Source of the DNA: an uncultured Pirellulaceae bacterium
GTDB taxonomy: Bacteria > Planctomycetota > Planctomycetia > Pirellulales > Pirellulaceae
Length of the DNA stretch: 64,000 bases
Reading direction: 5' to 3'
Assembly: GCA_937929805.1 (NCBI GenBank)
Contig: CALFUT010000003.1
Coordinates: 730 to 64,729, forward strand
Shown: in pieces, positions 1-64,000 of the stretch
Layout of the letters: each line of letters begins with the position of its first letter
How positions within the stretch are numbered: the first letter of the stretch is position 1
Position numbers and translations under genes: made by a program
Notes under the pieces: model-generated
What the model was told of the DNA's origin: nothing
The model's input: the letters and a program-made list of their open reading frames with translations, nothing else
Database searches by the model: none

Positions 1-54
1 ACAGACGTATCGCTACCGCCGCTTTCGCAACATTTTATCGCGATGAACTCGAAC

Positions 55-735
55 CTAACGGACTCGCCAGTGGTATTGGTGATGATGGCCGGGACGTGGC
101 TTGTACGCCGGTTTGTAGCCGTAGCGAGGCTGACTGTAGATCTGAATGCCGAGCGGTATTGCTTGCCGGACCACCACAGACGGGGCCACCGCGACCACGG
201 GTGCCGGTGCGGCAATGACTCTTCTTGCAGCAGGAACTTGACTGGCCAGTCGAGCCCCTTGCATGGCGGTTATAACTGCTTCGCTGACGCCGCTTTTGTG
301 TAGATGCACGATGTCGCTGACCGTCAATCGATGAGTCACGCCGTGCTCAAGAATCTGATTGGTAATCAGGTTCGGGCCGACGCCATTCTGAGATAGAACA
401 ATCGCATCCTCGATCGAAACGGCATGCCCCAAACGTTCTTGGTAAGCCAACTGAGCCTGTCGCTGATACTGCTGTTGCTGAATCGCAAGGTTGTCATCGG
501 CTTTGCCTGCCAAACCACCTGCCAGGGCTCCGACCACACCACCGATCGCAACTCCGCCAAGTGTTTCATCGTTCTGGTGACCTGCGATACCGCCAATAAT
601 GGCACCCGCAATTCCACCTAGCTTAGCGCCCTGCTGAGCGTTCGATTGCGGTGCTTGAAAAATTTGAGCTTGAGAGTTCCCTGCTAACAAGGCACCCACC
701 AAACATGCGGCAAAGAGTTTTGTATTTTGAATCAT
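55..735 (-). CDS. Secreted glycine-zipper domain protein
   Basis: Start moved to ATG at 735 (MIQNTKLFAACLVGALLAGNSQA, signal-peptide-like). Contains GGIAGAIIGGIAG and GVAIGGVVGALAGGLAG glycine zippers and a Pro/His-rich tail. Confidence 0.75.
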   Translation of the reverse strand: MIQNTKLFAACLVGALLAGNSQAQIFQAPQSNAQQGAKLGGIAGAIIGGIAGHQNDETLGGVAIGGVVGALAGGLAGKADDNLAIQQQQYQRQAQLAYQERLGHAVSIEDAIVLSQNGVGPNLITNQILEHGVTHRLTVSDIVHLHKSGVSEAVITAMQGARLASQVPAARRVIAAPAPVVAVAPSVVVRQAIPLGIQIYSQPRYGYKPAYKPRPGHHHQYHWRVR

Positions 736-940
736 CACGGCCCAGCTCCTGTTTCCCGGAAGGAGAACATTCGAAAATTGAATGTGGGAAACTAGCGAAT
801 TGCCAAGATCTGCAAAAGAGAAATTGTGCCGCCACCAATTGGTATCGAATACCGGTGCCACCAACAAAAAACCGTCGATTATCGTAGCTTCGCCCCTACC
901 GCGGTCAGCGTTCGGTATTCAAAAACACGGTTATTTCGCG

Positions 941-1089
941 GAGAGACTGCCATTTTTTGTGACGGGCGTTTCACTGCCGCGCTCACGCCGTTCGTAGTCG
1001 CGGCTTTAGTCGCTTGAGGACGGCAGCCAAAAGCCAAAGGCTAAAGCCTTTACTACGAACCCTGCTCTCGAAAACCTCACAGCCTCGCC
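941..1089. repeat. ~150-bp dispersed REP/MITE-like element (family C, copy 1)
   Basis: Aligns along its length with 40107..40250 (shared ATTTTTTGTGACG, GTAGTnGCGGCTTnAGTCGCTTGA, TTTACTACGAACCnTGCTCTC). Intergenic. Confidence 0.75.
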
Positions 1090-1114
1090 ACGAAAAACGG
1101 ATTTCCGAAAATAC

Positions 1115-3901
1115 TTACTTCTCTTTCTTCTCTTCCACATCACCTTCAAAATCACCCGCTGCAAAACCTGTTAGTCGATCGACATCAATCAAATTTCGCA
1201 ACGCAGCGGTCACTGCATCCGCATCAAGACTTTGCATGCGCTGATCGCTTTCTTGGTAGAAGGCCATCGTGCGATCGGCCTCGAGGTTTTTGATCAAGAT
1301 TGATGCCAACTTTGAGTCATCAGCGCGCGAGCCTTCACGATTTTTCAGGTAGCCGTCACGAGCCGCTTCCAACTCTTCCGTCTTCGGCCCATCCTCTAAC
1401 AGCAGACGAATCTGTTCATCGATCGTCGAGATCACTTCATCGTTGTTCTCTGGATTCGAAATCGCGTACACCATGAACATGGCTCGCGGGTCCAAATGGT
1501 TTGCTGTGAATTGTGATCGCACCGTGTACGACAAACCTTTTTCTTTCCGGACGGTGTCGGCAAGACGCGACGACAGCGGACCGCCACCCAGAATATAGTT
1601 TCCGACCAACGCGGCTTCGTACTGATCGTCGCCCTCTTGCATCGGTAGCATCAATCCGGCGATGTACATCGAGTTCGCCTTGCCGGGCGTTTCAATTTTT
1701 TGCAGCGAACCACTCGCCGCAGGCTTGACCGGCAACGAGAAACGTTCGTAGTCAGCCGACGCCTGCCAGTCGCCGAACACGGATTCCAACTGCGACGTGG
1801 CCAACTCCGCATCCACATCGCCCGCGATCGCGACCTCGACATGCTGTCCGTTAAGATATTCTGCATGCAGTTTCTTAATCTCCGAAATATCGATCGCTTT
1901 GTATCGTTCGATCTCTTCTTCGTAAGTTGGGAAATAGCGAACATCGTCCGCGGGCAGCGGATACAGCGCACGATAGAGTGCATTGCTGCCAAGCGCCGTG
2001 GGCTCGGACAGCTGCGACTCGTACGCCGTGACTCTTTCTTGGCGAACGATGTCCAATTGCTCCTCTTCCAGCAGTGGCTCACGAACGATCTGCTTGAGCA
2101 ACTCCATCGCGGCAGCGAAATGCTCGCGTTTTGTCTGTAGCATGATTGACATCGAACCGGCTCCGCCCGAAATACTGAGCGTCGTCTCAAGCTCGTCCAG
2201 CCGATCTTTGACCTGTTGGAACGTCAGCTCTTTGGTTCCTCGCTGCAACAACGAGGGCAGCACCTCGGACACCGGCACCAACCCTTTCAAGTTTTCCAAA
2301 TCACCGAAGTGCATTTTGGCTCGCATGACCACACGTTCACCCCGAGTCTTTTTCGGGACAATCGCGTACTTCAAACCGGAATCTAGTGCGCCACTGATCG
2401 TTCGAGCGTCGATGTTCTCGGGCGACGGATCGAATGATTCCCCGCTGGCAATCGCTTCACGCCCCTTGTAGCCGTCCAATGCCTTCGCCAACTGAGGACG
2501 CGACGGCAGCGGAGAACGTTCAGGTTCTTCCGTTGGAATGAACACGCCCATCGTCCGGTTTGCGGGAAGCAGATACTTTTGCGCCGCAGCTTTCACGTCA
2601 TCCGCAGTCACGGCTTCCAGTCGGTCACGATGAAGGAAGTACAATCGCCAATCGCCGTAGGCACGCCACTCACTGAGCGCCACGGCAAACTTCGCGCTGT
2701 CGGCAAATGTCTTCTCGCGCGTTTTCATCAGCTTGCGGACCGCCCGCTTCACGTCTTCCGGTTCGATCCCAGCTTCTGCGATGCCCTCGATGGCCGAGAG
2801 AAATTCCTCTTTCACGTCCTCGACATCCGCATCCGCAGGCAAGTCGCACATCGCGATCATCATTCCGGGATCGTGCGACTTGATCATGAACGTGCTAACC
2901 GTCGAAGCGATCCCCGGTTCGACCAATTGCTTGTACAATCGGCCCGATGGCTCCATCCCAAGAATTGTTGACAGCACCTGAGCCGCCGCAAAGTCTTCGT
3001 TGCCTGCCGCCGGAAAGTGGTAGCCGGCACCGATCAAAGGAACATCGCCTTCACGACGGAGGGTGACCAGTCGCTCGCCATCCTGTGCCGGTTCTTCGGT
3101 GTACGTCTTTTCAAGCTCACGCTTTGGACGCTTGAGGGAACCAAAATATTTGGTGCACAACTCAAGTGCGTGATCTTTATCAAACTTTCCAGCGACAACG
3201 ACCATCACGTTGTCGGACTGATAATACTTGCGATAGAACTTCCGAAGTCGATCGATTGGAACACGCTCGATATCGCTGCGGTTCCCGATGGTGGCTTTGC
3301 CGTAATTGTGCCATTGAAATGCGTTGGTCATGATCCGCTGAAACAGAATCCGCTGCGGGCTGTTTTCGCCACGCTCGAATTCGTTTCGCACAACGGTCAT
3401 TTCGGATGCAAGATCTTCACCGCGCACCCAGCTGTTAATTAAACGGTCGGCTTCCATGTGGATCGCGAACTCAAGGTTCTCTTTCGACGCCGGCAGCGTT
3501 TCGTAATAGTTGGTGCGGTCGTACCAAGTCGTGCCGTTCATGTTCAGCACGCCTTTATCCTTGAGCCATTTCGGCGTGTCCGGATAAGTGTCGGTGCCTT
3601 TGAACAACAAGTGCTCCAGCAGATGAGCCATCCCCGATTCGCCGTAGCCCTCGTGCCGCGATCCCACCAGCACGGTCATATTGACCGTGAACTGCGGCTT
3701 CGACTGGTCAGGAAACAGCAGCAACTGGACTCCGTTTTCGTATCGGTATTCAGTGATACCTTCAACTTCCGTGATTAGCTTGGGCGCCTGAGCGTTCGTG
3801 GTCGCGGGCATGGAGATAATTCCTGTGACGATGGCCGACACAACCGTGCAAGCGAGCAAACGATTGGCGATTTCGGTTAAATTTAAAACGATGCGGATCA
3901 T
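1115..3901 (-). CDS. M16 family zinc metallopeptidase (insulinase/PqqL-like, two-module, signal peptide)
   Basis: Inverted zinc motif HLLEH, NGTTWYDRTNYYE, EMTVVRNEFE; long N-terminal hydrophobic signal. Confidence 0.95.
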   Translation of the reverse strand: MIRIVLNLTEIANRLLACTVVSAIVTGIISMPATTNAQAPKLITEVEGITEYRYENGVQLLLFPDQSKPQFTVNMTVLVGSRHEGYGESGMAHLLEHLLFKGTDTYPDTPKWLKDKGVLNMNGTTWYDRTNYYETLPASKENLEFAIHMEADRLINSWVRGEDLASEMTVVRNEFERGENSPQRILFQRIMTNAFQWHNYGKATIGNRSDIERVPIDRLRKFYRKYYQSDNVMVVVAGKFDKDHALELCTKYFGSLKRPKRELEKTYTEEPAQDGERLVTLRREGDVPLIGAGYHFPAAGNEDFAAAQVLSTILGMEPSGRLYKQLVEPGIASTVSTFMIKSHDPGMMIAMCDLPADADVEDVKEEFLSAIEGIAEAGIEPEDVKRAVRKLMKTREKTFADSAKFAVALSEWRAYGDWRLYFLHRDRLEAVTADDVKAAAQKYLLPANRTMGVFIPTEEPERSPLPSRPQLAKALDGYKGREAIASGESFDPSPENIDARTISGALDSGLKYAIVPKKTRGERVVMRAKMHFGDLENLKGLVPVSEVLPSLLQRGTKELTFQQVKDRLDELETTLSISGGAGSMSIMLQTKREHFAAAMELLKQIVREPLLEEEQLDIVRQERVTAYESQLSEPTALGSNALYRALYPLPADDVRYFPTYEEEIERYKAIDISEIKKLHAEYLNGQHVEVAIAGDVDAELATSQLESVFGDWQASADYERFSLPVKPAASGSLQKIETPGKANSMYIAGLMLPMQEGDDQYEAALVGNYILGGGPLSSRLADTVRKEKGLSYTVRSQFTANHLDPRAMFMVYAISNPENNDEVISTIDEQIRLLLEDGPKTEELEAARDGYLKNREGSRADDSKLASILIKNLEADRTMAFYQESDQRMQSLDADAVTAALRNLIDVDRLTGFAAGDFEGDVEEKKEK

Positions 3902-4119
3902 TAGATTCCTGTCGCAAATAATTTTGGTGGTCGCTGGTTCAGGGCAAATGTCAGACTAAAAATCAGAGCAATCAGAGACTGCACGAGCCCGCCATGTTTT
4001 ACCAGGTTTCCCTCCGATTGATAATGCCGATGTGCCACAGATAGAATCAGCAGCTACCTACGCTTACACACCGACCGATCGCCTCGGACCACGTCATCGA
4101 CTTCAACGCAAGCAACATC

Positions 4120-4782
4120 ATGGACTCCTCGCAAATCGCCTCAATCATCAAGCGACGCCAAACATGGAAAGTTCTGGCTCCCGTTGACCAGCCAATCATT
4201 CACTCGCGCGAAACGCTAGACCGTGGCGACGATGCACTTCGAGAAGCTATCGCGGTCGCGGGCTGGGCTCCGTTTCACTACGACCGAGCGGTTGACGGCG
4301 TGAAAGAGCCGTGGCGAGTCCATGTGCTTGACCAAACAAAGTGCCGATCTTTGGCCACCGAGTTTGCCGGCTTGTTCCCAGACATCAAACCCACGAACAA
4401 ATTGCCAACCATGCTGTCTGCTTGCGGCGCACTCGCACTGGTCACTTGGCTGCCGCAGTTTTCACACGGGGCTCACGGCAATAATGACGCAGTCGCGAAA
4501 GATAAACAAACCCAAGTCGATGAAGAACACTTGGCGGCCACATCGGCATACGTCCAAAATCTAATGTTGTTGCTGACGGCCGACGGCTTTGGAACCTATT
4601 GGTCCAGCGGAGGACAGTTTCGCACCATGCCGATGTTCGAACATTTGAGCATTCCGGCGAACGAGCGACTGCTAGCCGCCGTTTTTGTCGACTACGCCTC
4701 AGACAGCAGTTCACCGGAACGCATCGCGGGGAAGCTGCAGGATCAACGCTCGCCCTCGGACAAATGGACACGTTGGGTGTAG
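4120..4782 (+). CDS. Nitroreductase family protein
   Basis: IIKRRQTWK, AGWAPFH, EPWRVHVL and AATSAYVQNLMLLLTADGFGTYWSSG match the nitroreductase FMN-binding pattern. Confidence 0.8.
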   Translation: MDSSQIASIIKRRQTWKVLAPVDQPIIHSRETLDRGDDALREAIAVAGWAPFHYDRAVDGVKEPWRVHVLDQTKCRSLATEFAGLFPDIKPTNKLPTMLSACGALALVTWLPQFSHGAHGNNDAVAKDKQTQVDEEHLAATSAYVQNLMLLLTADGFGTYWSSGGQFRTMPMFEHLSIPANERLLAAVFVDYASDSSSPERIAGKLQDQRSPSDKWTRWV

Positions 4783-4908
4783 GGTTTTCATGCTCTCACG
4801 CCACGTGTTTGAGCGTTTGCCGAACAATAGGTACAATGCAGCTTGATCCGAGCAGAGCGTTTGCACTCTTGGCTGAAAACTGAACACTTCAAACTGAAAA
4901 CTGTTTCC

Positions 4909-5313
4909 ATGATCGAAGTTCAACTTACCCGGATCATCATCAGCGAAGTCAATGAGAATCAGGCGGTGTTTCTGAAAGAGATCGATGGCGACCGTCAGTT
5001 CCCGATCATGATCGGATTCTTCGAGGCAACGGCGATTGACCGTCGAGTCAAATCGATCGAGCGGCCGCGTCCGTTGACGCATGATTTGCTGGTGGGAGTC
5101 GTCGATCAATTGGGAGGAACGCTCGACAGCGTCGTCATCAATGATCTAAAGCAGAACACTTACTTCGCCACCTTGCGAATCACTGCTGGCAACGAAATTC
5201 ATGACATTGACGCTCGCCCGTCCGACGCGATTGCCGTCGCGATGTCCTGCGATCCTCCGCTGCCGATCTATGTCAAAGAGGAGGTCCTTAACGCCGCCTC
5301 GGGCAAGAAGTAG
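4909..5313 (+). CDS. Bifunctional nuclease family protein (DUF151)
   Basis: FPIMIGFFEATAI, RPLTHDLL and IDARPSDAIAVA motifs. Start placed at ATG 4909. Confidence 0.92.
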   Translation: MIEVQLTRIIISEVNENQAVFLKEIDGDRQFPIMIGFFEATAIDRRVKSIERPRPLTHDLLVGVVDQLGGTLDSVVINDLKQNTYFATLRITAGNEIHDIDARPSDAIAVAMSCDPPLPIYVKEEVLNAASGKK

Positions 5314-5476
5314 CGCCTTGCAAACGGACGCCTCATGGTTGGAACGGTTGTCCTCAACCGTTTGCGTCGTCTTGGACAACGGCCAATACGGGACAAACCT
5401 TCCACGCGTTGGCAGGCCAACGACCAATTGGCGAGCCGGACTTCTCAAACAATTGGGACAATTGTCCTACAATGGC

Positions 5477-6739
5477 TCAAACAATTGCCGTGTCGACAGC
5501 GTGGACCCCGGCTCCCTCATGCCGAACCGCCAGTTGCTGACCCAGCGTATCCAACGCTCCGCCATAACGCTGGGTGAACAACAAGCTACCCGATTCAGGG
5601 CCGGTGACCTCGATTCGATTGGTCACGATCCCCGATCGCATGCTTAACTGAGAAGTCGCTCGGTCCAGCTGCAGTTCATTGTCAGAAAAGAACCACTGAC
5701 GCTGCTTCAGCGACCAGCCCGTATCGTTAGGCGTCAGCTCGATCCGCGCCTTGGCTGGAAACGGACCGAAAGCCTTTTGAGCAAACACGATTAACGAGCC
5801 TCCCGCCGGCTGGCCGTAAGAGGGGCTTAGGCGAGCCCAAATCGGATCCACCAACACGTTCCTCAGCCAAGTCACACGGCGTTGAGTCCAGCGAAACGCA
5901 ACCAAGCAAACCGCGAACAGAATCAAGTTCAAGACTGTCGCGATCATCGGACTGTATGCGTAGATCGCGATCAAACCGGCACACAAAGACTTGTTGCCCG
6001 CTTCCAGCAGCGCGTCGACAAACGGAAACGGAGTCAACCAGACCATGACCTCGCAGAAGAACTTAACGCTATTGATCACAAGAATGTTGATGATCGCGGC
6101 GATCGAAAGTAACGCGTCGGACGTAAAGCTAAAGAAGCCCATGTGCATGACCTGAACGTCAGCCATCGCCATTTCGGGCGTTGACTCGATGGATCCGGCG
6201 TACCATCGGATAATCAGAATCGTAATGATCGCTGCATAAGTTTCGACTTGATCGATCGCTTGAGCCATTGGCTTGCTAACCTTGGTCAGGCGAGGCAACG
6301 ATGTCAGTAAAGTCAATCCGACAAAAATCCACAGCACGACCGGGTCGTTCAGAATGGCGTTGTTGCTTAGAAACGTGTTCCCCGGAATCCACTCGGCTCC
6401 ATACTGAGACAATGCGGCAAGGCATGCGATGCCAAAAAACGGTGACAAAGCGATCGGTGCCATCGGCCCCAACCATTCGGCGACGCTCGCGGATTGACTC
6501 AACCCTTCCAATGCTGCGACGCGAGCCATATCGCCGGCAGGCAACGGATCTCCGGACAGGTTCTCGCCAACGAATTCATTCAGATGTGAATCCAAGTCGA
6601 GCGGTAGATCTGGAATCTGCACCGGGGCAGACGACGCTTGGTAGGCTCCAAGGCTGAAAACGCACAGCAAGATCAGCACCAATCGAGGGAGCAATCGCTG
6701 CAATCGTTCTGCGCGAGCATTTGTCTTTTCGAGTTTCAT
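5477..6739 (-). CDS. Multi-pass membrane protein (DUF4126-like N-terminal region)
   Basis: 420-aa ORF with several hydrophobic helices. PFFGIACLAALSQ...LPRLTKVSKPMAQAIDQVE resembles DUF4126; family assignment tentative. Confidence 0.6.
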   Translation of the reverse strand: MKLEKTNARAERLQRLLPRLVLILLCVFSLGAYQASSAPVQIPDLPLDLDSHLNEFVGENLSGDPLPAGDMARVAALEGLSQSASVAEWLGPMAPIALSPFFGIACLAALSQYGAEWIPGNTFLSNNAILNDPVVLWIFVGLTLLTSLPRLTKVSKPMAQAIDQVETYAAIITILIIRWYAGSIESTPEMAMADVQVMHMGFFSFTSDALLSIAAIINILVINSVKFFCEVMVWLTPFPFVDALLEAGNKSLCAGLIAIYAYSPMIATVLNLILFAVCLVAFRWTQRRVTWLRNVLVDPIWARLSPSYGQPAGGSLIVFAQKAFGPFPAKARIELTPNDTGWSLKQRQWFFSDNELQLDRATSQLSMRSGIVTNRIEVTGPESGSLLFTQRYGGALDTLGQQLAVRHEGAGVHAVDTAIV

Positions 6740-6998
6740 AATTCTGCAAAAGTTGGAAGTGAAAGACCGGGCGAATTATACCGTAATGCCATGGAGAGTT
6801 CGGTTTCAATCGCATTTTACCGATATCTGAGCGGTTGGTCCGCCACTGGACATTGGTTTGATCCGGCGACTGCTGGAACGAACGTCGCGAAGTGAACTCA
6901 TAATGTCGATCAAAAAACTGATGATGCGTGACTGTCGTCAAATCGATACGATAGCTTTTCGTTATGTGGATACCGATCCTGAACGTGTCCCAATCTGA

Positions 6999-8333
6999 AT
7001 GCCGGAGCATATTCAAATGTCATCAGCCGTCGCCGAAATGACCAAGCCCTCGAAGCCTCACTACCGCGCAATTTACGATGACGTGATCGCCACGGACGCT
7101 CGTTACAATCAAGCCGAAAATTCACCCGGTTTTCAGGTCGTGGTTGGCAACAGCGAGTGCTTGAAAATGCTTCAAGGCAGAACGTTGGACGTTGGTTGCG
7201 GGGTAGGATTCGTCGTGGGGCATCTGGCAAACCCGATGTACCGATTCCATCCCTTTGGTGTCGACATCAGCGCAGAAGCGATCGACCGAGCGCGTCAGCG
7301 TTTGTCGTTCATCCCGCACGTGGAAGCTCGATTGCAGCTGATTGAAGATCAAACCCTTCCCTTTGAGGACGACTATTTCTCAGTCGTGACCTGCTTTGAC
7401 GTGCTAGAACATTTAGACCCGAGTGAAATCGATGCCACACTGGCCGAGATCTCACGAGTTTTGCGTCCTACCGGTTTGTTTATCGGGTCGGCTTCATGCC
7501 GCAAGGCAGGCATCACTGACAAGTTCGGAGACAACCTTCACCGAACCGTCCAATCGCCCAACTGGTGGATCGAGCGTACGCTGCCCGATCGCGCAGAATA
7601 CAACGGCAGCGAAATGCAGATCACGATGTGGAAGCGGCACTCGAACGAAAACACACCATTGTTCCCCGCGCCGAATGAAGTCACCACGTTGTTCCCTGCG
7701 GATGGCGGACCTTCCCAGCCAACCGATCAAACGTCACTCGCTGCGACGCCTCAATCTGAGCAACCCAAACGCGCCCAGCCAGCGATTGATGATTCGGATC
7801 CTCATAACTCGGCCCGACTGTACCAAGAAATTTACGAGCAGCACGAATGGTATGGGAACGCTGCCCAAGATCGCTGCCCGGGCGTAAGGTTGATCCCCGA
7901 GTACCAAGAATGGATTCAAAGTCCGGTGCTGGACCTTGGTTGTGGTCGCGGCCACACGGTTGAAAAACTTCGCGAGCTTGGCTTTGAGGCGGACGGGATT
8001 GACCAGATTAGCATTCACCCGGAAATGCAGGTGGGAAACATCACCAAACCGCTGGAAAACATGCGGCGTTACAAAAGCGTGGCCTGCATCGACTGCATTG
8101 AGCACTTGCATGAAGAACAAGTGCTGGGGCTGTTCGAAAATATGAAACAAGTGGATCGACAAGCGTTCTCGATTCACAACGGCCCGTCGGACGATACCGG
8201 CCAAGAGTTGCACGTCAACCGCATGGATTTTATTGATTGGTATCGTTTGATCGGTCAGCATTTTGACATTGGCGCCGCAATCAAAATTCACGACGAACAG
8301 ATGTTGTACCTGACCAAGCGGAAAAACGCCTAA
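6999..8333 (+). CDS. Tandem two-domain class I SAM-dependent methyltransferase
   Basis: Two motif-I copies (LDVGCGVG, LDLGCGRG) and two post-II copies (CFDVLEHL, CIDCIEHL), separated by a Pro/Thr/Gln linker. Confidence 0.88.
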   Translation: MPEHIQMSSAVAEMTKPSKPHYRAIYDDVIATDARYNQAENSPGFQVVVGNSECLKMLQGRTLDVGCGVGFVVGHLANPMYRFHPFGVDISAEAIDRARQRLSFIPHVEARLQLIEDQTLPFEDDYFSVVTCFDVLEHLDPSEIDATLAEISRVLRPTGLFIGSASCRKAGITDKFGDNLHRTVQSPNWWIERTLPDRAEYNGSEMQITMWKRHSNENTPLFPAPNEVTTLFPADGGPSQPTDQTSLAATPQSEQPKRAQPAIDDSDPHNSARLYQEIYEQHEWYGNAAQDRCPGVRLIPEYQEWIQSPVLDLGCGRGHTVEKLRELGFEADGIDQISIHPEMQVGNITKPLENMRRYKSVACIDCIEHLHEEQVLGLFENMKQVDRQAFSIHNGPSDDTGQELHVNRMDFIDWYRLIGQHFDIGAAIKIHDEQMLYLTKRKNA

Positions 8334-8387
8334 GCTTGGGCTAGGCCAAATCGCCATCCCGCTTTTGCAAAAAAGCAGAGAAGAAAC

Positions 8388-8969
8388 TTGAATACGCCAA
8401 CTCACATGTTGATCAACTGGACGTTGGCCAAATCGCTGCCGGTAAAAGCGTTCCCCAAAAGCGCGGTCTTGCTTGGATCGATCGCGCCCGATATCCCGCT
8501 CTATTTTCTGTCCATCGGTGGAGCGATGTGGTTCAGTTGGATTGAAAACATGAAACCGGGCCAAGTCGCCCAGCACATGTTTAAGAACTTGTTCTACAAC
8601 GATCCCGTTTGGATGTCCTTGCACAACGTGCTGCATTCGCCAACGGTCTTGATCGCTGCGTTGACTTTGCTTTGGTTCACGGAAGCAAGCGAGAAATTCG
8701 TCGCGTCTTGGTGGACATGGTTTTTTGGATCATGCTTGCTGCACACGCTGGTTGATATCCCCGTTCACCATGACGATGGCCCGCTGGTTTTCTGGCCACT
8801 GAACTGGAGTTTCCGGTACGCCAGTCCGCTGAGTTATTGGGACATGAATCATTGCGCGGCGTATGTGATCCCATTCGAGGTCACGCTGGCGATCGTGCTG
8901 ACACTGATACTGATCCGGAACTGGTTCAAGCGTGCTAAACCAGAACGCAAGGGCGTGTCCACTGACTAA
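8388..8969 (+). CDS. Membrane-bound metal-dependent hydrolase-like protein
   Basis: MNTPTH, LGSIAPDIP, HNVLHS, LHTLVDIPVHHDDG His/Asp pattern plus TM helices; TTG start. Confidence 0.7.
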   Translation: MNTPTHMLINWTLAKSLPVKAFPKSAVLLGSIAPDIPLYFLSIGGAMWFSWIENMKPGQVAQHMFKNLFYNDPVWMSLHNVLHSPTVLIAALTLLWFTEASEKFVASWWTWFFGSCLLHTLVDIPVHHDDGPLVFWPLNWSFRYASPLSYWDMNHCAAYVIPFEVTLAIVLTLILIRNWFKRAKPERKGVSTD

Positions 8970-9007
8970 GAATCCGCTTCGCGGTCTGTTGTCAGGCCGG
9001 AACTAAC

Positions 9008-9193
9008 GGGTGCCATGCTTAACGCCACCAAAGACACCGTGCAACCGCAGCGGACGGGCACGCTCATGCTTGTTGTGTGAGTGGGTAAGTGAGTGCGTAA
9101 GTGAGTGGGTAAGTGGTTGGTCAACGCTGCGTGAGCATGTTTCGATTGTCACCCTTGAAAGAGACCGCGACAGTTCAGGTGAACATGGCGCCC
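9008..9193. repeat. REP/MITE-like element (family A) with internal 3 x 12-bp tandem repeat
   Basis: Ends GGGTGCCATG (9008) and CATGGCGCCC (9184-9193) are inverted repeats with 1 mismatch. GTGAGTG(G/C)GTAA x3 at 9077-9112. Same motifs recur at 40717-40995. Confidence 0.7.
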
Positions 9194-9227
9194 CGGTCTC
9201 GTCCACAAAACTCTCAGTAGATCTATG

Positions 9228-9253
9228 AAAAAAGCCCGCTAAATAGCGGGCTT
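9228..9253 (-). terminator. Intrinsic terminator
   Basis: AAGCCCGCT-AAAT-AGCGGGCTT hairpin with an A-run on + (U-tract on -), downstream of the 9291..9524 gene. Confidence 0.8.
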
Positions 9254-9290
9254 CTGAATCTTTAAGCGTGGTTCAAACGACCGCGAAAAA

Positions 9291-9524
9291 TCACTCGCGC
9301 GGGCGAACGGCACCGGTCAGCCCGGAGTAATCTTTGCGGTCATCGCCGTGCCACAGTGGCTCGCCAGAAAGAACTCGCTGTCGCAGGGCTTCAATCTTCT
9401 CTTCTGACCCAGCAGGGGCATCAGTCGCTATAAAGCTTTCTCCCTCGTAAGGCACGAAATCTTCGTCGTGACCATACTCAAGAATGGCTTCGAAAACGTT
9501 CTTGATTTTCTTACGCGTCGACAT
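9291..9524 (-). CDS. Small (77 aa) acidic hypothetical protein
   Basis: AGGA SD upstream, own terminator and candidate promoter. TDAPAGSEEKIEALRQRVLSGEPLWHGDD looks like a conserved folded motif. Confidence 0.8.
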   Translation of the reverse strand: MSTRKKIKNVFEAILEYGHDEDFVPYEGESFIATDAPAGSEEKIEALRQRVLSGEPLWHGDDRKDYSGLTGAVRPRE

Positions 9525-9735
9525 GCAAAAATCCTATCGTCAATTTAAAGGAATGACTGGAGAGTCTGTAAAGCCCGATCGTTCAACCAACTTGCCTGCC
9601 TGAGAACTCAGCCAAGCCTAACGGGAAATCTCTTCTGCGATCGTGTAACTGGTTGAATAGGAGACTCAATCCAAAATTCGAAAACGTCCTTGTAGGAAAG
9701 CGAATGCGGCGTCCTTCGCTCGCGTTGATGCCTTC

Positions 9736-9763
9736 ATTATCTGCGACTCAAGGAACAAGTCAA
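9736..9763 (-). promoter_or_regulatory. Candidate sigma70-like promoter TTGACT-16-GATAAT
   Basis: Minus-strand TTGACT (9763-9758) and GATAAT (9741-9736); implies a ~200-nt leader before the ATG at 9524. Confidence 0.4.
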
Positions 9764-10228
9764 GAAAATTATTCACGAATTCCCAAGTTAGAATTCTTTT
9801 AACCAACCGCAATGAACGCATTGCCAAAGCCGCGGCTAGACCCACGAATGTTTGACTTTGTACGCTTGGCGAACGAAGTGAATTTCATCTACCCATAAGA
9901 CGCCCTAACGGCACCCATCTCTGTATCAAGGCAATCAGAATATGCCTGCTAAACATTGCCGACTGCGGGTTCCCGATCACTCGATCGGATTGCAGGGAAA
10001 TGGTGGGTACAGGTAGACCTTTTGCAGCTTATTCTCAATCGCTGGAGCCAAAACCTTCTAGCTCCACCACCGATCGCGGCTCCCCGATGGACAAAAACAT
10101 CGTTACGATCGGGTTCAACCCAACCACCTTAAGCCGACAATCGCGATGCAAAACCGTAAGCTCACATACAATCGCTTGAGTTCACCGGAAACCGCTATCG
10201 ACCGGACAACCTCTGAAGGGAACGTCAA

Positions 10229-10657
10229 ATGACTGAGTGGATTCAACACAACCTTGTCCTGCCTCATTTCAAACGGGGTTTTCACTTGGTCACCCATTTG
10301 GTCGAGGATTCGATCCCGGAATTGAGCCAGTTCCAAGTCGGATGGCTGCAAGTGTTTATCCAGCACACTTCGGCCAGCCTAACGATCAACGAGAATGCGG
10401 ATCCCGATGTTCGAGTTGATATGGAAACCGCAGCCAATCAGCTTTGCCCCGAAAGCTCGCCGTTTATCCACACGTGTGAGGGCCCGGACGACATGCCGGC
10501 GCATGTGAAAGCGTCAATGTTTGGAGCCAATCTAATGATCCCGATCGCCGACGGCCGGCTGGCTCTAGGAACTTGGCAGGGGATTTATCTGTGTGAGCAT
10601 CGCGATCACGGCGGTCGACGTCGCCTAGTGCTAACGCTGACGGGCGCGACTAAGTAA
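10229..10657 (+). CDS. yjbQ: YjbQ/UPF0047 family protein
   Basis: HTSASLTINENADPDV, DDMPAHVKAS and LGTWQGIYLCEHR signature motifs. Confidence 0.95.
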   Translation: MTEWIQHNLVLPHFKRGFHLVTHLVEDSIPELSQFQVGWLQVFIQHTSASLTINENADPDVRVDMETAANQLCPESSPFIHTCEGPDDMPAHVKASMFGANLMIPIADGRLALGTWQGIYLCEHRDHGGRRRLVLTLTGATK

Positions 10658-10677
10658 AAAATGCCTGAGGAACAAAA

Positions 10678-11064
10678 ATGAATCAACCACAGCAACCGAT
10701 TCCGTGGGTCCGACTCGCCGCAGGCATGGTTGGGGCGATCGTTGGAGCGATCGTCGGTGGATGGATCTACAATTGGGGTATCCGCCAAGGGCTGGACGCA
10801 CCCATGATTCCCGGAACCGCGATTGGGTTCGGTGTTTTATCAGCGGCCAAAGTTGGTCGGCTGGAGTTGGGGATTTTGTCCGCGGTCGTCGCGTTGGTTG
10901 CCGGACTCTATTTGGAATGGTCAAATTTCCCGTTCGTTGCTGATGACGGCATCGGATACTTTTTGTCTCATCTGCACTCCCTTCAACCATTAAAGATTTT
11001 GATGATTGCCGCGAGTGTTTTTATTGCGTTTTTCATCGGACGTGGTCGCGAGCACACTCATTAA
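10678..11064 (+). CDS. Small hydrophobic membrane protein
   Basis: GAGGA SD; Gly/Ala-rich TM helices; likely co-transcribed with yjbQ. Confidence 0.7.
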   Translation: MNQPQQPIPWVRLAAGMVGAIVGAIVGGWIYNWGIRQGLDAPMIPGTAIGFGVLSAAKVGRLELGILSAVVALVAGLYLEWSNFPFVADDGIGYFLSHLHSLQPLKILMIAASVFIAFFIGRGREHTH

Positions 11065-11127
11065 GAAAGACCAACTCATTGAGCACGTCGTGTTGGCTCT
11101 TTCCGTTCAATCGTTTCTACTTCAACG

Positions 11128-13980
11128 ATGACCCTGACCGAACAAAAAACTCAAATCGACTCACCGCGCCTTGATCAAGTGATTCGTGTCGTCAACGCAC
11201 GCACACACAACTTGAAAAGTGTGAACGTCGACATCCCACGCAACCAACTGGTGGTCATCACCGGGCGAAGCGGAAGCGGGAAAAGCTCCTTAGCGTTCGA
11301 CACAATTTACGCCGAAGGACAACGACAGTTCATGGAAACGTTGTCGTTGCACTCTCGGCAGTTTCTCAATTCACTCCCGCGAGCAGACGTCGACCGCGTT
11401 GATGGTCTTCAGCCAACGCTGTGCGTCGACCAGAATTATCGAGCCCGCAACCGCCGCAGCACCGTTGGCACGATCACCGAGATCTATCACTACCTGACCT
11501 TGCTTGTGGCACGAGTCGGAGAAATTCATTGCCACGGATGCGGACAACCGATCCAGCAGCAATCACCATCGCAGATCCGCGACGCGCTGATGAGTTTACC
11601 CGAAAGAACCAAGCTGATGGTCCTTGCGCCGATGGTCAGCGATCAAAAGGGGCAGCATCAGGAAACGTTTCGTGCAATTCGACGGGAACGTTTGGTACGT
11701 TTGCGTGTCGATGGCAGCGTCGTGGATATCGATTCGGTTCCCGAACTTGCTGCGGGGAAAAAACATAGTATCGAAGCCGTCACGGATCGCATCATCGTGC
11801 GCGACGGCGTTGAAGGTCGCTTGCTGGAAGCGATTGACAATGCGGTCCGATTAGCAGACGGGACACTGATCATCTGCTCACTTGCACCAGAAGATCGAGA
11901 CGCTGACAAATGGCAAGAAAAAATCTATAGCACTCGCTACGCGTGCCCGGAATGCGACATCCACTACGCCGAAGTTTCTCCTCGGACATTCAGCTTCAAC
12001 AGTCCGTTTGGCGCTTGCGATGCCTGTGAAGGAGTCGGCTCAACGATCGCATTCGATCCCGAAATCGTCGTCGGCGATCGTGCACTTTCCATTTCAGATG
12101 GAGCCATCGCCGCATGGCGCGGCTTAACCAAAGCGGGCATCAAGAAGCAAACTCAATTGCTCACACCGATCCTTCATAAGGTCGGCGGTTCGCCCGACAC
12201 ACCGTTGGCTGAACTGGACTCAGAAACTTGGCACACGTTTTTGTATTCTCTGGACGAAGATGCGCCGGGGCTGATGGCGTTGCTGGAGCGTGAGTTCGCA
12301 ACGTCAATGGACGACGACCGCTTGGACCAACTTGAGGACATGATCGATCGAGTGCCTTGCGTTGCTTGCGAAGGATCGCGACTGAACGATCAGGCGAGAT
12401 CGGTTTTTCTGGAAGACAAACATCTTGGGCAGATTGTTGACCTGCCGATCGACCAAGCGGCATCTTTCTTTCAATCTCTTTCGCTTCAAGGTGACAACCA
12501 GATCATCGCCCAGCCACTGCTCGCGGAGATCACGACACGTTTGCAGTATTTGATCTCGGTCGGCATTGGTTATCAAACACTGGGCCGATCCGCCGACACG
12601 CTCTCCGGCGGCGAACACCAACGGGCCCGTCTTGCAACGTCGATTGGCTCGGGTCTGACCAGCGTGTGTTTTGTGTTGGACGAGCCATCGATCGGCTTGC
12701 ACCGGCGCGACAATGAGCGGTTGATTAAGATCATTCGAGATTTGCAGCAAGCGGGGAACTCATTAATTGTCGTCGAACATGACGAGGCTTTGATTCGATC
12801 GGCCGACCATCTGATTGACATGGGACCGGCTGCCGGTGAGGACGGAGGCGAAGTCATCGCAGCGGGAACCGTTGAAGAAGTTTGCGATACACCTAATAGC
12901 TTGACGGGAAAGTACCTCAATCAAGAAAAGCGAATCTCGACCCCCAAGTCACGACGGACCGTCTCAGCCGTCGCCGTTTCGATCAAGGGAGCGACCGGTA
13001 ACAACCTTAAACAAGTCGATGTCGATATTCCGTCCGAAGCCTTCGTTTGTGTTACCGGTGTCAGTGGTAGCGGGAAGAGCACGCTGATCAACGACACGCT
13101 CGTTCCTGCCGTCCAACGCAAGCTTGGCTTGCTGACTCATTCCACAGCGGCGTGTGAAAGCGTTCAAATCCATGCGCCTTTCCAGCAACTGATTGTGATC
13201 GATCAACAACCGATCGGACGATCGGTTCGCGGCTGCCCGGCGACTTACGTTGGAATTCTAGACGAGCTACGGAAACTGTTCGCGGCAACCAAGCAAGCCA
13301 AGCTACTCGGGTTTGGGAAATCTCGTTTCAGCTTCAACACGAAAGCCGGTTGGTGCCCTGAGTGCAAAGGGCAGGGCACACGAAAAGTGGAAATGAGTTT
13401 TCTCCCGGATGTTTATGCCGAGTGCGAACTTTGCGGCGGCAGCCGATTCGATCATGCAGTCTTGCAAGTCAAGTTTATTGATTTGTCGATCGCTCAGACG
13501 TTGAACCTTTCCATCAACCAAGCGTTGAAACGGTTCGATGGGTTTACACAACTCACAAAGCGCCTGCAAGCTCTCGCGGATGTTGGTCTGGGCTATTTGA
13601 AACTTGGGCAGGCTGCCAACACGCTGTCCGGAGGCGAACTGCAACGCATCAAGTTGGCCGCTTACTTGGCAAAAAAATTGACTGGCAACGCACCCGAAAA
13701 CCAGCGGACGTTGTTCGTCATGGACGAACCCACGACCGGCCTGCACTTTGAGGATGTGAATGAGCTGATATCAGTGCTGCAAAAACTGGTCGACGCTGGT
13801 GACTCTTTGGTGGTGATCGAACACAATCTGGACGTCATCAAATGTGCGGACTGGGTAATCGATCTTGGGCCCGAGGGAGGGCAGGGCGGTGGAGAAGTTT
13901 TGGCTGTCGGCACACCAGAGCAAGTTGCTGCGGATGAGCGATCTTGGACCGGGCGTTTCCTTAGTAAAGTCTTGGGGTGA
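11128..13980 (+). CDS. uvrA: Excinuclease ABC subunit A
   Basis: Two ABC modules (GRSGSGKSS, GVSGSGKST; LSGGE x2), Cys4 zinc motifs and ARTHNLK. Confidence 0.96.
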   Translation: MTLTEQKTQIDSPRLDQVIRVVNARTHNLKSVNVDIPRNQLVVITGRSGSGKSSLAFDTIYAEGQRQFMETLSLHSRQFLNSLPRADVDRVDGLQPTLCVDQNYRARNRRSTVGTITEIYHYLTLLVARVGEIHCHGCGQPIQQQSPSQIRDALMSLPERTKLMVLAPMVSDQKGQHQETFRAIRRERLVRLRVDGSVVDIDSVPELAAGKKHSIEAVTDRIIVRDGVEGRLLEAIDNAVRLADGTLIICSLAPEDRDADKWQEKIYSTRYACPECDIHYAEVSPRTFSFNSPFGACDACEGVGSTIAFDPEIVVGDRALSISDGAIAAWRGLTKAGIKKQTQLLTPILHKVGGSPDTPLAELDSETWHTFLYSLDEDAPGLMALLEREFATSMDDDRLDQLEDMIDRVPCVACEGSRLNDQARSVFLEDKHLGQIVDLPIDQAASFFQSLSLQGDNQIIAQPLLAEITTRLQYLISVGIGYQTLGRSADTLSGGEHQRARLATSIGSGLTSVCFVLDEPSIGLHRRDNERLIKIIRDLQQAGNSLIVVEHDEALIRSADHLIDMGPAAGEDGGEVIAAGTVEEVCDTPNSLTGKYLNQEKRISTPKSRRTVSAVAVSIKGATGNNLKQVDVDIPSEAFVCVTGVSGSGKSTLINDTLVPAVQRKLGLLTHSTAACESVQIHAPFQQLIVIDQQPIGRSVRGCPATYVGILDELRKLFAATKQAKLLGFGKSRFSFNTKAGWCPECKGQGTRKVEMSFLPDVYAECELCGGSRFDHAVLQVKFIDLSIAQTLNLSINQALKRFDGFTQLTKRLQALADVGLGYLKLGQAANTLSGGELQRIKLAAYLAKKLTGNAPENQRTLFVMDEPTTGLHFEDVNELISVLQKLVDAGDSLVVIEHNLDVIKCADWVIDLGPEGGQGGGEVLAVGTPEQVAADERSWTGRFLSKVLG

Positions 13981-14013
13981 CAGCGCCACGTTCGCTGAAT
14001 GAAACCGATACTT

Positions 14014-14223
14014 GGGGGGGTAAGGCTCCGTCCGCACCCATCTCACCAACACGCGTGACGCTCCCAACGCGGCTCGGACGGAGCCTCGGCCCTCCCGAAC
14101 ACCCAACGTCCGGTACGGCGTCACGCCGCCCGCACATGTCCGGGACGGCAATCCTCCGTCCGCACCCATCTCACCCCAACGCAATTTGCCCCGCGCGGCT
14201 CGGGCGGAGCCTCGGCCTCCCGA
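14014..14223. repeat. Two tandem REP-like palindromic units (family B)
   Basis: CTCCGTCCGCACCCATCTCACC...CGCGGCTCGG(A/G)CGGAGCCTCGG..CTCCCGA occurs twice, each with a CTCCGTCCG/CGGACGGAG inverted pair. Related copy at 32894..32975. Confidence 0.75.
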
Positions 14224-14313
14224 GGACATTCCGCGTTCGGGTTTCATCTGTTGTCGATTGGGCAATCGCGATAGACTTTGTCTATCAATTCACCGTGACT
14301 CGGAACCGAAATC

Positions 14314-15468
14314 GTGCAGCAAATTTACCTAGACTACAACGCGACCACGCCCGTCGCCCCCAGCGTCGTCGAAGCGATGCAGACGTTTCTGACCGGCCAC
14401 TACGGTAACCCATCTAGCAGTCACGCGATGGGTCGAGCCGCTGCCGAAGCGATTGAAGATGCTCGTTCCAAGCTTTCGGTATTTCTAGGCTGCGACCGTG
14501 ACGAAGTCATTTTTACCAGCGGTGGAACGGAGAGCAACAATTTCGCGATCAAGGGAATCATGTTGAAAGGCGTTCAGATTGGAAACGCCTACGCCGCTCG
14601 GCCGCCTCATTTGGTAATCTCCGCGATTGAACACCCCGCCGTCAGCCAACCAGCAAAATTCCTTGAGCGAATGGGGTGCGAGGTGACGACGGTCGACTGT
14701 GACGGAGACGGGGTCGTCTGCCCAAATGACGTCGAGGCCGCCATCCAACCGAATACCCGGCTGGTCAGCATCATGCACGCGAACAACGAAATTGGCACGA
14801 TCCAACCAATTCGACGCATCGCGGAAGTATGCCATCGTGAGGGAGTGCTGATCCACACGGACGCCTCTCAGAGCGCCGGGAAGATCTCCACGACCGTTGA
14901 TGAACTGGGCGTTGATCTATTGACGATCGCCGGTCACAAATTTTATGGACCCAAAGGAGTCGGGGCATTGTTCATCCGTGAAGGATTGGAACTGGAACCT
15001 CACTTGCACGGGGCCGGGCACGAACAAGGATTACGAGCCGGCACTGAGAATACGGCTTACATCGTCGGGATGGCTCAGGCCGCAAACCTCGTTGGCAAAT
15101 CATTGGATGACTCGTACGAGAAAATGTCAGAGCTGCGTGACCTCTTGCAGGAACGGCTAGTCGCGTCGGTTCCCGGCCTGCACGTCAACGGCGGATTGGC
15201 CGAACGACTTCCAAACACGTTAAGCGTTTCGTTTCCAAGAGTTGCCGGGCATGAGTTGCTTGCTCGAGTTCCGGAAATTTGTTGCTCGACGTCATCGGCC
15301 TGCCATAGCGATGGCGTTTCCGGATCGGCGACCCTTGCTGCAATGGGAGCGTCGCCGGAACGAATGGCTGGCAAGGTTCGGTTAAGCGTCGGCTGGCACA
15401 CGTCAACCGAAGAAGTTGAACGATCGGCCGAGGTACTGATCGGCGCGTGGGAAAGTATGGCAGGATGA
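14314..15468 (+). CDS. Cysteine desulfurase / selenocysteine lyase family PLP enzyme (class V aminotransferase)
   Basis: IYLDYNATTP, FTSGGTESNN, MHANNEIG, PLP lysine in GHKFYGPKG, catalytic Cys in SSACHS. Confidence 0.92.
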   Translation: MQQIYLDYNATTPVAPSVVEAMQTFLTGHYGNPSSSHAMGRAAAEAIEDARSKLSVFLGCDRDEVIFTSGGTESNNFAIKGIMLKGVQIGNAYAARPPHLVISAIEHPAVSQPAKFLERMGCEVTTVDCDGDGVVCPNDVEAAIQPNTRLVSIMHANNEIGTIQPIRRIAEVCHREGVLIHTDASQSAGKISTTVDELGVDLLTIAGHKFYGPKGVGALFIREGLELEPHLHGAGHEQGLRAGTENTAYIVGMAQAANLVGKSLDDSYEKMSELRDLLQERLVASVPGLHVNGGLAERLPNTLSVSFPRVAGHELLARVPEICCSTSSACHSDGVSGSATLAAMGASPERMAGKVRLSVGWHTSTEEVERSAEVLIGAWESMAG

Positions 15469-15561
15469 AACGCTAACTTTCTTGGAACTTATTCTTACAG
15501 GCTGGCGGCTAACGACAACGTCAGCGATGCACCCCGAAACTGCGCGAACTAGACCCTGCGA

Positions 15562-16212
15562 ATGCTTGTTTCTCACACTCACAAGTTTGTCTTCATCCAC
15601 ATCTACAAGACAGCTGGAACCAGCATCGCTAAAGCGCTTGCTCCGTACAATGTTTCTCCTTACAAACGCCGGGCCAGTCGGGTATTGAAACGACTTCGCC
15701 TTCCGTCCCCGTCGACTTGGAACACGGGATTGTCGGTAGAACATAAGACTGCCGTTGAAGCCCGCGATCGTCTGGGGAATGAGGTCTTTGACGAGTATTT
15801 TTCGTTCGCTTTCGTCAGGAACCCTTGGGACTGGCAGCTTTCTGTTTATCAACATGTCGTCCGAAACGAGAGGCATGCGTTGCACAAAAGAGTTGCCGAT
15901 CTTGCCAGTTTCGAAAACTACGTTCACTGGCTTTGTGATCAGTCCATTCAGCACCGCGACGATCGTTGTCAGATTGATTTTCTGCGGGATCTGTCAGGAA
16001 ACTTATTGGTCGACTTCGTCGGTCGATTTGAATCGTTGACAACCGACTTTGCGCATGTGTGTCGGCGGATTGGGGTCGAGTCCACGCTTCCAAAATTGAA
16101 CACCGCTGATCGCCGCGTCGATTATCGAACTTGCTACAGCGATCGCACAATTGACTTGATAGCGAACAAATACGCCGACGATATCCAAGCGTTTGGGTAT
16201 CGATTTGATTAG
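15562..16212 (+). CDS. Sulfotransferase family 2 protein
   Basis: 5'-PSB motif FIHIYKTAGTSI, 3'-PB motif FVRNPWDWQLSVY, and DFVGRFESL. Confidence 0.88.
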   Translation: MLVSHTHKFVFIHIYKTAGTSIAKALAPYNVSPYKRRASRVLKRLRLPSPSTWNTGLSVEHKTAVEARDRLGNEVFDEYFSFAFVRNPWDWQLSVYQHVVRNERHALHKRVADLASFENYVHWLCDQSIQHRDDRCQIDFLRDLSGNLLVDFVGRFESLTTDFAHVCRRIGVESTLPKLNTADRRVDYRTCYSDRTIDLIANKYADDIQAFGYRFD

Positions 16213-16353
16213 GCGGCCAAGGGATAGTCCTCGGATGTCTGCTTCACGAACTACAACGCAAGGCGCTACCGACAAAGCGTTAATAGCCAGCAATAAGCAG
16301 TGATTTGTTTCAGCAGCCATAAACGATGCAGAACGGTCTATGGCATACAGCGC

Positions 16354-16393
16354 AAAAAAAGGCCGCTCGACCTAATGATGATCGAGCGACCTT
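16354..16393 (-). terminator. Intrinsic terminator of the YTV-protein gene
   Basis: On - strand, AAGGTCGCTCGA...TCGAGCGGCCTT stem followed by a 7-U tract. Confidence 0.75.
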
Positions 16394-16438
16394 GTATGTT
16401 GACCAGACTTACTTCCTGGTTAAGAAAGCCAGTTTGGC

Positions 16439-18022
16439 TTAGTTACATCCGCAATCTGCTACAGGAGCAGCTTCGCATCCGCATCCGCAATCTGCTGGAG
16501 CAGCGTCGCAGCAGCTGTTTGAGCGACATCCGCAACCTGCGAACAGGCCACGAATTCGAGCACCAAGACCACGAAGGCGACCACCAAGGCCACATCCGCA
16601 TCCAGCACCAGCTCCAGCACCACATCCACCAGCACCAAAGCCAGCAGCACCAGCACCAGCACCGTCGTATCCACCGAATCCGCCGTCGATTCCAGCAGCA
16701 CCGCCGCAAGCATCAACTGCTGGAGCAGCGTTGACAGTAACAGGAACCTGAGTCTCAACAACTCGTGGAACGCAGATGTTTACTGTGTAAGGAACTTGTG
16801 AAGCAACTTTCTTGCATCGCTGAACAGTCTTCATCTCAGTTACCTTGCGGCAAACTGTGAATGGAACCTGGCGAGTCTTAGTTTCGCAAACCATGCGTGT
16901 TGTGCAAACTGGAACCTGCTTAGATTGCTGCTCGCAAACCATGCGTGTTACAGTGTAGTTCTCAACTCGGCTCTTTGGCTCGCAAACCATGCGTGTTGTG
17001 CAGTAGTTGACAGTCTTAGTGACTGGCTCGCATACCATACGTGTTACGCAGTAGTTAACTTGCTTCGAACGAGTTTCGCACTTGTAAGAAGTGGTTGTGC
17101 AAGGAACTTGCTTGCTAACAGTTTCGCAAACCATGCGTGTGCATGTGTAAGGAACTTGCTTGCAAACCTTCTCGCAACGGTACTTCGTTACGCAAACTTG
17201 CTTAGTTTCGCATGATGGAACCCAAACCTTTTTGCATACGGTGCGATCAGGAGTCTTGCAACAAACCTTCTCGCAAGAACCTGGGCAGAATGAACGACAT
17301 CCTGTGCAAGGATCAGTTGACCAGCTGCCTGGTGTGCGTACTCGCTTTGAGTAGCTACGGCCAGGAACAACGCTAGTCTGAGTCTGCCAGCTTCCACCAC
17401 GAACAGTTACGTTCTTGGTTTCTGTGTAAGGAACGCGGATCGTGCTTGTAACAGTACGAGTCTTTGTTTCTGTGACAGGACGACGAACAACTGAGTTAAC
17501 AGTCTTCATAACAGTGTTAGTAACAGGAACGCGAACTGTGTAGTTTACAGTGCGTGTCTTCTGCTCAGTCACTGGACGACGAACGTACGAAGTGACTTCT
17601 TTCGAGTGCTGCTCTGTGACAGGTCGCTTAACAGTGTAGTTGATTGTACGCTGCTTAGTCTCTGTAACAGGTCGCTTGACTGTGTAGTTTACAGTCTTGT
17701 ACGTTGTCTCTTTGACGGGACGCTGTACAGTGTAGCTTTCTTCTCGCATTTGGGTCTCTCGAACCATGCGAGTGACAGGAACCTGAACGTTCTCGGTAAC
17801 TGTGTTGTACACAGTTCGGTAACGTGTTTCCTGACGGGTTTCGTTAACAACGCTTTTAACAGTCTTCATAACTGTGTAACTGCATCCACAATCGGATGCA
17901 GGAGCAGCTGCGGCAACTGCGTCGTAGCTTGCGCCACCACAACATTGGCCCCAGCTGAAGCTGGCTGACATGGCAGCAGCTGCGAATGCTGCTGAGGTCA
18001 ACAGACTTCTTACCAATTTCAT
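16439..18022 (-). CDS. Secreted Cys-rich YTV-repeat structural protein (planctomycete envelope type)
   Basis: GGAG SD before ATG 18022, signal peptide, repeated YTV(K/R)RPVTE and TRMVCE 16-mers, Gly/Cys-rich C-terminus. Strongly biased third-position codon usage typical of high expression. Confidence 0.88.
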   Translation of the reverse strand: MKLVRSLLTSAAFAAAAMSASFSWGQCCGGASYDAVAAAAPASDCGCSYTVMKTVKSVVNETRQETRYRTVYNTVTENVQVPVTRMVRETQMREESYTVQRPVKETTYKTVNYTVKRPVTETKQRTINYTVKRPVTEQHSKEVTSYVRRPVTEQKTRTVNYTVRVPVTNTVMKTVNSVVRRPVTETKTRTVTSTIRVPYTETKNVTVRGGSWQTQTSVVPGRSYSKRVRTPGSWSTDPCTGCRSFCPGSCEKVCCKTPDRTVCKKVWVPSCETKQVCVTKYRCEKVCKQVPYTCTRMVCETVSKQVPCTTTSYKCETRSKQVNYCVTRMVCEPVTKTVNYCTTRMVCEPKSRVENYTVTRMVCEQQSKQVPVCTTRMVCETKTRQVPFTVCRKVTEMKTVQRCKKVASQVPYTVNICVPRVVETQVPVTVNAAPAVDACGGAAGIDGGFGGYDGAGAGAAGFGAGGCGAGAGAGCGCGLGGRLRGLGARIRGLFAGCGCRSNSCCDAAPADCGCGCEAAPVADCGCN

Positions 18023-18075
18023 CTTAATGTCTCCAATAAACTGACGTTTCAAAACCTTGGAGGCAGCATCTGGTC

Positions 18076-18092
18076 TGGTGAAACATTCACCA
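18076..18092. promoter_or_regulatory. Perfect palindrome TGGTGAA-ACA-TTCACCA, Rex-operator-like
   Basis: 7-bp perfect arms 54 nt upstream of the YTV start, in the interval shared with divergent rex. The spacer is 3 bp rather than the canonical 4. Confidence 0.35.
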
Positions 18093-18575
18093 TGCCTACC
18101 GTTTCAAGACTTTTCCTTGCCTGGCAAAGCGCCGTTTCTATTTCGGGCCGGCTTCGCGACAGGGCTGGAATGTGTGGACAACTCCCGTTCATCCACCTTG
18201 CAAAGGTCCTCCTGACCGTTTGAGAATCGGTCACCGGTTAACTCTGGGATGAATAGCTAATTCAGATGGGTCAAGAAACGCAGAAATGATAGGCAGACTG
18301 TAGCGGTTATTCTGGTTGCCTTAGTCGGCGACTTCAAAACAACAGGGAAACAGATGCCACCAAGCTTTTCAGGCAGGGTAAACTGGCCGGTGCAACAAGA
18401 CATTAAGACGTAACGACTGCACAGCCCAAGCTTATTGCCCAGTCCGTTACGAATTTTCAAGTCGATCGCGTCCTATTAGAATTGCGACTGCGATCCAACT
18501 TGTTATGCGGTTCGGCAGAGCCATTAGGAACCGCGAAATCGGAGACGCCAAACATTCCAATTTGAGGGCGACGTA

Positions 18576-19235
18576 CTGACTACTCCTTCATCCGATTCTG
18601 AAGTACCGAAAGTGGTCATTGGCCGCCTTAGTCTTTACCTGCGCGAATTACAGTTAGTGCTGGGAGCCAACAAAGATACGATCAGCTCCTCAACATTGGC
18701 CCGCCGACTGGGGCTGACTGCGTCCCAAGTGCGAAAGGATTTCGCCTACTTTGGCCAATTTGGCTATCCGGGTGTTGGATACCGCTGTGACGAGCTAATT
18801 CAAAAGATCAGGTCTATTCTGGGAACCGAGCGAGTCTGGCCTGTCGCCTTGATCGGCTGTGGCAACCTTGGGCAGGCTTTATTGGGCTACCGAGGATTTG
18901 GGAATCAGGGATTTTCGGTCGTTGCCGCCTTCGACAAACAACCCGGCTTGATTGGCAAAAACTTCGAAGGCCTTACCGTTCAACACATGGACGAACTGGG
19001 CGACACGGCCAAATCTCGGAATATCGAGCTTGCGATTTTGGCGGTGCCTGCGTCGGCGGCGACTGAGGCAGCACAGGAAATTGTCGCGGCGGGAATTTCC
19101 GGGATCATGAATTTTGCCCCGGTGACCCTGAAACTGCCCCCCTCGGTCAGCAAAGTCGGGGTCGACTTGGCGATTGAGCTAGAACAACTGGCTTTCAGTG
19201 TGCTTGCCAAGCAACGCACGAAAGACCGGTTATAA
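18576..19235 (+). CDS. rex: Redox-sensing transcriptional repressor Rex
   Basis: VPKVVIGRLSLYLR, QVRKDFAYFGQFGYPGVGY, GCGNLGQAL, IMNFAP. Start uncertain (CTG 18576 versus GTG 18612). Confidence 0.95.
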   Translation: MTTPSSDSEVPKVVIGRLSLYLRELQLVLGANKDTISSSTLARRLGLTASQVRKDFAYFGQFGYPGVGYRCDELIQKIRSILGTERVWPVALIGCGNLGQALLGYRGFGNQGFSVVAAFDKQPGLIGKNFEGLTVQHMDELGDTAKSRNIELAILAVPASAATEAAQEIVAAGISGIMNFAPVTLKLPPSVSKVGVDLAIELEQLAFSVLAKQRTKDRL

Positions 19236-19338
19236 CAGTGGAAAAAGCGGCCAAATCAATAGAATTCTTCCGGATGGGCAAATTCTGATTCTTTCGTACG
19301 CTAAAGTCGAAAGAGCTATTTTTCTCTTGCTAGGTATT

Positions 19339-19347
19339 TGTTAAAAT
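19339..19347 (+). promoter_or_regulatory. Extended -10 promoter (TGnTAAAAT) for tRNA-Gln
   Basis: TGTTAAAAT 15 nt upstream of the tRNA 5' end. Confidence 0.5.
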
Positions 19348-19361
19348 TCGCCCAACAATGA

Positions 19362-19432
19362 TGCCCGATGGTGTAATGGTAACACTACGGTTTTTGGTAC
19401 CGTCATTCATGGTTCGAATCCATGTCGGGTAA
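19362..19432 (+). tRNA. tRNA-Gln (anticodon TTG), CCA not encoded
   Basis: Acceptor stem TGCCCGA/TCGGGTA with U1-A72; anticodon stem ACGGT/ACCGT with loop TT-TTG-GT; T-loop GGTTCGAATCC. Confidence 0.95.
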
Positions 19433-19550
19433 TTGTTGTTTTCTTTGCCGCGAATTGACTTTCTTCGCGTTTTCTACCTCCGTCCGCTCGCATCGGTCGA
19501 GCGCAGGGTTTTTGGTCCCCACTGACGATTGCTGGCTCGGTGATTAACAT

Positions 19551-20177
19551 GTGGCCATGAGCAAACCACCAAGAAAAGATGAGCGAACTTCCGCCAAAAA
19601 GACGGCACAGCTAACCGGAATGCAGCGTTGGTTCTGTAAAGTGCTAGGTGAAAGCATCCCCATTCGCGTGCTGGAATACGGAGCTCATCTGGCGGTCGTC
19701 ATCTGGACGGCATTGCTGTTCGCGGCCATCGTCTACACGATTGGTTGGCTGTTCAAAATTCCTTTGACCTTGCTACTCATTGCCAGCGTGACTCTGTATG
19801 TCGCGCTGATCCGAAAGGGTCACGCGCTCGCTGCAGATCCTACGGAGGAATTAGAGTGGTACCAAGAACCTTTTTGGAACGGACTACTTTTCCTATCTCG
19901 GACGCTCAACTGGACGGGATACGATTCGAACCTGAAGGGGCGTGTCGTTATCGACCGCCGACAGGCTCCTGTCGACGACGCTCAGTTTGCCAAACTTCCT
20001 CAGTTGGCAGAGTGTGAGGTGCTTGATCTTGAGGGTTGCCCGATCACGGACAAATCCCTTAAAGCGATTTCGAAAATGAGCAAACTCAGCTGCTTAGTGA
20101 TTCGCGACACAGAGATCTCTGACAAGGGAATCGACGCCATCACGCGACGAATGCCGCAGGTATGGATCTGGTATTGA
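19551..20177 (+). CDS. Membrane protein with C-terminal leucine-rich repeats
   Basis: Two TM helices, then LRR-like LEVLDLEGCPITD-type and LSCLVIRDTEISDKG segments. Confidence 0.75.
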   Translation: MAMSKPPRKDERTSAKKTAQLTGMQRWFCKVLGESIPIRVLEYGAHLAVVIWTALLFAAIVYTIGWLFKIPLTLLLIASVTLYVALIRKGHALAADPTEELEWYQEPFWNGLLFLSRTLNWTGYDSNLKGRVVIDRRQAPVDDAQFAKLPQLAECEVLDLEGCPITDKSLKAISKMSKLSCLVIRDTEISDKGIDAITRRMPQVWIWY

Positions 20178-20240
20178 TCCCTTGCTTATGAAATCTTGTA
20201 TAGAACTCTTTCGATTCCCTTCACTCCGTTCTTGCCGTCT

Positions 20241-21083
20241 ATGTTTGGATCTAACCAATACGAGCTGTTGGATTTTGGAAGAGGCGAAAAGCTGGAGCGA
20301 TTTGGCGACGTCATCGTAAGGCGGCAGACGCCCTCGGTTCCCGATCTCGGAAATCGACTTTCGGAATCTTTTGGTCAAGCTGAACTCCGCTACCAGCGTT
20401 CCACGACGTCTGCCCCAGAGCGATGGACTGGGATTGCCGATCCGGAATGGAGTGTTTCTCATCGCGATGCGACCTTTAAATTGCGAACAACGCCAACGGG
20501 CCAAGTTGGCATCTTCCCTGAACAAGCATCCAACTGGGATTGGATTCGAGATTGCGACTTAGATCTGCGGGGCTTAAACGCAATCAACCTGTTCGGCTAC
20601 ACGGGAGGAACGACACTGGCTCTTGCTAAATCAGGTGCCGCAGTGACTCACGTCGATGCAGCCAAATCAGTCGTTTCTTGGGCCAGAGAAAACGCCGCTG
20701 CATCTCAATTGCAAAATCATTCAATTCGATGGATCACGGAAGACGCAAAGCGTTTTGTGGATCGCGAGGTCAAACGAGGAAACCGGTATGACATCTTCGT
20801 CGCGGACCCGCCATCCTTCGGACGAGGCCCGTCGGGTGAGACTTGGAAAATGGAAAAGGATTTCGGAAATCTGCTTTCGTCCGCTGCTTTGCTGACCGCC
20901 AAAGCCCCAAAAATGATTATCATCAGCTGCCACACACCGGGTTTCGACGCCAAACGCCTTTCGCACGATATTTCGCGTGCTTGGGGTATTCCCGAAACTC
21001 GAATTGAATCGGGGACGCTTGAGCTGGCGACTTCGTGCGGGCGGAAATTGCCAAGTGGTCAGTTTGCCCGCTGGCGCACATGA
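20241..21083 (+). CDS. Class I SAM-dependent RNA methyltransferase (RlmI/RlmK-like)
   Basis: YELLDFG.GEKLERFG, GIFPEQ, NLFGYTGG, HVDAAK, DPPSFGRG. Confidence 0.88.
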   Translation: MFGSNQYELLDFGRGEKLERFGDVIVRRQTPSVPDLGNRLSESFGQAELRYQRSTTSAPERWTGIADPEWSVSHRDATFKLRTTPTGQVGIFPEQASNWDWIRDCDLDLRGLNAINLFGYTGGTTLALAKSGAAVTHVDAAKSVVSWARENAAASQLQNHSIRWITEDAKRFVDREVKRGNRYDIFVADPPSFGRGPSGETWKMEKDFGNLLSSAALLTAKAPKMIIISCHTPGFDAKRLSHDISRAWGIPETRIESGTLELATSCGRKLPSGQFARWRT

Positions 21084-21105
21084 ATCATGCATTGGGAGTG
21101 GTCTG

Positions 21106-21888
21106 TTGGAAGTAATTTCCAGCTTGCAAAACAAGAGAGTTCGGGACGCCGTCCGCCTGCACACCAGTCGCGGCCGCAAACAGCAAGACCGAATCATCAT
21201 CTTTGGACTCAGAGAAGTCCAACGCGCTATTTCGGCGAAGGTTGAGATCACCACGTTGTTCTTGAATGCGGATTACCGACTGCCGGCTAGTTCTGGCTTC
21301 GATACTTCGGAACAAATCACCGTCACGGAGCCCGTTTTTGAGAAACTGGCATATGGGAACCGAGTAGACGGTGTCATTGCCGTAGCGAAACGGCCAGAGC
21401 GAAGCCTTGATCAGTTTCAAGCAAACGATGGCATGATTCTGGTCGTGGAATCCATCGAGAAACCCGGGAACCTTGGCGCCATCATTCGCAGTGCGGATGC
21501 AACCGGTGTAGGCGGCATCATCGTTTCCGATCCGGTCTGCGATGTGTTCCATCCAAATGTAATACGCAATAGCACCGGCACGGTATTTTCCATGCCTGTC
21601 GCAGTCGCCGACAATTTACAGACGATCTCTTGGCTACAGAAACACGATCACGAAATCGCAATCGCCACTCCCGAGCAAGCGGACGATTTATACAACGTCA
21701 ACTTCGACTCGAAAACGGCCATCGTCCTGGGCAGCGAGGCACACGGGCTGTCCGCCACTTGGATGCAGGGTGATTTCAAACGTGTCCGGCTTCCCATGAA
21801 CGGGGTTGCCGACAGCCTGAATGTTTCAGTGACTGCTGCCGTCATCATGTACGAAGCGATGCGTCAAAACCGAGACTCAACCGAATAG
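21106..21888 (+). CDS. TrmH/SpoU family RNA 2'-O-methyltransferase
   Basis: EKPGNLGAIIRSADA, LGSEAHGL, SLNVSVTAAV SPOUT motifs; TTG start after GGAG. Confidence 0.92.
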   Translation: MEVISSLQNKRVRDAVRLHTSRGRKQQDRIIIFGLREVQRAISAKVEITTLFLNADYRLPASSGFDTSEQITVTEPVFEKLAYGNRVDGVIAVAKRPERSLDQFQANDGMILVVESIEKPGNLGAIIRSADATGVGGIIVSDPVCDVFHPNVIRNSTGTVFSMPVAVADNLQTISWLQKHDHEIAIATPEQADDLYNVNFDSKTAIVLGSEAHGLSATWMQGDFKRVRLPMNGVADSLNVSVTAAVIMYEAMRQNRDSTE

Positions 21889-21958
21889 GCTTCCAACGAA
21901 GGCCCGGTTATTTCGATGGGGAACAGGAAACTGTGCCAGCCGATACAGCACGCCTGCC

Positions 21959-22705
21959 TCAAGAGCTAACGGCCGTTTTGTTCGTTACCGATGTGCCCGC
22001 AGGTGATGGCTTAGTCAACCAATTCACAATGCCAAACACACTCAACCAGAAAATGGCGAAGCCAACCAGCATCAGCCAGTTCATTTGCCGCAACGAGTCA
22101 GTCTTCTTCGCGATCGAGATACTTGGCATCAAACCCGATCCAGAAACGTTTAGCTTGATCTTCTCCGTGCTATCGGCGCTGAAACGTTCCATGAAGTCGT
22201 AGTGCAGCTTGACGGCCAATTGCATATCAGCAACATCAGGATCGAACGACGGAGTTGAAAGCAAAAGCTGCTTGTTACCAATTTTCACGTCCGTTGCAAA
22301 ACCGTCGATGCCACTAGGATTCTCAATTTGAAGCTGCAATGCACTGATGTCGATCGACGATCCTTCGACCGAGCTTCCCGCCTTTTCAGGATCGACGTCT
22401 AAACGGAGCGTCAGTTCATCCATCGAGTCAACGCCCTGCGCTTTGAAGAATGACCAAAGCTGACCTGCTGTTACCTCTCCGCCTGCGCCGCTGGTTAATA
22501 CCTCGATTGCCTGAGGAGTCAAAGTCCCATCGCAGGCTGAACACAAGACATCGTCAGCTAGAAAGACAGTCGCATCAGGATCACTGCCAACAATCACTTG
22601 GTCCCCCGAAGCCGGTGCACAGACAACCGTCGCGACCAGAAACACGCCCAACGTGATCGATCGAAGAAAGTTGACTTTGGCAGAGCTCGAATATCTGAGG
22701 GTCAT
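21959..22705 (-). CDS. Secreted hypothetical protein with C-terminal TM anchor
   Basis: Signal-like ITLGVFLVATVVCAPASG, acidic body with CSAC, C-terminal WLMLVGFAIFWLSVFGIVNWL helix. Confidence 0.7.
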   Translation of the reverse strand: MTLRYSSSAKVNFLRSITLGVFLVATVVCAPASGDQVIVGSDPDATVFLADDVLCSACDGTLTPQAIEVLTSGAGGEVTAGQLWSFFKAQGVDSMDELTLRLDVDPEKAGSSVEGSSIDISALQLQIENPSGIDGFATDVKIGNKQLLLSTPSFDPDVADMQLAVKLHYDFMERFSADSTEKIKLNVSGSGLMPSISIAKKTDSLRQMNWLMLVGFAIFWLSVFGIVNWLTKPSPAGTSVTNKTAVSS

Positions 22706-23208
22706 AATTTTATTGCCGGTACAACGAGTGTGCTCGACAGCATCAATAGGACTAACTTCCCAAAACACATACAGACGACACAACTGCTGTGGAATCGGCA
22801 CGATTTGGTTACGGCGCAAGGAAGTGTACGCGATAGTCGGATTGTAGTGAGGATACACGGTTGACGCAAACGAATAGCGAAAATTTAACGTCAATCACGC
22901 AGACATTCCTCACCCAAATCGCGGTATTTCTCGCCGGCCGCGGTCCAGCTGTCACTTTCATTAAAGGCATCGACACTCACCCCGCCAGCCTTCGCCTCTC
23001 AGACGCCCAAGCAAAAATCCGAACCTGCAAATCACCTTACAGACAGAACGACTGTGGGCATCCTGTTGACTAAAATCCCAACGCACGGTGACTTGGGTTC
23101 AAACATTGGTTTGAGCCGGTTACACTGCCTTACCCCCTTTCAGATTCAATTCGACCCACCACACGAATTCACTTCGACTGAATTCTTCGCCAGCACAGGA
23201 GCGCTGAC

Positions 23209-24438
23209 TTGAACAACGTTATGGCGGTCATACTTGCAGGAGGCAAAGGTTCGCGACTGGAGCCTCTCACACGGGACCGCGCGAAGCCAGCGGTGCCGTT
23301 TGCAGGCGGCTATCGAATCATCGATTTTGCCCTGTCCAACTGCGTCAACAGCGGTCTTCGTAAGCTGCTGGTTTTGACCCAATACAAGGCGATGAGCCTA
23401 GATCGTCACATCAACGACGGTTGGCGAAAATACTTCTGTAATGAACTCCGCGAGTTCATCGACATCGTTCCGCCTCAGCAACGAATTGATGAGCACTGGT
23501 ATCAAGGAACCGCCGACGCGGTCTACCAGAACATTTACGCCATTGAGCAGGAACGCCCCCAGTACACACTGATCCTCGCTGGTGATCATATCTACCAGAT
23601 GAACTATCGAAAAATGATCGATTTTCATCGCGAACAAAACGCTGACCTGACCGTTGCAGCGTTGCCGGTTACGCTCGAGGAAGCAACTGGTTTCGGCGTC
23701 ATGCAAGTCGACGATCAGCAACGCATCATTGGCTTTGAAGAAAAACCGGATCAACCAAAGACGATGCCCGGTGACGACAGCCGGTGTTTGGCAAGCATGG
23801 GCATCTACGTCTTCACCACCCGATTCTTGTTTGAGCAACTGCTCAGCGATGCTACCGCCCGCGAGAGCCATCACGATTTCGGCAAGGATATCATTCCGCG
23901 CATCATCGATTCCGCCAGAGTGCTTGCTTACCCGTTTGTTGACGAAACGAGCAAGGCAACCGCTTACTGGCGCGATGTCGGCACGTTAGACGCTTACTAC
24001 GAAGCCAACATGGATTTGATTCGCGTCGAACCGAGCTTAAACCTGTATGACTCAGACTGGCCTATCCGAACCGTTCAAAGCAACCTGCCGCCGCCCAAGT
24101 TCGTATTTCGATCCGAGGACGGCATTGATCGCGTTGGCATGGCGACAGACAGCATCGTCTGCCCGGGCAGCATTGTCTCTGGTGGACAGGTGGACCGCTG
24201 CGTGTTGGGCCCGGGCGTCCGCGTCAACAGCTACGCGCAAGTTTCCGATTCCATTTTGATGGGGAACGTCAACGTAGGTAGACACGCCAAAATTCAACGC
24301 ACAATCATTGACAAGCACGTCAACATACCGGAAGGCGCTGAAATCGGGTTTGATCACGAAGCCGACCGATCGCAAGGATTCACAGTGACCCCATCCGGGA
24401 TCACGGTGATCGGGAAATCAGCAACTGTCCGCTCATGA
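23209..24438 (+). CDS. glgC: Glucose-1-phosphate adenylyltransferase
   Basis: LAGGKGSRLEPLTRDRAKPAVPFAG, WYQGTADAV, ASMGIYVF, DFGKDIIP, YWRDVGTLDAY. Confidence 0.97.
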   Translation: MNNVMAVILAGGKGSRLEPLTRDRAKPAVPFAGGYRIIDFALSNCVNSGLRKLLVLTQYKAMSLDRHINDGWRKYFCNELREFIDIVPPQQRIDEHWYQGTADAVYQNIYAIEQERPQYTLILAGDHIYQMNYRKMIDFHREQNADLTVAALPVTLEEATGFGVMQVDDQQRIIGFEEKPDQPKTMPGDDSRCLASMGIYVFTTRFLFEQLLSDATARESHHDFGKDIIPRIIDSARVLAYPFVDETSKATAYWRDVGTLDAYYEANMDLIRVEPSLNLYDSDWPIRTVQSNLPPPKFVFRSEDGIDRVGMATDSIVCPGSIVSGGQVDRCVLGPGVRVNSYAQVSDSILMGNVNVGRHAKIQRTIIDKHVNIPEGAEIGFDHEADRSQGFTVTPSGITVIGKSATVRS

Positions 24439-24460
24439 ACGCAGCGGTTCGGTCAAGCCG

Positions 24461-24934
24461 TTAGAGTGACTCACGCTTGAGCGTGCACGAACCTCGAAAA
24501 GTCGGATCGTCAATGAAGAACGTTCCCAACTGGAAATTTTCTTGAAAGGGAACTTGAATCTCCACCGTCACGAATTCGGCGTCGTCCTCTGATACTCTAT
24601 TTTGAACATCGATCACAAAGTCGCTTACGCCCACGCTAGTCATAACGAACTGTGTGGCTTCGCGAATCTCGTCTTCAGTGGCACCAGGAATAATCCCGAC
24701 TCTTGCACCTTCATACGCAGCACTTTCAGCTGCGTGCTTCATTAGGTTAGCGCGAGCCATTTCGTAGCATCCGAAGAGCAATGCGAACAGCACAGGGACG
24801 CAGACCGCGAACTCAACTGCAACGGCACCATAGGATCGCTTCGATCTGAGGCGATGCTGTAAACTCGACTGAGGTTTTTTGAAGTGTTTCATTTTAATTC
24901 TGGGAACTTCGACTGACATTTGATCGTGTAACAT
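24461..24934 (-). CDS. TadE-like pseudopilin
   Basis: G|AVAVEFAVCVPVLFALLFG prepilin-type N-terminus and AAYEGAR motif. Confidence 0.88.
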   Translation of the reverse strand: MLHDQMSVEVPRIKMKHFKKPQSSLQHRLRSKRSYGAVAVEFAVCVPVLFALLFGCYEMARANLMKHAAESAAYEGARVGIIPGATEDEIREATQFVMTSVGVSDFVIDVQNRVSEDDAEFVTVEIQVPFQENFQLGTFFIDDPTFRGSCTLKRESL

Positions 24935-24954
24935 AAAAACTTGCCAACGGGTTG

Positions 24955-26016
24955 CTACTCGATCAGAAGCACCTGCAATTGGCGGGCGATTTCGCGGAAC
25001 GCATCTACCAGTTGACTGTCGTTTTCGGCATGCAAGTGAATCCCATTGGCGATGGTCGCAACTTGCTCCATCAAATCTTGATTCGCACCATCGCTGAACG
25101 TGATCGTGTGAACCGTCACGTTTTGCCTAGCCGCTTGGCGGGCAATCACCTCAGGTCCCACGCCACGGTTTTGGCGACCATCGGTCATCACGATAATTGA
25201 TTTCAATGCGAATGGGCGGGCTTCAGGATCCCTGAGAATCGATCTCAAACCGGTCCTAAGTCCATCACCAATCGCGGTAAATCCATTCGGAGTCTCTTCC
25301 GCAAACGCGTCACGGATCTGTTGCAGATCGTTGGTCAGATCTTGCGATTTCCGCGCCTTGGTGCTGTACACAGACAGAGAAACCATTTCGTTTTGACTTG
25401 TCGCGTCAAGTTCTCGCAGGAATACATCCAAGCCATTTTTCAAGGCATCAAAGCGACCAGAGATATTCATCGATCCAGAGACGTCAAGAACAAGGGCGAT
25501 ATCACGATCCGTTCTGGTTGCCGTTGCGACCTGAGTCGGCTCAAAATTGTCGACACCAAATAGCGGAGCGAAAAATAGTCCGACCGATCCGTCTGGCGAA
25601 TCTGCGGTCCTTGCTCCTATCACGCGCGCCGAGTTGATAAACGGTGCATCTGGATCGAAGCTAAACGATCCGTCATCCTGTGCGACGGCACCACCAAAAA
25701 CGATATCAGACGGAACAAGATCAAGACCGTTACCGGCGACGATGTTTCGTTGAGCAATCGCGAGCGCCGCATCGGTTGCGGCCTCAACGCTCTGCTCACG
25801 GCCCAAGGCTTCAACGGCAGCTTTCGCAGCTGCGTCGGTTGCTGTGCGTAGCTCACTTCGCGTCACATGAATTCGCGCCACATCGATCGCAAAGGCGGCT
25901 GCAATGAAAAGAATCACGAACACAACTCCGATCAAAACCAGCATCGCGCCGCGACGATCGTTGCGTGAGTGTGAAGTGCGTGCCCGCACGGCATCTATTT
26001 GAAATCTGGTATTCAC
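24955..26016 (-). CDS. TadG-like pseudopilin with VWA domain
   Basis: RRG|AMLVL, AIDVARI, ELRTATDAAA; VWA MIDAS DVSGS...T...MTDG intact. Confidence 0.9.
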   Translation of the reverse strand: MNTRFQIDAVRARTSHSRNDRRGAMLVLIGVVFVILFIAAAFAIDVARIHVTRSELRTATDAAAKAAVEALGREQSVEAATDAALAIAQRNIVAGNGLDLVPSDIVFGGAVAQDDGSFSFDPDAPFINSARVIGARTADSPDGSVGLFFAPLFGVDNFEPTQVATATRTDRDIALVLDVSGSMNISGRFDALKNGLDVFLRELDATSQNEMVSLSVYSTKARKSQDLTNDLQQIRDAFAEETPNGFTAIGDGLRTGLRSILRDPEARPFALKSIIVMTDGRQNRGVGPEVIARQAARQNVTVHTITFSDGANQDLMEQVATIANGIHLHAENDSQLVDAFREIARQLQVLLIE

Positions 26017-26078
26017 GATAGGTCCTCTTTGTGAAGAGTTTGAGAAAAGCGAAAAGGAGGGTATAAAAGGAGGGGGTA

Positions 26079-26501
26079 CTACTCTTTAACCATGACGGCA
26101 TTCGCGCTGACGATCTGCCCGGTGAACATGGCGAATGGAAACAGCGTGTTTTCATCCGACGGTGCCGAAACGATCACATCGACCACGGTCCCCGCATCAA
26201 GAGTCTCAACATTGCTAGGCTGAATATCGATGGTCACGCCGGTCAAATTACGGCCGTCAAGCACGGCTTGGGCGGCTTCGCGAACCTTTTCATCGGTGCT
26301 TTCATCACGAATGGCAACTTTGACTCCTTCGTATGCCGCCTGAATCGTTGCCTGTCTCAGGAACAACATGCTGGCAGCCTGAATGGAACCGAATACGACC
26401 AGCAACACGACGGGCAGGCAAACTGCGAACTCGACAGCTGCTGCTCCGCGACGCGACTTGGCACGAGCCATTCGATTGGTGAGACGACATTTCATGGTCA
26501 A
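26079..26501 (-). CDS. TadE-like pseudopilin
   Basis: RRG|AAAVEFAVCLPVVLLVVFG and AAYEG motif. Confidence 0.9.
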   Translation of the reverse strand: MTMKCRLTNRMARAKSRRGAAAVEFAVCLPVVLLVVFGSIQAASMLFLRQATIQAAYEGVKVAIRDESTDEKVREAAQAVLDGRNLTGVTIDIQPSNVETLDAGTVVDVIVSAPSDENTLFPFAMFTGQIVSANAVMVKE

Positions 26502-26545
26502 ATTTCCGTTTCCTTAATCACTAAACTATTCACGCTAAACACTCG

Positions 26546-27034
26546 TTATGAGCGTGACGTGATACCTGCGGTGCTCAGTGCCGCCTTCAGGCGATCAATT
26601 TCAGCATCCCGGCTTTCAATGTCTTCGCGTTGTTTCTCGACAAGAGTTGCCACTTCATTGAATTCACCAGCCATTTCTGCCCAGTAATCATTTTCACGAA
26701 ACTGGCAACGATCTGTGTCTCCACTACCTAACTGTCGAAGGTGTCTTCTAAGCCGAGCGATAGGGCCAACAAAGCGGTTACTGAATCGGATGGTGTCTAG
26801 CATGAATGCTGGGAACAGAGCCAATAGGATGACCCCCATGAAAATGAATTCTCCCATTTCATTCTTCAGTCGGGACGCCAGCGAGTAAGCCGGATCGCCC
26901 AGCATCGCTTGGAGCATTACGACTGACATGGTGACGACAACGAAGAAGATCAACCAATGAATGAAGATTCTTCGCAGCAATGCACCTTGAACGTGCTTGT
27001 CGACAAAATTCTGTTTGCGTTGAACTCGCGCCAT
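26546..27034 (-). CDS. Two-TM membrane protein with HAMP-like cytoplasmic segment
   Basis: Two TM helices followed by RFVGPIARLRRHLRQL...FRENDYWAEMAGEFN and a coiled-coil tail. Confidence 0.7.
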   Translation of the reverse strand: MARVQRKQNFVDKHVQGALLRRIFIHWLIFFVVVTMSVVMLQAMLGDPAYSLASRLKNEMGEFIFMGVILLALFPAFMLDTIRFSNRFVGPIARLRRHLRQLGSGDTDRCQFRENDYWAEMAGEFNEVATLVEKQREDIESRDAEIDRLKAALSTAGITSRS

Positions 27035-27549
27035 TTTAAAAACCTTTTACAACTGTGTCCTTGATTCAAATGCAGGCAGGTTTCGACAAAATGCCAGAAA
27101 CTACCGTGATACCTGAAGAAAATTTAGGTTACGAAATCGAACACGTGGTTGCTTGATTGCCACAGAACAGCAAATGGCTTGCCACAACAAAATTCAACCC
27201 ACGCGATCTGCACGACCGGTATGTTCCGTCATTCAACCCAATCAAACAGCCGACACATTCGTGCCGTTCCGAACAAACGTCATGGGCGATACGATTCAGA
27301 TGAGGTGAAAACGAATCGAAATTCCGAATTCTGATGAAAAACCGAAACAGCTTCATTGCCGAGACAGCTGGACCACGCCGAATTTCGCGGTTTCGGTTAT
27401 GCACAAGAAAACGCTTGAGACTTGCCTTCGATCACGTCTCAACGTGATTCACTTGAAAGCCGATATGAAACGAGAATCGGTCGTTCTCGGCGCGTGTTAT
27501 TTCGCTCCGATGTTTTCGCACTCTCAGCATCTATCAACGTGAATCGAAC

Positions 27550-28053
27550 ATGAGCTTGAAATTCGGAATCTACTTGGTCGAGCAACGCGTCATTAGCCCA
27601 GAGCAGTTCTGTGGACTGGTCAAGATTCAACAGGAATCCATGATGACGCTGGCGTCGATTGCCGTAAGAAAAAATGCGTTATCGATTCGGCAAGTGTCAA
27701 CCATCTTGGATCTTCACAGCGAGAATCCCGAAAAGCTGTTCGGCGATATCGCGCTTGAGTTGAACTTAATTGATCGGGCACAATTGAACCAATTGCTTCA
27801 CGCCCAACAAGCGACGTGCCCATCCATCAGACAGCTTCTGATTGAGTGTGGTCTTCTGACCGCACGACAGGCTCGAGTTCTGTTCATGCACTTCGAGAAA
27901 AACGTGGCCAAAATGGCCAGCGAAGCCGCCCGGACTCGTCCCGCTGATGCCACCGGAACACCAACCCCGTCATCCAACTCGGAAACACTTGCTCCGCGAC
28001 AGCCCAAATTCAACTCCCGGCCTGCGGCCACGTCCCCGCTACAGAATTCGTAG
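27550..28053 (+). CDS. Hypothetical protein with four degenerate MshEN-like helical repeats
   Basis: Repeats at a 29-30 aa period (KFGIYLVEQRVIS..Q; LFGDIALELNLID..QL..LL..QQ; IRQLLIECGLLT..Q). Confidence 0.6.
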   Translation: MSLKFGIYLVEQRVISPEQFCGLVKIQQESMMTLASIAVRKNALSIRQVSTILDLHSENPEKLFGDIALELNLIDRAQLNQLLHAQQATCPSIRQLLIECGLLTARQARVLFMHFEKNVAKMASEAARTRPADATGTPTPSSNSETLAPRQPKFNSRPAATSPLQNS

Positions 28054-28119
28054 CGAGACGAGGCCCGTTCATCAGGCCAGATATTCTTCCGGCATAATCT
28101 CGGAAGCAATGTCGCCACG

Positions 28120-28153
28120 AAAAAAGCCGACTGAAATCAGTCGGCTTTTTTTT
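28120..28153. terminator. Bidirectional intrinsic terminator
   Basis: AAAAAA-GCCGACTG-AAAT-CAGTCGGC-TTTTTTT between convergent genes. Confidence 0.9.
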
Positions 28154-28199
28154 GTTTTGTTTCGGCATCAATGCCGCAGGTTTTCAGCACTTAACGGCT

Positions 28200-28397
28200 T
28201 TACCGGTTGGCCAGCATACGATTTCGCTTGGCTCGGCGTTCAGCTCGCAAACGAGCGCGGCGATTGGTTTCGCTCGGCTTCTCGTAAAACTCGCGGCGAC
28301 GCATCTCTTTCTTGATTCCACTTCGCTCAACCAGCTTACGGAATCGGCGAACGGCTTCTTGAATCGATTCTTTTTCTCTTACCAGCAGCTTTACCAT
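28200..28397 (-). CDS. rpsU: 30S ribosomal protein S21
   Basis: [12 protein letters not shown]...[17 protein letters not shown]; GGAG SD. Confidence 0.96.
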
Positions 28398-28800
28398 TGT
28401 GTCTCCAGACAGTTGATCAAAATCATGTTTCCTTTCATGTAAAAGTCATCGGGACGGGAAAGGACTGACGCTTGCCGAACATCTATCGGCACGATGAGGC
28501 TGCAAACCCCCGCGTCGAACCTCAAAGGATACACGATTCTAGGAAAAAATGTCTAGAGCTAACCCCGATGATCTCTAGATTCCTTCCTTTTTTGGCCTGA
28601 AACGTTGCCGAAATGCAATTGCTGAACCGGTTCGCGTCGCGTTGGACCAACACAACCAGCACAAATTGCCTGAACAGAAAGACCCAGATTCGAGAACGAT
28701 CCAGCACCCACACGCGACCCAAGAGCCGATGCGTCCAGAGGTTACCTCGTTTTGGTTGCCATCTATTTTCCCAAATTGCTTGCTGCCGACAGTCCAACCC

Positions 28801-29076
28801 ATGAACGACCAGCCCCAAACCGCCAGCTCAACCGAATGCGATTTGATCGAGTCGATGCTGCACCGTCAGGAGCAGGTGCTGACTGGGCTGGATGATTTGT
28901 TCGACCGGATCGACGCCGTGATTGGCGAACTGACCGAGCAACGCAAACGCGAGGCAGCAGAAGCCAACGACTTCCTTCAGTTTGGGCCTACACCAACAGA
29001 GTCGCCAATACAGAAATTGGATAACTCGGACGAGCAGTCGGATCAACAATTGGGGCGACAAGAGAAAGCCGCCTAG
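28801..29076 (+). CDS. Small coiled-coil hypothetical protein
   Basis: Amphipathic LIESMLHRQEQVLTGLDDLFDRIDAVIGEL segment. Start uncertain (open frame from 28642). Confidence 0.6.
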   Translation: MNDQPQTASSTECDLIESMLHRQEQVLTGLDDLFDRIDAVIGELTEQRKREAAEANDFLQFGPTPTESPIQKLDNSDEQSDQQLGRQEKAA

Positions 29077-29140
29077 GCACCCCAGCATCGCCACGCGAAG
29101 CCTCTACCGACCCCGAAAGTCCGACCCCGAAAGTCAAAAG

Positions 29141-30856
29141 CTATTCAGGCTGATCTAGATTGCCCGACTTTCTGATCGCCCACAGCAGCCGCAGCCCCAT
29201 CGCCAAACTGACGAATAGCCCCGTCAGTCCCAACAGCGACAAATCTCGGATCCCCAATGGCCCTTCTCCGGGAAACAATAGCGGCGGAACTTTGTAGCTG
29301 AGCATTAACGATGCGCCCATAAACATCGCGCTTGACATCATCCCCAACACCAACCGATTCGCGGTGGGCCCGAGCCGGCGATGGACCAGGTGAACGTCAA
29401 AGCTGCCGGACTGAACCTGTTCAAGAATGTTTGAAATCTTTCTGGGTAGCTCGTCCGCCAATTGTTCAACTTCCATGTAGAAGCGACGCATTTTTCGGAT
29501 CTGACGAGACGGCGACAACCGTTTCAGAAGCATCATTCGCTGGACTGGCTGCATGATCTCCATCAGGCTGAAGTCCGGACTCATCAAACGCCCCGTGCCT
29601 TCCAATGTGATCAACACTTTAATCAACAAAGACGCCTCGTTCGGCAAAGTGATGTGATTCCGCCGAACAAGAGAAACGAAATCGCTAAGCGCGCCGCTCA
29701 TGTCAAAAGACGAAAGCGTCTGAGTCGAATACTGGCCAACAAAATCAGCCACGTCGTTCGAGAGACCTCCCGCGTCCATGTCGATTGGGCAGTTTCCTAC
29801 ACGACGAATCAGCGTCGTCAACAACAGCACGTCCTCATGCGCGATCGCGACCAACATCGCTTCAATGTCTTCTCGCAACTGTTCGCTGATGCGACCCACC
29901 ATGCCAAAATCGAGCAACCCAATCGTACCGTCGTCCGTAATGACGATGTTCCCCGGATGCGGATCCGCATGATAAAAGCCATGCTGGAAAATCATCTTCA
30001 AATAGGCGTTGGCTCCATCGCGGGCCAACTGAGCCGACCGGTCACCAAGCACTTCATGATTGCATAGGTCGCGCAATTTTGTGCCATCTACTCGATCCAT
30101 CGCGATCATTTTAGGCGAGCACAAAGCTTCAATCGGTTCCGGCAAAGTGATGGAATCATCGCCGGCGAACATGGCACGAAACTGAAGCAGATGATTTGCC
30201 TCACGGTCGAAGTCCAATTCACGCCGCATCGCTCGAGACATCTGCCCAACGACCGCGACAGGTTGGTAGCTTCGGAAATCTTCAATCCGCTCGGCAAGCT
30301 GAGCCAACCCCGCCAAGATATCCAGATCGGTTTCGACCTTCCTTTCAATGCCTTGGTGACGGACTTTCACGACAACTTGCGCGGACGATCCGGCTTGCTG
30401 AAACTCGGGCGCGAGCGTCGCTTGATGCACCTGCCCGATGGAAGCAGACGCGATTGGAGTTTCGTCAAACGAGGAAAACAACTCCGGCAGCGGCCTGCCC
30501 TGCTCCGCCTCGATGATCGCCTTGACGGTTTCGAAATCATCCGCCGGCGCATCGGATTGAAGCAACGACAGTTCGTCCGCCAATTCGTTACCAACCACAT
30601 CGGGACGCGTGCTTAACAGCTGACCAAATTTGATGAATGTCGGCCCAAGTTCAGTCAACGCCAACCGGATTCGCTGTTGATGTGTAAGACTGGCAAGTTG
30701 CTTGCCATCACCGCCAGTCAACATACCGCTCATGAAGTCAATTCGAAATCGACTTAGCCAATCCGCCAACCCGTACTTGCTAAGCACGCGCACGATTTCC
30801 GTCCAACGACGAACATTGCGGTAAAGCTGCGGGATGGATCCAATGGATCGCTTCAT
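29141..30856 (-). CDS. ABC1/UbiB/AarF atypical kinase family protein
   Basis: LGPTFIKFGQLLSTRPD, ASASIGQVH, VVVKVR, HADPHPGN, LLDFGMVG; two C-terminal TMs. Confidence 0.95.
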   Translation of the reverse strand: MKRSIGSIPQLYRNVRRWTEIVRVLSKYGLADWLSRFRIDFMSGMLTGGDGKQLASLTHQQRIRLALTELGPTFIKFGQLLSTRPDVVGNELADELSLLQSDAPADDFETVKAIIEAEQGRPLPELFSSFDETPIASASIGQVHQATLAPEFQQAGSSAQVVVKVRHQGIERKVETDLDILAGLAQLAERIEDFRSYQPVAVVGQMSRAMRRELDFDREANHLLQFRAMFAGDDSITLPEPIEALCSPKMIAMDRVDGTKLRDLCNHEVLGDRSAQLARDGANAYLKMIFQHGFYHADPHPGNIVITDDGTIGLLDFGMVGRISEQLREDIEAMLVAIAHEDVLLLTTLIRRVGNCPIDMDAGGLSNDVADFVGQYSTQTLSSFDMSGALSDFVSLVRRNHITLPNEASLLIKVLITLEGTGRLMSPDFSLMEIMQPVQRMMLLKRLSPSRQIRKMRRFYMEVEQLADELPRKISNILEQVQSGSFDVHLVHRRLGPTANRLVLGMMSSAMFMGASLMLSYKVPPLLFPGEGPLGIRDLSLLGLTGLFVSLAMGLRLLWAIRKSGNLDQPE

Positions 30857-31112
30857 GAGTTCACGTTCTGACTTGTGCTTGGGCAAAAATGACCATGGAA
30901 TAAGCGACTGCAATTGTTCGTCTAGTTTAGTAGGGATCGAACTAACGGTCACGAAACCACGGACGAACAAAGGCCCCACTTTCAATTTCGTTAGCGACGG
31001 CGTTTCATCTTCGCATCACGATAACAAACAGCCTAATCCCCAATTGTTTCACGGCAAACCCGATCCGGCATTTCAAGCATCTCAGCATCACTTATATGGA
31101 CACCGAATTTCA

Positions 31113-32123
31113 CTAACGCGATTGGTCCTCGACGGCGAACGTTTCCTTGTTGCTTAACCAGACGAGACCTCCGACGGCAGACAGGATCAGCATAAAGAAC
31201 CGAAACGTGAATCCCACGATGACTCCGTCGCCCCCGCCACCCGCAAGAATTTGGTACAGGAACGCGACGGCGGCTTCCATGCCTCCAATCCCACCCGGCA
31301 GCGGCAATGCGTTTGCCACCATCGCAATCGGCTCGATCAGCAAATGGTGCCCGAAGCTCGGATGAACCGCGCCTAACCCGACTGCAATCGAAAAGATCGT
31401 CACGGCAAAGAAGACGTTCACTCCAATGCTCAGCAAAAAACTGACGACGATCACACCCCAACGGTCGCGATACACGGACACAACATCCGTCATCTTACGC
31501 GTGAAGACTCCCAAATGCGGAATCGCAAACAGCCTTAACAACCAAGGCCGCGACCACTTGAACTTTTGCAGTTCAGGAATCGCAAACAAAACAGCCAATC
31601 CGAAAAAACCCAACATCGCCAGCACCATCGTGAATCGGCCGGCGTAGCGAATCGCCGCATCGTTTGCTGATGACATTGTCAACTGGTCAACATTCAATTG
31701 CCCAAAGGCCAAGGCAGCGATACCGACCATCGTCAACAGACCAATCAAACGATCGAAAACAACGGACGCAATCACTTCCGTCTTTCGACCGGGCGACTGG
31801 CGACAAACATAGACCGCTCGCATTGCGTCACCGCCGGCAACCCCGATCGTGAATACACAAAAGAACAAACCGATGAACCCAAGCCGAATCGCATCGATTA
31901 GCCTGAACGGCAGACCAAGGGCGCGAACCAAACCGTGCCAACGAATAAAGCCGATAACTAGACTTGCCAGACAAGATGTAAAACCCAGCAACAACCATTG
32001 CCACTTTTTGGGTGAATCAAACAATGTTCCAAAATCGTCGCTCTGGGTCGCCTGACGAAAAAGATAGAAAATTAGCCCGGCAGAAATCGCGAACTTGGTG
32101 ATGGTAAACAGAAGGTTCTTCAA
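31113..32123 (-). CDS. Lysylphosphatidylglycerol-synthase TM / UPF0104 flippase-like protein
   Basis: RWHGLVR, GVAGGDAMRAVY, VFDRLIGLL, LPLPGGIGGMEAA, FRFF motifs. Confidence 0.88.
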   Translation of the reverse strand: MKNLLFTITKFAISAGLIFYLFRQATQSDDFGTLFDSPKKWQWLLLGFTSCLASLVIGFIRWHGLVRALGLPFRLIDAIRLGFIGLFFCVFTIGVAGGDAMRAVYVCRQSPGRKTEVIASVVFDRLIGLLTMVGIAALAFGQLNVDQLTMSSANDAAIRYAGRFTMVLAMLGFFGLAVLFAIPELQKFKWSRPWLLRLFAIPHLGVFTRKMTDVVSVYRDRWGVIVVSFLLSIGVNVFFAVTIFSIAVGLGAVHPSFGHHLLIEPIAMVANALPLPGGIGGMEAAVAFLYQILAGGGGDGVIVGFTFRFFMLILSAVGGLVWLSNKETFAVEDQSR

Positions 32124-32467
32124 TGGGTTCCAACAACGAAATGCGAGGGGCGGGCGACTGAGGCGATGCCATTGTAGTTGGAACCGCGAATTCGAGGATA
32201 GCTTGTGCTTTGTCTAACCGGAAACAGGAATTCGCTAAGCACGCTGCATGCTTGCCGCAAAACGAAGAAGCCGATGCCTCACAAAAAGAGGCGATCAGCT
32301 ATTTCAAAATGGGATTACTGGGTCAACTGCGGACGATGCAAGTCATAGCAATCTTGGGAGGCTAAACGGCTCAATTGCTATTGGGGCGATTTATCGATAT
32401 TTGGTAAAACCCAAGTGTTCGGAACCCCACCCAGTGGCCAGAGCAAACGCCAACCGCGAGTAACCAA

Positions 32468-32833
32468 ATGGATTTTGATCAACTAGCTATCTACGCCAAT
32501 CTCGCACTCACTTGGATTGGTTTCGGCACAGTCGTTGGTTTGGCTGCGAAGGCCGTCATGCCCGGACGAGATCCCGGCGGCGCGATTGGGACGGTGTTGA
32601 TGGGAATCGCCGGAACGTTGATCGGCTGCGCCATACTGCAGTACTTTTCAACGACAGGCCAGACCGTCCAGCCCATCAGCCTTGAGGGTTTCGCCGTCGG
32701 TGCCGGCGGCGCGTTGGTTATTTTGACGTTCTACAAAGTGCTTGGCGGGTACTGGTTCGTCGAAGGCGAATATCAACCTCGCAGTATTCGCAGAAGAAGA
32801 CGGCGAAGATCAACGACTGCCTACGACGACTAA
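32468..32833 (+). CDS. GlsB/YeaQ/YmgE family membrane protein
   Basis: WIGFGTVVGLAAKAVMPGRDPGG..GT..MGIAGTLIG; Arg-rich tail. Confidence 0.88.
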   Translation: MDFDQLAIYANLALTWIGFGTVVGLAAKAVMPGRDPGGAIGTVLMGIAGTLIGCAILQYFSTTGQTVQPISLEGFAVGAGGALVILTFYKVLGGYWFVEGEYQPRSIRRRRRRRSTTAYDD

Positions 32834-32893
32834 GAACTAGTTGGACAGCGCCAGTTTTGCAATTTCACCGTTGTTTTTGCCGCAGGTTGTCGT

Positions 32894-32975
32894 CGGGAGG
32901 GCGAGGCTCCATCCGAGTCGCGCGGAGCAAAAAAGCCCAACCATCCACATGGGGCGGACGGAGCCTTCCCCTCCC
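32894..32975. repeat. REP-like palindromic unit (family B)
   Basis: CGGGAGGGCGAGGCTCCATCCGAG...GGGGCGGACGGAGCCTTCCCCTCCC, reverse complement of the 14014..14223 units; between convergent genes. Confidence 0.75.
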
Positions 32976-33139
32976 AACATCGGTTTCATTCATCGAAAGT
33001 GGCGCTGTCCAATTAGGCTTTGTCTTAAAACCGTAGCCGGACTCGCCAGAGTTCGGTTGCCCGTTCGTCGATTCCCGAAGTCCGGCGGTCGATTACTTGG
33101 ACGGAATTTCGGAGGCAAACCTGCGTCGCCAAGAGTCGG

Positions 33140-34204
33140 TCAAACGCCAGACTGACGTCGCCTTCTCAGACGCTCGCTGAAACGATCAAGAATGCGTTTC
33201 TCGTCTCTCGTCAGGCCCGTGATTCCGCTTCGGTGCAACTTGCCGAGAATCTCATCGGCTTGACGTTCTTCATCGGCTTCCATGTCCTGCTCGACGGCAT
33301 CGCGTGCGTGCTGTTTCTCGAGCAACCATTGTGAATAGGAACCATCGTCGTCCGTTTCACGAAAGTGAAAGAAGTCGCCTTCCTCATACATTGAGTCATA
33401 CTCGGCGTTCTCAAGTTCATCCCAATCCGGATCATCGTAAGCCGTTTCGCGAGCAAACGAGTACCGCGCCGTGAAGATTAAACCGATGCCTGCGATTAGC
33501 AGCACAAACCACGCGGGCTGAATTTCGCCACCATCGTAGCCGCGCAACAGCCATGCCATCCCAAGCATTGTGAATGCAAGCCCGTGCCCAATCGCCATGA
33601 CGGCGGACTCAATGCGGTGGCGAGGCACACCCAACTGCATCGACTCGATTACCGATCGCAATACTGCCGCGCCATCAAAAGGAAAACACGGTAGGAGATT
33701 GACGGCCAACAACTGGAAGTTTACCCAAGTCACTATTTCAAGCGACGTCCGCTCCCAGTTGGAGAATCGAAACCCATGAGGATGCAACGGGTTCACCAGA
33801 GATTCAAGACTCGTGTTGGTATGACGAATCAACACCGCGGCACCAAACAGGAAGATCATGCCACTGATGAACGGACCAGCCATGTGAACAATTGCACGCG
33901 AGTAGCCGCCGTCTCGGAGAGTGTTTTCTGAATTTCCGCCCCACGGCGTCAGAAGCATCCCATTGCAATGACCGCCAAGGTTGGCGATCGCAAAAAGATG
34001 GGCAAACTCATGAATGAGAATGCTACCAATCAGAATTAAGGATGTGACGATTCCCGTGCCAACAAACGTGGGTTCGATTGACTCGCGAAGATGCCACTCG
34101 ACCCCAAAGATCAACGCCACGAATAACAACAAACTAGCGTGAATACGAACGGGCACACCGAACCAGCGGCCAATGCTAACGCTCCACACTTGGTCTTCTG
34201 CCAT
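33140..34204 (-). CDS. Site-2 protease (M50) with acidic linker and DUF6576-like C-terminus
   Basis: HEFAH zinc motif and NLLPCFPFDG; C-terminal DEILGKLHRSGITGLTRDEKRIL. Start placed at ATG 34204. Confidence 0.88.
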   Translation of the reverse strand: MAEDQVWSVSIGRWFGVPVRIHASLLLFVALIFGVEWHLRESIEPTFVGTGIVTSLILIGSILIHEFAHLFAIANLGGHCNGMLLTPWGGNSENTLRDGGYSRAIVHMAGPFISGMIFLFGAAVLIRHTNTSLESLVNPLHPHGFRFSNWERTSLEIVTWVNFQLLAVNLLPCFPFDGAAVLRSVIESMQLGVPRHRIESAVMAIGHGLAFTMLGMAWLLRGYDGGEIQPAWFVLLIAGIGLIFTARYSFARETAYDDPDWDELENAEYDSMYEEGDFFHFRETDDDGSYSQWLLEKQHARDAVEQDMEADEERQADEILGKLHRSGITGLTRDEKRILDRFSERLRRRRQSGV

Positions 34205-34607
34205 TTTCAAGTCTCCGCCATGCCTTGTCTCGAGTTGGTTCGTCGCTTCGCACGCAATCGCACGAAAACCCACCGCCATCGGGTCGTTCCGTTCAACCCT
34301 TATATTTTTGTAACGGCATCTACGCTGCCGTCGAAATGCCAATTTTTCGAACCCCCATCGTATCCACGACACTCGATTGAATCAATTGATTGCCGGCATG
34401 AAGCATGAATCATTGTTGACCAAAACGGGTTGAAAGGCCTCTAGGGTTCCGATTGCGCGGCTTGGATGAAAAATTAGCTGCAAAATGGGGCTCAAGCGAC
34501 AGCTTGGATGCTAAATCGATGCGAAAAGACGCCCGAGAAAAGATACGCAGCGGCACGCCTTCGGTTCGCGGCTACCTCGAAGCAGCGGTTTAGCTAGCGA
34601 GATAGAG

Positions 34608-35660
34608 TTAGCCGGGGCGATACAGCCGCTCTTGAATCAATTGCGGGGAACCGCCAACCGATCCGTCGCGAACCATGTGCCAAGATTTGTCCGTGGGCAG
34701 AAACTTTGGGTCTAATGGCCACGGTAGGAACGGCTTTCGCCCGAGCGTCTGCATTAGCTTCGACGAATTCATGGTCACGTTGCCCGCGCGAGGAGGCATC
34801 GGGCCCGCGTCGATTCGAGGACAACCATGCAGCAACTCAGGATCGTAACCGCCGACTCGATTGACGATTTGAGCAATCTGATAGAGTGACAGGTAAACGT
34901 CGCCGCCCGCGTGCCAAATCCCGCTCAAATCTGAACGGCAACAGAATTCCTTGATCACCCCATTTAGGCAGTCGACATAGGCCGGAGATCGAACCTCGTC
35001 ATAGTACAGCGTGGCTGGAAGATTCTTTGCAAACCGATGCTGAATCCAGTCGATCGCACCCGCGTGGCCATTGAAGCTAACACCCATCGGCAACGAGATC
35101 CTCAGGATCGCGGACTCGGGCCGGCGTTCAAGCACCAACTGCTCGGCCATCACCATCGTCTTGCCATACATCGTAACCGGGTCGGGCGTATCCGTTTCCA
35201 CGTAGCGTCCCTCGCCGTCACCCGAAAAAACGAGATCGATAGAAAGATGAACCAGCCGAACCGGCGTTCCCTCGATGGCTTTCAGCAAGTTATCAACGCA
35301 ACTGACGTTCACCCGATGAGCCATTGCGTGATCAAGCTCACATCCCTTCAGGTGGCAACTGCCACCACAATTGACCACCGTCCGGATACCATGCTCATCG
35401 ATCAACCTTCGCACATTGTCGGGTTCGCTAAGGTTGCTTCCCACGATGCCGTCCCCGACCAAGCGGTAGGTTTTTTCCGGCCGAGTGCCAAAAACTTGGT
35501 CGCCCAATTCGCGACGGAGATCGTAGAATAAGCTGTATCCGGCGACGCCCGAGACTCCAGTCACTAAAATGGGAAGTCGGCAGCTCAAATCCCAATCGAA
35601 ACCCGCATCGGGCGAGCTTGGGGCTGTGTCGAAGGCGGGCTTTGTGTTCGAATGAACCAC
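34608..35660 (-). CDS. RmlD-like (dTDP-4-dehydrorhamnose reductase family) extended SDR
   Basis: ILVTGVSGVAG, HLSIDLVFSG, YGKTM, ILRISL, DEVRSP. Confidence 0.85.
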   Translation of the reverse strand: MVHSNTKPAFDTAPSSPDAGFDWDLSCRLPILVTGVSGVAGYSLFYDLRRELGDQVFGTRPEKTYRLVGDGIVGSNLSEPDNVRRLIDEHGIRTVVNCGGSCHLKGCELDHAMAHRVNVSCVDNLLKAIEGTPVRLVHLSIDLVFSGDGEGRYVETDTPDPVTMYGKTMVMAEQLVLERRPESAILRISLPMGVSFNGHAGAIDWIQHRFAKNLPATLYYDEVRSPAYVDCLNGVIKEFCCRSDLSGIWHAGGDVYLSLYQIAQIVNRVGGYDPELLHGCPRIDAGPMPPRAGNVTMNSSKLMQTLGRKPFLPWPLDPKFLPTDKSWHMVRDGSVGGSPQLIQERLYRPG

Positions 35661-35796
35661 GGTAGCGAATCTTGTTCAATTAGGTGATTTTGGGCGTGTC
35701 CTCAGAAGACATCGAGTATGACTTGACCGGCTGAACGCCACCAGACCGCTATCCGAAATTCAAAATCGTGCTTGGCTTTCAATCCAACTGGACGGC

Positions 35797-36510
35797 ATGG
35801 GTCTCTTTAAAATTAAAATCTGTGGAATTCGGTTCGAGTCCGATCTATTTGCGGCGATTGAAGCTGGAGCCGACGCGATCGGTTTGAATTTTTACTCGCC
35901 ATCGGTGCGAAGCGTGTCCACCGAGCAGGCCGCATCTTTGGCCAAGGCACTTGTTGATCGTGAAACACGATGGTCCGGCAAAACCGTTGGCGTTTTTGTA
36001 AATCACTCGGCCGCCGCGATTGCGGAGACCGTACAATCCGCCAATCTGAATGTTATCCAGCTTCACGGTGATGAACGTCCCGAGTTCATTTCTAAGATCC
36101 GCCACCAGCTGAAAAATAGTTCGCTTGCCCCCGACACGCCGATCGTCCGAGCGGTTCGCGTGGCAAAAGACCTAGGTGGGAACGCCGGCACTGCCGAACT
36201 TCAGTCTGAAGTCGCCCACTGGAAAGAGGCGGGGGCGTCGATGGTGTTGCTCGACGCTGCCGTTCCGGGCGCGTTCGGAGGAACCGGAGCTCGGCTTGAT
36301 TGGCATGCTCTGAGGGGTATTTCGCTGGACCTGCCATTTGCTTTAGCGGGCGGCTTAACCGCGGACAACGTGGCGAATGCAATCTCAATCGCGGAGCCTG
36401 ACGCGGTCGATACCGCCAGCGGCGTGGAGAACTCAGCCCAGCGAAAAGATACCGACGCGATGATTCGATTTGTTGAACAAGCTAAAAGCGCGTTCGCGGG
36501 GACGGTTTGA
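35797..36510 (+). CDS. trpF: Phosphoribosylanthranilate isomerase
   Basis: KIKICGI, GADAIGLNF, QLHGDE, GGTG, LAGGLT, VDTASGVE. Confidence 0.95.
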   Translation: MGLFKIKICGIRFESDLFAAIEAGADAIGLNFYSPSVRSVSTEQAASLAKALVDRETRWSGKTVGVFVNHSAAAIAETVQSANLNVIQLHGDERPEFISKIRHQLKNSSLAPDTPIVRAVRVAKDLGGNAGTAELQSEVAHWKEAGASMVLLDAAVPGAFGGTGARLDWHALRGISLDLPFALAGGLTADNVANAISIAEPDAVDTASGVENSAQRKDTDAMIRFVEQAKSAFAGTV

Positions 36511-36774
36511 TCTCGCTCCTTTTCACACGGGCCAAGCTACGGCCTGAGCAGTTCCCGATTTGTACCCGTTTCTGAAAACCGTTCAGGCTAAAAATCGAGC
36601 CATCACTCGATCCGCATTGTGAAACTCGGCGAGCACGGCAAAACAGAGAAACCGGGTGTGTGCGACAGACCGACACATGAGCCCCGATTGCTCGCGGCTC
36701 GCACTTGCTGGCGGACTAACCAGCTCAAAATGCTCGAATTTCTCGGAAAAAACGTTGAAAAATCGTTTGACTTG

Positions 36775-36804
36775 TTGAGCCCGACACCTGTTGCGATGTA
36801 CACT
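36775..36804 (+). promoter_or_regulatory. Candidate promoter TTGAGC-18-TACACT for ahcY
   Basis: Hexamers at 36775-36780 and 36799-36804; implies a ~155-nt leader. Confidence 0.35.
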
Positions 36805-36847
36805 GTCGTGCGGTTGTTAACCATCTCAAGCTGCATAGGTTACTCGA

Positions 36848-36951
36848 CGTAAAAGATCCGGGCGGAAGTCTCCGTACATGGAGTTTGCAGCAATCCTCGA
36901 TCGCGGAACGTCAAATGGACGTTTGAGCCGATCTTATACGCCCTTTTTTTT
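36848..36951 (+). promoter_or_regulatory. Structured 5' leader of ahcY (riboswitch-like candidate)
   Basis: Long-range stem CGTAAAAGATC/GATCTTATACG, two internal hairpins, alternative GGGCG/CGCCC pairing and a U8 tract before the AGGAG SD. Confidence 0.4.
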
Positions 36952-36965
36952 CAGGAGACCTTCCC

Positions 36966-38306
36966 GTGTCGAACGTGGAAACATCAAAGCAGACTTTCAA
37001 AGTCAAAGATATGTCGTTGGCCGAACTAGGCCGCAAAGAGATTGTCCTTGCTGAAAACGAAATGCCCGGTCTGATGGCACTTCGTGAGAAGTACGGAAAA
37101 ACAAAGCCGCTGACTGGTGCTCGCATCGCCGGCTGTCTGCATATGACCGTTCAAACAGCGGTTCTGATCGAGACGCTTGTCGAGCTGGGTGCTGAAGTCA
37201 CTTGGAGTAGCTGCAACATTTTCAGCACTCAAGACCAAGCAGCCGCTGCCATCGCTGAAGCCGGTATCCCCGTCTTCGCGTGGAAGGGCATGAGCGACGA
37301 AGAGTTCAATTGGTGCATCGAGCAAACGCTAACTGCGTTCCCATCGGGCGAGCCGTTGAACATGATCTTGGACGACGGTGGTGACCTAACCGCCATGGTT
37401 CATGACAACTACCCAGAGCTGTTGGCGAACATCAAAGGGATCAGCGAAGAAACCACCGCAGGTGTTCACCGTCTAATCGTGTTGGCAGAAGAAGCCAAGC
37501 TTCAGGTTCCGGCCATCAACATCAACGACAGTGCCACCAAGAGTAAATTCGACAACCTTTACGGTTGCCGCGAATCACTTGCGGACGGCGTTAAGCGTGC
37601 CACAGACGTGATGCTGGCTGGTAAGGTTGCCGTTGTCGCTGGATACGGCGATGTTGGAAAAGGTTGTGCTCACTCGCTTCAGCGTTATGGCTGCCGCGTG
37701 ATCGTCACCGAAATCGATCCAATCAACGCCCTGCAAGCTTCAATGGAAGGCTTTGAAGTCGTCACGATGGACGAAGCTGCCTCGCAAGGGAACTTGTTCG
37801 TTACAACAACAGGTAACCGCGACATCATCCTTGGGCACCACATGGAGCAGATGCCAAACGACGCGATCGTTTGCAACATCGGTCACTTCGACACCGAGAT
37901 CGACATCGCTTGGTTGGAAACTCAGGTCGAAGCAGGCAAAATGACCAAAGACAACATCAAGCCGGCCGACATCGGCGCCGTTGACCGCTACACCTTCGCT
38001 GACGGACACAACGTAATCGTGCTGGCTCAAGGTCGCTTGGTCAATTTGGGCTGTGCCACTGGCCACCCAAGCTTCGTGATGAGCATGTCGTTCACCAACC
38101 AAGTTCTTGCTCAGCTTGAACTTTGGGAGCGTGCTGAGCAGTACGACGTGAGCGTTCACTTGATGCCAAAACGTTTGGACGAAGAAGTGGCTCGCCTACA
38201 CCTAGATCAGCTTGGCGTGAAACTGACCAAGCTGACTCCAGAGCAAGCCGAGTACATGAACGTTCCAGTCGATGGACCCTACAAGCCGGACCACTACCGG
38301 TACTAA
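36966..38306 (+). CDS. ahcY: Adenosylhomocysteinase (SAH hydrolase)
   Basis: [59 protein letters not shown]. Confidence 0.98.
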
Positions 38307-38592
38307 ACTTCGGTTGCGAAACCGATTGCCACTTGTGAGTCAACTTTTGATGGCTCGCAACTGATCACGACGGTGCTGATTGAAAAATCGGCACCGTTTT
38401 TTTGTGCGCAGACCTTCGCACAATTTTTTCGGCAATCAATCGAACCACCTTTCTTGCCATGCGTAACACCGGATTGATTAATCCAATGAGCAACAATCAA
38501 CATAGCAAATGATTTGCTAGCACTCCCCTTTGACAGCGATTGCAGCGTGCGAGATAACGACGTCTCACACGATGAATCACATAGGTTGGGTA

Positions 38593-39936
38593 ATGGCAGA
38601 CATACAAGCATTTCGCGGTTGGCGATACGACCTAGCCAAGGCTGGCTCGTTGTCTGACCTAGTTGCTCCGCCTTACGATGTGATTGACTCACAGCAACAA
38701 GCTCAGCTTTATGACCAAAGCCCGTACAATGTCACTCGGTTGATTCTCAATCGTGGTGACGACCTGCTGGGTGATCAGACAGTCTACGATCGCGCGGCGG
38801 AGCACCTGAAACGATGGCGTCGCGACGATATCTTAGTTGAGGAAAACGTCGGCACCGTTTACGTGTACCACCAGACGTTTGAGCACGAAGGACAGTCGAT
38901 TACGCGGCGTGGGTTCATCGCTCGGACGAAGCTGGAACCATTTGGGTCGGGGACAATCTACCCGCACGAGCAAACTCATTCGGCGGCGAAAGAGGATCGG
39001 TTCAAACTGATGGCGGCCTGCCAAGCTAATCTGAGTCCAATCTTTGGTATTTACCCAGACCCCGATAATGTCGCTCAGGAAGCACTCGAGTCGGCCATTC
39101 AAGACCGTACTCCGCTAACGGCTATCGATGATCATGGCGTGCGTCACGAGATGTGGATGTTGACCGACGCCAATGCGATCGCTGCCGCCGCCAACCTGCT
39201 CGGGTCCGTTCCGATGTACATCGCCGACGGTCATCACCGATACGAAACCTCATGTGCGATTCGTGACCATCGAAGACAGGTCGAAGAAATCGACGGCGAG
39301 CATCCCGCGGACTACACGATGATGATGTGCGTCAGCATGCACGACCCCGGCATGGTTGTGTTGCCGACCCACCGGCTGTTCCGGCAGATCAAACCGTTGA
39401 CCTCAGCCGATCTAATCGCCAGCTTTGGCGACGCTTTCACGTGCGAGGTCGCCGGGCAAGGCATTCACCAAGCCGATTCGGTTTGGGAAGCCATCGTTGT
39501 TGAGGACCGGCAGTCAACGCTAGGCTTCTACTGCCGGCAAGACGACACGTGGGTGCTTGCCCGCCTTTCAGAACAGGGAGCAACGACACTGCAAGAACTC
39601 GCGCCTGACCAAAGTGAGGAATGGCGAGACCTTGGCGTTTCGATTCTTCACAAGCTGGCGATCGAGAAGCTGCTCGGCTACTCCGACCTACCGTCTCCCT
39701 GCTACGTTCACGACATACCAGAAGTCATCGGACGACTCACTCACGGAGATACCGCTGGCCGCGACGCGACCGGACAAGAGGGTGACGGCGGAGCGTTTGA
39801 GCTTGCCTGTTTAGTGATGCCGGCCACCTTAGACCACGTCCAAGCAATCAGCGAGAACGGAGAACGAATGCCCGCCAAGAGCACCTACTTCTACCCGAAG
39901 CTGCTGAGTGGTTTGGTGATTAATCCACTGCAATAG
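38593..39936 (+). CDS. DUF1015 family protein
   Basis: APPYDVI, IYPHEQT, YIADGHHRYET, PTHRL, MPAKSTYFYPKLLSGL. Confidence 0.93.
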   Translation: MADIQAFRGWRYDLAKAGSLSDLVAPPYDVIDSQQQAQLYDQSPYNVTRLILNRGDDLLGDQTVYDRAAEHLKRWRRDDILVEENVGTVYVYHQTFEHEGQSITRRGFIARTKLEPFGSGTIYPHEQTHSAAKEDRFKLMAACQANLSPIFGIYPDPDNVAQEALESAIQDRTPLTAIDDHGVRHEMWMLTDANAIAAAANLLGSVPMYIADGHHRYETSCAIRDHRRQVEEIDGEHPADYTMMMCVSMHDPGMVVLPTHRLFRQIKPLTSADLIASFGDAFTCEVAGQGIHQADSVWEAIVVEDRQSTLGFYCRQDDTWVLARLSEQGATTLQELAPDQSEEWRDLGVSILHKLAIEKLLGYSDLPSPCYVHDIPEVIGRLTHGDTAGRDATGQEGDGGAFELACLVMPATLDHVQAISENGERMPAKSTYFYPKLLSGLVINPLQ

Positions 39937-40106
39937 TGTCCAGTCAAAAGCCTAGAGTCATCGCTTGGGTGCCAAATCTAGCTTTCTGCCACTTGCTCTC
40001 GGCTATGCTGCAAGCCAGTTCGGACAGCCTGCCTTTTCCTCTCCCCCAAGCTGGGTGCCAATTGTAAGCTGAGTGCCAAGGCTTCCGCTTGCGTAAGCAA
40101 GCCCAG

Positions 40107-40250
40107 ACGAGGCTGTGATTTTTTGTGACGTCGTTTCACTAAGTGGTTCGCGCCGTTTGTAGTAGCGGCTTCAGTCGCTTGAAAACGACAACCGAAAGCC
40201 TCAAGGCTTTACTACGAACCTTGCTCTCTAAAAAAATCGCAGCCCGGGCC
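40107..40250. repeat. ~145-bp dispersed REP/MITE-like element (family C, copy 2) with terminal inverted repeats
   Basis: Ends GGCTGTGATTTTTT and AAAAAATCGCAGCC are inverted repeats with one mismatch; body aligns with 941..1089. Confidence 0.75.
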
Positions 40251-40285
40251 TGATTCCGGCATGAAATCGATGTGGCCACAAAAGG

Positions 40286-40301
40286 AGTTTCACGTGAAAC
40301 T
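40286..40301. promoter_or_regulatory. parS centromere site 1 (AGTTTCACGTGAAACT)
   Basis: Perfect 16-bp palindrome, 14/16 identical to consensus TGTTTCACGTGAAACA, ~1 kb upstream of parA. Confidence 0.85.
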
Positions 40302-40338
40302 GGATAAACCAATCCGTTAAGCTGGGGCGACCACAGAA

Positions 40339-40354
40339 AGTTTCACGTGGAACG
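40339..40354. promoter_or_regulatory. parS centromere site 2 (AGTTTCACGTGGAACG)
   Basis: 14/16 identical to TGTTTCACGTGGAACA; 53 bp from site 1. Confidence 0.8.
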
Positions 40355-40475
40355 GCCACTGCCTGCAATGTTTACGGAAGCATTTGGCGGAAACGAAATT
40401 GGGGCCTATCGTCGATAAGATCAACGACCCGTTTTCTTGTTTTCTTAGGCAATTCGTTCGTGGGAGATTTTGGCA

Positions 40476-40685
40476 ATGGTCGACTCACCAAACCAGACCG
40501 GCCAAGAATTCGTATGGGCTGTTTTGTTCTTTGGAGCTTGCTGGCTATTCGCCTCTGCTGCACTGCTCGTACACTTCCAGCTAGTCACCCTATCCGTTCT
40601 GAATTTGTTCTTGGCGGTCACACTGGTATGGGCAGTAGCCAGCGTTGGCTTGATCGCAACCGGTTGGTCACCGGGAGGAAAATGA
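40476..40685 (+). CDS. Candidate small two-TM membrane protein (69 aa)
   Basis: GGGAG SD 9 nt before the ATG; two strongly hydrophobic stretches. No family recognised. Confidence 0.45.
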   Translation: MVDSPNQTGQEFVWAVLFFGACWLFASAALLVHFQLVTLSVLNLFLAVTLVWAVASVGLIATGWSPGGK

Positions 40686-40716
40686 GCGGCCGTCGCAAAA
40701 TGCTGCGGCGCCTCTT

Positions 40717-40995
40717 GGGTGCCATGCCTTACGCTTGCGTAAGCATGATTCACAACCGGCGCGACCGTGGCCTCGAAGAGAATTTCTTATTCGCAACTTT
40801 CGGTGCCATGCCTTACGCTTGCGCAATCATGATCAGGTGTCATTGACTTCGAGGGTCAGGAAGCATGCTCATGCTCATTCTTCGCGTGAGCATGGCACCC
40901 AGACTGCGTGAGCATGGTACCGTTAGCATGGCACCCGAACCGCGTTAGCATGGCACCCGAACCGCGTGAGCATGGCACCCGAATCGCGTGAGCAT
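40717..40995. repeat. Cluster of family A palindromes and ~22-bp tandem repeats
   Basis: GGTGCCATGCCTTACGCTTGCG x2 (40718, 40802), then about six CGCGT(G/T)AGCATGGCACCCGAAC-like units at 40883-40995. Confidence 0.85.
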
Positions 40996-41271
40996 CACCA
41001 CCGATTGCAGCGGTCCACCCCACCCGTTACATCGGTTCATACGCCCCCCAACGTAGGTCAACGGCAACGGCGGCCGTCTGAACTGATGGTCCAAACGTCA
41101 TCCATCCAAACAAACATCCCAATCAATCTGTGACACCAAGGTACCTCAGTCAATCGACTTGCTATCACGTGAAAGTTGATGTTTGTTCAATCACCGCCAC
41201 GTGATACGCTCTTCGGTTCAACAAAATTTCGCAGCCGGTTGCTGCGCTCGGATGGATTCGAGGGATAAGAC

Positions 41272-42018
41272 GTGGGCCGAACATTCTGCATTGCGAACCA
41301 GAAGGGGGGCGTGGGAAAAACCACGACCTCCATCAATCTGGCAACCGCACTCGCCCGCAGCGGCCACCACACGCTGTTGGTCGACATGGATCCGCAATGC
41401 AATGCGACATCCGGGATCGGCCAGCAACCCGTCGATCGTCATCCGTTAATCGTGGACCAAGCGATCCGCCACGGCGTTCTTTCGACCGATGTCGATCGTC
41501 TTGATCTACTTCCGGGCAGCAAATCATTTCGCGACCTAAGCGTGCTAGCGTCAGACGATAGCAACCACGACGAACTTCTGATCGAACACTTAGCCAACGG
41601 AGCGGCTAGGTACGACTACGTGCTGATTGACTGCCCTCCTTCGTTGGGAAAACTAACTCGTACGGCTCTGTCCGTCTCGAACGAAGTCCTGATGCCCATC
41701 CAATGCGAATACTTCGCGATGGAAGGACTGGCTCAAATGATCGACGTGATTCGCAGCGTGATGCTTGACCGACCGGGTCAGCTGACCTTCGGTGGCATCG
41801 TGCTAACGATGTACGACGAATCACTTGAGCTTACGCAGGAAGTGGACCAAGAGGTTCGCGATTTTTTTGGAGAAATTGTTTTTGACACCGTTGTTCCACG
41901 TGACGTCCACGTCACCGAAGCGCCCAGTCACGGCCAAAGCGTAATCGATTACGCGCCGCGATCGAGAGGAACAAGGGCATACATGGAATTGTGCATGGAG
42001 GTACTGGAACGTGACTAG
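41272..42018 (+). CDS. parA: Chromosome partitioning ATPase ParA/Soj
   Basis: ANQKGGVGKTT, LLVDMDPQCNAT, YVLIDCPPSLG, PIQCEYFAMEG, EAPSHG. Confidence 0.96.
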   Translation: MGRTFCIANQKGGVGKTTTSINLATALARSGHHTLLVDMDPQCNATSGIGQQPVDRHPLIVDQAIRHGVLSTDVDRLDLLPGSKSFRDLSVLASDDSNHDELLIEHLANGAARYDYVLIDCPPSLGKLTRTALSVSNEVLMPIQCEYFAMEGLAQMIDVIRSVMLDRPGQLTFGGIVLTMYDESLELTQEVDQEVRDFFGEIVFDTVVPRDVHVTEAPSHGQSVIDYAPRSRGTRAYMELCMEVLERD

Positions 42019-43045
42019 AAAAAAACGACTTGGCCGAGGCCTTGAAGCATTGTTGAACACGACGGTCGAGTCAGTCGACGCGCCGGTTCGAACTGCTCAG
42101 AATTCATTGGCGGCAGTCGTCGCCGAACCGCCGAGAAGTACGGCAACGCAACCGGCTTCCGTTCCTGTGAACGTAAAGCAACTGGATGTGGTTCATTCAA
42201 AAGATCCGGTCGATGGCGAGATCGTCCACCTGAATGTTTACGACATCGAGGACAATCCGTTTCAACCACGCCGCGTGTTTAGCGAAGCAGAAATCGGATC
42301 GCTGTCGGAAAGCCTAAAAGAGCACGACATCCTGCAGCCGATTTTGGTGCGAGTTGTCAACGGACGGTATCAGTTGATCAGTGGCGAGCGTCGTCTGCGA
42401 GCGGCCATCAAAGCAAACTGGAAAACGATTCCGGCTCGTTTGAGAACAGCCGACGACCGCTTGGTCTCCGAACTGGCGATTGTCGAAAATCTCCAGCGTC
42501 AAGATCTGAACCCAATCGAAAAAGCGCTTTCGTTTCGCCGTTACTTGAACGAGCACAATTGCACTCAGGATGGGCTGGCCGGAAGACTTAAAATCGACCG
42601 CTCGACGATCGCCAACTTGATGCGATTGCTTGAGCTTCCAACTCCAATCCAAGACGCTTTGCAGGAGGGCAAAATCTCTGCCGGCCACGCGCGAGCCCTG
42701 CTGCCGCTTGGGGACGAAAACCTGCAAGTAGAATTCTGCCAACGAATTATCCGGGAAGGCATGAGCGTCAGGGCGGTCGAACAGGCGGTGCGAGAGAAGA
42801 TTGCGGCTGAGGACAAATTCGGAATCAGCCCAGCGACCCGGCGAAAAAGAGCCCGCGATCACCAGATCCAGTCCCTGCAACAGGAACTCAAAACCGCGTT
42901 GGGAACCAAGGTGCAAATACGCAACGGCTCAGGCCAAAAAGGGCAGATCGTCGTCCATTTCAACAATGCCACCGAATTCGAGCGACTAAGAGCTCTACTT
43001 GGTGGCCGGGATCTTGGCTCAAATAACTCGGATCGGGCCGCCTAA
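42011..43045 (+). CDS. parB: Chromosome partitioning protein ParB/Spo0J
   Basis: NPFQPR, ISGERRLRA (CTPase arginine patch), ENLQRQDLNPIE, HTH RSTIANLMRLL; overlaps parA by 8 nt. Confidence 0.96.
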   Translation: MTRKKRLGRGLEALLNTTVESVDAPVRTAQNSLAAVVAEPPRSTATQPASVPVNVKQLDVVHSKDPVDGEIVHLNVYDIEDNPFQPRRVFSEAEIGSLSESLKEHDILQPILVRVVNGRYQLISGERRLRAAIKANWKTIPARLRTADDRLVSELAIVENLQRQDLNPIEKALSFRRYLNEHNCTQDGLAGRLKIDRSTIANLMRLLELPTPIQDALQEGKISAGHARALLPLGDENLQVEFCQRIIREGMSVRAVEQAVREKIAAEDKFGISPATRRKRARDHQIQSLQQELKTALGTKVQIRNGSGQKGQIVVHFNNATEFERLRALLGGRDLGSNNSDRAA

Positions 43046-43098
43046 ATATCGAACCTTGCCGGGTGAGCATTGTCTTGCAGGAATCGTTGAAATGTGGA

Positions 43099-43127
43099 TT
43101 GCAGAAGAAGGGCACTGTCGGTAGATT
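43099..43127 (+). promoter_or_regulatory. Sigma70-like promoter TTGCAG-17-TAGATT for tRNA-Pro
   Basis: Hexamers with a 17-bp spacer, ~65 nt upstream of the tRNA. Confidence 0.5.
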
Positions 43128-43192
43128 ATTGGCCTGTTGAGCAATCGTGGGGAAGTTTTTTCCTTTCTTATTGGCTCACATTCAAAAAGTTG

Positions 43193-43267
43193 CGGGGTGT
43201 AGCGCAGTCTGGCTAGCGCACCTGGTTTGGGACCAGGGGGTCGGAGGTTCGAATCCTCTCACCCCGA
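43193..43267 (+). tRNA. tRNA-Pro (anticodon TGG), CCA not encoded
   Basis: Acceptor CGGGGTG/CACCCCG-A; anticodon stem CCTGG/CCAGG with loop TT-TGG-GA; T-loop GGTTCGAATCC. Confidence 0.96.
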
Positions 43268-43366
43268 CTTTTTTGATCTTAGTTTCTTCCGATAGACTTT
43301 GCCGGCTTGTTGATTCGGTCGGCTGGGCATTGAAGCCATTTCTAACGAACGAACGGAACACCGCGA

Positions 43367-43867
43367 ATGGATTCACCGCTCTGCTTCGACGACGTGTCTG
43401 TTGGCCAGACATGGACTAGCCCGCGTCGCACAGTAACTGAAGCGGACGTGATCAACTTCGCGACGATGACCGGCGATTTCAATCCACTTCATGTAGATTA
43501 TCATTACGCGGCAAACAGCCATTATCGGCAACCGGTCGCTCACGGCCTGCTGGGTCTATCGTGGGTTGCTGGCCTCGGTAGTTATTCACCCAGCGTAAGT
43601 ACGATTGCGTTCACCGCCGTTCGTAGTTGGGAATTCGCCAGACCACTTTATTTCGGTGACACTGTCTACGTGGTCACATCCTGTGTCAGCAAAACACCCA
43701 CCAGCCGGCGGGCAGGAAAGATCGTTTGGGAACGCAAGTTGCTCAACCAAGACGACCAAGTCGTTCAGCACGGTCAATTCGAAACGCTTGTCTCTATGAA
43801 ACAAGTCGTTCCTCCCCCTCACGTGACGAACGTTGGCTCGCCTGCGAAAGCGACCTCTGTCGAGTGA
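43367..43867 (+). CDS. MaoC-like (R)-hydratase/dehydratase
   Basis: FATMTGDFNPLHVD...AHGLL hot-dog hydratase motif; PLYFGDT. Confidence 0.92.
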   Translation: MDSPLCFDDVSVGQTWTSPRRTVTEADVINFATMTGDFNPLHVDYHYAANSHYRQPVAHGLLGLSWVAGLGSYSPSVSTIAFTAVRSWEFARPLYFGDTVYVVTSCVSKTPTSRRAGKIVWERKLLNQDDQVVQHGQFETLVSMKQVVPPPHVTNVGSPAKATSVE

Positions 43868-44210
43868 GATCATGCCGCCGGATTTACACCGGCGCGTATC
43901 AAATTCATCGGTTGAAGGTTCACGAGACTTGATCCAAATCGGTTATTTCGATTGATTTTGTTTTCGTCCGAATTCTTACCGCGTTCGATAATGCTCTCTC
44001 GCGCGAAACCTGCTACTGTCTCGACCCACAACTGATTCAGTAAGCTTCCGACGCATTTGCTGTCAGCTCAAATGCTGTCACGTGGTTTAATCGATCCAAG
44101 CGGCTTAAGTCGCAAAATCCATTCAAGCCGACCACAGTCAGTCGACGATGGGATGATGACGATACGCCCAGCTTTCTGTGCGCAATTCCGCGTTTTTGCA
44201 AGAAACTCGC

Positions 44211-45386
44211 ATGAACACCACAAATGACTATCCTCAAGACGCACCCGTTCTGCGCCAAGCGTCTCGAAAACGTTCCGTGATCGCCTTCTTGGTCACGTCC
44301 CTCGCAGCCTTTTTAATGATCGGGCTGACATGGCCGCTCACGATGAAGGGCTATCAATCGGAGGGATTGATTGAGTTCGAAAATCAGCAGGTCGCCTCAA
44401 CGTTGGTCAACAACGATCTACCCACCGCGTTGAGATCCGCCTTGCATCCAACTGCGATGCGAAACCGTCTCGAACAGATGGGCACCGACAGTAGTCGGCT
44501 AAATGCTGGCAACGTCGAGGAACTACACCGTCGAATCAGCGTCGGTTTCCGAGATGGATCTTCGACGCAAAAGCCGAGCCTAAGAGTCGTTTTGGTGGGC
44601 AAAGGAACTGCAGACGAAGCCCGTTTCATTGAGTCTTTCGTCAGCGACCTCGCGACGCGTCTTGAAGTCGCCGCAGTCGCGATTACTCGTGCTGATGGAA
44701 CCGCTCGGACGCCCAGTCGTCCGGTCCATCAAGCTCAGTGGTTGGTCAATCAAATCGAAGAAGGCTTGACCAGCGCAAAGACTCAAACCGCTCACTTGAT
44801 GGCCCACAATTCCGCTCATTACGGAGCCTCGACCTTTCGCAACGTTGGTCACGTCAAGGAACAAGCTACTACCGGCATGGACAGCTTGCATCGAACGTTG
44901 GAGAGCGTGGATGTCTCATCGTTGCGAGGAGTGATCGAACAGCTTGAGAAAAACGGTGTTCAGCAAAGCACCGGACTGGTCCGTTTTGATGCCAATCGTA
45001 TTGCCAGTCGTCCCGTGGGAGCCGTACCGAACGCAGCTTCGCTGATGCTTGCTGGACTCGTGTCAATGATTCTGGGCGGTGTGGTTGCGTGGAACCTTCA
45101 ACCATTCGCCGATCAGGGATTTGAGAGTGTCGACGATGTGGCAAACCAGCTGGGCGTACCGGTCGTTGGAACGCTTAACGTGGATCCTCCAGCAATCGTT
45201 GATGTCGAACAACCGTTGTTAAACCTATGGGCCAATCGAGCCGTAAGGCTTAGCGGAACTGTGCTTGCCGCAATTGCGATCCTCGGAGTTGGCTTTTGGC
45301 TGACTTCCGCGGAAGTCAGGGATTCGTTCGGCGAGAGCTGGTTCCACGGATTCGCTCGTATTGTATGGAAGCTATCCGGATCCTGA
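44211..45386 (+). CDS. Wzz/Wzc-like (polysaccharide co-polymerase-type) membrane protein with three TMs
   Basis: TM1 followed by Y.SEGLIEF, large periplasmic region, TM2, then FESVDDVANQLGVPVVGTL (Wzc-type post-TM motif) and an extra C-terminal TM. No tyrosine cluster. Confidence 0.6.
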   Translation: MNTTNDYPQDAPVLRQASRKRSVIAFLVTSLAAFLMIGLTWPLTMKGYQSEGLIEFENQQVASTLVNNDLPTALRSALHPTAMRNRLEQMGTDSSRLNAGNVEELHRRISVGFRDGSSTQKPSLRVVLVGKGTADEARFIESFVSDLATRLEVAAVAITRADGTARTPSRPVHQAQWLVNQIEEGLTSAKTQTAHLMAHNSAHYGASTFRNVGHVKEQATTGMDSLHRTLESVDVSSLRGVIEQLEKNGVQQSTGLVRFDANRIASRPVGAVPNAASLMLAGLVSMILGGVVAWNLQPFADQGFESVDDVANQLGVPVVGTLNVDPPAIVDVEQPLLNLWANRAVRLSGTVLAAIAILGVGFWLTSAEVRDSFGESWFHGFARIVWKLSGS

Positions 45387-45487
45387 GACAACGACTAACC
45401 GAGTCACCCGTTGACTCTACACTCGCCCGAATCAGCGAAATGATTCAACCCTTGACAAAAAAGCTGTTTTCGACACAGGAAGTCGTT

Positions 45488-47908
45488 ATGTACCAAGAAA
45501 TTTTTGATTTTAGCGGACGGCCATTCACGATGGCTCCGTACGTAAAGCACTTCTTTGAAGGCGGCCCCGTCAAGGAATCATTTGACCAGGTCACTGAATC
45601 AATCAGTCGTGATGCTGGCCCGGCAATCGTTGTTGGAGAACACGGGACCGGCAAGACGTTATTGCTAACATTGCTGTCCGAGCAGTATCAACAAAAGTTC
45701 AAAGTGATTTCGCTGTCTTGCGGGCCGATGTCCGCGCGTCGCGATTTACTTCAAGCGATTCTCTTTGAGCTCAAGCAACCCTACCGCGATCTGAGCGAAG
45801 GTGAACTGCGTCTGTCACTAATTGACTTCATCAAGCCCGCCGCCAACTGCCCAAATGGCGTGCTACTGCTGATTGACGACGCTCAGGCCTTAACTTCTGA
45901 TCTTGTGGACGAACTGCGATTGATCACCAATTTCGTCCGCGACGGAGTCCCGCGAGTTCGGCTTGTTTTTTGCGGCACTGGTCGGTTTGAAGAAATTCTG
46001 ACAGAGCCAAAACTGGAATCCTTTAACCAACGTATCTCGACCCGCTGCTTCCTTGGAAATCTTACTCGCGAACAGACACAAGCTTACGTCCACGAACACA
46101 TTGCTCGCGTTGGCGGCAACGCAACGACAATGTTCGACAGCTGCACAACGGAAGCAATTCACGAGGCAACTTCTGGATGCCCTCGGTTTATAAACCAGCT
46201 TGCAGAACAGTGCATGATCTACGCTGCGACACACGGCAGCATGATCGTCGAGCCGAACATGGTTGCGCCGGCGTGGGCACAAGTCCAAGGCCTACCAACC
46301 GCTGACCCGAACGCTCCGGTTCCAACTGATTCAAACGATGAAAACTGGACCGTCATCGAATTTGGAACACTCGACGACGACGAGGACTTCGCTGAGGATT
46401 CGGATCAAACGTCGGCAGCGGCGGATAGCGGTATTGCTTCAAACGATGAGCCCGGCAAACTGTTAAACGACAGTGTGAACGTCGAAATCACCGGCGAATC
46501 AATGGATGCTGAAGTAACCGAGCCCGAACCAACCCACGTCGATTCACATTGGGGCGACGTTGGCAGCTCCGATCCATTTGTCGCTCATGAATCGGTTTCG
46601 GATCAGGAAGAACTCGGTGCCACTGAAGCCCAGACAGACGAGACTTCCGTGTCGGCGGAGACAGAAGACGGTTACACGTACGAACCGCTCGCCGCCTCGA
46701 TCGAAGAAGATCAGATCCAAGCCACGGCTGAAACGAGCTCAATACCAATTGAATTCGGCGACTTGGCTCAAGACCAAGAGGACACATGGGCTGCTGCCGG
46801 TTTTGCAGCCGACACCCAAGCTGACGAATTATCCGCCCAACTGGATACCTCAGCCGAACAAACATCTTCGGAGCCTACGGAGGAAGAAACAGAGGGTGTT
46901 TCAGAAAGCCAGTCGCTTGCCGATTCAGCATTGCCGGCCGTTCCAGCAATTGCCGCTGCGGTGGCTGCGAGCATGGCTAACCCGTTTGCAGAGGCATTTG
47001 ACTCGGAAGAACCTGTCTCAACCGAGTTCAATGACCAACTGGCGGAGCAGAATGTTTCCTCAATGAGTGTCACGGGTGAGCAGCTTGATCAGCTGTCGCC
47101 TCCGAATGAGGACCTGCCAAACAACACTGGAATCCCTGTCGTTAGCCTCGCTGATGAGGCCAGCCCGACGCCAGAAACTTTTTCCGAAGAACCTGCACCC
47201 GCTTTCGAGACAACGGTTCCCGTTGACTCAGAAGAATACACAGCTGATCAACTGAATTCCGTATTTGGTTCCATGGAGAACGATCAAACGGCGGCCGACA
47301 ACGTTGCGGGTCCAACTGCCGAGATGGAACCGGTGGATCGTTCATCGGAGCCGGACCTGAACGTCGCACCGGAAACTGACGACGATGAGAGCAATTTCCA
47401 TGAGCACAACACCCAACAACCCACAGCCGACATCCAGCAGCAGGCGGACGAGATTTTGAGTTCGATTCGGACACCGGAACCTGCACAAAACGACTCCATC
47501 GATGAAGGAGCCAAACCCGCTTCCGAACCATGCGACACCGATCCAGCCGTGGCCCAAGACAATGTTGAAATCAGCGAGGCCCAAAGAATCCTCGCAGAAA
47601 TTCTCGAACACAAACAACTGCTTAGCGAACAGGTTACGCCGCCAGCGACAGAAAGCCATGCGACCAACATGGCAGAGTTCCCACAAACGCTGCCAATCCA
47701 ACACTCGTATTCGACTGAAGCACCGGGCGAAACCAGTGACATTGGGTACAACGCTGAGCCAACTTCGCAAGCTCAAAATCATTCGGATCCGACGTCACCA
47801 AATAGCACCTACGGCAACGATGGAGCTGCCGTGTCGATCGGACGAGCAGAACGGATGAACTATGAGAAATTGTTTGAGCAGTTGCGCGATCAGGGTGACA
47901 AAACTTAA
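45488..47908 (+). CDS. ExeA/GspA-like AAA+ ATPase with long acidic low-complexity C-terminus
   Basis: MYQEIFDFSGRPF start, Walker A GEHGTGKT, Walker B LLIDDAQ, RLVFCGT, TSGCPRFINQL; D/E/S/T/P-rich tail of about 500 aa. Confidence 0.85.
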   Translation: MYQEIFDFSGRPFTMAPYVKHFFEGGPVKESFDQVTESISRDAGPAIVVGEHGTGKTLLLTLLSEQYQQKFKVISLSCGPMSARRDLLQAILFELKQPYRDLSEGELRLSLIDFIKPAANCPNGVLLLIDDAQALTSDLVDELRLITNFVRDGVPRVRLVFCGTGRFEEILTEPKLESFNQRISTRCFLGNLTREQTQAYVHEHIARVGGNATTMFDSCTTEAIHEATSGCPRFINQLAEQCMIYAATHGSMIVEPNMVAPAWAQVQGLPTADPNAPVPTDSNDENWTVIEFGTLDDDEDFAEDSDQTSAAADSGIASNDEPGKLLNDSVNVEITGESMDAEVTEPEPTHVDSHWGDVGSSDPFVAHESVSDQEELGATEAQTDETSVSAETEDGYTYEPLAASIEEDQIQATAETSSIPIEFGDLAQDQEDTWAAAGFAADTQADELSAQLDTSAEQTSSEPTEEETEGVSESQSLADSALPAVPAIAAAVAASMANPFAEAFDSEEPVSTEFNDQLAEQNVSSMSVTGEQLDQLSPPNEDLPNNTGIPVVSLADEASPTPETFSEEPAPAFETTVPVDSEEYTADQLNSVFGSMENDQTAADNVAGPTAEMEPVDRSSEPDLNVAPETDDDESNFHEHNTQQPTADIQQQADEILSSIRTPEPAQNDSIDEGAKPASEPCDTDPAVAQDNVEISEAQRILAEILEHKQLLSEQVTPPATESHATNMAEFPQTLPIQHSYSTEAPGETSDIGYNAEPTSQAQNHSDPTSPNSTYGNDGAAVSIGRAERMNYEKLFEQLRDQGDKT

Positions 47909-47977
47909 ACCGAATCCGCCCGCAACTTGTTTACCAAACGCGAAGATCATTTGCAGAACCAACCTGAGCAAAAATCG

Positions 47978-48790
47978 ATGAATCCAATCGTAAAGACAGC
48001 AACGATTCCTCACTTGAACTCGTTCCGAAATCTGCTTCCTCCCGGAAACGCTTCGACGGACGTGCTCACCGCAACCGAAGAACAATTGGCTCAAATGAGC
48101 GAAGCGACACTGGACCGACTGAGTGATCGTGTTCATCGCATTGGTTCGCCAGTTGCCGAATTGCAAGTGCCGACCAACGAGTCCAAAACCAAGCTCGCCG
48201 CACCTAGCAAGATCGCTAGTGACGCAATCCAAAACGTTGTCAACCAGATTGCAGAACGATCAAACTCGGCCGTTCCAATGATTCTGTTATTCGCAGGCTC
48301 CGAGCCAAATGAACATGTCGACGAGATGAGTGCACGGATCGCCGCTACCCTTTGCGACACGATGGACTCGCGTGTACTATTGATCGACTCGGACAATGTT
48401 AGCAAAAATCTAACCACGGCTTCGCGCCGCCTGGAAGAGTCCGGCATGACGGAAGTGATCGAGTACAACCGCGATTGGCGTGTGAACCTGCTTAGAAACC
48501 AAAGCTCAAATCTGGACTTTCTTCCCGTTGGAAACGGTTCATTCGGCAGGTGGAATCAGAAAGAGCTACTTCGTAAAGCTGCCTGCGAAATGAAAACGGA
48601 ATATCAGTATATTTGCGTTGCCGTCGGAGACGCACACAGCAAGGCCGCGAAGTTGTGGTCTGACGTTTGCGATGGAAGCTACCTGTTGGTAAGCATCAAA
48701 AACTCGAACGGAACGATCGCAAAATCTGCCGTCACCGAACTCAAAACCAACGGCGCACGATTGCTTGGCTGTATCGCCACCGACGCGTAG
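47978..48790 (+). CDS. CpsD/CapB (BY-kinase)-fold protein with degenerate catalytic motifs
   Basis: Fold markers RVLLIDSD, LDFLPVG, YQYICV, DGSYLLV, GARLLGCI are present. The P-loop reads SEPNEHVDE (no GK). Confidence 0.7.
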   Translation: MNPIVKTATIPHLNSFRNLLPPGNASTDVLTATEEQLAQMSEATLDRLSDRVHRIGSPVAELQVPTNESKTKLAAPSKIASDAIQNVVNQIAERSNSAVPMILLFAGSEPNEHVDEMSARIAATLCDTMDSRVLLIDSDNVSKNLTTASRRLEESGMTEVIEYNRDWRVNLLRNQSSNLDFLPVGNGSFGRWNQKELLRKAACEMKTEYQYICVAVGDAHSKAAKLWSDVCDGSYLLVSIKNSNGTIAKSAVTELKTNGARLLGCIATDA

Positions 48791-48898
48791 CTTTGGCAGC
48801 GGCCGAACGCGAGCCACCTTATCCGCCGAAACGTATCGTCGCGTGTCCGAGCGTAGCATCCGCAATACCGAAATCCTTAGATTCACCGAGATCAATCA

Positions 48899-49930
48899 AT
48901 GCATATCCTAGTCACTGGCGGCGCAGGTTACATCGGAAGTCACACTTGCCTAGAGCTATTGAAAGCAGGCTACGAGGTTACCGTCGTCGACAATCTGTGC
49001 AACAGCTCTGAGGAGTCTTTGCGTCGAGTCCAAAAGCTAACAGGCAAATCCCTTCAGTTTCAGAATGTGGACCTTCGCGATTCCGACGCCTTGGACAAGG
49101 TGTTTGCTGACAACAAGATCGATTCCGTCATTCACTTTGCCGCGCTCAAGGCCGTTGGCGAATCGATGTCTAAACCACTGGACTACTACGAAAACAACAT
49201 CACTGGAACGCTCAACTTGTGCTTTTTAATGCAGAAGCATGGCGTCAAGGATTTTGTTTTCAGCTCCAGCGCGACAGTGTATGGAACACCAAAATCACTG
49301 CCGATGACTGAGGAAGCCGACACTCCGATCCATGAGGTCACCAACCCCTACGGCCGCACCAAATTGATGATGGAGTATGTCTTACGCGATTGGAGCGTTG
49401 CCAACCCGGACGTCAACATTGCTTTACTCCGCTACTTCAACCCTGTCGGCGCTCACGAGTCCGGCCAAATTGGTGAAGACCCGGCTGGAATTCCTAACAA
49501 CCTTTTGCCATATGTCGCTCAAGTCGCCGTCGGTAAACTTAAACAACTGAGTGTCTTTGGTGACGACTATGAAACCGAGGACGGCACAGGAGTTCGAGAC
49601 TACATTCACGTCGTCGATTTGGCCAAGGGACACGTAGCAGCTTTGAAAAAGCTGGAGGAAAAACCGGGCGTGGTAACGTACAACCTCGGAACCGGGCAAG
49701 GCTACAGCGTTCTGGAAATCGTCGCGGCGTTCGAGAAAGCGTCCAGCAAGAAGGTGCCGTACAAAATTTCAGCTCGTCGCAGCGGAGATATCGCGTCAAT
49801 GTATGCCGACCCTTCAAAAGCGACCAGCGAACTTGGCTGGACCGCAAAGTCTGGCATCGACGAGATGTGTGCCGACAGTTGGCGTTGGCAGTCTGCCAAT
49901 CCTGACGGGTACCCAAGTGAAAACGGATAG
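48899..49930 (+). CDS. galE: UDP-glucose 4-epimerase
   Basis: [56 protein letters not shown]. Confidence 0.97.
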
Positions 49931-49979
49931 CAAATCGCTATTCGCGCCGTGCAACCTAAATGGGTACTTCACAACCCGT

Positions 49980-50876
49980 TCATAAACGATCAATGAACCG
50001 AGCCAGTTGCCGCCAGTATTCTTCCGGCAACGCGTCCCAGTGAGTCATTCCGTCAACCGCGAAAAAGCGTTTTTTGGTCGTCGGGGCAGCGTCAAACAAT
50101 TCGCGTCCCATATGGTTTGGGATCAGTCGGTCAGCCGTTCCATGAGACTGAAACAACGGCCCGTGAAACTCTTTGATCCAATCGACCGAACGAAACTGAT
50201 TCCGCATCACGTATCGGATCGGAAGCCAAGGATACTGGTTCGCGGCAGGCTCTGTTAACGCGTTGAAGGTTCGCTGTAGGACCAATGCTTTGGCTCCATG
50301 TTTTGACGCGAGATGAACCGCCGGTCCTCCGCCGATCGAATGCCCAACCAAAATCACCTCCGACGGAGACTTACCTGTTCTTTTATTCAACCATTTCAAA
50401 GCGGCTTCTGAATCCTCGAGCACACCCTGCTCGGTTGGCACTCCTTCACTCTTCCCAAAGCCCCGATAATCAAACACAAACAGCTCCGCGTTCAATGACG
50501 TCCGAAGCATGTCACCCATGTACCCGGCCGACTGAGCCACGTTCTCTGCGTTCCCGTGACAAAGCAAAATCGTTTCAATGGGGCGAGCAGCTTCAAGCGA
50601 AAGACTTTCTTCAGAGTCACTTTCGTCCGCAGCGCTTTCGCCAGATGGAGCTTCTTGGATTTCTGGCGGCGGCAAATACCAACCGACCAATCGGGTTCCA
50701 TCGGCCGAGAGAAACTGAACCTCTTCGAACTCGAAATCGGTTGGCGTCCAGTTCCCTCGCGGATATTTTGAACCGGGGTAAACTAACGACGTCTCGTTCG
50801 CCATCAGGAACAGCAAGATGCCAACGTAAAGAACGACGACGGTGATCGCGATTCGCTTAAGGGTGCGGATGATCAT
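49980..50876 (-). CDS. Alpha/beta hydrolase (ABHD13/17, BEM46-like)
   Basis: CHGNAEN, FDYRGFGKSEG, GHSIG nucleophile elbow, HGTADRLIP. Confidence 0.9.
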   Translation of the reverse strand: MIIRTLKRIAITVVVLYVGILLFLMANETSLVYPGSKYPRGNWTPTDFEFEEVQFLSADGTRLVGWYLPPPEIQEAPSGESAADESDSEESLSLEAARPIETILLCHGNAENVAQSAGYMGDMLRTSLNAELFVFDYRGFGKSEGVPTEQGVLEDSEAALKWLNKRTGKSPSEVILVGHSIGGGPAVHLASKHGAKALVLQRTFNALTEPAANQYPWLPIRYVMRNQFRSVDWIKEFHGPLFQSHGTADRLIPNHMGRELFDAAPTTKKRFFAVDGMTHWDALPEEYWRQLARFIDRL

Positions 50877-50927
50877 TTGTAAACTTGGTTAAACCAATAC
50901 CGATACCAACTTGGATTGCGAACAAGT

Positions 50928-51674
50928 ATGACAGGCAATGAACTTGATGAAAGTCCAATCGATCAAAGCCTTGCGATCATCATTGCGACTTACAATGAAA
51001 TCGACAACTTGCCGACGCTTGTTGAGCAACTGACTTCGCTACTACCGGAGGCGGAGATTTTAGTGATCGACGACAATTCGCCCGACGGGACCGGCAACTG
51101 GTGTGACGAAAACAAGTCACGCTACCCATCGCTCCATTGCATTCATCGTAGCGGCAAACTTGGCTTAGGCTCGGCAACGGTCGAGGGTTTGGGCTGGGCA
51201 ATCGACCAACGGCATTCTTTCGTCGCGACCATGGACGCCGATTTCAGCCACAACCCGGCGACACTGCCCGATTTGTTTCGAAAGATTTCACAAGACGCGG
51301 ACGAAAAACTGGCTGTCGCGATCGGCAGCCGCTATGTGCCGGGGGGAGCCATTGAAGGCTGGCCGTGGTTTCGTCGGTTTGCATCCAAAGCCGTCAACCG
51401 GTTTGCTAGACTGTGGCTTGGTCTAAGCACTCGCGACAACAGCGGCGCGTTTCGGGTTTATCGAACAAGTGCTTTGCAAGCAATCGGGCTCGAATCAATC
51501 CACAGCAAGTCGTACTCGTACCTTGAGGAAATCTTGTATCGCCTGAAGCAAGCAGGTTTTCGATTTACGGAACACCCAATCGTTTTCAAAGATCGAGAAC
51601 ATGGCGTGACCAAAACGAACTGGAAGCTTGGCGTAAAAGTCTTTTGGGAACTTTTCTTGTTTCGATTTACCTGA
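50928..51674 (+). CDS. Polyprenol monophosphomannose synthase (GT2, DPM1-like)
   Basis: IATYNEIDNL, IDDNSPDGT, MDADFSH, GSRYVPGG, RDNSGAFR. Confidence 0.9.
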   Translation: MTGNELDESPIDQSLAIIIATYNEIDNLPTLVEQLTSLLPEAEILVIDDNSPDGTGNWCDENKSRYPSLHCIHRSGKLGLGSATVEGLGWAIDQRHSFVATMDADFSHNPATLPDLFRKISQDADEKLAVAIGSRYVPGGAIEGWPWFRRFASKAVNRFARLWLGLSTRDNSGAFRVYRTSALQAIGLESIHSKSYSYLEEILYRLKQAGFRFTEHPIVFKDREHGVTKTNWKLGVKVFWELFLFRFT

Positions 51675-51862
51675 CCCAAACTCGTTCACGCTTTCATCTA
51701 TCAAAGCAAGCCTGTCGAAACCAATTGATCGGCTTTCATCGCCGCGTTTGATGTTTGATTGACATTCAGCAGCCAACGCAATTAGACTGATCCGATCGAA
51801 TCCGGTTGGCGTAAGACTTCGCCGCTAGTTTCAAACCACTTGAAAAAGATGAGACCCGTAAT

Positions 51863-53821
51863 ATGTCAGACAGTAATTCCGGCCAAATCGACAACGTGAT
51901 GCAGGAAGACCGGCTCTTCCCGCCCGCCGCAAGCTTCAGCGAGAAGGCGGTTATCAAGTCGATGGACGATTACCAGCAGCTATACGATCGCGTGAAAGCC
52001 GATCCAGAAGCGTACTGGGAAGCGGAAGCGAAGTCGGAACTGCATTGGTTCGAGCCCTTCGATTCGGTTTTGCAAAAGGACGGAATCGACGTCCGTTGGT
52101 TCGACGGCGGCAAGACAAACATTTGCTACAACTGCATCGACAGAAACATCGATGCCGGACATGGTGACCAAGACGCAATTATCTGGGAAGGAGAACCCGG
52201 AGACACTCGCACCCTGACTTACAACCAGCTGCACCATGAGGTTTGCAAGTTCGCTAATGTGCTCAAAGGGCTGGGCGTTGGCCAAGGAGACGTTGTCTCG
52301 ATCTACATGCCGATGACGCCAGAGATTGCCATCGCGATGCTGGCTTGCGTTCGTATCGGAGCCATTCACAGCGTCATTTTTGCCGGCTTCTCTGCTGAAG
52401 CGATCGCCGACCGAAACAACGATGCCTCGGCAAAGGTTCAACTTACCGCCGATGGTTTGTGGCGGCGAGGAAAAATCATACCGCTCAAGCAAACGGTCGA
52501 CGCGGCCTTGGAGAAATCCCCAACTGTCGAACATTGCATCGTTCTAAAGCGCGTCGAAAACGATTGCGACATGACCAATGGCCGCGATCACTGGTGGCAC
52601 GACCTGACCTCCGAAGCCAGCGACGACTGCCCCGCTACGCCGCTTGATAGTGAAGCGACCTCATTCATTCTTTACACCAGCGGATCAACGGGAAAGCCGA
52701 AAGGCATTCGCCACACAACAGCCGGTTACAACTTATGGGCCAAAAAGACATTCCAATGGGTCTTCGATTGGCGGCCGGATGACATTTATTGGTGCACCGC
52801 CGATTGTGGCTGGATCACGGGGCACAGCTACATCGTGTACGGGCCACTGGCTGCCGGCGCCACCATGCTGATGTATGAAGGCGCTCCCAACTTTCCGGCC
52901 GAAGACAGATTCTGGGACTTGGTTGAGAAATACAAAGTCTCGATCCTTTACACAGCACCGACGGCAATCCGAGCATTTGTAAAATGGGGCGACCAGCACA
53001 TCGACAAGCATGACCTTAGCAGCCTGCGATTGTTGGGCACGGTGGGTGAAGGCATCAACCCTGACACGTGGATCTGGTACCACGAGAAGATCGGTGGCGG
53101 TCGATGTCCAATCGTTGACACGTGGTGGCAAACGGAAACCGGCGGCATCATGATGAGTCCACTCCCGGGTGCGATTCCAACCAAGCCCGGAAGTTGCACC
53201 AAACCACTTCCGGGTGTCGTTCCCAAGATCGTTGACGAATCACTCGAACCCGTGGGCGTGAATCAAGGCGGCATGCTGTGCATCGCTGAACCTTGGCCCG
53301 GCATGCTACGGGGCATCTGGGGCGACGAAGAACGGTTCAAGGAACAATATTGGTCGACCGTGCCCGGCTGCTATCTGACCGGCGACAACGCACGGCTGGA
53401 CGACGATGGTTACTATTGGATCATGGGTCGCATCGACGACGTGATTAATGTGTCTGGGCACCGACTCAGCACGATCGAAGTCGAAAGCGCGATGGTGTCG
53501 CATCCAAACGTGGCCGAATGTGCGGCTGTTGGTCGTCCGCACGATATCAAAGGTCAGGCGATCGCCGTCTTCATCACACTCAAGGATGTCGAAGCCAGCG
53601 ATGCGATTCGTGACGAGCTGAAACTTCACGTCCGCAAAGAGATCGGTGCTTTGGCCGTTCCGGATGACATTCGATTCTGCGAAGCCGTTCCAAAGACGCG
53701 TAGCGGCAAGATCATGCGTCGACTTCTTCGCGATATCGCCGCCGGTCGAGAAGCAGCCGGCGACACGAGTACGCTTGAGGACTTTAGCGTGTTGGCCAAA
53801 CTCCGTGGCGATGAAGATTGA
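51863..53821 (+). CDS. acs: Acetyl-CoA synthetase (AMP-forming)
   Basis: [45 protein letters not shown]. Confidence 0.97.
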
Positions 53822-53886
53822 TTTTTCGCAATGTCATACTAGTGCCGCGAAAGCCGGTAGCAATTTTAATAAGTCAAACCGGCGCA

Positions 53887-54393
53887 ATGACCAAAAATAA
53901 AAATAAAAAACAACGGAAGACTTTCAAACTGCCTACCGAAGGTCCGCTCTACGAATCAGATGATGAATGGGCAGTTGCCTCGCCGGACGGCACGATTTTT
54001 GAACCTCCGGAATCGAACGAACCGTTTGGCTCCGAACCTTCCATGCCAACCCCGGCGGAAGCACGTGCGCAACAGTTGGAAATGATTCGCAACGTGTTCG
54101 CGTTTGAGAAGCTGGCTTGGAAAGGCTTTCAAACGATTCTTGTTTCGATTCTGTTTTTTGCCACAGGGACTTCTTTGGCCGGAGGTTTTCTTGGCTGGGC
54201 GTTCCCAAACTACTGTCGGTTTATCTTCGGAGCGTTTGATCGTGTCGACTTCAAACCGTGGATCGGCGGACTGGCCCATGGGCTCGTGCTGGGCGCTTTG
54301 GCGGGTGCGGTGATCGGGTGCGTTGTCGTGGCCAGCGTGGCGCTCTACCAGTCGCGCAGCTGGAAAAACTTGCAGGAACAGCGTGAGCCATAG
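53887..54393 (+). CDS. Membrane protein with acidic N-terminus and two TM helices
   Basis: Lys-rich start, P/E-rich segment, hydrophobic C-terminal half. Confidence 0.7.
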   Translation: MTKNKNKKQRKTFKLPTEGPLYESDDEWAVASPDGTIFEPPESNEPFGSEPSMPTPAEARAQQLEMIRNVFAFEKLAWKGFQTILVSILFFATGTSLAGGFLGWAFPNYCRFIFGAFDRVDFKPWIGGLAHGLVLGALAGAVIGCVVVASVALYQSRSWKNLQEQREP

Positions 54394-54553
54394 AGCGCCA
54401 ACTTTGCGCCAACTTTGCGATAACTCTGCTCTAAGTCTTTTCTAACTCTACGGTGACTTCACGGCGATTCAGCGGCACCTTAAGTCTCCTTCCGCTAAGG
54501 TGGCGAACCCAACCTTCATCCCATCCAAATGGCCGGTTATCACCCCAAGTTAG

Positions 54554-54582
54554 TGGACAGTTTGTGCTGCCTAAAGTAAACT
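54554..54582 (+). promoter_or_regulatory. Candidate promoter TGGACA-17-TAAACT
   Basis: Sigma70-like hexamers upstream of the DUF1549/1553 gene. Confidence 0.4.
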
Positions 54583-54720
54583 AGAATCGTCGGAGCCACC
54601 ACTGTCCTCCGCGAATTCAAGAGCTCACGCGATAGCGATTTGTCGGGCAGGAGTGCCCTACGCGAGCGATGATTGTCGTTTAGTTCGCGTTCATACGTTC
54701 GGACAGGAAATTGGGACGAA

Positions 54721-56928
54721 ATGATGGGTCAGGCAATTAACTCACAGCGCAGGTTCAAACGGAACTTCTATCGAGCTCAAGCGATCACCGCGACCGTTTG
54801 CATGTCGTTGTCGGTTGGCATCACGTCGATTGCATTTGCTCAATCGGGTTCGGATACCAAGAGCTCGTCTGCGGCCAATGAGTCCACAACGGCTGATGGA
54901 TCGTCAGCTAAGCAGTCTGCAGGCCGTAGTCTGACCACGGGCTTGAAGACACCCCGCTCCACTGATGATGGCTCCAATACGAAAAACTCGAACTCAAGAA
55001 GCCTAACCAAAGGGCTGAGCAAAAAGAACTCGAGCGGTGCCGACAGCAAGAACAGCAATGCGAACAAAGGCAGCTCGACTCGTAACCAACCGGGCGGGTC
55101 GAACATTGACTTCTCGAAAGTGCCCAAGTACCAGCGTCTTGAGTCAACCGAGTTAAACGCGGACCTTCTGAACGCGGCCCTCGATTCTGCCGAAAAGATC
55201 GACGCGATGATCGACAAGGGCCTGAAGGAAAACAAGGTCCGCCCGGAGAAGGTGACCGACGACTACGAGTTCGTTCGACGAGCCTACTTGGACATTTCAG
55301 GAACCATCCCCACCGGCCGTCAAGCAGTTGCGTTTGTTCGTTCTCGAAAAAGCCGCGATGAAAAACGGTCGGCACTGGTCGACCATCTGCTGAACTCGCA
55401 AGGTTACGTCAGCCACTCCTTCAATCTCTGGGCGGAGATTCTGCGACTGACAGACAATGTTCCTAGAACTGCCAACCTGCGCCCCTACAACGATTGGGTC
55501 AAAGATGCGATCGCGAACGACATGCCTTACAACGACTTTGTGTCGCAGTTGTTGTCGGCTGAAGGTCGCATCTGGGAAAACCCACCCGTTGGCTACGCGC
55601 TTCGCGACCGAGACATGAACATGGCGATCTTGGACAACTCGATGCGTACTTTTTTGGGTACGCGGATCGGATGTGCTCAGTGTCACGACCACCCGTTCGA
55701 CACATGGACGCAAAAGCAGTTTTACGAACTGGCGGCGTTCATTCACGGGACTCGCACCAATCACATGGCCGGTGCGATTGAACAAGCGATCGCCCCCTAC
55801 CGAAGCGAACTGGAACAGCTACCCGAAACGATCGAAACGGCCGAACTGAAAAATCGACTCGATCGCGTTATTGACCAAAGCATCATCGGCGTTATTGAAG
55901 ATCGAGACGCGCGGCTAAGACTACCCAAAGATTACAAGTACGACAACGCTCGCCCGCGTCAAAAGGTTGAGCCAAAAGTCGCCTTTGGTTCTCCTCCCGT
56001 GATTGAACCGGGCGTTCCATTGAGGGCAACGTTCGCCGATTGGGTCACGTCGCCAGAAAACCCTCGATTCGCCATGACCATCGCCAATCGATTGTGGAAG
56101 CGAGTCTTTGGGGTCGGGTTAATTGAGCCCATCGACAATCACAACGACGCGACGGAGGCGAGCAATCAAGAACTTCTCGATTTTTTGGTCGCCGAGTTTC
56201 AGCGTGTTGGCTATCGGCAGCGTGAGTTCTTGCGAATCCTGTACAACACGAAAGCCTACCAGCGAAAGGCTTTCTTGGGTGACTGGAACCCCAACCAACC
56301 GTACTACTTTCAAGGTCCCATCCTTCGTCGGATGACGGCTCAACAGCTTTGGGATTCGATGCTGACGCTTACGTTAGCCGACCCAGACCTTTATGAGCGG
56401 CCTCGTGGTGAAGAGTCGCTGAAAGTCGTTGCGCTTGATCCGGACAAAACGTACTCGATGAGTGACATCAAGAAAAAGTATGAGATGTACCGACGCGAGC
56501 GTAGCGACAAAGGCCAAGAAGCAAAACTCAACAAGGTTCATTCCCACGACGGCTATTTGCTCGTTCGCGCCTCGGAAATGCCCCAACCTCAACGCCCCGA
56601 CCATTTCCTTCGTCAATTTGGCCAAGGTGACCGGACGTTGATTTCGGGCGATTCGGTCGAAGGCCATGTTCCTCAGATTTTAACGATGTTCAACGGGCCG
56701 ATTTCTCACAAACTGCTTTACGAGGGAACGGTTATCTACGACGAAGTGGCGGGCGCATCCACTGCCAGCAACAAAATCGAGGTGATCTTCCTGAGCATTC
56801 TCACGCGTCCTCCAACGCGACTTGACAAACGGGTCGCGATGGCTGAGATGGAATCCGCAGGTGCCGCAGGCGTCGGCAATCTGATTTGGTCGCTTTTAAA
56901 CACTCGCGAGTTCATGTTTATCCAATAG
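54721..56928 (+). CDS. DUF1549/DUF1553 (PSD1) domain protein
   Basis: EFVRRAYLDISGTIPT, FLGTRIGCAQCHDHPFD, NRLWKRVFGVGLIEP, LWSLLNTREF; signal peptide and S/K/N-rich linker. Start uncertain. Confidence 0.93.
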   Translation: MMGQAINSQRRFKRNFYRAQAITATVCMSLSVGITSIAFAQSGSDTKSSSAANESTTADGSSAKQSAGRSLTTGLKTPRSTDDGSNTKNSNSRSLTKGLSKKNSSGADSKNSNANKGSSTRNQPGGSNIDFSKVPKYQRLESTELNADLLNAALDSAEKIDAMIDKGLKENKVRPEKVTDDYEFVRRAYLDISGTIPTGRQAVAFVRSRKSRDEKRSALVDHLLNSQGYVSHSFNLWAEILRLTDNVPRTANLRPYNDWVKDAIANDMPYNDFVSQLLSAEGRIWENPPVGYALRDRDMNMAILDNSMRTFLGTRIGCAQCHDHPFDTWTQKQFYELAAFIHGTRTNHMAGAIEQAIAPYRSELEQLPETIETAELKNRLDRVIDQSIIGVIEDRDARLRLPKDYKYDNARPRQKVEPKVAFGSPPVIEPGVPLRATFADWVTSPENPRFAMTIANRLWKRVFGVGLIEPIDNHNDATEASNQELLDFLVAEFQRVGYRQREFLRILYNTKAYQRKAFLGDWNPNQPYYFQGPILRRMTAQQLWDSMLTLTLADPDLYERPRGEESLKVVALDPDKTYSMSDIKKKYEMYRRERSDKGQEAKLNKVHSHDGYLLVRASEMPQPQRPDHFLRQFGQGDRTLISGDSVEGHVPQILTMFNGPISHKLLYEGTVIYDEVAGASTASNKIEVIFLSILTRPPTRLDKRVAMAEMESAGAAGVGNLIWSLLNTREFMFIQ

Positions 56929-56939
56929 GGTACAGGCTG

Positions 56940-58259
56940 ATGTTTTCTTTTTTAAACACGGACGATCCGAAAGATCTCCAGCGACGAAGCTTCATGACAC
57001 GGGTTGCGGCGGGTCTTCTTGGCGTGAATCTGTTCGGTCACGCTTCCGGCAGCGGCTTGTTCGGCTCAACGCCACTGGCAACGGGTGCGACGCCACTGTC
57101 CAAGCCCAAGGGTAAGGCCAAGCGCGTCATCTACTTGAACATGCGCGGGGCGATGAGCCAATTCGAAACGTTCGCTCCCAAACCTGGTACCGAGGTACAG
57201 GGGGAAACCAAAACGATTGACACGAAGGTGTCGGGCGTAAAGTTCGCTGAGCACGTTCCGATGCTTGCAGCGCTGACAAAGGACTTGGCGGTGATTCGAT
57301 CGATGAACACCGAAACCGGAGTTCACGAACAGGCTCAGTACACGATGCAGACGGGGTATCGAAAAATTGCGTCAACCAGCCACCCGTCTCTCGGACCGTG
57401 GATTCATCGTCTGTCGGGGCGTGACAACCCAATTCTCCCGGCGACCGTTGCGATCAGTTGCGGTTCGGGCTATCAGGGAGCCGGTTACTTGGGCTCGCAG
57501 TACACGCCCGTGCCGGTCGGTGATCCAAAAAAAGGCTTGCAAAATATCAAACCGCCAAAGTACCTGTCGGAATCTCAATTTAGTCACCGCATGAATTTGG
57601 TTGACGCGTTCGACAAGAAGTTCCGCAAAACCGCCAAGAACGCAGCCGTTACCGGATACACCGAACTCTACGATGAAGCGATTAACTTAATGCGAAGCGA
57701 GGACCTGAAAGCGTTCGACCTGAGCCAAGAGGCTGAAAAAATTCGCAAGGCCTATGGCAACGATCGGTTCGGCCAAGGTTGTTTACTGGCAAGACGTCTT
57801 GCTCAAGGCGGAGTGAAATACATCGAGGTCGCGATGGGCGGATGGGACGATCACCGCAATCTGTTTCGATCACTTCCCAGACGAGCACGGACGATGGATC
57901 AAGGTGCCTCGGCGTTGATCACTGACTTGAAAAGCCTAGGCATGCTTGACGAAACACTTGTTGTGCTTAGCACTGAGTTTGGCCGAACTTCAAACATCAA
58001 TATGAATGCAGGCCGCGACCACAGCCCCGGTGCATTCTGCAGCGTGATGGCAGGGGGCGGAATCAAAGGCGGCCTGCTATACGGCGAAACCGACGAAACC
58101 GGTCGGACGGTGGAAGATGACCCGGTCACGATAATGGATTTCAACGCCACAATCGCGTACGCCATGGGCATCGATCATGAGAAAGAAATCACTTCCCCCG
58201 ACGATCGCCCTTTCACGATGGGCAACGGTGGTGAACCCGTAACCGACTTGTTCGGTTAG
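56940..58259 (+). CDS. DUF1501 domain protein (Tat-type signal)
   Basis: QRRSFM, GAMSQFETFAPKP, FGQGCLLARRL, GGWDDH, TEFGRT, GRDH. Confidence 0.94.
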   Translation: MFSFLNTDDPKDLQRRSFMTRVAAGLLGVNLFGHASGSGLFGSTPLATGATPLSKPKGKAKRVIYLNMRGAMSQFETFAPKPGTEVQGETKTIDTKVSGVKFAEHVPMLAALTKDLAVIRSMNTETGVHEQAQYTMQTGYRKIASTSHPSLGPWIHRLSGRDNPILPATVAISCGSGYQGAGYLGSQYTPVPVGDPKKGLQNIKPPKYLSESQFSHRMNLVDAFDKKFRKTAKNAAVTGYTELYDEAINLMRSEDLKAFDLSQEAEKIRKAYGNDRFGQGCLLARRLAQGGVKYIEVAMGGWDDHRNLFRSLPRRARTMDQGASALITDLKSLGMLDETLVVLSTEFGRTSNINMNAGRDHSPGAFCSVMAGGGIKGGLLYGETDETGRTVEDDPVTIMDFNATIAYAMGIDHEKEITSPDDRPFTMGNGGEPVTDLFG

Positions 58260-58340
58260 CTAGAAAACCGACCTGTTCGGTTAGCTAAAAAACCGATTTG
58301 TTCGGTTCGTCAAAAAACCGACCTGTTCGGTTAGCCGGAA
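58241..58340. repeat. 4 x 25-bp tandem palindromic repeat overlapping the DUF1501 stop codon
   Basis: Unit AACCGA(C/T)(C/T)TGTTCGGTTnGnnnnAA at 58241, 58266, 58291 and 58316; each is an AACCGA/TCGGTT hairpin. Confidence 0.9.
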
Positions 58341-58384
58341 CCGTCGACTGGTTCGACTAGATTCGGCACATCGTTAGACCACGA

Positions 58385-59530
58385 TCAGATGGGTTTCTCA
58401 TAGAGCCGCCACGTTTTGTAGCGGTCCAGATCAATCACGCTCTCGATCGCTCCCATCGAATTCGTATTGTCCTCGGCGACCCACGACAGTTCCCACTCTT
58501 TGAAGCTTCTCGCTAGATCCGTCAAACGCTTGATCAACAGAATCGCGATTCCTTTTTTGCGGAAGTCCTCGTGAACCCCCAACGCGATGACTCGCGACCG
58601 CGGACAGAACCGTGACAATAGCGGAACCTGAATCATTCTGAGCCAGTCAGGACGCCCAACGGTTTTACTCAACACCCAATTGATATCCGGGATGTTGACG
58701 ATGAATCCGACCAGTTGGTCTTCCCAATACGCAACATGAATCATGTCGAACCGAATGACCCGACGTAGATTCTGGATCATGAAGTTCAACTCGTCGTCCG
58801 TCAGTGGCACAAATCCAAAACCGTGCCGTCGCACCACGTTGCCCAGCTCATTGATGTCACGCAGCGTTTGCTCGTACGAGTGCCGATCCACTGCCTTGAA
58901 GTGCAATTTTGGATATCGGCGCAGGATCTTTTGCTCAATCTTTTTCAAGCGATTGAAATGGATCTTGCTTGTCGCTTGATCGTCGTGCGGCCGAACACGA
59001 AACGCGTAAAACTGCTTCACGACAGAGCAACCGCTGCCGATCAGCAGTCGATCATAAAATTGGGCGCAATGCGCGGTCATGACGTAGGGCGGAGCCCCGT
59101 TGCCATCGACCAAAACACCGAACTCACCTTTCATCGATGGATTGACCGGGCCGCGCATCGATGTGCAATCATTCGCTTTCAGCCAGTTAGACGCGGTATC
59201 CAAAAGCGAATCCGCCACTACCTGATCATCAATCGATTCAAACATTCCGAAGAAGCCGACGGAATCGGAATAATATTCGTTGTGCAGATCATCTTTGATG
59301 GCAGCGATGCGACCTACGACGTGTCCATCTCGGTAGCAAACCCACATCGCCCGGTCGGCATGCTTGTAAAACGGATGGCGTTCCACATCCACCGGCAGTC
59401 GCGCCATCTGGTTCAGAGGCCGAACATACGCACGATCATTGCGATACAACCGATCCGGAAGAGCGAAAAAGTCTGCTGACTGTTGAGCCGTTTCGACCTT
59501 CTGAATTTGAAACGCGGTGGATGAATTCAT
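58385..59530 (-). CDS. GNAT-fold N-acetyltransferase (YghO-like)
   Basis: VVGRIAAI, GFFGMFESIDD, MRGPVNPS, LGVHEDFRKKGI, ELSWVAEDN. Confidence 0.88.
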   Translation of the reverse strand: MNSSTAFQIQKVETAQQSADFFALPDRLYRNDRAYVRPLNQMARLPVDVERHPFYKHADRAMWVCYRDGHVVGRIAAIKDDLHNEYYSDSVGFFGMFESIDDQVVADSLLDTASNWLKANDCTSMRGPVNPSMKGEFGVLVDGNGAPPYVMTAHCAQFYDRLLIGSGCSVVKQFYAFRVRPHDDQATSKIHFNRLKKIEQKILRRYPKLHFKAVDRHSYEQTLRDINELGNVVRRHGFGFVPLTDDELNFMIQNLRRVIRFDMIHVAYWEDQLVGFIVNIPDINWVLSKTVGRPDWLRMIQVPLLSRFCPRSRVIALGVHEDFRKKGIAILLIKRLTDLARSFKEWELSWVAEDNTNSMGAIESVIDLDRYKTWRLYEKPI

Positions 59531-60159
59531 GGTCAAAAATGCCGCGCTGTTAATCGAAATCACAAATAAAAAAAACAGCAGTTGGTGGCCAGAGAAGTCT
59601 GCGTTGATAGCAAAGTTCCAAGCAAGTCAATCAGCTATTTTTACGATTGCTGTGTTTTGCTTGACACTTAATTTACACGTGTTTTGCCGTGCCAAAACGC
59701 AAATTGCCTAGAGAAGATCATAACACTTTTGAAAATAATTTCGCCCCCAGCAAATCTCCCTTGACCCATTGTTTTGCATTTTCTAACCTTCCCGAACCTG
59801 AAGCGAAAAGGCCGTTTTCGGTTGCTTCAAAAAGACAAAATATTTCGGTTTGAACTTTGGCAGTTTGTCCGATTGAGTCGTCGCCTGGCAACTCAACTTG
59901 ACAATCAGCGTTGCAGAACAGCGACACGGATGTTGCAGTTTTTCAGACGTGTTGAAGTCAGACCAAGAGATCGACCTTGCACGGAAGCCGGGTCGTGATC
60001 GTCCAATCGCTCTCGGACTACTGAGGTGTTCCCAGCCCCCCTGGAACCCAAGGTGCCGAGGGTGTTTTTTATGCGCTGATCGGAAGGTGGGAACAATGAG
60101 CCGCGAAGGATGGACTCGATTTCCGGACCTGTGTAGCTGGCAACTTGCGGTTCGCAGGC

Positions 60160-60746
60160 GAAGTTTTGAAACGCGGAGCCGCAAAGATCGCAGAGAAGGT
60201 GCGTGGACAGGATCTCTGCGTCCTCAGCGACTCTGCGTTTCTGTTTTGGATCGTAGTTGGTGGGTAGCTTGCGTTTGGCAGGCGGCATCGCAAACGGACG
60301 TGACCTATCGCCATTCTCGGTGGGCGAAGTTTTGAAACGTGGAGCCGCAAAGATCGCAGAGAAGGTGCGCGGACAGGATCTCTGCGTCCTCAGCGACTCT
60401 GCGTTTCTATTTTTGATCGTGCTTGGTGGGTAGCTTGCGTCTGGCAGGCGGCATCGCGAATGGACGTGACAAATCGCCATTCTCGGTGGGCGAAGTTTTG
60501 AAACGCGGAGGCGCAAAGATCGCAGAGAAGGTTCTCGGACAGGATCTCCGCGTGCTCAGCGACTCTGCGTTTCTGTTTTTGATTGTGCTTTATGGGTAGC
60601 TTGCGTCTGGCAGGCGGCATCGCGAATGGACGTGACACATCGCCATTCTCGGTGGGCGAAGCTTTGAAACGCGGAGGCGTAAAGACCGCAGAGAAGGTAC
60701 GCGGACAGGATCTCCGCGTCCTCAGCGACTCTGCGTTTCTGTTTTT
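60160..60746. repeat. Tandem array of 166-bp units (~3.5 copies) with internal REP-like hairpins
   Basis: GAAG(T/C)TTTGAAACG starts at 60160, 60326, 60492 and 60658. Each unit has a CGCAGAG arm and a CTCnGCG x3 arm. Confidence 0.95.
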
Positions 60747-60869
60747 GTTTTTGTGGATGTCAGTTCGTTCTCCAATCTGCCATGCAGTCAAGAAGAAACC
60801 AGAAGAAGCTCTTCACGCTTGCCACACCTGTTTCTCGCAGACGTCAGATGAGTTGCTCGCCGGAAACGA

Positions 60870-62147
60870 TTACTTCGGCAAGCGATTGAATGCCGCTGGA
60901 TCAAAAGGATCGACGACCGGTTCAGGTTGCTTGCGTTCCAGCTTGGCTGCTTGGCGTTCCTTTGACGGACCGGTAACTGCGCGACCCGTTTTTTGGGCCG
61001 CTGACAACGCTTCGGCATCCTCGGATTCCAGCCCGACCAGATCAATCGGTTCCGATTTTTCAGAAACAACTGCTGCTGGCAGTAGCTCGGGCGAATTCTT
61101 TGCAACCTGTCGTAGCCAATCCGTTAGCAGATCGAACTGTTTCGACCCGACTTTGATTCCCGGGCTTTTCTGCCCACCGTGTGCGGTAACGGCCTGAGTT
61201 ACGAGCGAACTGTCAGCAAGCTGGTTCGCGTCCACCCAATCCACAATCGATTGCAGATTTCGCTGCGTAAACCGTTTGGGAACCAACTGACCTCGCCCGC
61301 GATGGAACAAAGGCATCGTCGTCGCCGTCGAATTATGGCACTTTGCCGCCAAGCAACCTTTCAACAAAATCGGCTGCACGCGACGTTGAAATTGGTGCAG
61401 GTCTTCTCGAGTCAACAGCTCGGTCATCGAGTCAAGTTGACCAAGAACCGACGGTTTCGTCTTGGTGCGAGCAACATCAATTTTGACCGTCTCTTTTGCT
61501 TCAGTTTTCACTGGCTCGGTGTGACTAGCCATCGCCACGGCTCGATCGACCATCACTGCCGGCATAAAATTTTCTTCGCGATTCACAGATGGCAGCGAAT
61601 GAAATATAGGTTCAATATCCAAATAGCTAAGTGATTTGTCTGCGACAACGCGATTTGGCTCGGTGTTGCGATCATTTTTGACCACCGCCAATTTCGAGGG
61701 TTCAAACGTTCGCACAAGCTGGCGATCGAGAAACTGCAATTGTCGAGCATCGATCTGAGTCTGCATCAAACGATCGAGCTGTTGTTGAGCCTCGGCTTTC
61801 AGTCGGTGCTTCAGACACCAATGAAACAACGACAAATGGCCATCAATGTCTTCGCTACCAAGCTTGGATCCGCGATGTTGAAAGGCGGCACTCAACGAGT
61901 CAAAAATTTGATCGACTCGATTTGCCTGAAGAACGATCCGACTGCCGGCTGCCGTTTGAACGTGAACTTGATCGAAAGTTCGATTAACTTGGCCCTGCAA
62001 TACCCGTCCGTTATTCAGCAAAACAATTTCGTTCAACGGCTGAGCAACTGCTTCGGAAGCCGACTGGGCTAGGACCAATGAGGCCAGAGCTGACACACCA
62101 ACAAACACCGCGAGAAAACAGCCGGCATTTGTCATTTGTCTCAACAT
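60870..62147 (-). CDS. Secreted planctomycete hypothetical protein with CX4CH motif
   Basis: Signal peptide; IVLLNNGRVLQG domain; HLSLFHWCLKHRL helix; FQRRVQPILLKGCLAAKCH. Confidence 0.8.
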   Translation of the reverse strand: MLRQMTNAGCFLAVFVGVSALASLVLAQSASEAVAQPLNEIVLLNNGRVLQGQVNRTFDQVHVQTAAGSRIVLQANRVDQIFDSLSAAFQHRGSKLGSEDIDGHLSLFHWCLKHRLKAEAQQQLDRLMQTQIDARQLQFLDRQLVRTFEPSKLAVVKNDRNTEPNRVVADKSLSYLDIEPIFHSLPSVNREENFMPAVMVDRAVAMASHTEPVKTEAKETVKIDVARTKTKPSVLGQLDSMTELLTREDLHQFQRRVQPILLKGCLAAKCHNSTATTMPLFHRGRGQLVPKRFTQRNLQSIVDWVDANQLADSSLVTQAVTAHGGQKSPGIKVGSKQFDLLTDWLRQVAKNSPELLPAAVVSEKSEPIDLVGLESEDAEALSAAQKTGRAVTGPSKERQAAKLERKQPEPVVDPFDPAAFNRLPK

Positions 62148-62423
62148 GTCACCATTGGCCCGAAAAGCGTCGGTTGCAAAAATTAGCTATTGCGCGGACG
62201 ATAGAGAAACGTCGGATTTTCGTCAACGTAACTGGACGCGATTGGTATCCACTCGCAAGCCAATCCATTCACATTCTGCTAGCACGTTCGGTGTAATGAC
62301 ACAGGCCGCACAACTAGAGCGTATTCCGTTTAAATCTAGCGGTTTTTCGCTGCTTTAAACTCGGTTTTCACAACGCCACAGACGCTATCGTTAAGTGCAA
62401 CATGCATTAGGGAGCCTTGAAGG

Positions 62424-62915
62424 TTGAACCAAAACAAACCCATCGTGAAACCAACCATCAAAATCTGGGTCGACGGTGATGCGTGCCCGTCCAAGGTCAA
62501 GGAAATGGTGTTTCGCACCGCCAAACGGCGCGAGATCCAAACCACGCTGGTGGCCAATCAATCGATCAGGGTCCCTAAGTCGGAGTACATCGATGCCATT
62601 CTGGTACCGCATGGAGCCGACGTTGCAGACAAGAAGATCATCGAACTAATGCGAAAGGGGGATGTTGTTATCACGGGCGACATTCCGCTGGCGGCAGACG
62701 TCGTCAAGAAAGGCGGCATCGCCATTGGGACTCGCGGCGAGCTGTTTGATGAGTCATCGGTTCAGGGGCGCCTTGCGACGCGCAACCTGATGGATCAGCT
62801 CAGAAGTGCGGGCGTCGAGACCTCAGGCCCAAAACCACAAAGCCAGAAAGACGTTCAGGCTTTCGCCAACACGCTCGACCGCATGCTGACCAGACTCTCG
62901 AACAAAAAGAACTAA
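62424..62915 (+). CDS. YaiI/YqxD (DUF188/UPF0178) family protein
   Basis: IWVDGDACP, DVADKKI, VITGDIPLAA, GGPK-like SGPKP motif. Confidence 0.93.
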   Translation: MNQNKPIVKPTIKIWVDGDACPSKVKEMVFRTAKRREIQTTLVANQSIRVPKSEYIDAILVPHGADVADKKIIELMRKGDVVITGDIPLAADVVKKGGIAIGTRGELFDESSVQGRLATRNLMDQLRSAGVETSGPKPQSQKDVQAFANTLDRMLTRLSNKKN

Positions 62916-62975
62916 GCCACAAAGCCAGCTACAAACCAACGTGCCGATGGGCAATGGGCAAAAACCTACCTAAAA

Positions 62976-63184
62976 TTAGACAGGATCAACATGATTGACG
63001 GGATAATTGCCGAGCCACCAATCATGTTCATCCTGTAAATCCTGTCAAAGAAATCTAGGCAAAGTTAGGTTCAGATTTCCAACACGTTCATTCGTGTGGA
63101 TTCGTGTCCATTCGTGGTTAACAAGGATCAAAAATTTCGACCAAACACATCGTTCCGAAGCTCTGTGTTCTCGGTGCCTCCGTG
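62976..63184. repeat. Cluster of triple-heptamer REP-like arms
   Basis: GACAGGAT.../...ATCCTGTC hairpin (62976-63050); ATTCGTG x3 at a 10-bp period (63090-63116); CTCnGTG x3 (63161-63184). Confidence 0.65.
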
Positions 63185-63346
63185 TTTTTGAACCAAGCTC
63201 GTGCGCGTATCCTTTGGTCTTTCAACCCAGACAAGCAAGAAGGCACTCCGGGGCGAATAGTTGCAAGACTGATAGTGAACAGTTGAGGACAACTGTCCTA
63301 CAAAACAGTCCTACAAAAACGTTGAGGCCAGCAGTTCTAAGATGAT

Positions 63347-64000
63347 CTACGAGTAATAGATTAGTAGGAAAATTCCCAGCAACATCGCGGCCCAGAACGC
63401 CATCGCGTTTGTTGCCCAAGTGCCGCCCATCAGGCCCTTTTCGCCGAAGCCATCCGCCAGTCGGCCAATGAACGACTTACCGCAGTCAATGAATTCGGCT
63501 CGCACCTTCTTATCGAACCAACCGATCGCTGCACCGATGCTTCCCAACACCCAAGGCAATGGCTTTCGATAAAACCAATCCGTATCCAAGTTGGTCGCTC
63601 GAACTTCGGACGGGTAAAGCTTCGTGGTCATCAACACTACGAATGCCAATACCGCGAACATCAATAGCTGCAACATCGTGATCACGTGAGCCGCCGTGTA
63701 CGGCTTGTAAGGTTCCTCATGTCCATGGTGCATTGCCATCGGCTCCGTCGGCAACAAGCTGTAAAGCAACGGATAGAAGATCCCCAAACCAATGCACATC
63801 GCGGCGGCCAAGCCCATCGCGATCAGCATGTTGAGCGGAGCCTCTTTGACTCGTTTGCCGCTATCGTGAGCAAAGAACGCGAAGAACGGGATTTTGATCC
63901 CCGAGTGTTCCATTACACCTGCCGACGCGATCAGCAAGACGATCCAAACCCAGAACAAATGCTCCTGCCCCGCCGCCGTGATGATCATTGACTTACTGAT
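63347..64000 (-). CDS. Na+/H+ antiporter subunit D / NuoL-NuoM-like proton-translocating membrane subunit, C-terminal part (5' end outside the window)
   Basis: Frame is open to the window edge (ISKSMIITAAG); multi-TM; LDTDWFYRK tail. Confidence 0.8.
   Translation of the reverse strand: MSKSMIITAAGQEHLFWVWIVLLIASAGVMEHSGIKIPFFAFFAHDSGKRVKEAPLNMLIAMGLAAAMCIGLGIFYPLLYSLLPTEPMAMHHGHEEPYKPYTAAHVITMLQLLMFAVLAFVVLMTTKLYPSEVRATNLDTDWFYRKPLPWVLGSIGAAIGWFDKKVRAEFIDCGKSFIGRLADGFGEKGLMGGTWATNAMAFWAAMLLGIFLLIYYS

Follow-up and report, generated by a model that had tools for sequence, protein, structure and literature searches.

How the rigid, detergent-resistant protein wall of planctomycetes is made up and assembled has been a question since the 1980s. 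Of its components, the YTV proteins are the best documented. These cysteine-rich proteins are known from wall preparations of three cultured species, R. baltica (Hieu et al., 2008), G. obscuriglobus (Sagulenko et al., 2017) and T. immobilis (Mahajan et al., 2020; all three studies through PMC8567305 and PMC12673574); YTV proteins in planctomycete wall preparations are also reported in PMC3343278. They were recovered from walls boiled in detergent, and from the most detergent-resistant fraction only (PMC8567305, PMC12673574). In Planctopirus limnophila, a YTV protein is encoded by one of the few planctomycete-specific essential genes (PMC10632474). No description of the fold of a YTV protein was found in the literature searched.

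The protein described here is encoded in a window (the whole stretch of DNA that was analyzed) of 64,000 nucleotides from an uncultured Pirellulaceae bacterium (GCA_937929805.1, CALFUT010000003.1:730-64729). Its coding sequence and parts are listed in Table 1. We consider it probable, at roughly 0.7, that its two repeat halves pair to form a single two-stranded beta-hairpin with about 190 residues per arm, which would serve as an exported, cross-linked rod of the wall. Such a giant hairpin is indicated by structure prediction, by co-variation between the arms and by the arm lengths of about 100 relatives.

Table 1. Coordinates of the YTV gene and of the parts of its product, counted from the first nucleotide of the window; residues are numbered from the ATG.
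Feature	Position	Strand	Basis or remark
Whole CDS, YTV protein	16439..18022	(-)	527 aa + stop; Pfam PF07639 match
Putative signal peptide, residues 1-26 (MKLVRSLLTSAAFAAAAMSASFSWGQ)	17945..18022	(-)	Hydrophobic h-region and AlphaFold2 helix 2-18
N-terminal Cys head, residues 27-48 (CCGGASY...DCGCS)	17879..17944	(-)	Cys 27, 28, 45, 47
N-arm, residues 49-208: head segment and seven 16-aa Pro units (YTVxRPVTExKxRTVN)	17399..17878	(-)	AlphaFold2 strand from 48/49
Hairpin tip, residues 209-269 (GGSW...VWVP)	17216..17398	(-)	Link HMM, DSSP, conservation, co-variation
Turn proper, residues 237-242 (DPCTGC)	17297..17314	(-)	Midpoint of register 479
C-arm, residues 270-430: 16-aa Cys units (NYCVTRMVCExxxKxV) and tail segment VPYTV..CVPRVVETQVPVTV	16733..17215	(-)	AlphaFold2 strand to 430/431
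C-terminal Gly/Ala/Cys-rich tail, residues 431-527 (97 residues)	16442..16732	(-)	pLDDT <50, small helix 486-490

Comparison of orthologs places the start at ATG 18022, not at the upstream TTG 18052, because ortholog N-termini read MKLVRS or MKVVRS. The Pfam YTV profile matches the product in seven stretches with 137 bits against a gathering cut-off of 21 (E=2e-40) and is its sole Pfam match above the curated threshold; an NCBIfam scan of the same protein returned zero matches. The composition of the 527 residues is dominated by V (76), T (70), R (42), C (42, or 8%) and G (40). A six-frame search detected orthologs in 149 of the 151 genomes examined from the same family; YTV matches were found in 0 of 14 control genomes. 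Organism-labelled relatives are Pirellulaceae, Mariniblastus, Thermoguttaceae, Gemmataceae or Planctomycetota MAGs, with one exception, an Oscillospiraceae MAG with a weak match to the C-terminal tail (E=1e-4). The multicopy profile match and the restriction to Planctomycetia are those of the YTV family, and the protein is cysteine-rich and, judged from its signal-peptide-like N-terminus, predicted to be exported, as expected of a member. All 58 ortholog N-termini compared consist of K/R, a hydrophobic stretch and AxA/SWAQ, followed by (C)CGxxSY, and the signal peptide would be cleaved after residue 26. The N-terminal Cys head has low pLDDT and forms no strand in either AlphaFold2 run; it sits at the open end of the hairpin, where the C-terminal tail adjoins it. 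This tail carries a short basic amphipathic motif, GGRLRGLGARIRGLFAG, and its last four residues are CGCN; both features recur in close orthologs. Within the known family of cysteine-rich YTV cell-wall proteins of planctomycetes, the window protein is unexceptional. The redox-sensing rex gene is a conserved divergent neighbor of the YTV gene. A Rex-box-like palindrome upstream of the YTV gene, at 18076-18092, was considered as a conserved regulator site and set aside, as none of the 69 other orthologs scanned has GTGAA-N2-5-TTCAC in its upstream region.

A preliminary description of this DNA had proposed a mirror-symmetric giant hairpin from the spacing of the repeats. The positions that it gave are exact in the translation: the N-arm has Pro at 102, 118, 134, 150, 166, 182 and 198, the C-arm has the Cys of its CE motif at 283, 299, 315, 331, 347, 363 and 379, and D237-P-C-T-G241 lies between P231GSW and P247GSC. 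Residues 48-238 are indeed free of Cys, the flanking cysteines being C47 and C239. That the paired positions sum to 481 is likewise arithmetically right but is not evidence in itself, because any two seven-term progressions of equal period give a constant sum; the 481 symmetry was therefore rejected as an argument for a hairpin. The N-arm unit YTVKRPVTETKQRTIN and the C-arm unit YCVTRMVCEPVTKTVN are one 16-residue unit written in the same N-to-C direction, and the units of both arms fit Y-x-V-x-R-x-V-x-E. Since the arms share unit and direction, the symmetry of the sequence is translational, not mirror. The proposed center, inside DPCTG, holds (it falls between C239 and T240), but the proposed register is two residues off, the register obtained from co-variation and AlphaFold2 being i+j=479.

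Arm lengths were compared across orthologs between anchors, which were HMMs of the conserved head, central piece and tail built from 17 orthologs. Two sets were used, 69 family-level orthologs (set 1) and 34 closer relatives (set 2), the latter from GTDB Pirellulaceae and Mariniblastus MAGs and 45-87% identical. Arms are equal in 96 of the 103 orthologs, at lengths of roughly 120-265 residues. In set 1 the C-minus-N offset is identical to that of the window protein in 57 of 69 and within +/-1 in five more (62/69), and these matches include 13 distinct values of arm length (131 to 265 aa between anchors). Among the 34 genomes with an arm length other than the modal one, 29 match, against 2.4 expected by shuffling and a maximum of 9 in 10,000 trials. 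The rule of equal arms is kept in all 14 assemblies with <=6 contigs. In set 2 the arms match in 32 of 34 proteins by the same HMM anchors, and the count is 34 of 34 when two proteins with tip inserts are included; their arms measure 221/222, and low-complexity Gly/Ala/Cys sequence of 35 or 78 residues is inserted exactly at the tip. A smaller insert in ortholog L014 lies likewise at the loop, and low-complexity inserts are confined to the tip loop (L014, L108, L115). The central piece is otherwise constant, with 79 columns of the link HMM in nearly all orthologs and a conserved 57 aa from GGxW to VWVP.

The seven orthologs with unequal arms, all from set 1 and all from draft assemblies, differ by +32 residues (four), +64 (one) or -16 (two, from one genus), always whole 16-residue units. 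Collapse of repeats during assembly was considered as the cause and is unsupported, the longest exact DNA repeats in these genes being 14-71 nt and no longer than those of genes with matched arms. With these seven whole-unit exceptions, the expectation that repeat counts co-vary is borne out in 62/69 and 34/34 orthologs: the two arms are equal and change together, as those of a giant hairpin would.

The order of units within the arms is matched as well. Some orthologs hold units of 14 residues, the shortening always being by two residues, which preserves the in/out alternation of a strand. In all such cases, seven lineages in total, the short units of the two arms mirror each other, their distance from the turn being equal. 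Read outward from the turn, and alike in both arms, the unit lengths are 16, 16, 14, 16 (L017); 16, 16, 16, 16, 14, 16, 16 (L022 and L040); seven 16s and then 14 (L032); 16, 14, 16, 16, 16, 14, 16, 16, 16 (L074); 14, 16, 14, 14 (P0004); 16, 14, 16, 16, 16 (L105); and 16, 14, 16, 16 (L107). The lists agree between arms only if both are counted from the turn. Mirrored short units are a prediction of antiparallel residue-by-residue pairing, and not of a pair of solenoids or of independent arrays. The positions of the deletions put the register at i+j ~480 +/- 2 in the numbering of the window protein.

Co-variation was calculated as mutual information with average-product correction (MI-APC) on an alignment of 56 orthologs (A2) and averaged along the anti-diagonals between the arms. 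Mean MI-APC peaks at 0.138 for i+j=479 (Z about 17), with 0.087 for 477 and 0.091 for 481, and falls to 0.024-0.031 for the even sums near the peak (478, 480 and 482) and to a background of -0.003 +/- 0.008 for all other sums; an echo at +/-16 from the peak is absent. Nearly half (45) of the 100 top-scoring inter-arm pairs fall on diagonals 477, 479 and 481. One main diagonal flanked at +/-2 by neighbors on the same face is the signature of an antiparallel beta-ladder, and the register is therefore 479. In this register, Pro102 and its equivalents lie opposite Met377 and its equivalents, the CE cysteines lie opposite the K/R/Q at position 4 of the N-arm unit, and Arg and Glu of opposite arms are diagonal neighbors. 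The top co-varying pairs include R196-C283, Q100-C379, K116-C363 and R148-C331. At the tip, W212 is opposite W267 and P231-G232 opposite P247-G248.

AlphaFold2 was run on the monomer with two alignments, A1 (70 distant homologs) and A2. AlphaFold2 and the MI analysis both draw on alignments of homologs and are thus not fully independent. Both runs returned one hairpin, neither a solenoid nor a compact fold. The A1 run has continuous strands at 49-219 and 260-430; the A2 run has strands at 48-219 and 260-431, a helix over the signal peptide at 2-18 and a short helix at 486-490. Strand pairs at the tip (DSSP) join 223-229 to 250-256 and 233-236 to 243-246, and all paired boundaries sum to 479. 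The pLDDT of the arms is mostly 70-87, with dips at the mirrored positions 130-150 and 325-345. In both runs mean pLDDT is 64-66 and pTM is 0.24, so the topology is predicted, and the overall shape and length are not. Mirror order, co-variation and the AlphaFold2 register agree on antiparallel, in-register pairing of the arms, as a giant hairpin requires.

A Foldseek search of the PDB with the model gave no structural relative (best TM ~0.1). The matches, with TM of 0.03-0.12 and E<=1e-3 in one case only, all contain long beta-hairpins (the phi29 knob, lysenin, aerolysin-type and further pore formers), and none of the PDB matches is a solved precedent for a free two-stranded ribbon of 190 residues. 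Identity as a beta-pore-forming toxin or aerolysin-like protein was rejected on these TM values and on the Pfam result, in which only YTV appears.

In the proposed mechanism, the YTV protein would be exported by the Sec pathway and the chain would fold back at its conserved 57-residue tip, with the loop at D237-PCTG-C242. Residues ~49-239 would then pair antiparallel, residue by residue, with residues ~240-430 in register i+j=479, giving a two-stranded beta-ribbon of roughly 60 nm if it is straight (190 residues at ~3.3 A). The ~19 arm cysteines, which with a Cys-free N-arm could not be satisfied inside the hairpin, are likely sites of inter-chain disulfides, as are the Cys clusters of the tip and the open end. 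Such disulfides would tie the rods into the detergent-resistant proteinaceous wall layer of Planctomycetia. Family membership and the matching of arm lengths are shown by the analysis, which also supports the hairpin topology and its register. The length and shape of the rod and the inter-chain disulfides are put forward as proposed features of the model, and a place of the window protein in a wall mesh is suggested by the literature on its family. The stalk role that had been suggested alongside found no support.

The distribution of the cysteines bears on the last part of this mechanism. The claim that Cys is found on one arm only describes most Pirellulaceae orthologs, which have 0-3 Cys in the N-arm, but not the clade L060, L072-L081, which has 14-31 there, and more distant homologs likewise carry N-arm Cys. 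In the clade with Cys on both arms, coincidence of Cys with Cys, examined as a pointer to the register, gives several periodic peaks, none of them at delta -1. In the window protein, 17 arm cysteines out of 19 have odd residue numbers, which places them on one face, given unbroken alternation; this face is Thr-rich and also bears the N-arm prolines. The opposite face consists of Y/V with R/E/K and has the diagonal Arg-Glu pairs, and neither face is hydrophobic enough for a membrane barrel. For the arm cysteines of the window protein, the opposite strand of the hairpin offers no partner, and their spacing along their own strand is 6-10 residues; they are therefore either free or linked to another chain.

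A first alternative, which we judge unlikely, keeps the hairpin and gives the cysteines a role other than cross-linking, as free thiols, metal ligands or a redox buffer; the rod might then be a periplasmic spacer or ruler, or else an adhesin or surface fiber. Single arm cysteines are poorly conserved between close relatives, five being replaced in a relative with ~87% identity, and the fold needs no arm Cys, as paralogs in the same genome and homologs P0007-P0009 have Cys-free arms. The conserved divergent rex gene would suit a redox function, and a ruler would need a genetically fixed arm length. Replaceable cysteines would fit redundant cross-linking sites better than fixed structural pairs, and they would fit non-essential thiols equally well. 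Cross-linking is favored by the recovery of YTV proteins from only the most resistant fraction of boiled-detergent walls (PMC8567305), by the conservation of the Cys clusters, one of them in the tip (239-263, all on the C-side) and the other formed by head and tail at the open end, and by the bias of C-arm cysteines across orthologs to one face (1337 against 408 on the other), which suggests a defined interface.

The second alternative keeps the antiparallel pairing but has each N-arm zip with the C-arm of a different molecule, in domain-swapped dimers or open polymers. It would lead to the same arm matching, mirrored short units and co-variation at i+j=479, since co-variation is alike for pairing within and between chains; a polymer would directly explain the formation of a fiber or mesh, and a staggered one accommodates the seven unequal-arm orthologs more easily. 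We regard it as distinctly improbable on account of the tip. The tip is conserved, of fixed length and symmetric: W267 is invariant and W212 is present in >=90% of sequences, G210, G221 and P269 show little or no variation, and the kinks are paired as PG/DP and PG/PG around the DPCTGC loop, whose motif [YF]DP[CA]T is found again in distant YTV proteins. Co-varying pairs reach right to the loop (Y224-C255, T230-E251), both monomer runs of AlphaFold2 close the hairpin, and inserts fall exactly at the loop. Closure of the hairpin within one chain is therefore the reading favored here, as suggested by the conserved, symmetric tip and the restriction of inserts to it.

The weakest alternative, that there is no giant hairpin and that a tandem 16-residue array of two sub-types has halves folding alone (as a beta-meander, small solenoid or cross-beta stack), is very improbable: AlphaFold2 may give a hairpin as its default output for beta-rich repeats, both arms have the same repeat in the same direction with an arithmetic 481 sum, and the low pTM is joined by the lack of any solved structure resembling the model, but independent folding predicts neither equal arms in 96/103 orthologs, nor matched two-residue shortenings at mirrored levels, nor a parity-dependent MI peak on a single anti-diagonal free of a 16-residue echo, and the rise of a solenoid per coil is independent of coil length, so that matched 14-residue units are not required.

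If the single-chain hairpin is correct, it would be a stand-alone ribbon of two beta-strands, much longer than any that the PDB contains, and a clear case of two repeat arrays within one gene that are bound to expand and contract together. It is possible, though we would sooner doubt than assert it, that YTV proteins as a whole are an undescribed fibrous class, single-chain ribbon rods with a genetically set length (~45-100 nm in this family), stitched face to face into the load-bearing wall of Planctomycetia, which would account for the essential gene. In the Pirellulaceae lineage the stitching would be done by the unpaired cysteines that line a single face of one arm. The length of the rods is proposed to be genetically set because units must change at the same level in both arms. 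The register i+j=479 and the one-sided row of cysteines make the question of wall assembly experimentally concrete.

Compared with known YTV wall proteins, the window protein has the same Pfam family, a signal peptide, 16-residue units rich in Cys, Pro, Thr and Val and a planctomycete-only range, and nothing sets it outside the family; it differs in an N-arm without Cys, as do most of its Pirellulaceae orthologs. In chlamydiae, OmcB and OmcA are cysteine-rich proteins of the outer-membrane complex whose disulfide cross-links stiffen the envelope. They resemble the YTV protein by analogy, as envelope proteins of the PVC superphylum with disulfide stiffening as the proposed function, but have no sequence or domain relation to it (Pfam, NCBIfam), and OmcB is not a two-arm repeat hairpin. 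The stalk of streptococcal antigen I/II, in which the A-region helix is wound with the polyproline helix of the P-region, is alike in having one chain folded back with N-terminal repeats paired over their full length with C-terminal repeats, and in being fibrillar, tens of nm long and matched in repeat number. It is unlike the YTV protein in that an alpha-helix is paired with a PPII helix, whereas the YTV arms are predicted to be hydrogen-bonded beta-strands, and the two are not homologous. Pore-forming toxins and the tail knob of phage phi29 have unusually long two-stranded antiparallel hairpins as well, but these are 5-10 times shorter and are stabilized within oligomeric barrels. Set beside these systems, the family is already known, and what is new is the structural reading of its member as a length-matched giant hairpin with register 479.

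Coordinates of the features in and around the YTV gene, which encodes a 527-residue cell-wall family protein (Pfam PF07639)
Feature	Window position	Strand	Remarks
rex, redox-sensing repressor gene	18612-19235	+	Divergent, upstream of the YTV gene
rex-YTV intergenic stretch	18023-18611		Contains a palindrome at 18076-18092
Basic amphipathic motif GGRLRGLGARIRGLFAG	16535-16585	-	Short; YTV residues 480-496, between the CGCG clusters of the C-terminal tail
Sulfotransferase-like ORF, MLVSHTHKFVFIHIYKTAGTSIAKAL...	15562-16212	+	Directly downstream of the YTV gene, opposite strand

Of 70 orthologue loci scanned with tblastn, 36 besides that of the window have a rex gene adjoining the orthologous YTV gene. 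Although the flanks measured only ~1.5 kb, this count shows the pairing of rex and YTV genes to be conserved across many genera. The palindrome upstream of the YTV gene is perfect (TGGTGAA-ACA-TTCACCA), and the pattern GTGAA-N2-5-TTCAC has no match upstream of any other YTV orthologue scanned. Among the orthologue loci, with their short flanks, the sulfotransferase-like ORF lies next to the YTV gene in this genome only.

In seven orthologues (loci L019, L023, L028, L054, L072, L073, and L077) one arm of the predicted beta-hairpin, whose arms are built of 16-residue units, is longer than the other by one, two or four complete units. These differences may be real overhangs or assembly errors. 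All seven sequences come from draft assemblies, but their exact DNA repeats are of no unusual length. Two orthologues of one genus have the same difference of -16 residues. In three other orthologues (L014, L108, and L115) the arms are still matched in length despite an altered hairpin tip (PGSW..DPCTG..PGSC), which is expanded or replaced by 10-78 low-complexity residues (Gly/Ala/Leu/Cys) similar to the YTV C-terminal tail.

Within the tail, GGRLRGLGARIRGLFAG might serve in membrane binding or in sorting. Similar motifs (RLRGL..R.RGLF) are present again in close YTV orthologues, and AlphaFold2 places a small helix at residues 486-490, inside the motif.

The source genome of the window (G000) contains two more YTV paralogues, on contigs C21 (locus L002) and C29 (locus L010). 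One is longer than 710 residues, with 14-residue units, arms that contain no Cys and, at the centre, a long Gly/Cys-rich insert followed by RRVWVP. The other (558 residues) is acidic and Cys-poor and has a long disordered tail of Ser, Thr and acidic residues.

What the first reader, a model, noticed from the sequence alone, without database searches (positions are those of the whole stretch)
36811..36965. Switch-like structured leader on ahcY that fits no riboswitch consensus I can recall
Seen: CGTAAAAGATC (36848-58) pairs with GATCTTATACG (36930-40) at 10/11 positions. It encloses hairpins CTCC-GTACAT-GGAG (36870-83) and AACGTC-AAATG-GACGTT (36907-23). GGGCG (36860-64) can instead pair with CGCCC (36939-43) directly before a U8 tract and the AGGAG SD. 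The 3' CCGATC can also pair with GATCGCGG at 36899. Known: ahcY is the typical target of SAH riboswitches, and the AUC...CAGCAA...GAU elements echo SAM-I. The SAM-I GGUGC and the SAH-class GAGCG/CGCUC pseudoknot are both absent. Inference: a possible new SAM/SAH-sensing variant.
Basis: partly seen in the sequence, partly recalled or inferred. Interest (0 to 1): 0.6.

Follow-up and report, generated by a model that had tools for sequence, protein, structure and literature searches.

The report
Conserved ahcY leader with AGUC hairpin
The untranslated RNA in front of the SAH-hydrolase gene (ahcY) of this Pirellulaceae bacterium is a conserved, folded control region that matches no known riboswitch. 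Its central hairpin ties it to an apparently undescribed RNA motif found only in front of this gene in related planctomycetes, so it is a good candidate for a new gene switch whose signal is still unknown.

Summary
The element is a real ahcY 5' leader of about 155 nt. A conserved promoter-like -10 lies at 36799-36804, and the GTG start is at 36966.

The leader is 78-87% identical in three sister species, while four-fold sites of ahcY are only 45-54% identical. It is therefore under selection.

It matches no Rfam 15 family, and the genome has no recognisable SAH, SAM-I, SAM-I/IV or SAM-II riboswitch.

They favour a 5' domain (36830-36891) capped by a hairpin with an AGUC tetraloop (36862-36875), followed by a long hairpin (36898-36934).

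AGUC-capped hairpins recur on seven different stems in 30 of 59 ahcY leaders of the genus. One also caps a 71-nt covariation-supported hairpin in about 13 other Pirellulaceae genera. That motif is single-copy, lies 27-85 nt upstream of ahcY, and is not in Rfam.

Only the apical hairpin is shared with the window.

In the window, the hairpin arms overlap two conserved alternative pairings: with the C-rich/U-tract segment and with the Shine-Dalgarno region.

My best reading is an effector-responsive ON switch. The effector could be SAH or a protein. Nothing about ligand binding has been shown.

The parts
36791..36815 (+). Promoter-like region. It comprises GTTGC, a -10-like TACACT (36799-36804), and a CGGTT start motif (36811-36815). 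The inferred TSS is near 36811.
   Evidence: The same layout is conserved in G017 and G074. A similar -10 plus CGGT motif recurs upstream of many ahcY leaders of the genus. The sigma-70 consensus scan found nothing, so the TSS is inferred, not shown.
36830..36891 (+). 5' domain. It has a closing helix (36830-34 with 36887-91), a small hairpin (36840-43 with 36849-52), and a helix (36857-60 with 36879-82) that carries the apical hairpin.
   Evidence: RNAalifold consensus of four species. 95.6% of cells are paired over the whole two-domain structure, with 4 covarying pairs. This is the MFE, or within 1.4 kcal/mol of it, in all four species.
36862..36875 (+). Apical hairpin: a 5-bp stem with a G-U pair at its base, capped by an AGUC tetraloop (36867-70).
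   Evidence: It is invariant in the four species. It is the only part of the window matched by the model of the Pirellulaceae ahcY motif (R2, 10.8 bits, model positions 27-40). AGUC hairpins occur in 30 of 59 ahcY leaders of the genus on 7 different stems.
36898..36934 (+).
   Evidence: 14 pairs, 3 of them with compensatory changes, 92.9% of cells paired in four species.
36860..36867 (+). G-rich segment. It overlaps the 5' arm of the apical hairpin and can instead pair with 36936-36943.
   Evidence: Five invariant G-C pairs, extended to 7-8 pairs in three of four species. On the transcript up to the U tract, the folds with and without this pairing differ by 3.7, 1.1, 0.2 and -1.1 kcal/mol.
36939..36951 (+). 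C-rich segment CGCCC followed by a U8 tract.
   Evidence: It is conserved as CGCCC plus a 6-8-nt U-rich run in four species. It was not called as an intrinsic terminator by the scan.
36868..36873 (+). Loop plus 3' arm of the apical hairpin, which acts as an anti-SD complementary to 36954-36959.
   Evidence: Direct reading. This pairing is part of the MFE in the window. In the three relatives it costs 1.0 to 7.8 kcal/mol. The two variable SD-side positions change only to wobble-compatible bases.
36953..36968 (+). Shine-Dalgarno AGGAG (36953-57) and GTG start codon (36966-68) of ahcY.
   Evidence: The GTG start and a strong SD are conserved across type-A ahcY of the order.
36966..38306 (+). ahcY (S-adenosylhomocysteine hydrolase, 446 aa), the regulated gene.
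   Evidence: Pfam AdoHcyase and AdoHcyase_NAD.

Best explanation
The region is the 5' untranslated leader of ahcY and works as a cis-acting RNA switch that turns the gene on.

Its 5' domain (36830-36891) presents a hairpin capped by an AGUC tetraloop. I propose that an effector binds this domain. My slight preference is S-adenosylhomocysteine or a closely related methyl-cycle metabolite.

When the domain is folded, the G-rich 5' arm and the pyrimidine-rich loop and 3' arm of the hairpin are locked up. The C-rich/U-tract segment and the Shine-Dalgarno sequence then stay single-stranded, and ahcY is transcribed through and translated.

When the domain is not held, one of two alternative pairings can form:
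- 36860-67 with 36936-43, directly before the U tract (terminator-like).
- 36868-73 with the SD at 36954-59.
Either would lower expression.

Shown: transcript context, conservation, the fold of the two domains, the kinship of the apical hairpin, and the existence and near-equal predicted energy of the alternative pairings.

Inferred: the TSS, any switching, the direction (ON), and the effector.
For: - The leader is under purifying selection: 78-87% identity against 45-54% at ahcY four-fold sites.
- It is single-copy and lies only upstream of ahcY in its genome and in the three sister genomes.
- The two-domain fold is the best-supported structure. It is at or near the MFE in all four species.
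- The apical hairpin is homologous to the cap of a 71-nt hairpin motif. That motif gave 22 strong single-copy hits in 150 Pirellulaceae genomes, each on the ahcY strand and 27-85 nt upstream of its start. It gave none in 136 genomes of 27 other families of the order.
- That motif has strong covariation: 12 of 24 pairs with compensatory changes, 0 of 500 shuffles as good. It is not in Rfam 15.
- AGUC hairpins are strand-specific and enriched in ahcY leaders: 30 of 59 in the genus on 7 stems, against 1 for GACU, and 1 of 80 in other taxa.
- They are not enriched genome-wide: rank 184 of 256 tetraloops.
- They occur in front of both AhcY types of the genus, which are 57% identical. This fits a signal common to both, such as SAH.
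- The genome has no known SAM or SAH riboswitch.
- Both alternative pairings use invariant sequence.
- In the canonical leaders the SD is predicted to be mostly paired with a pyrimidine stretch that begins right after the motif (mean unpaired probability 0.2).
Against: - Only four sequences of this exact leader were available. The key alternative helices are invariant, so no covariation supports switching.
- The fold is no more stable than shuffles.
- The anti-SD pairing is favoured only in the window, not in the relatives.
- The long-range helix before the U tract encloses about 70 nt and was not called a terminator.
- Only the tetraloop and stem are shared with the canonical motif. The internal loops and lower stems differ. 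That is unexpected for one conserved ligand pocket and fits protein recognition of a loop at least as well.
- Leader architecture turns over quickly inside the genus. Several close relatives (G018, families F4 and F5) lack the hairpin.
- There are no binding data of any kind.
Confidence: 0.36

Rival explanations
1. The AGUC-capped hairpin is an operator for a trans-acting RNA-binding protein. This could be a dedicated regulator or, less likely, AhcY itself. Protein binding, not a metabolite, sets ahcY translation or mRNA fate. The rest of the leader is a lineage-specific platform.
For: - Across very different leaders, what persists is a four-base loop on stems of different sequence. This is the usual signature of protein-recognised hairpins.
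- One leader family carries two such hairpins in tandem.
- In the canonical motif the apical helices are invariant in sequence rather than covarying. This fits sequence-specific contacts.
- Short sites of this kind can be lost and regained quickly, as seen in the genus.
Against: - No candidate protein was identified.
- The hairpin sits in front of two AhcY types that are only 57% identical, which argues against autoregulation by AhcY.
- The canonical form is a 71-nt four-helix rod with conserved bulges, larger than most protein operators need.
- Tetraloop-only conservation on covarying stems is also known for a small-molecule class, the guanidine-II riboswitch. This last point is from my own knowledge.
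Confidence: 0.3
2. The leader is a constitutive structured UTR. It is conserved because it sets mRNA stability or basal translation efficiency, and it has no sensing function.
For: - The fold is not unusually stable, and alternative pairings of similar energy are common in any sequence.
- There is no covariation for the switching helices.
- Leaders differ widely among close relatives.
Against: - A strand-specific loop conserved on seven stems and confined to one gene is hard to explain by stability alone.
- So is a 71-nt motif conserved across about 13 genera.
Confidence: 0.18
3. It is a strongly diverged member of a known SAM- or SAH-sensing class (SAH RF01057, SAM-I, SAM-I/IV, SAM/SAH) that the Rfam models miss.
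For: - Its position in front of ahcY is typical of SAH riboswitches.
Against: - There is no hit to any of 4227 families at E<=10 in the leader, nor at E<=5 in 40 related leaders.
- The best SAH score in the whole genome is 15.7 bits, elsewhere.
- The supported fold is two unbranched domains, with no 3'-tail pseudoknot and no four-way junction.
Confidence: 0.03
4. The conserved block is a DNA operator for a transcription factor, or the similarity of the hairpins is chance.
For: The 21-nt invariant block 36855-75 lies about 45-65 bp downstream of the inferred TSS, where a roadblock repressor could act.
Against: - In the different leaders the arms of the inverted repeat change while the asymmetric centre stays, always on the sense strand (30 AGUC against 1 GACU). 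This is the opposite of what a dimeric DNA binder conserves.
- Chance is excluded by the background rates.
Confidence: 0.04

Closest known systems
SAH riboswitch (Rfam RF01057)
   Same: It is a cis element in the 5' UTR of ahcY. An ON logic driven by SAH would make biological sense.
   Different: There is no sequence or structure match. The SAH class is a compact pseudoknot, whereas this is a two-domain leader built around a tetraloop-capped hairpin. Ligand binding is untested here.
Pirellulaceae ahcY long-hairpin motif
   Same: It shares the same gene, strand and 5' UTR position, and is single-copy. The apical 5-bp stem has a G-U base pair and an AGUC loop. 12 of 14 bases are identical, and the two differences together change one G-C pair into A-U. 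Beneath it, the topology is similar: a 1-nt 5' bulge, a 3-4-nt 3' loop, then a short helix.
   Different: The lower stems P1-P3 and the conserved internal-loop bases are absent. The model finds nothing globally. The window instead has a three-way 5' domain and a second hairpin.
SAM-Chlorobi motif (RF01724)
   Same: It is a lineage-restricted candidate RNA in 5' UTRs of metK/ahcY operons of one phylum (PMC2864571, read).
   Different: It belongs to a different phylum and has a different structure. There was no match in cmscan.
Guanidine-II (mini-ykkC) riboswitch, as an architectural analogy only
   Same: Small hairpins whose stems covary while a four-base loop is conserved, sometimes in tandem. 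This is from my own knowledge. PMC5737381 lists it among riboswitches with simple structures.
   Different: The loop sequence, genes and ligand are unrelated. Most ahcY leaders here carry one hairpin, not two.

Membership tests
SAH riboswitch RF01057 | Covariance-model score at or above the gathering score (37 bits) | tested here: not met
   No hit in the window at gathering score or at E<=10 in 36500-37050. The best hit in the genome is 15.7 bits, on another contig.
SAH riboswitch RF01057 | Pseudoknot between a 5' segment and the 3' tail (GAGCG/CGCUC-type pairing) | tested here: not met
   Neither word occurs in 36811-36965 (reading). The supported fold has no such pairing.
SAH riboswitch RF01057 | Located in the 5' UTR of ahcY, metH or metF | tested here: met
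   It lies directly upstream of ahcY.
SAH riboswitch RF01057 | Selective binding of SAH | not testable with these tools
   Needs in-line probing or ITC.
SAM-I (RF00162) and SAM-I/IV (RF01725) | Covariance-model match; four-way junction with kink-turn | tested here: not met
   No hit in the leader or in the genome at E<=1.
SAM/SAH (RF01727) and SAM-II (RF00521) | Covariance-model match | tested here: not met
   One search covers all Rfam families at E<=10. One search covers RF00521 genome-wide.
Pirellulaceae ahcY long-hairpin motif (R2) | Apical 5-bp stem with a G-U base pair, capped by an AGUC tetraloop | tested here: met
   Local match at 36862-36875, 10.8 bits, model positions 27-40.
Pirellulaceae ahcY long-hairpin motif (R2) | Lower stems P1-P3 with conserved bulges; whole-model match | tested here: not met
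   No hit with default filters at E<=10. Only the local hairpin is found with filters off.
Pirellulaceae ahcY long-hairpin motif (R2) | Single copy, sense strand, 5' UTR of ahcY | tested here: met
   Window. Canonical motif.
Intrinsic terminator | Compact G+C-rich hairpin immediately followed by a U tract | tested here: not met
   The scan finds none at 36930-36951. Only a 5-8-bp long-range helix enclosing about 70 nt precedes the U8 tract.

The most novel reading that the evidence does not exclude
The AGUC-capped hairpin is the recognition core of a new class of riboswitch that senses a methyl-cycle metabolite (SAH) and is confined to Pirellulaceae. It has a 71-nt canonical form (for example in Stieleria marina and Novipirellula aureliae) and minimal or rewired forms such as the one in this window.
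Probability: 0.3. Interest if true: 0.85.

Novelty: new variant of a known kind. Interest (0 to 1): 0.64.

Why it matters
No regulator of the methyl cycle is known in Planctomycetota, and this genome lacks every SAM/SAH riboswitch class I searched for.

An RNA element that is specific to ahcY, conserved and supported by covariation gives a concrete, testable handle on how these bacteria keep SAH low. SAH is a potent inhibitor of methyltransferases.

If a metabolite binds, this would be a new riboswitch class with an unusually small conserved core. If a protein binds, it would be a new RNA operator system.

Cultured species carry the canonical form, so experiments are feasible.

Tried and rejected
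- **Known RNA families.** Rfam at gathering score and at permissive E-values was run on the window, on 40 leaders of the genus and family, and on the whole genome for SAH, SAM-I, SAM-I/IV and SAM-II. Nothing was found.
- **Metagenome pattern scan.** A scan for the invariant core returned three hits that do not resemble the leader; I judge them chance matches.
- **More leaders through protein look-up.** More copies of this exact leader could therefore not be fetched.
- **The search for related loci on genomes.** It returned a broad phylogenetic sample rather than close relatives. I used it only as a background set.
- **Model R1 of the window's leader.** It found only the same four genomes among 72 of the genus.
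- **Regulon idea.** AGUC hairpins elsewhere in the genome are at background frequency. They sit upstream of unrelated genes (OmpA-like, AIR synthase-related, DUF1559 and others). The metK, metH and metF loci were located, but only the metK leader was read, and it lacks the hairpin.
- **Leader peptide.** The only ATG in the leader (36878-36880) is absent in the three relatives.
- **Loop-partner idea.** The complement of the loop is found near the start codon in one leader family (F3) but not in the others.
- **Covariation count on AGUC hairpins from different families.** This is circular, because the rows were chosen for being hairpins. I do not use it as evidence.

Full report
**What is there.** The ORF 36966-38306 (+) is adenosylhomocysteinase (Pfam AdoHcyase, E 3.7e-133). 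It follows trpF, which ends at 36510, after a 455-nt spacer.

Taken alone they are not remarkable. The minimum free energy of 36800-36975 is no better than that of shuffles (z = +0.48). A 10-of-11 complementary pair of 11-mers appears in 14 of 200 shuffles of the region. No terminator-like site is called at the U8 tract.

**Known families.** No Rfam 15 family matches at gathering score in the window or at E<=10 in 36500-37050. Whole-genome searches for SAH, SAM-I, SAM-I/IV and SAM-II found nothing credible. The genome is 95.6% complete. I therefore also looked for the architecture of that class and did not find it.

**Conservation.** Among 72 genomes of the same genus, only three (G017, G074, G079) have a recognisably homologous leader. 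A covariance model of it found only these, once per genome.

In these four genomes the ahcY four-fold degenerate sites are 45-54% identical, yet the 140 nt before the start codon are 78-87% identical. Sequence upstream of a conserved promoter-like block does not align. That block contains a -10-like hexamer at 36799-36804 followed by a CGGTT motif at 36811-15. The conserved RNA begins near 36830. One relative has an insertion of about 95 nt between the promoter block and this point. The leader is therefore under selection and is probably transcribed from about 36811. That TSS is an inference.

**Fold.** The consensus fold of the four sequences has two domains.
- The first is 36830-36891. It has a closing helix, a small hairpin, and a short helix that carries a 5-bp hairpin with an AGUC tetraloop (36862-36875).
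- The second is a long hairpin, 36898-36934.

This structure has 95.6% of cells paired and four pairs with compensatory changes, three of them in the second hairpin. It also competes with the better-supported pairing of the 3' GATC.

With four sequences none of these counts is strong. The two-domain fold is the MFE, or within 1.4 kcal/mol of it, in all four species.

**Alternative pairings.** Two conserved alternatives overlap the apical hairpin.
- The first is 36860-67 with 36936-43, directly before the U tract. It has five invariant G-C pairs, extended to 7-8 pairs in three species. On the transcript ending at the U tract, folds with this helix differ from the two-domain fold by 3.7, 1.1, 0.2 and -1.1 kcal/mol.
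- The second is 36868-73 (loop plus 3' arm) with the SD region 36954-59. It is part of the MFE in the window but costs 1.0-7.8 kcal/mol in the relatives.

Both are compatible with all four sequences. Neither is supported by covariation, because the positions do not vary.

**The wider family.** I collected ahcY leaders from the rest of the genus. They fall into several unrelated-looking sequence families. The genus also has two AhcY types that are 57% identical.

One feature recurs: a hairpin with an AGUC tetraloop. It is present in 30 of 59 leaders on seven different stems. It is always on the sense strand; the complementary loop is seen once. Background rates are low:
- 1 of 80 ahcY leaders from other taxa.
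- 1-2 of 20 further Pirellulaceae genera.
- In the window's own genome, AGUC is rank 184 of 256 tetraloops.
- The intergenic AGUC hairpins in that genome precede unrelated genes.
- The metK leader lacks the hairpin. The metH and metF loci were located but their leaders were not read.

**The canonical motif.** In other genera of the family the same loop caps a much larger conserved element, first seen. It is a 71-nt unbranched hairpin of four helical segments with conserved bulges.
- It matches no Rfam family.
- A model of it (R2) gave 22 strong hits in 150 family genomes, spread over about 13 genera and one per genome.
- Compared with the ahcY positions, each hit lies on the ahcY strand, 27-85 nt upstream of the start.
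- Two marginal hits (about 25 bits) lie elsewhere, and I take them as noise.
- It gave no hit in 136 genomes of 27 other families of the order.
- On 24 sequences, 91.8% of cells are paired and 12 of 24 pairs show compensatory changes. No shuffle of 500 reaches the observed values, and slid controls are far lower. That alignment was fitted to the model.
- Carriers include cultured species: Stieleria marina, Novipirellula aureliae and Allorhodopirellula heiligendammensis.
- I found no mention of an ahcY or planctomycete motif in three large motif-discovery papers or through full-text searches.

**Relation of the window to that motif.** R2 finds nothing in the window with default filters. With filters off it matches only 36862-36875 (10.8 bits). 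In that stretch 12 of 14 bases are identical, and the two differences together convert the loop-closing G-C pair into A-U.

The layout beneath the hairpin is similar: one bulged base on the 5' side, three or four on the 3' side, then a short helix. The bases differ, and the lower stems are replaced. The same holds for other leaders of the genus.

I therefore treat the window's element as a rewired relative that shares the apical module. It is not a member of the canonical motif.

**Mechanism.** What is shown is a selected, ahcY-specific leader whose conserved core is this hairpin, flanked by conserved sequences able to form mutually exclusive structures next to a U tract and the SD.

What I infer is an ON switch. 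An effector holds the 5' domain, which keeps the G-rich arm away from the C-rich/U-tract segment and the pyrimidine arm away from the SD.

In the canonical leaders the SD is predicted to be mostly paired (mean unpaired probability 0.2) with a pyrimidine stretch that begins right after the motif. That is in line with translational control.

**The effector is open.**
- For a metabolite such as SAH: the strict link to ahcY, the presence in front of two divergent AhcY types, the size and conserved bulges of the canonical form, and the lack of any known SAM/SAH riboswitch in the genome.
- For a protein: only a tetraloop on variable stems survives across leader families; one family has two such hairpins; the apical helices are invariant rather than covarying; and the element is lost or replaced in close relatives.

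I put the metabolite reading slightly ahead (0.36 against 0.30).

**Limits.**
- Only four copies of this leader were available.
- The TSS, termination, switching and binding are all untested.

Noticed in passing
L214:1501-1571 (G231), L224:1501-1571 (Stieleria marina) and 20 further loci L213-L234: A 71-nt four-segment hairpin capped by an AGUC loop. It is single-copy, lies 27-85 nt upstream of ahcY in about 13 Pirellulaceae genera, shows strong covariation, and has no Rfam match. It deserves its own follow-up as a riboswitch candidate.
   Followed up: partly
L006:2860-2930 (-) and the other F3 leaders (G041, G061, G072, G076, G078, G080, G082): About 80 nt of ahcY leader are nearly invariant in eight species. 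The stretch holds two AGUC-capped hairpins in tandem. Six bases spanning the first stem's 5' side and loop are complementary to the six bases just before the GTG start.
   Followed up: partly
window 36966; loci L001-L022: The type-A ahcY genes of the order almost all start with GTG, preceded by a strong AGGAG-type SD. This is a conserved non-ATG start that may matter for translational control.
   Followed up: no
genus-wide: The genus holds two AhcY types: about 445 aa, as in the window, and about 504 aa with 57% identity. Each genome seems to have one type. Both types can carry AGUC hairpins in their leaders.
   Followed up: partly
window 36791-36815 and upstream of many ahcY leaders: A promoter-like layout recurs: GTTG, then a TAnnnT hexamer, about 6 nt, then CGGTT. 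It may reflect the housekeeping promoter and start-site context of these planctomycetes.
   Followed up: no
window 36491-36504: A terminator-like hairpin with a T-rich tail overlaps the 3' end of trpF (which ends at 36510), consistent with ahcY having its own promoter.
   Followed up: no
window 38530-39936: A DUF1015 protein gene lies 224 nt downstream of ahcY on the same strand. Whether it is co-transcribed was not examined.
   Followed up: no
L139 (G018:C32): A species whose AhcY N-terminus is 94% identical to the window's has a wholly different leader of about 250 nt without the AGUC hairpin. This shows very fast leader turnover.
   Followed up: partly

Follow-up and report, generated by a model that had tools for sequence, protein, structure and literature searches.

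The three co-directional genes g1, g2 and g3 in the window (the whole stretch of 64,000 nucleotides of Pirellulaceae DNA that was analysed) most likely encode a modified form of an already known module for sugar-polymer export and not a new system for chromosome positioning. The trio is probably a lineage-specific derivative of the Planctomycetota-type export module consisting of a PCP, an ExeA-like ATPase and a BY-kinase, and would control the polymerisation or export of envelope glycan. Folds, motif losses, gene order, conservation and distribution were observed directly and form the basis of this interpretation. A sequence-only reading of the same DNA had derived the trio from the set found in EPS loci (chain-length determinant, ExeA-like ATPase and BY-kinase), which was supported by folds and homology. 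Its further proposal, that the set had been repurposed into a positioning module linked to ParABS and budding, found no support, since the same gene order occurs together with Wza in ordinary Wzy-type EPS loci, one of which has a dead P-loop. Literature searches on Planctomycetes chain-length determinant, ParA, holdfast or Wzc returned no paper on the trio. The features of the locus are as follows:

40286-40301, + strand: parS-like palindrome AGTTTCACGTGAAACT, context
41272-42018, + strand: parA, context
42011-43045, + strand: parB, context; g1 starts 1.2 kb downstream
43193-43268: tRNA-Pro, between parB and the MaoC gene
43367-43867: MaoC gene, between tRNA-Pro and g1
44211-45386, + strand: g1, ORF for a PCP-2-like inner-membrane protein of 391 aa
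45488-47908, + strand: g2; its ORF opens at 45296, and the start at 45488 was set by the MY(E/Q)xxF of the homologues
45488-46360, + strand: N-terminal domain of g2, an AAA_22 / ExeA-like / TIGR03015-like ATPase
46361-47908, + strand: tail of g2, an acidic low-complexity linker of 516 aa
47978-48790, + strand: g3, stand-alone BY pseudokinase of 270 aa; its ORF opens at 47927
48899-49930, + strand: galE, UDP-glucose 4-epimerase (TIGR01179, 463 bits)
50916-51674, + strand: small GT2 glycosyltransferase of the ArnC/DPM-synthase-like polyprenyl-phosphate sugar transferase type

The placement of the three co-directional ORFs after parS-parAB-tRNA-Pro-MaoC and before galE was verified in both positions and context. 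The start of g3 at 47978 corresponds to Met18 of the ORF opened at 47927 and was chosen from the starts of its homologues, while a GTG at 44178, upstream of g1, is an alternative possible start. The galE gene is co-directional, lies 108 nt downstream of g3 and is probably a functional neighbour of the trio. A promoter and terminator scan of the 43-52 kb region gave a signal no higher than that of shuffled sequence. No Wza, Wzx, Wzy or exosortase was found within about 15 kb of the trio, and the earlier remark that the cluster holds none of them was borne out from ~29 to 63 kb of the window.

The homologies expected from TIGR03007, TIGR03015, TIGR03018 and Pfam held for the three proteins, although single-sequence scores were weak and the curated cut-offs of TIGR03007 and TIGR03015 were not reached. 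For g1, single-sequence Pfam and NCBIfam scans were unusable, and the assignment needed family profiles and structure models. The single-sequence Pfam scan gave no match, including Wzz and GNVR, and the window protein alone reached TIGR03007/03017 only at E about 0.1 (TIGR03007 E 0.13). TIGR03007 was matched by 8 of the 23 family members, the best at 4.6e-5, far under the 278.85-bit cut-off. With the family profile, the best PDB match was Wzc (E 1e-3), in an alignment that spans the pre-TM2 motif, TM2 and the juxtamembrane motif. The TM scan gave three segments (TM1 22-40, TM2 275-293, TM3 347-365), and the AF2 model (pLDDT 74) agrees with this layout of TM1 and TM2 plus an extra TM3. The periplasmic part is short, about 230 aa, and consists of an alpha/beta base with a short helical hairpin. 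When the model was compared with the PDB by Foldseek, the best 50 matches were all PCPs (WzzE 8e-6, Wzz, Wzc, KpsE), with low TM-scores of about 0.2.

Both motifs that mark PCP-2 proteins, the Pro-rich one before TM2 and the juxtamembrane (R)G(I/F)xSxxx(L/V)xxxLG(I/V)P after TM2, are present in g1. The first contains an invariant Pro273 just before TM2, and the second reads FESVDDVANQLGVPVVGTL in the cytoplasmic segment between TM2 and TM3; in the family alignment P273 and L314 are invariant and P317 is nearly so. A conserved amphipathic segment, EVRDSFGESWFHGFARIVW, follows TM3 at the C-terminus. Judged from the model together with these motifs, g1 is a three-TM protein of PCP fold and PCP-2 type, in which the third TM helix and the conserved C-terminus are new.

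The g3 protein has a BY-kinase fold and, as read from its motifs, is catalytically dead in the whole family. Its single-sequence HMM matches to TIGR01005, TIGR01007 and TIGR03018 range from E 5.5e-07 to 4.4e-05. The family profile matches BceF, Wzc, VpsO, CapB and Etk at 5e-14 to 6e-9, and also BcsQ (1e-6), MinD (2e-4) and CapA-CapB chimera chains. The core of the AF2 model has a pLDDT above 92, and its best Foldseek matches are all BY-kinase domains (VpsO, Wzc, CapAB, Etk and BceF, ~1e-12 to 1e-10). The canonical Walker A GxxxxGK(S/T) is absent and reads AGSEPNEHVDEMS; the P-loop is replaced by a conserved GSEPNEHVDE, for which the family consensus is GSExNxHxDET with no Lys. Walker A' is conserved as LLIDSD with an invariant D154, and the Arg after it is not conserved. 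In place of the Walker B hhhhDTPP the protein reads YICVAVGDA (family consensus FVCVSAGDA), with Ser or Ala at the Asp position of hhhhD in the family. The ExxRxxR motif is likewise absent, the aligned helix reading IxxLVDxILERFP, while distant relatives keep E(Q)xRxxR. The protein ends directly after GARLLGCIATDA, without a C-terminal Tyr cluster, and both the GSExNxHxDE loop and the missing Tyr tail are found family-wide.

The statement that the kinase had lost its catalytic motifs was therefore confirmed for the P-loop Lys, the Walker B Asp, ExxRxxR and the Tyr tail, in the whole family. The companion statement that the membrane partner has no Tyr tail was misplaced, because the Tyr cluster of BY-kinases belongs on the C-terminus of the kinase itself; as g3 has none there, the loss of the phosphorylation substrate still stands. 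In a tree of BYK-like proteins the family g3 clade was monophyletic, and the tree did not resolve the BYK lineage from which it arose.

Of the three proteins, only g2 has its nucleotide-binding motifs intact. Its Walker A, GEHGTGKT (aa 50-57), is intact, and this type is conserved in 69/69 complete aligned homologues; its Walker B reads LLLIDD (aa 126-131), with DD in its own clade and DE in most relatives. TIGR03015 was the best NCBIfam match (129.7 bits, E 1.3e-37), below the cut-off of 324.5, and AAA_22 was matched at 3.7e-19. A search of the N-terminal domain against the PDB by sequence gave no match. No TM segment was predicted in g2 or g3 by the TM scan, and no PG-binding domain was matched in g2, which is the only TIGR03015-like gene of the genome.

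The tail of g2 contains 22.9% D/E and 2.1% K/R, with a net charge of -107. Conserved islands occur within it, namely NWTVIEFGTLDDD (aa 285-300) and NPFAEAFDSEEPV..F (about aa 495-525), and the protein closes with the C-terminal motif GRAERMNYEKLFEQLR (aa 785-800; family form RMDYxxLFxQLR), which is kept in every full-length family member. The orthologues range from 482 to 1206 aa in length and the linker is variable; a variable acidic linker that ends in a conserved motif is thus what is new in g2. Six-frame searches of the own genome for the C-terminal motifs of g1 and g2 returned a single occurrence of each, with no second carrier.

The order g1-g2-g3 is invariant in every Pirellulaceae locus showing all three genes. 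The trio is a single-copy set throughout the sampled family; the g3 profile matched 61 of 151 genomes, and g2 was present in 10/10 tested genomes without a g3 match. The usual conserved block is [parB-parA-DUF1015-ahcY]<>[g1-g2-g3-epimerase-GT2-acs], and in the commonest layout parAB lies on the strand opposite to the trio with ahcY and DUF1015 in between. The synteny with parAB on which the sequence-only reading relied held in part: ParB lies 6.6-11 kb from the trio in 13 of 20 family genomes, and the link was lost in only the other 7, where ParB is 0.1-2.4 Mb away or on another contig. An epimerase and/or a GT2 follows g3 co-directionally in most family loci, and the GT2 is downstream of the trio in most of them, including those without galE. 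No Wza, Wzy, Wzx or initiating transferase adjoined the trio in the Pirellulaceae loci examined. Of the seven genomes in which parAB and the trio are unlinked, four to five (G229, G238, G313, G210; G204) showed no sugar gene near the trio, and G204 retained only ahcY. The neighbours scanned there, at the loci L087, L089 and L106, were unrelated (RNA ligase, M48 peptidase, TPR and cytochrome-type proteins). The adjacency to parAB probably reflects an old conserved gene block rather than a shared function.

Partners for an export module were found in the rest of the genome. Away from the trio it encodes five Wza, two exosortases and two fused Wzc, so partners in trans exist, and Wzx and Wzy are also encoded elsewhere. 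An exosortase-linked trio was considered and rejected, as the exosortase genes lie on another contig (C8, the trio being on C3) and g2 is far below the TIGR03015 cut-off.

It has been described that a PCP and a stand-alone BY pseudokinase together make up a PCP-2 subfamily that does not depend on phosphorylation, represented by EcpK/EpsV and HfsB/HfsA (PMC12004946). The trio fits the definition given there, a BYK fold without catalytic motifs or Tyr tail that is encoded with a kinase-less PCP-2 (PMC12004946). EcpK/EpsV and HfsB/HfsA likewise combine a kinase-less membrane PCP with a separate cytoplasmic protein of BY-kinase fold, for which a scaffold role was proposed. The trio differs from them in that the gene for an ExeA-like AAA+ ATPase lies between those for the PCP and the pseudokinase, that g1 has a third TM helix and its C-terminal segment is conserved, and that g3 retains Walker A' (LLIDSD), whereas EcpK lacks all three motifs. 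The trio also lacks an adjacent Wza, Wzx, Wzy and glycosyltransferase cluster, and lies instead in a block with ahcY, DUF1015 and parAB. In the XrtA/PEP-CTERM EPS set, a TIGR03007 chain-length determinant, a TIGR03015 ATPase and a TIGR03018 Tyr autokinase co-occur in a similar way, but the trio scores far under the curated cut-offs, g3 matches TIGR03018 weakly and its kinase is dead.

A parallel in gene order came from two Wzy-type EPS loci of other Planctomycetota. One, L078, encodes a WecA-like GT, CapD, Wza, a PCP, an AAA_22 ATPase, an active BYK with a YYYY tail and Wzy; the other, L081, encodes Wza, Wzz, AAA_22, a dead BYK (EDEGSS), GT4s, Wzy and Asn synthase. Both have the identical order PCP, ATPase and BY-kinase(-like) protein, and the P-loop of L081 is also Lys-less, a loss that recurs in L074, L082 and L085. 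Unlike the trio, they encode Wza immediately upstream and, in addition, Wzy, GT4s and sugar-nucleotide genes, and their kinases keep ExxRxxR. The 299-aa ATPase of L081 has no tail, compared with roughly 200-900 aa in the g2 family. Homologues therefore do occur in ordinary EPS loci, where the sequence-only reading had named orthologues as evidence against itself, but they are distant, with only 22-26% identity to the window proteins. Neither these loci nor the loss of the parAB link in 7 of 20 family genomes cleanly refutes that reading. As a general rule, the idea that g2 replaces a lost kinase activity was rejected, because tail-less AAA_22 proteins also stand beside active BY-kinases (L078).

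Two further systems resemble single components. ExeA/GspA shares with g2 the AAA_22 P-loop ATPase domain and the N-terminal MYxxxF...PF start. ExeA, however, is the partner of ExeB and contains both a TM helix and a periplasmic domain that binds peptidoglycan. Both are lacking in g2, where an acidic disordered tail with a terminal motif takes their place. The split PCP-2b/BY-kinase CapA/CapB of Staphylococcus aureus shares the split architecture, and the segment after TM2 of g1 resembles the juxtamembrane segment of CapA that activates or docks the kinase. Unlike g3, CapB is catalytically active and has a Tyr cluster; unlike g1, CapA stops after its juxtamembrane tail and has no third TM.

For the trio as an export module, the following mechanism can be proposed. 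The g1 protein would act as a PCP-2-type inner-membrane co-polymerase, and we infer that it contacts g3, which its cytoplasmic loop between TM2 and TM3 probably docks by analogy to the CapA tail docking CapB. Going by its motifs, g3 should neither bind or hydrolyse ATP canonically nor be Tyr-phosphorylated. Because the BY-kinase fold is kept while canonical ATP use and Tyr phosphorylation are lost, g3 may scaffold the PCP oligomer, the role suggested for EcpK and HfsB. For g2 we infer that it powers an energy-dependent step of assembly, disassembly or remodelling, and it could be tethered, or recruit partners, through the acidic linker together with the conserved motif at its C-terminus. Most likely, the module governs how an envelope polysaccharide or glycan is polymerised or exported. 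The precursors would presumably be supplied by the co-directional galE and the polyprenyl-phosphate GT2, and the Wza, Wzy and Wzx paralogues encoded elsewhere would act with the module in trans. Several observations count against such an export role: the export partners are not adjacent, the periplasmic part of g1 is short and lacks a Wzz or GNVR match in Pfam, sugar genes are missing near the trio in parAB-unlinked genomes, and the ATPase stands alone in the sister family.

Little is understood of the cell envelope and polar attachment in this lineage, for which the trio would be a further conserved envelope-glycan module. BY pseudokinase/PCP-2 pairs have been recognised only recently, and how they cycle without phosphorylation is an open question. 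In the planctomycetal version an ATPase whose Walker motifs are intact is encoded between the two partners, which offers a testable candidate for the missing energy input, and the short conserved motifs in the g2 tail are open to mutation or to use as bait. A bolder reading, which would answer how BY pseudokinases cycle if it were true, is rather unlikely. It regards the trio as a family-wide single-copy PCP machine in which an AAA+ ATPase cycle replaces the tyrosine phosphorylation cycle. There g2, tethered by an acidic entropic linker and by a docking motif at its end, would power the g1/g3 ring's assembly and disassembly, which BY-kinases normally drive by autophosphorylation, and the set may be kept near the pole-anchored centromere so that a holdfast or envelope glycan is deployed at the pole.

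It is unlikely that g2 is the centre of the system, a class-wide ExeA-like envelope-assembly ATPase that helps to build an OM- or peptidoglycan-spanning multimer, as ExeA/GspA does for a secretin, with g1 and g3 as family-specific membrane adaptors replacing a TM or PG-binding partner. The full trio was found in one family only (Pirellulaceae), whereas 8/8 sampled sister-family genomes have a long-ORF g2 orthologue, a long-tail ATPase with a related C-terminal motif, with no g1 or g3 nearby, so g2 may have a role that is not tied to a PCP. In one of them (G068) the next gene after the orthologue encodes a TM protein carrying two LysM domains, an arrangement reminiscent of ExeA's ATPase/PG-binding design split in two. 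AAA_22 ATPases are found in EPS loci beside live as well as dead BY-kinases, which also suggests that they are not simple substitutes for kinase activity. Against this stand the lack of a TM segment or PG-binding domain in g2, the otherwise inconsistent sister-family neighbourhoods (Na/Ca exchanger, sulfatase, histidine kinase) and the fact that no secretin is nearby.

Pirellulaceae attach via a polar holdfast. The trio might accordingly export a polar holdfast- or stalk-type polysaccharide like HfsA/HfsB of Caulobacter, with selection for its site near the pole-tethered centromere because co-transcriptional insertion into the membrane would direct assembly towards the pole; we consider this distinctly unlikely. 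It would agree with the single-copy occurrence throughout the sampled family and with the frequent position near parS-parAB, kept in two different orientations. HfsA/HfsB is itself a pair of PCP and BY pseudokinase dedicated to the polar holdfast (PMC12004946). The case is purely circumstantial; the link is absent in 7/20 genomes, and neither a Wza nor an HfsD-like gene is adjacent.

Very unlikely is the proposal from which the analysis started, that the trio left polysaccharide export and became a membrane-anchored positioning or scaffold module acting with ParABS in segregation or polar budding of an FtsZ-less lineage. Gene-order conservation is generally poor in this lineage, which lends weight to the trio lying 1.2 kb downstream of parB in the window and to a ParB within 6.6-11 kb in 13/20 family genomes. 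The lack of adjacent export partners, the membership of g3 in the ParA/MinD superfamily in a broad sense (the BcsQ and MinD profile matches) and the absence of ftsZ from the genome also speak for it. However, parAB is on the opposite strand behind ahcY and DUF1015 in the commonest layout, which means no co-transcription with the trio there, and 7/20 genomes hold the trio with ParB 0.12-2.4 Mb off or on another contig. Housekeeping genes with no relation to the trio (ahcY, DUF1015, acs) are part of the block as well, so that synteny in it is not specific to a function. Budding without FtsZ extends across the class, whereas the trio was found in only one family, and the folds of g1 and g3 are specifically those of PCP and BYK, not MinD/ParA. 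On present evidence, the trio has no bearing on chromosome segregation or FtsZ-less division.

Finally, a degenerate EPS-locus remnant with no current function, as could be read from the lost catalytic motifs of g3, the Glu to Asp change in Walker B of g2 in its own clade and the locally missing export partners, is extremely unlikely, because the three ORFs are intact, their order is conserved across a whole diverse family, and the GSExNxHxDE loop and C-terminal half of g3, the juxtamembrane and C-terminal motifs of g1 and the terminal motif of g2 are all strongly conserved.

Three co-directional genes, g1, g2 and g3 (together the trio), were present in the window in the context described by the sequence-only reading, that is, after a parS-like palindrome, parA, parB, tRNA-Pro and a MaoC dehydratase gene, and before galE. 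The gene extents below are the likely ones by comparison with homologues.

40286-40301, parS-like palindrome
44211-45386, g1, PCP (polysaccharide co-polymerase)-like membrane protein
45488-47908, g2, AAA_22 ExeA-like ATPase
47978-48790, g3, BY-kinase-fold protein

There are 343 nt 5' of g1, and the spacers are 101 nt (g1-g2), 69 nt (g2-g3) and 108 nt (g3-galE). The adjacent galE is a true galE (TIGR01179, 463 bits) and is followed by an alpha/beta hydrolase gene on the opposite strand, a small GT2 and an acetyl-CoA synthetase gene. As also claimed earlier, no Wza, Wzx, Wzy or exosortase gene was found at about 29-63 kb of the window. Further downstream (54673-58259), the gene for a PSCyt2/PSD1 (DUF1549/DUF1553) protein is followed by one for a DUF1501 protein, a pairing usual in planctomycetes. 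Elsewhere, the same genome (G000; 4.22 Mb, 95.6% complete) carries two exosortase genes, five Poly_export/Wza genes and two full-length Wzc-type BY-kinases; ftsZ was not found in it. The two exosortase-family ORFs (636 and 596 aa) adjoin each other at about 31-46 kb of contig C8, with a Wza gene ~12 kb off, and this region is likely a PEP-CTERM/EPS locus unlinked to the trio.

The g1 protein has three hydrophobic segments. The best PDB match of its family profile was Wzc, in an alignment that takes in the Pro motif, TM2 and the juxtamembrane segment at the start of the Wzc cytoplasmic domain, and the top 50 Foldseek matches of its AF2 model (pLDDT 74) were all polysaccharide co-polymerases. 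Past the juxtamembrane motif, g1 has two features that canonical PCPs lack: a further TM helix, its third, and an amphipathic C-terminus that is conserved (EVRxxFxxNPFHGFxRIVW). The predicted profile relationships held in part: eight of 23 g1 family members matched TIGR03007, and g2 is TIGR03015-like, but its score (129.7 bits) was under the 324.5 cut-off. In g2, the only TIGR03015-like ATPase of its genome, Walker A is kept in all 69 complete aligned homologues, and Walker B is DE in most of them; the window's own clade has DD. Its 516-aa tail (22.9% D/E, net charge -107) contains no TM segment and accounts for the length variation among orthologues (482-1206 aa). Three islands are conserved in the tail, foremost the C-terminal GRAERMDYxxLFxQLR, a motif that occurs only once in the genome.

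None of the 75 database relatives of g3 has a recorded Pfam domain. A family profile built from 44 sequences matched BceF, Wzc, VpsO, CapB and Etk at 5e-14 to 6e-9, and BcsQ and MinD much more weakly; the best Foldseek matches of the AF2 model (core pLDDT >92) were all BY-kinase domains. The reported loss of catalytic motifs was confirmed family-wide: a conserved GSExNxHxDE segment that lacks Lys stands in place of the P-loop, the Walker B Asp and the ExxRxxR helix motif are gone, and the protein ends directly after GARLLGC(I/V)xTD without a Tyr cluster. Walker A' (LLIDSD) is retained. Since the remodelled loop is itself conserved, g3 is predicted to be a pseudokinase under selection rather than a decaying gene. 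In a tree of BY-kinase-like proteins, those of the Pirellulaceae g3 type formed one long-stemmed clade (100/96) separate from all others. In two alignments of g3 N-termini (A1, A2), many homologues start with a conserved SSQxGRxWL, the GRxWL part of which is missing in the window's own clade, and all have a (T/S)IP motif. The proposed origin of the trio from an EPS export set was upheld.

It has been reported that the BY pseudokinases EcpK and HfsB, for which a scaffold role was proposed, partner with the kinase-less PCP-2 proteins EpsV and HfsA in a widespread, phosphorylation-independent PCP-2 subfamily (Blocher et al. 2025; PMC12004946). Judged by sequence and modelled structure, g1 and g3 fit this definition. 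The trio differs from these systems in several ways, however: an ATPase bearing an acidic linker and a terminal motif is intercalated, the PCP has a third TM helix plus a C-terminal segment, g3 keeps Walker A', no export/polymerase genes are adjacent, and the chromosomal address is conserved.

Planctomycetota of other families also encode stand-alone g3-like proteins, next to tail-less AAA_22 ATPases and PCPs. Locus L078 has the textbook Wzy-type layout (WecA-like GT, CapD, Wza, PCP, AAA_22, BY-kinase, then Wzy), with a kinase of the active type (GEGKS and a YYYY tail), and L081 encodes Wza, Wzz, AAA_22 and a BY-kinase-like protein with EDEGSS, then GT4s, Wzy_C and Asn synthase. L074, L082 and L085 likewise have a P-loop that has lost its Lys. 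Therefore, PCP, ExeA-like ATPase and BY-kinase(-like) protein constitute a recurrent export module of the sampled Planctomycetota EPS loci, within which kinase death recurs. The AAA_22 gene of L078 (9072-9902) is interrupted by an in-frame stop near position 9545 and is therefore either a pseudogene or the site of a sequencing error. In a sister family, all eight sampled genomes encode a long-ORF g2 orthologue (28-33% identity), and no g1, g3, parAB or ahcY was found nearby; three of the five loci examined have a related C-terminal motif (YKNLFSRLRR, FAQLFTRLSQ, FAQLFSRIRQ). In the sister-family locus L125 (G068:C1, 6819-10413, minus strand), the gene for a long-tail AAA_22 ATPase precedes one for a 454-aa membrane protein that carries two LysM domains, a pair resembling the ATPase plus peptidoglycan-binding design of ExeA split over two genes.

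Beyond the observed folds, motif losses, gene order and distribution, a working mechanism can be proposed. By analogy with CapA/CapB and Wzc, the cytoplasmic loop of g1 would dock g3, which would scaffold the PCP oligomer, and g2, the only trio protein with intact nucleotide-binding motifs, may use its tethered motif to drive an energy-dependent step of assembly or remodelling. An envelope glycan would be the substrate, its precursors coming from galE and the polyprenyl-phosphate GT2 and its export running through Wza/Wzy paralogues in trans. We consider this proposal as a whole somewhat probable; its main weak points are the lack of adjacent export partners and the stand-alone ATPase of the sister family.

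The loci of relatives, 35 found by scanning a genome collection and 6 taken from assemblies, all came from Pirellulaceae, Mariniblastus or unclassified Planctomycetota MAGs, and the g1-g2-g3 order was unchanged wherever all three genes were seen. The window's clade has a collinear block DUF1015-parA-parB-MaoC-g1-g2-g3-galE-(x)-GT2-(x)-acs; among the more distant members of the family, parB-parA-DUF1015-ahcY and g1-g2-g3-epimerase-GT2-(acs) lie divergently on opposite strands. The ahcY-DUF1015-parA-parB block is conserved family-wide (window 36966-43045; L086, L093-L095, L111-L114), and its orientation relative to the trio is inverted in the window's clade compared with most family members; tRNA-Pro and MaoC lie between parB and g1 in this clade. 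In L001 (1073-3360), an IS110 transposase gene separates DUF1015 from parA, for which two fragments (97 and 145 aa) were called, possibly owing to a frameshift or assembly error. Among 20 sampled family genomes, ParB was 6.6-11 kb from g2 in 13; in the other seven the distance was 124 kb, 162 kb, 452 kb, 540 kb, 1.27 Mb or 2.4 Mb, or the genes were on different contigs. The trio still adjoins ahcY in two of these seven, and flanking genes were unrelated in the ParB-unlinked neighbourhoods scanned (L087, L089, L106). Therefore, the parAB linkage is real and common, yet mostly not co-directional and dispensable, and what is linked is a larger conserved block, unrelated housekeeping genes included. 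The anticipated parAB synteny was thus recovered only in part, and repurposing of the trio into a positioning or scaffold module tied to parABS and budding was not supported. The interest of the trio is moderate and lies chiefly in the ATPase-plus-pseudokinase combination.

The g3 profile gave matches in 61 of 151 family genomes, with scores that fell off steeply, and all ten tested genomes without a g3 match had long-ORF g2 orthologues; the module therefore appears widespread and perhaps universal in Pirellulaceae, and g3 would be its fast-evolving part. A 99%-complete family genome (L114, G202:C12, 10035-11834) has a tail-less 304-aa g2 with an epimerase directly after it and no detected g3 or g1, and the module may be reduced there. 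Four family genomes (G219, G210, G224 and G214; L115-L118) carry a second, tail-less AAA_22 paralogue of about 300 aa (24-28% identity to g2), which has a BY-kinase-like gene beside it at three of these loci (L115, L117, L118).
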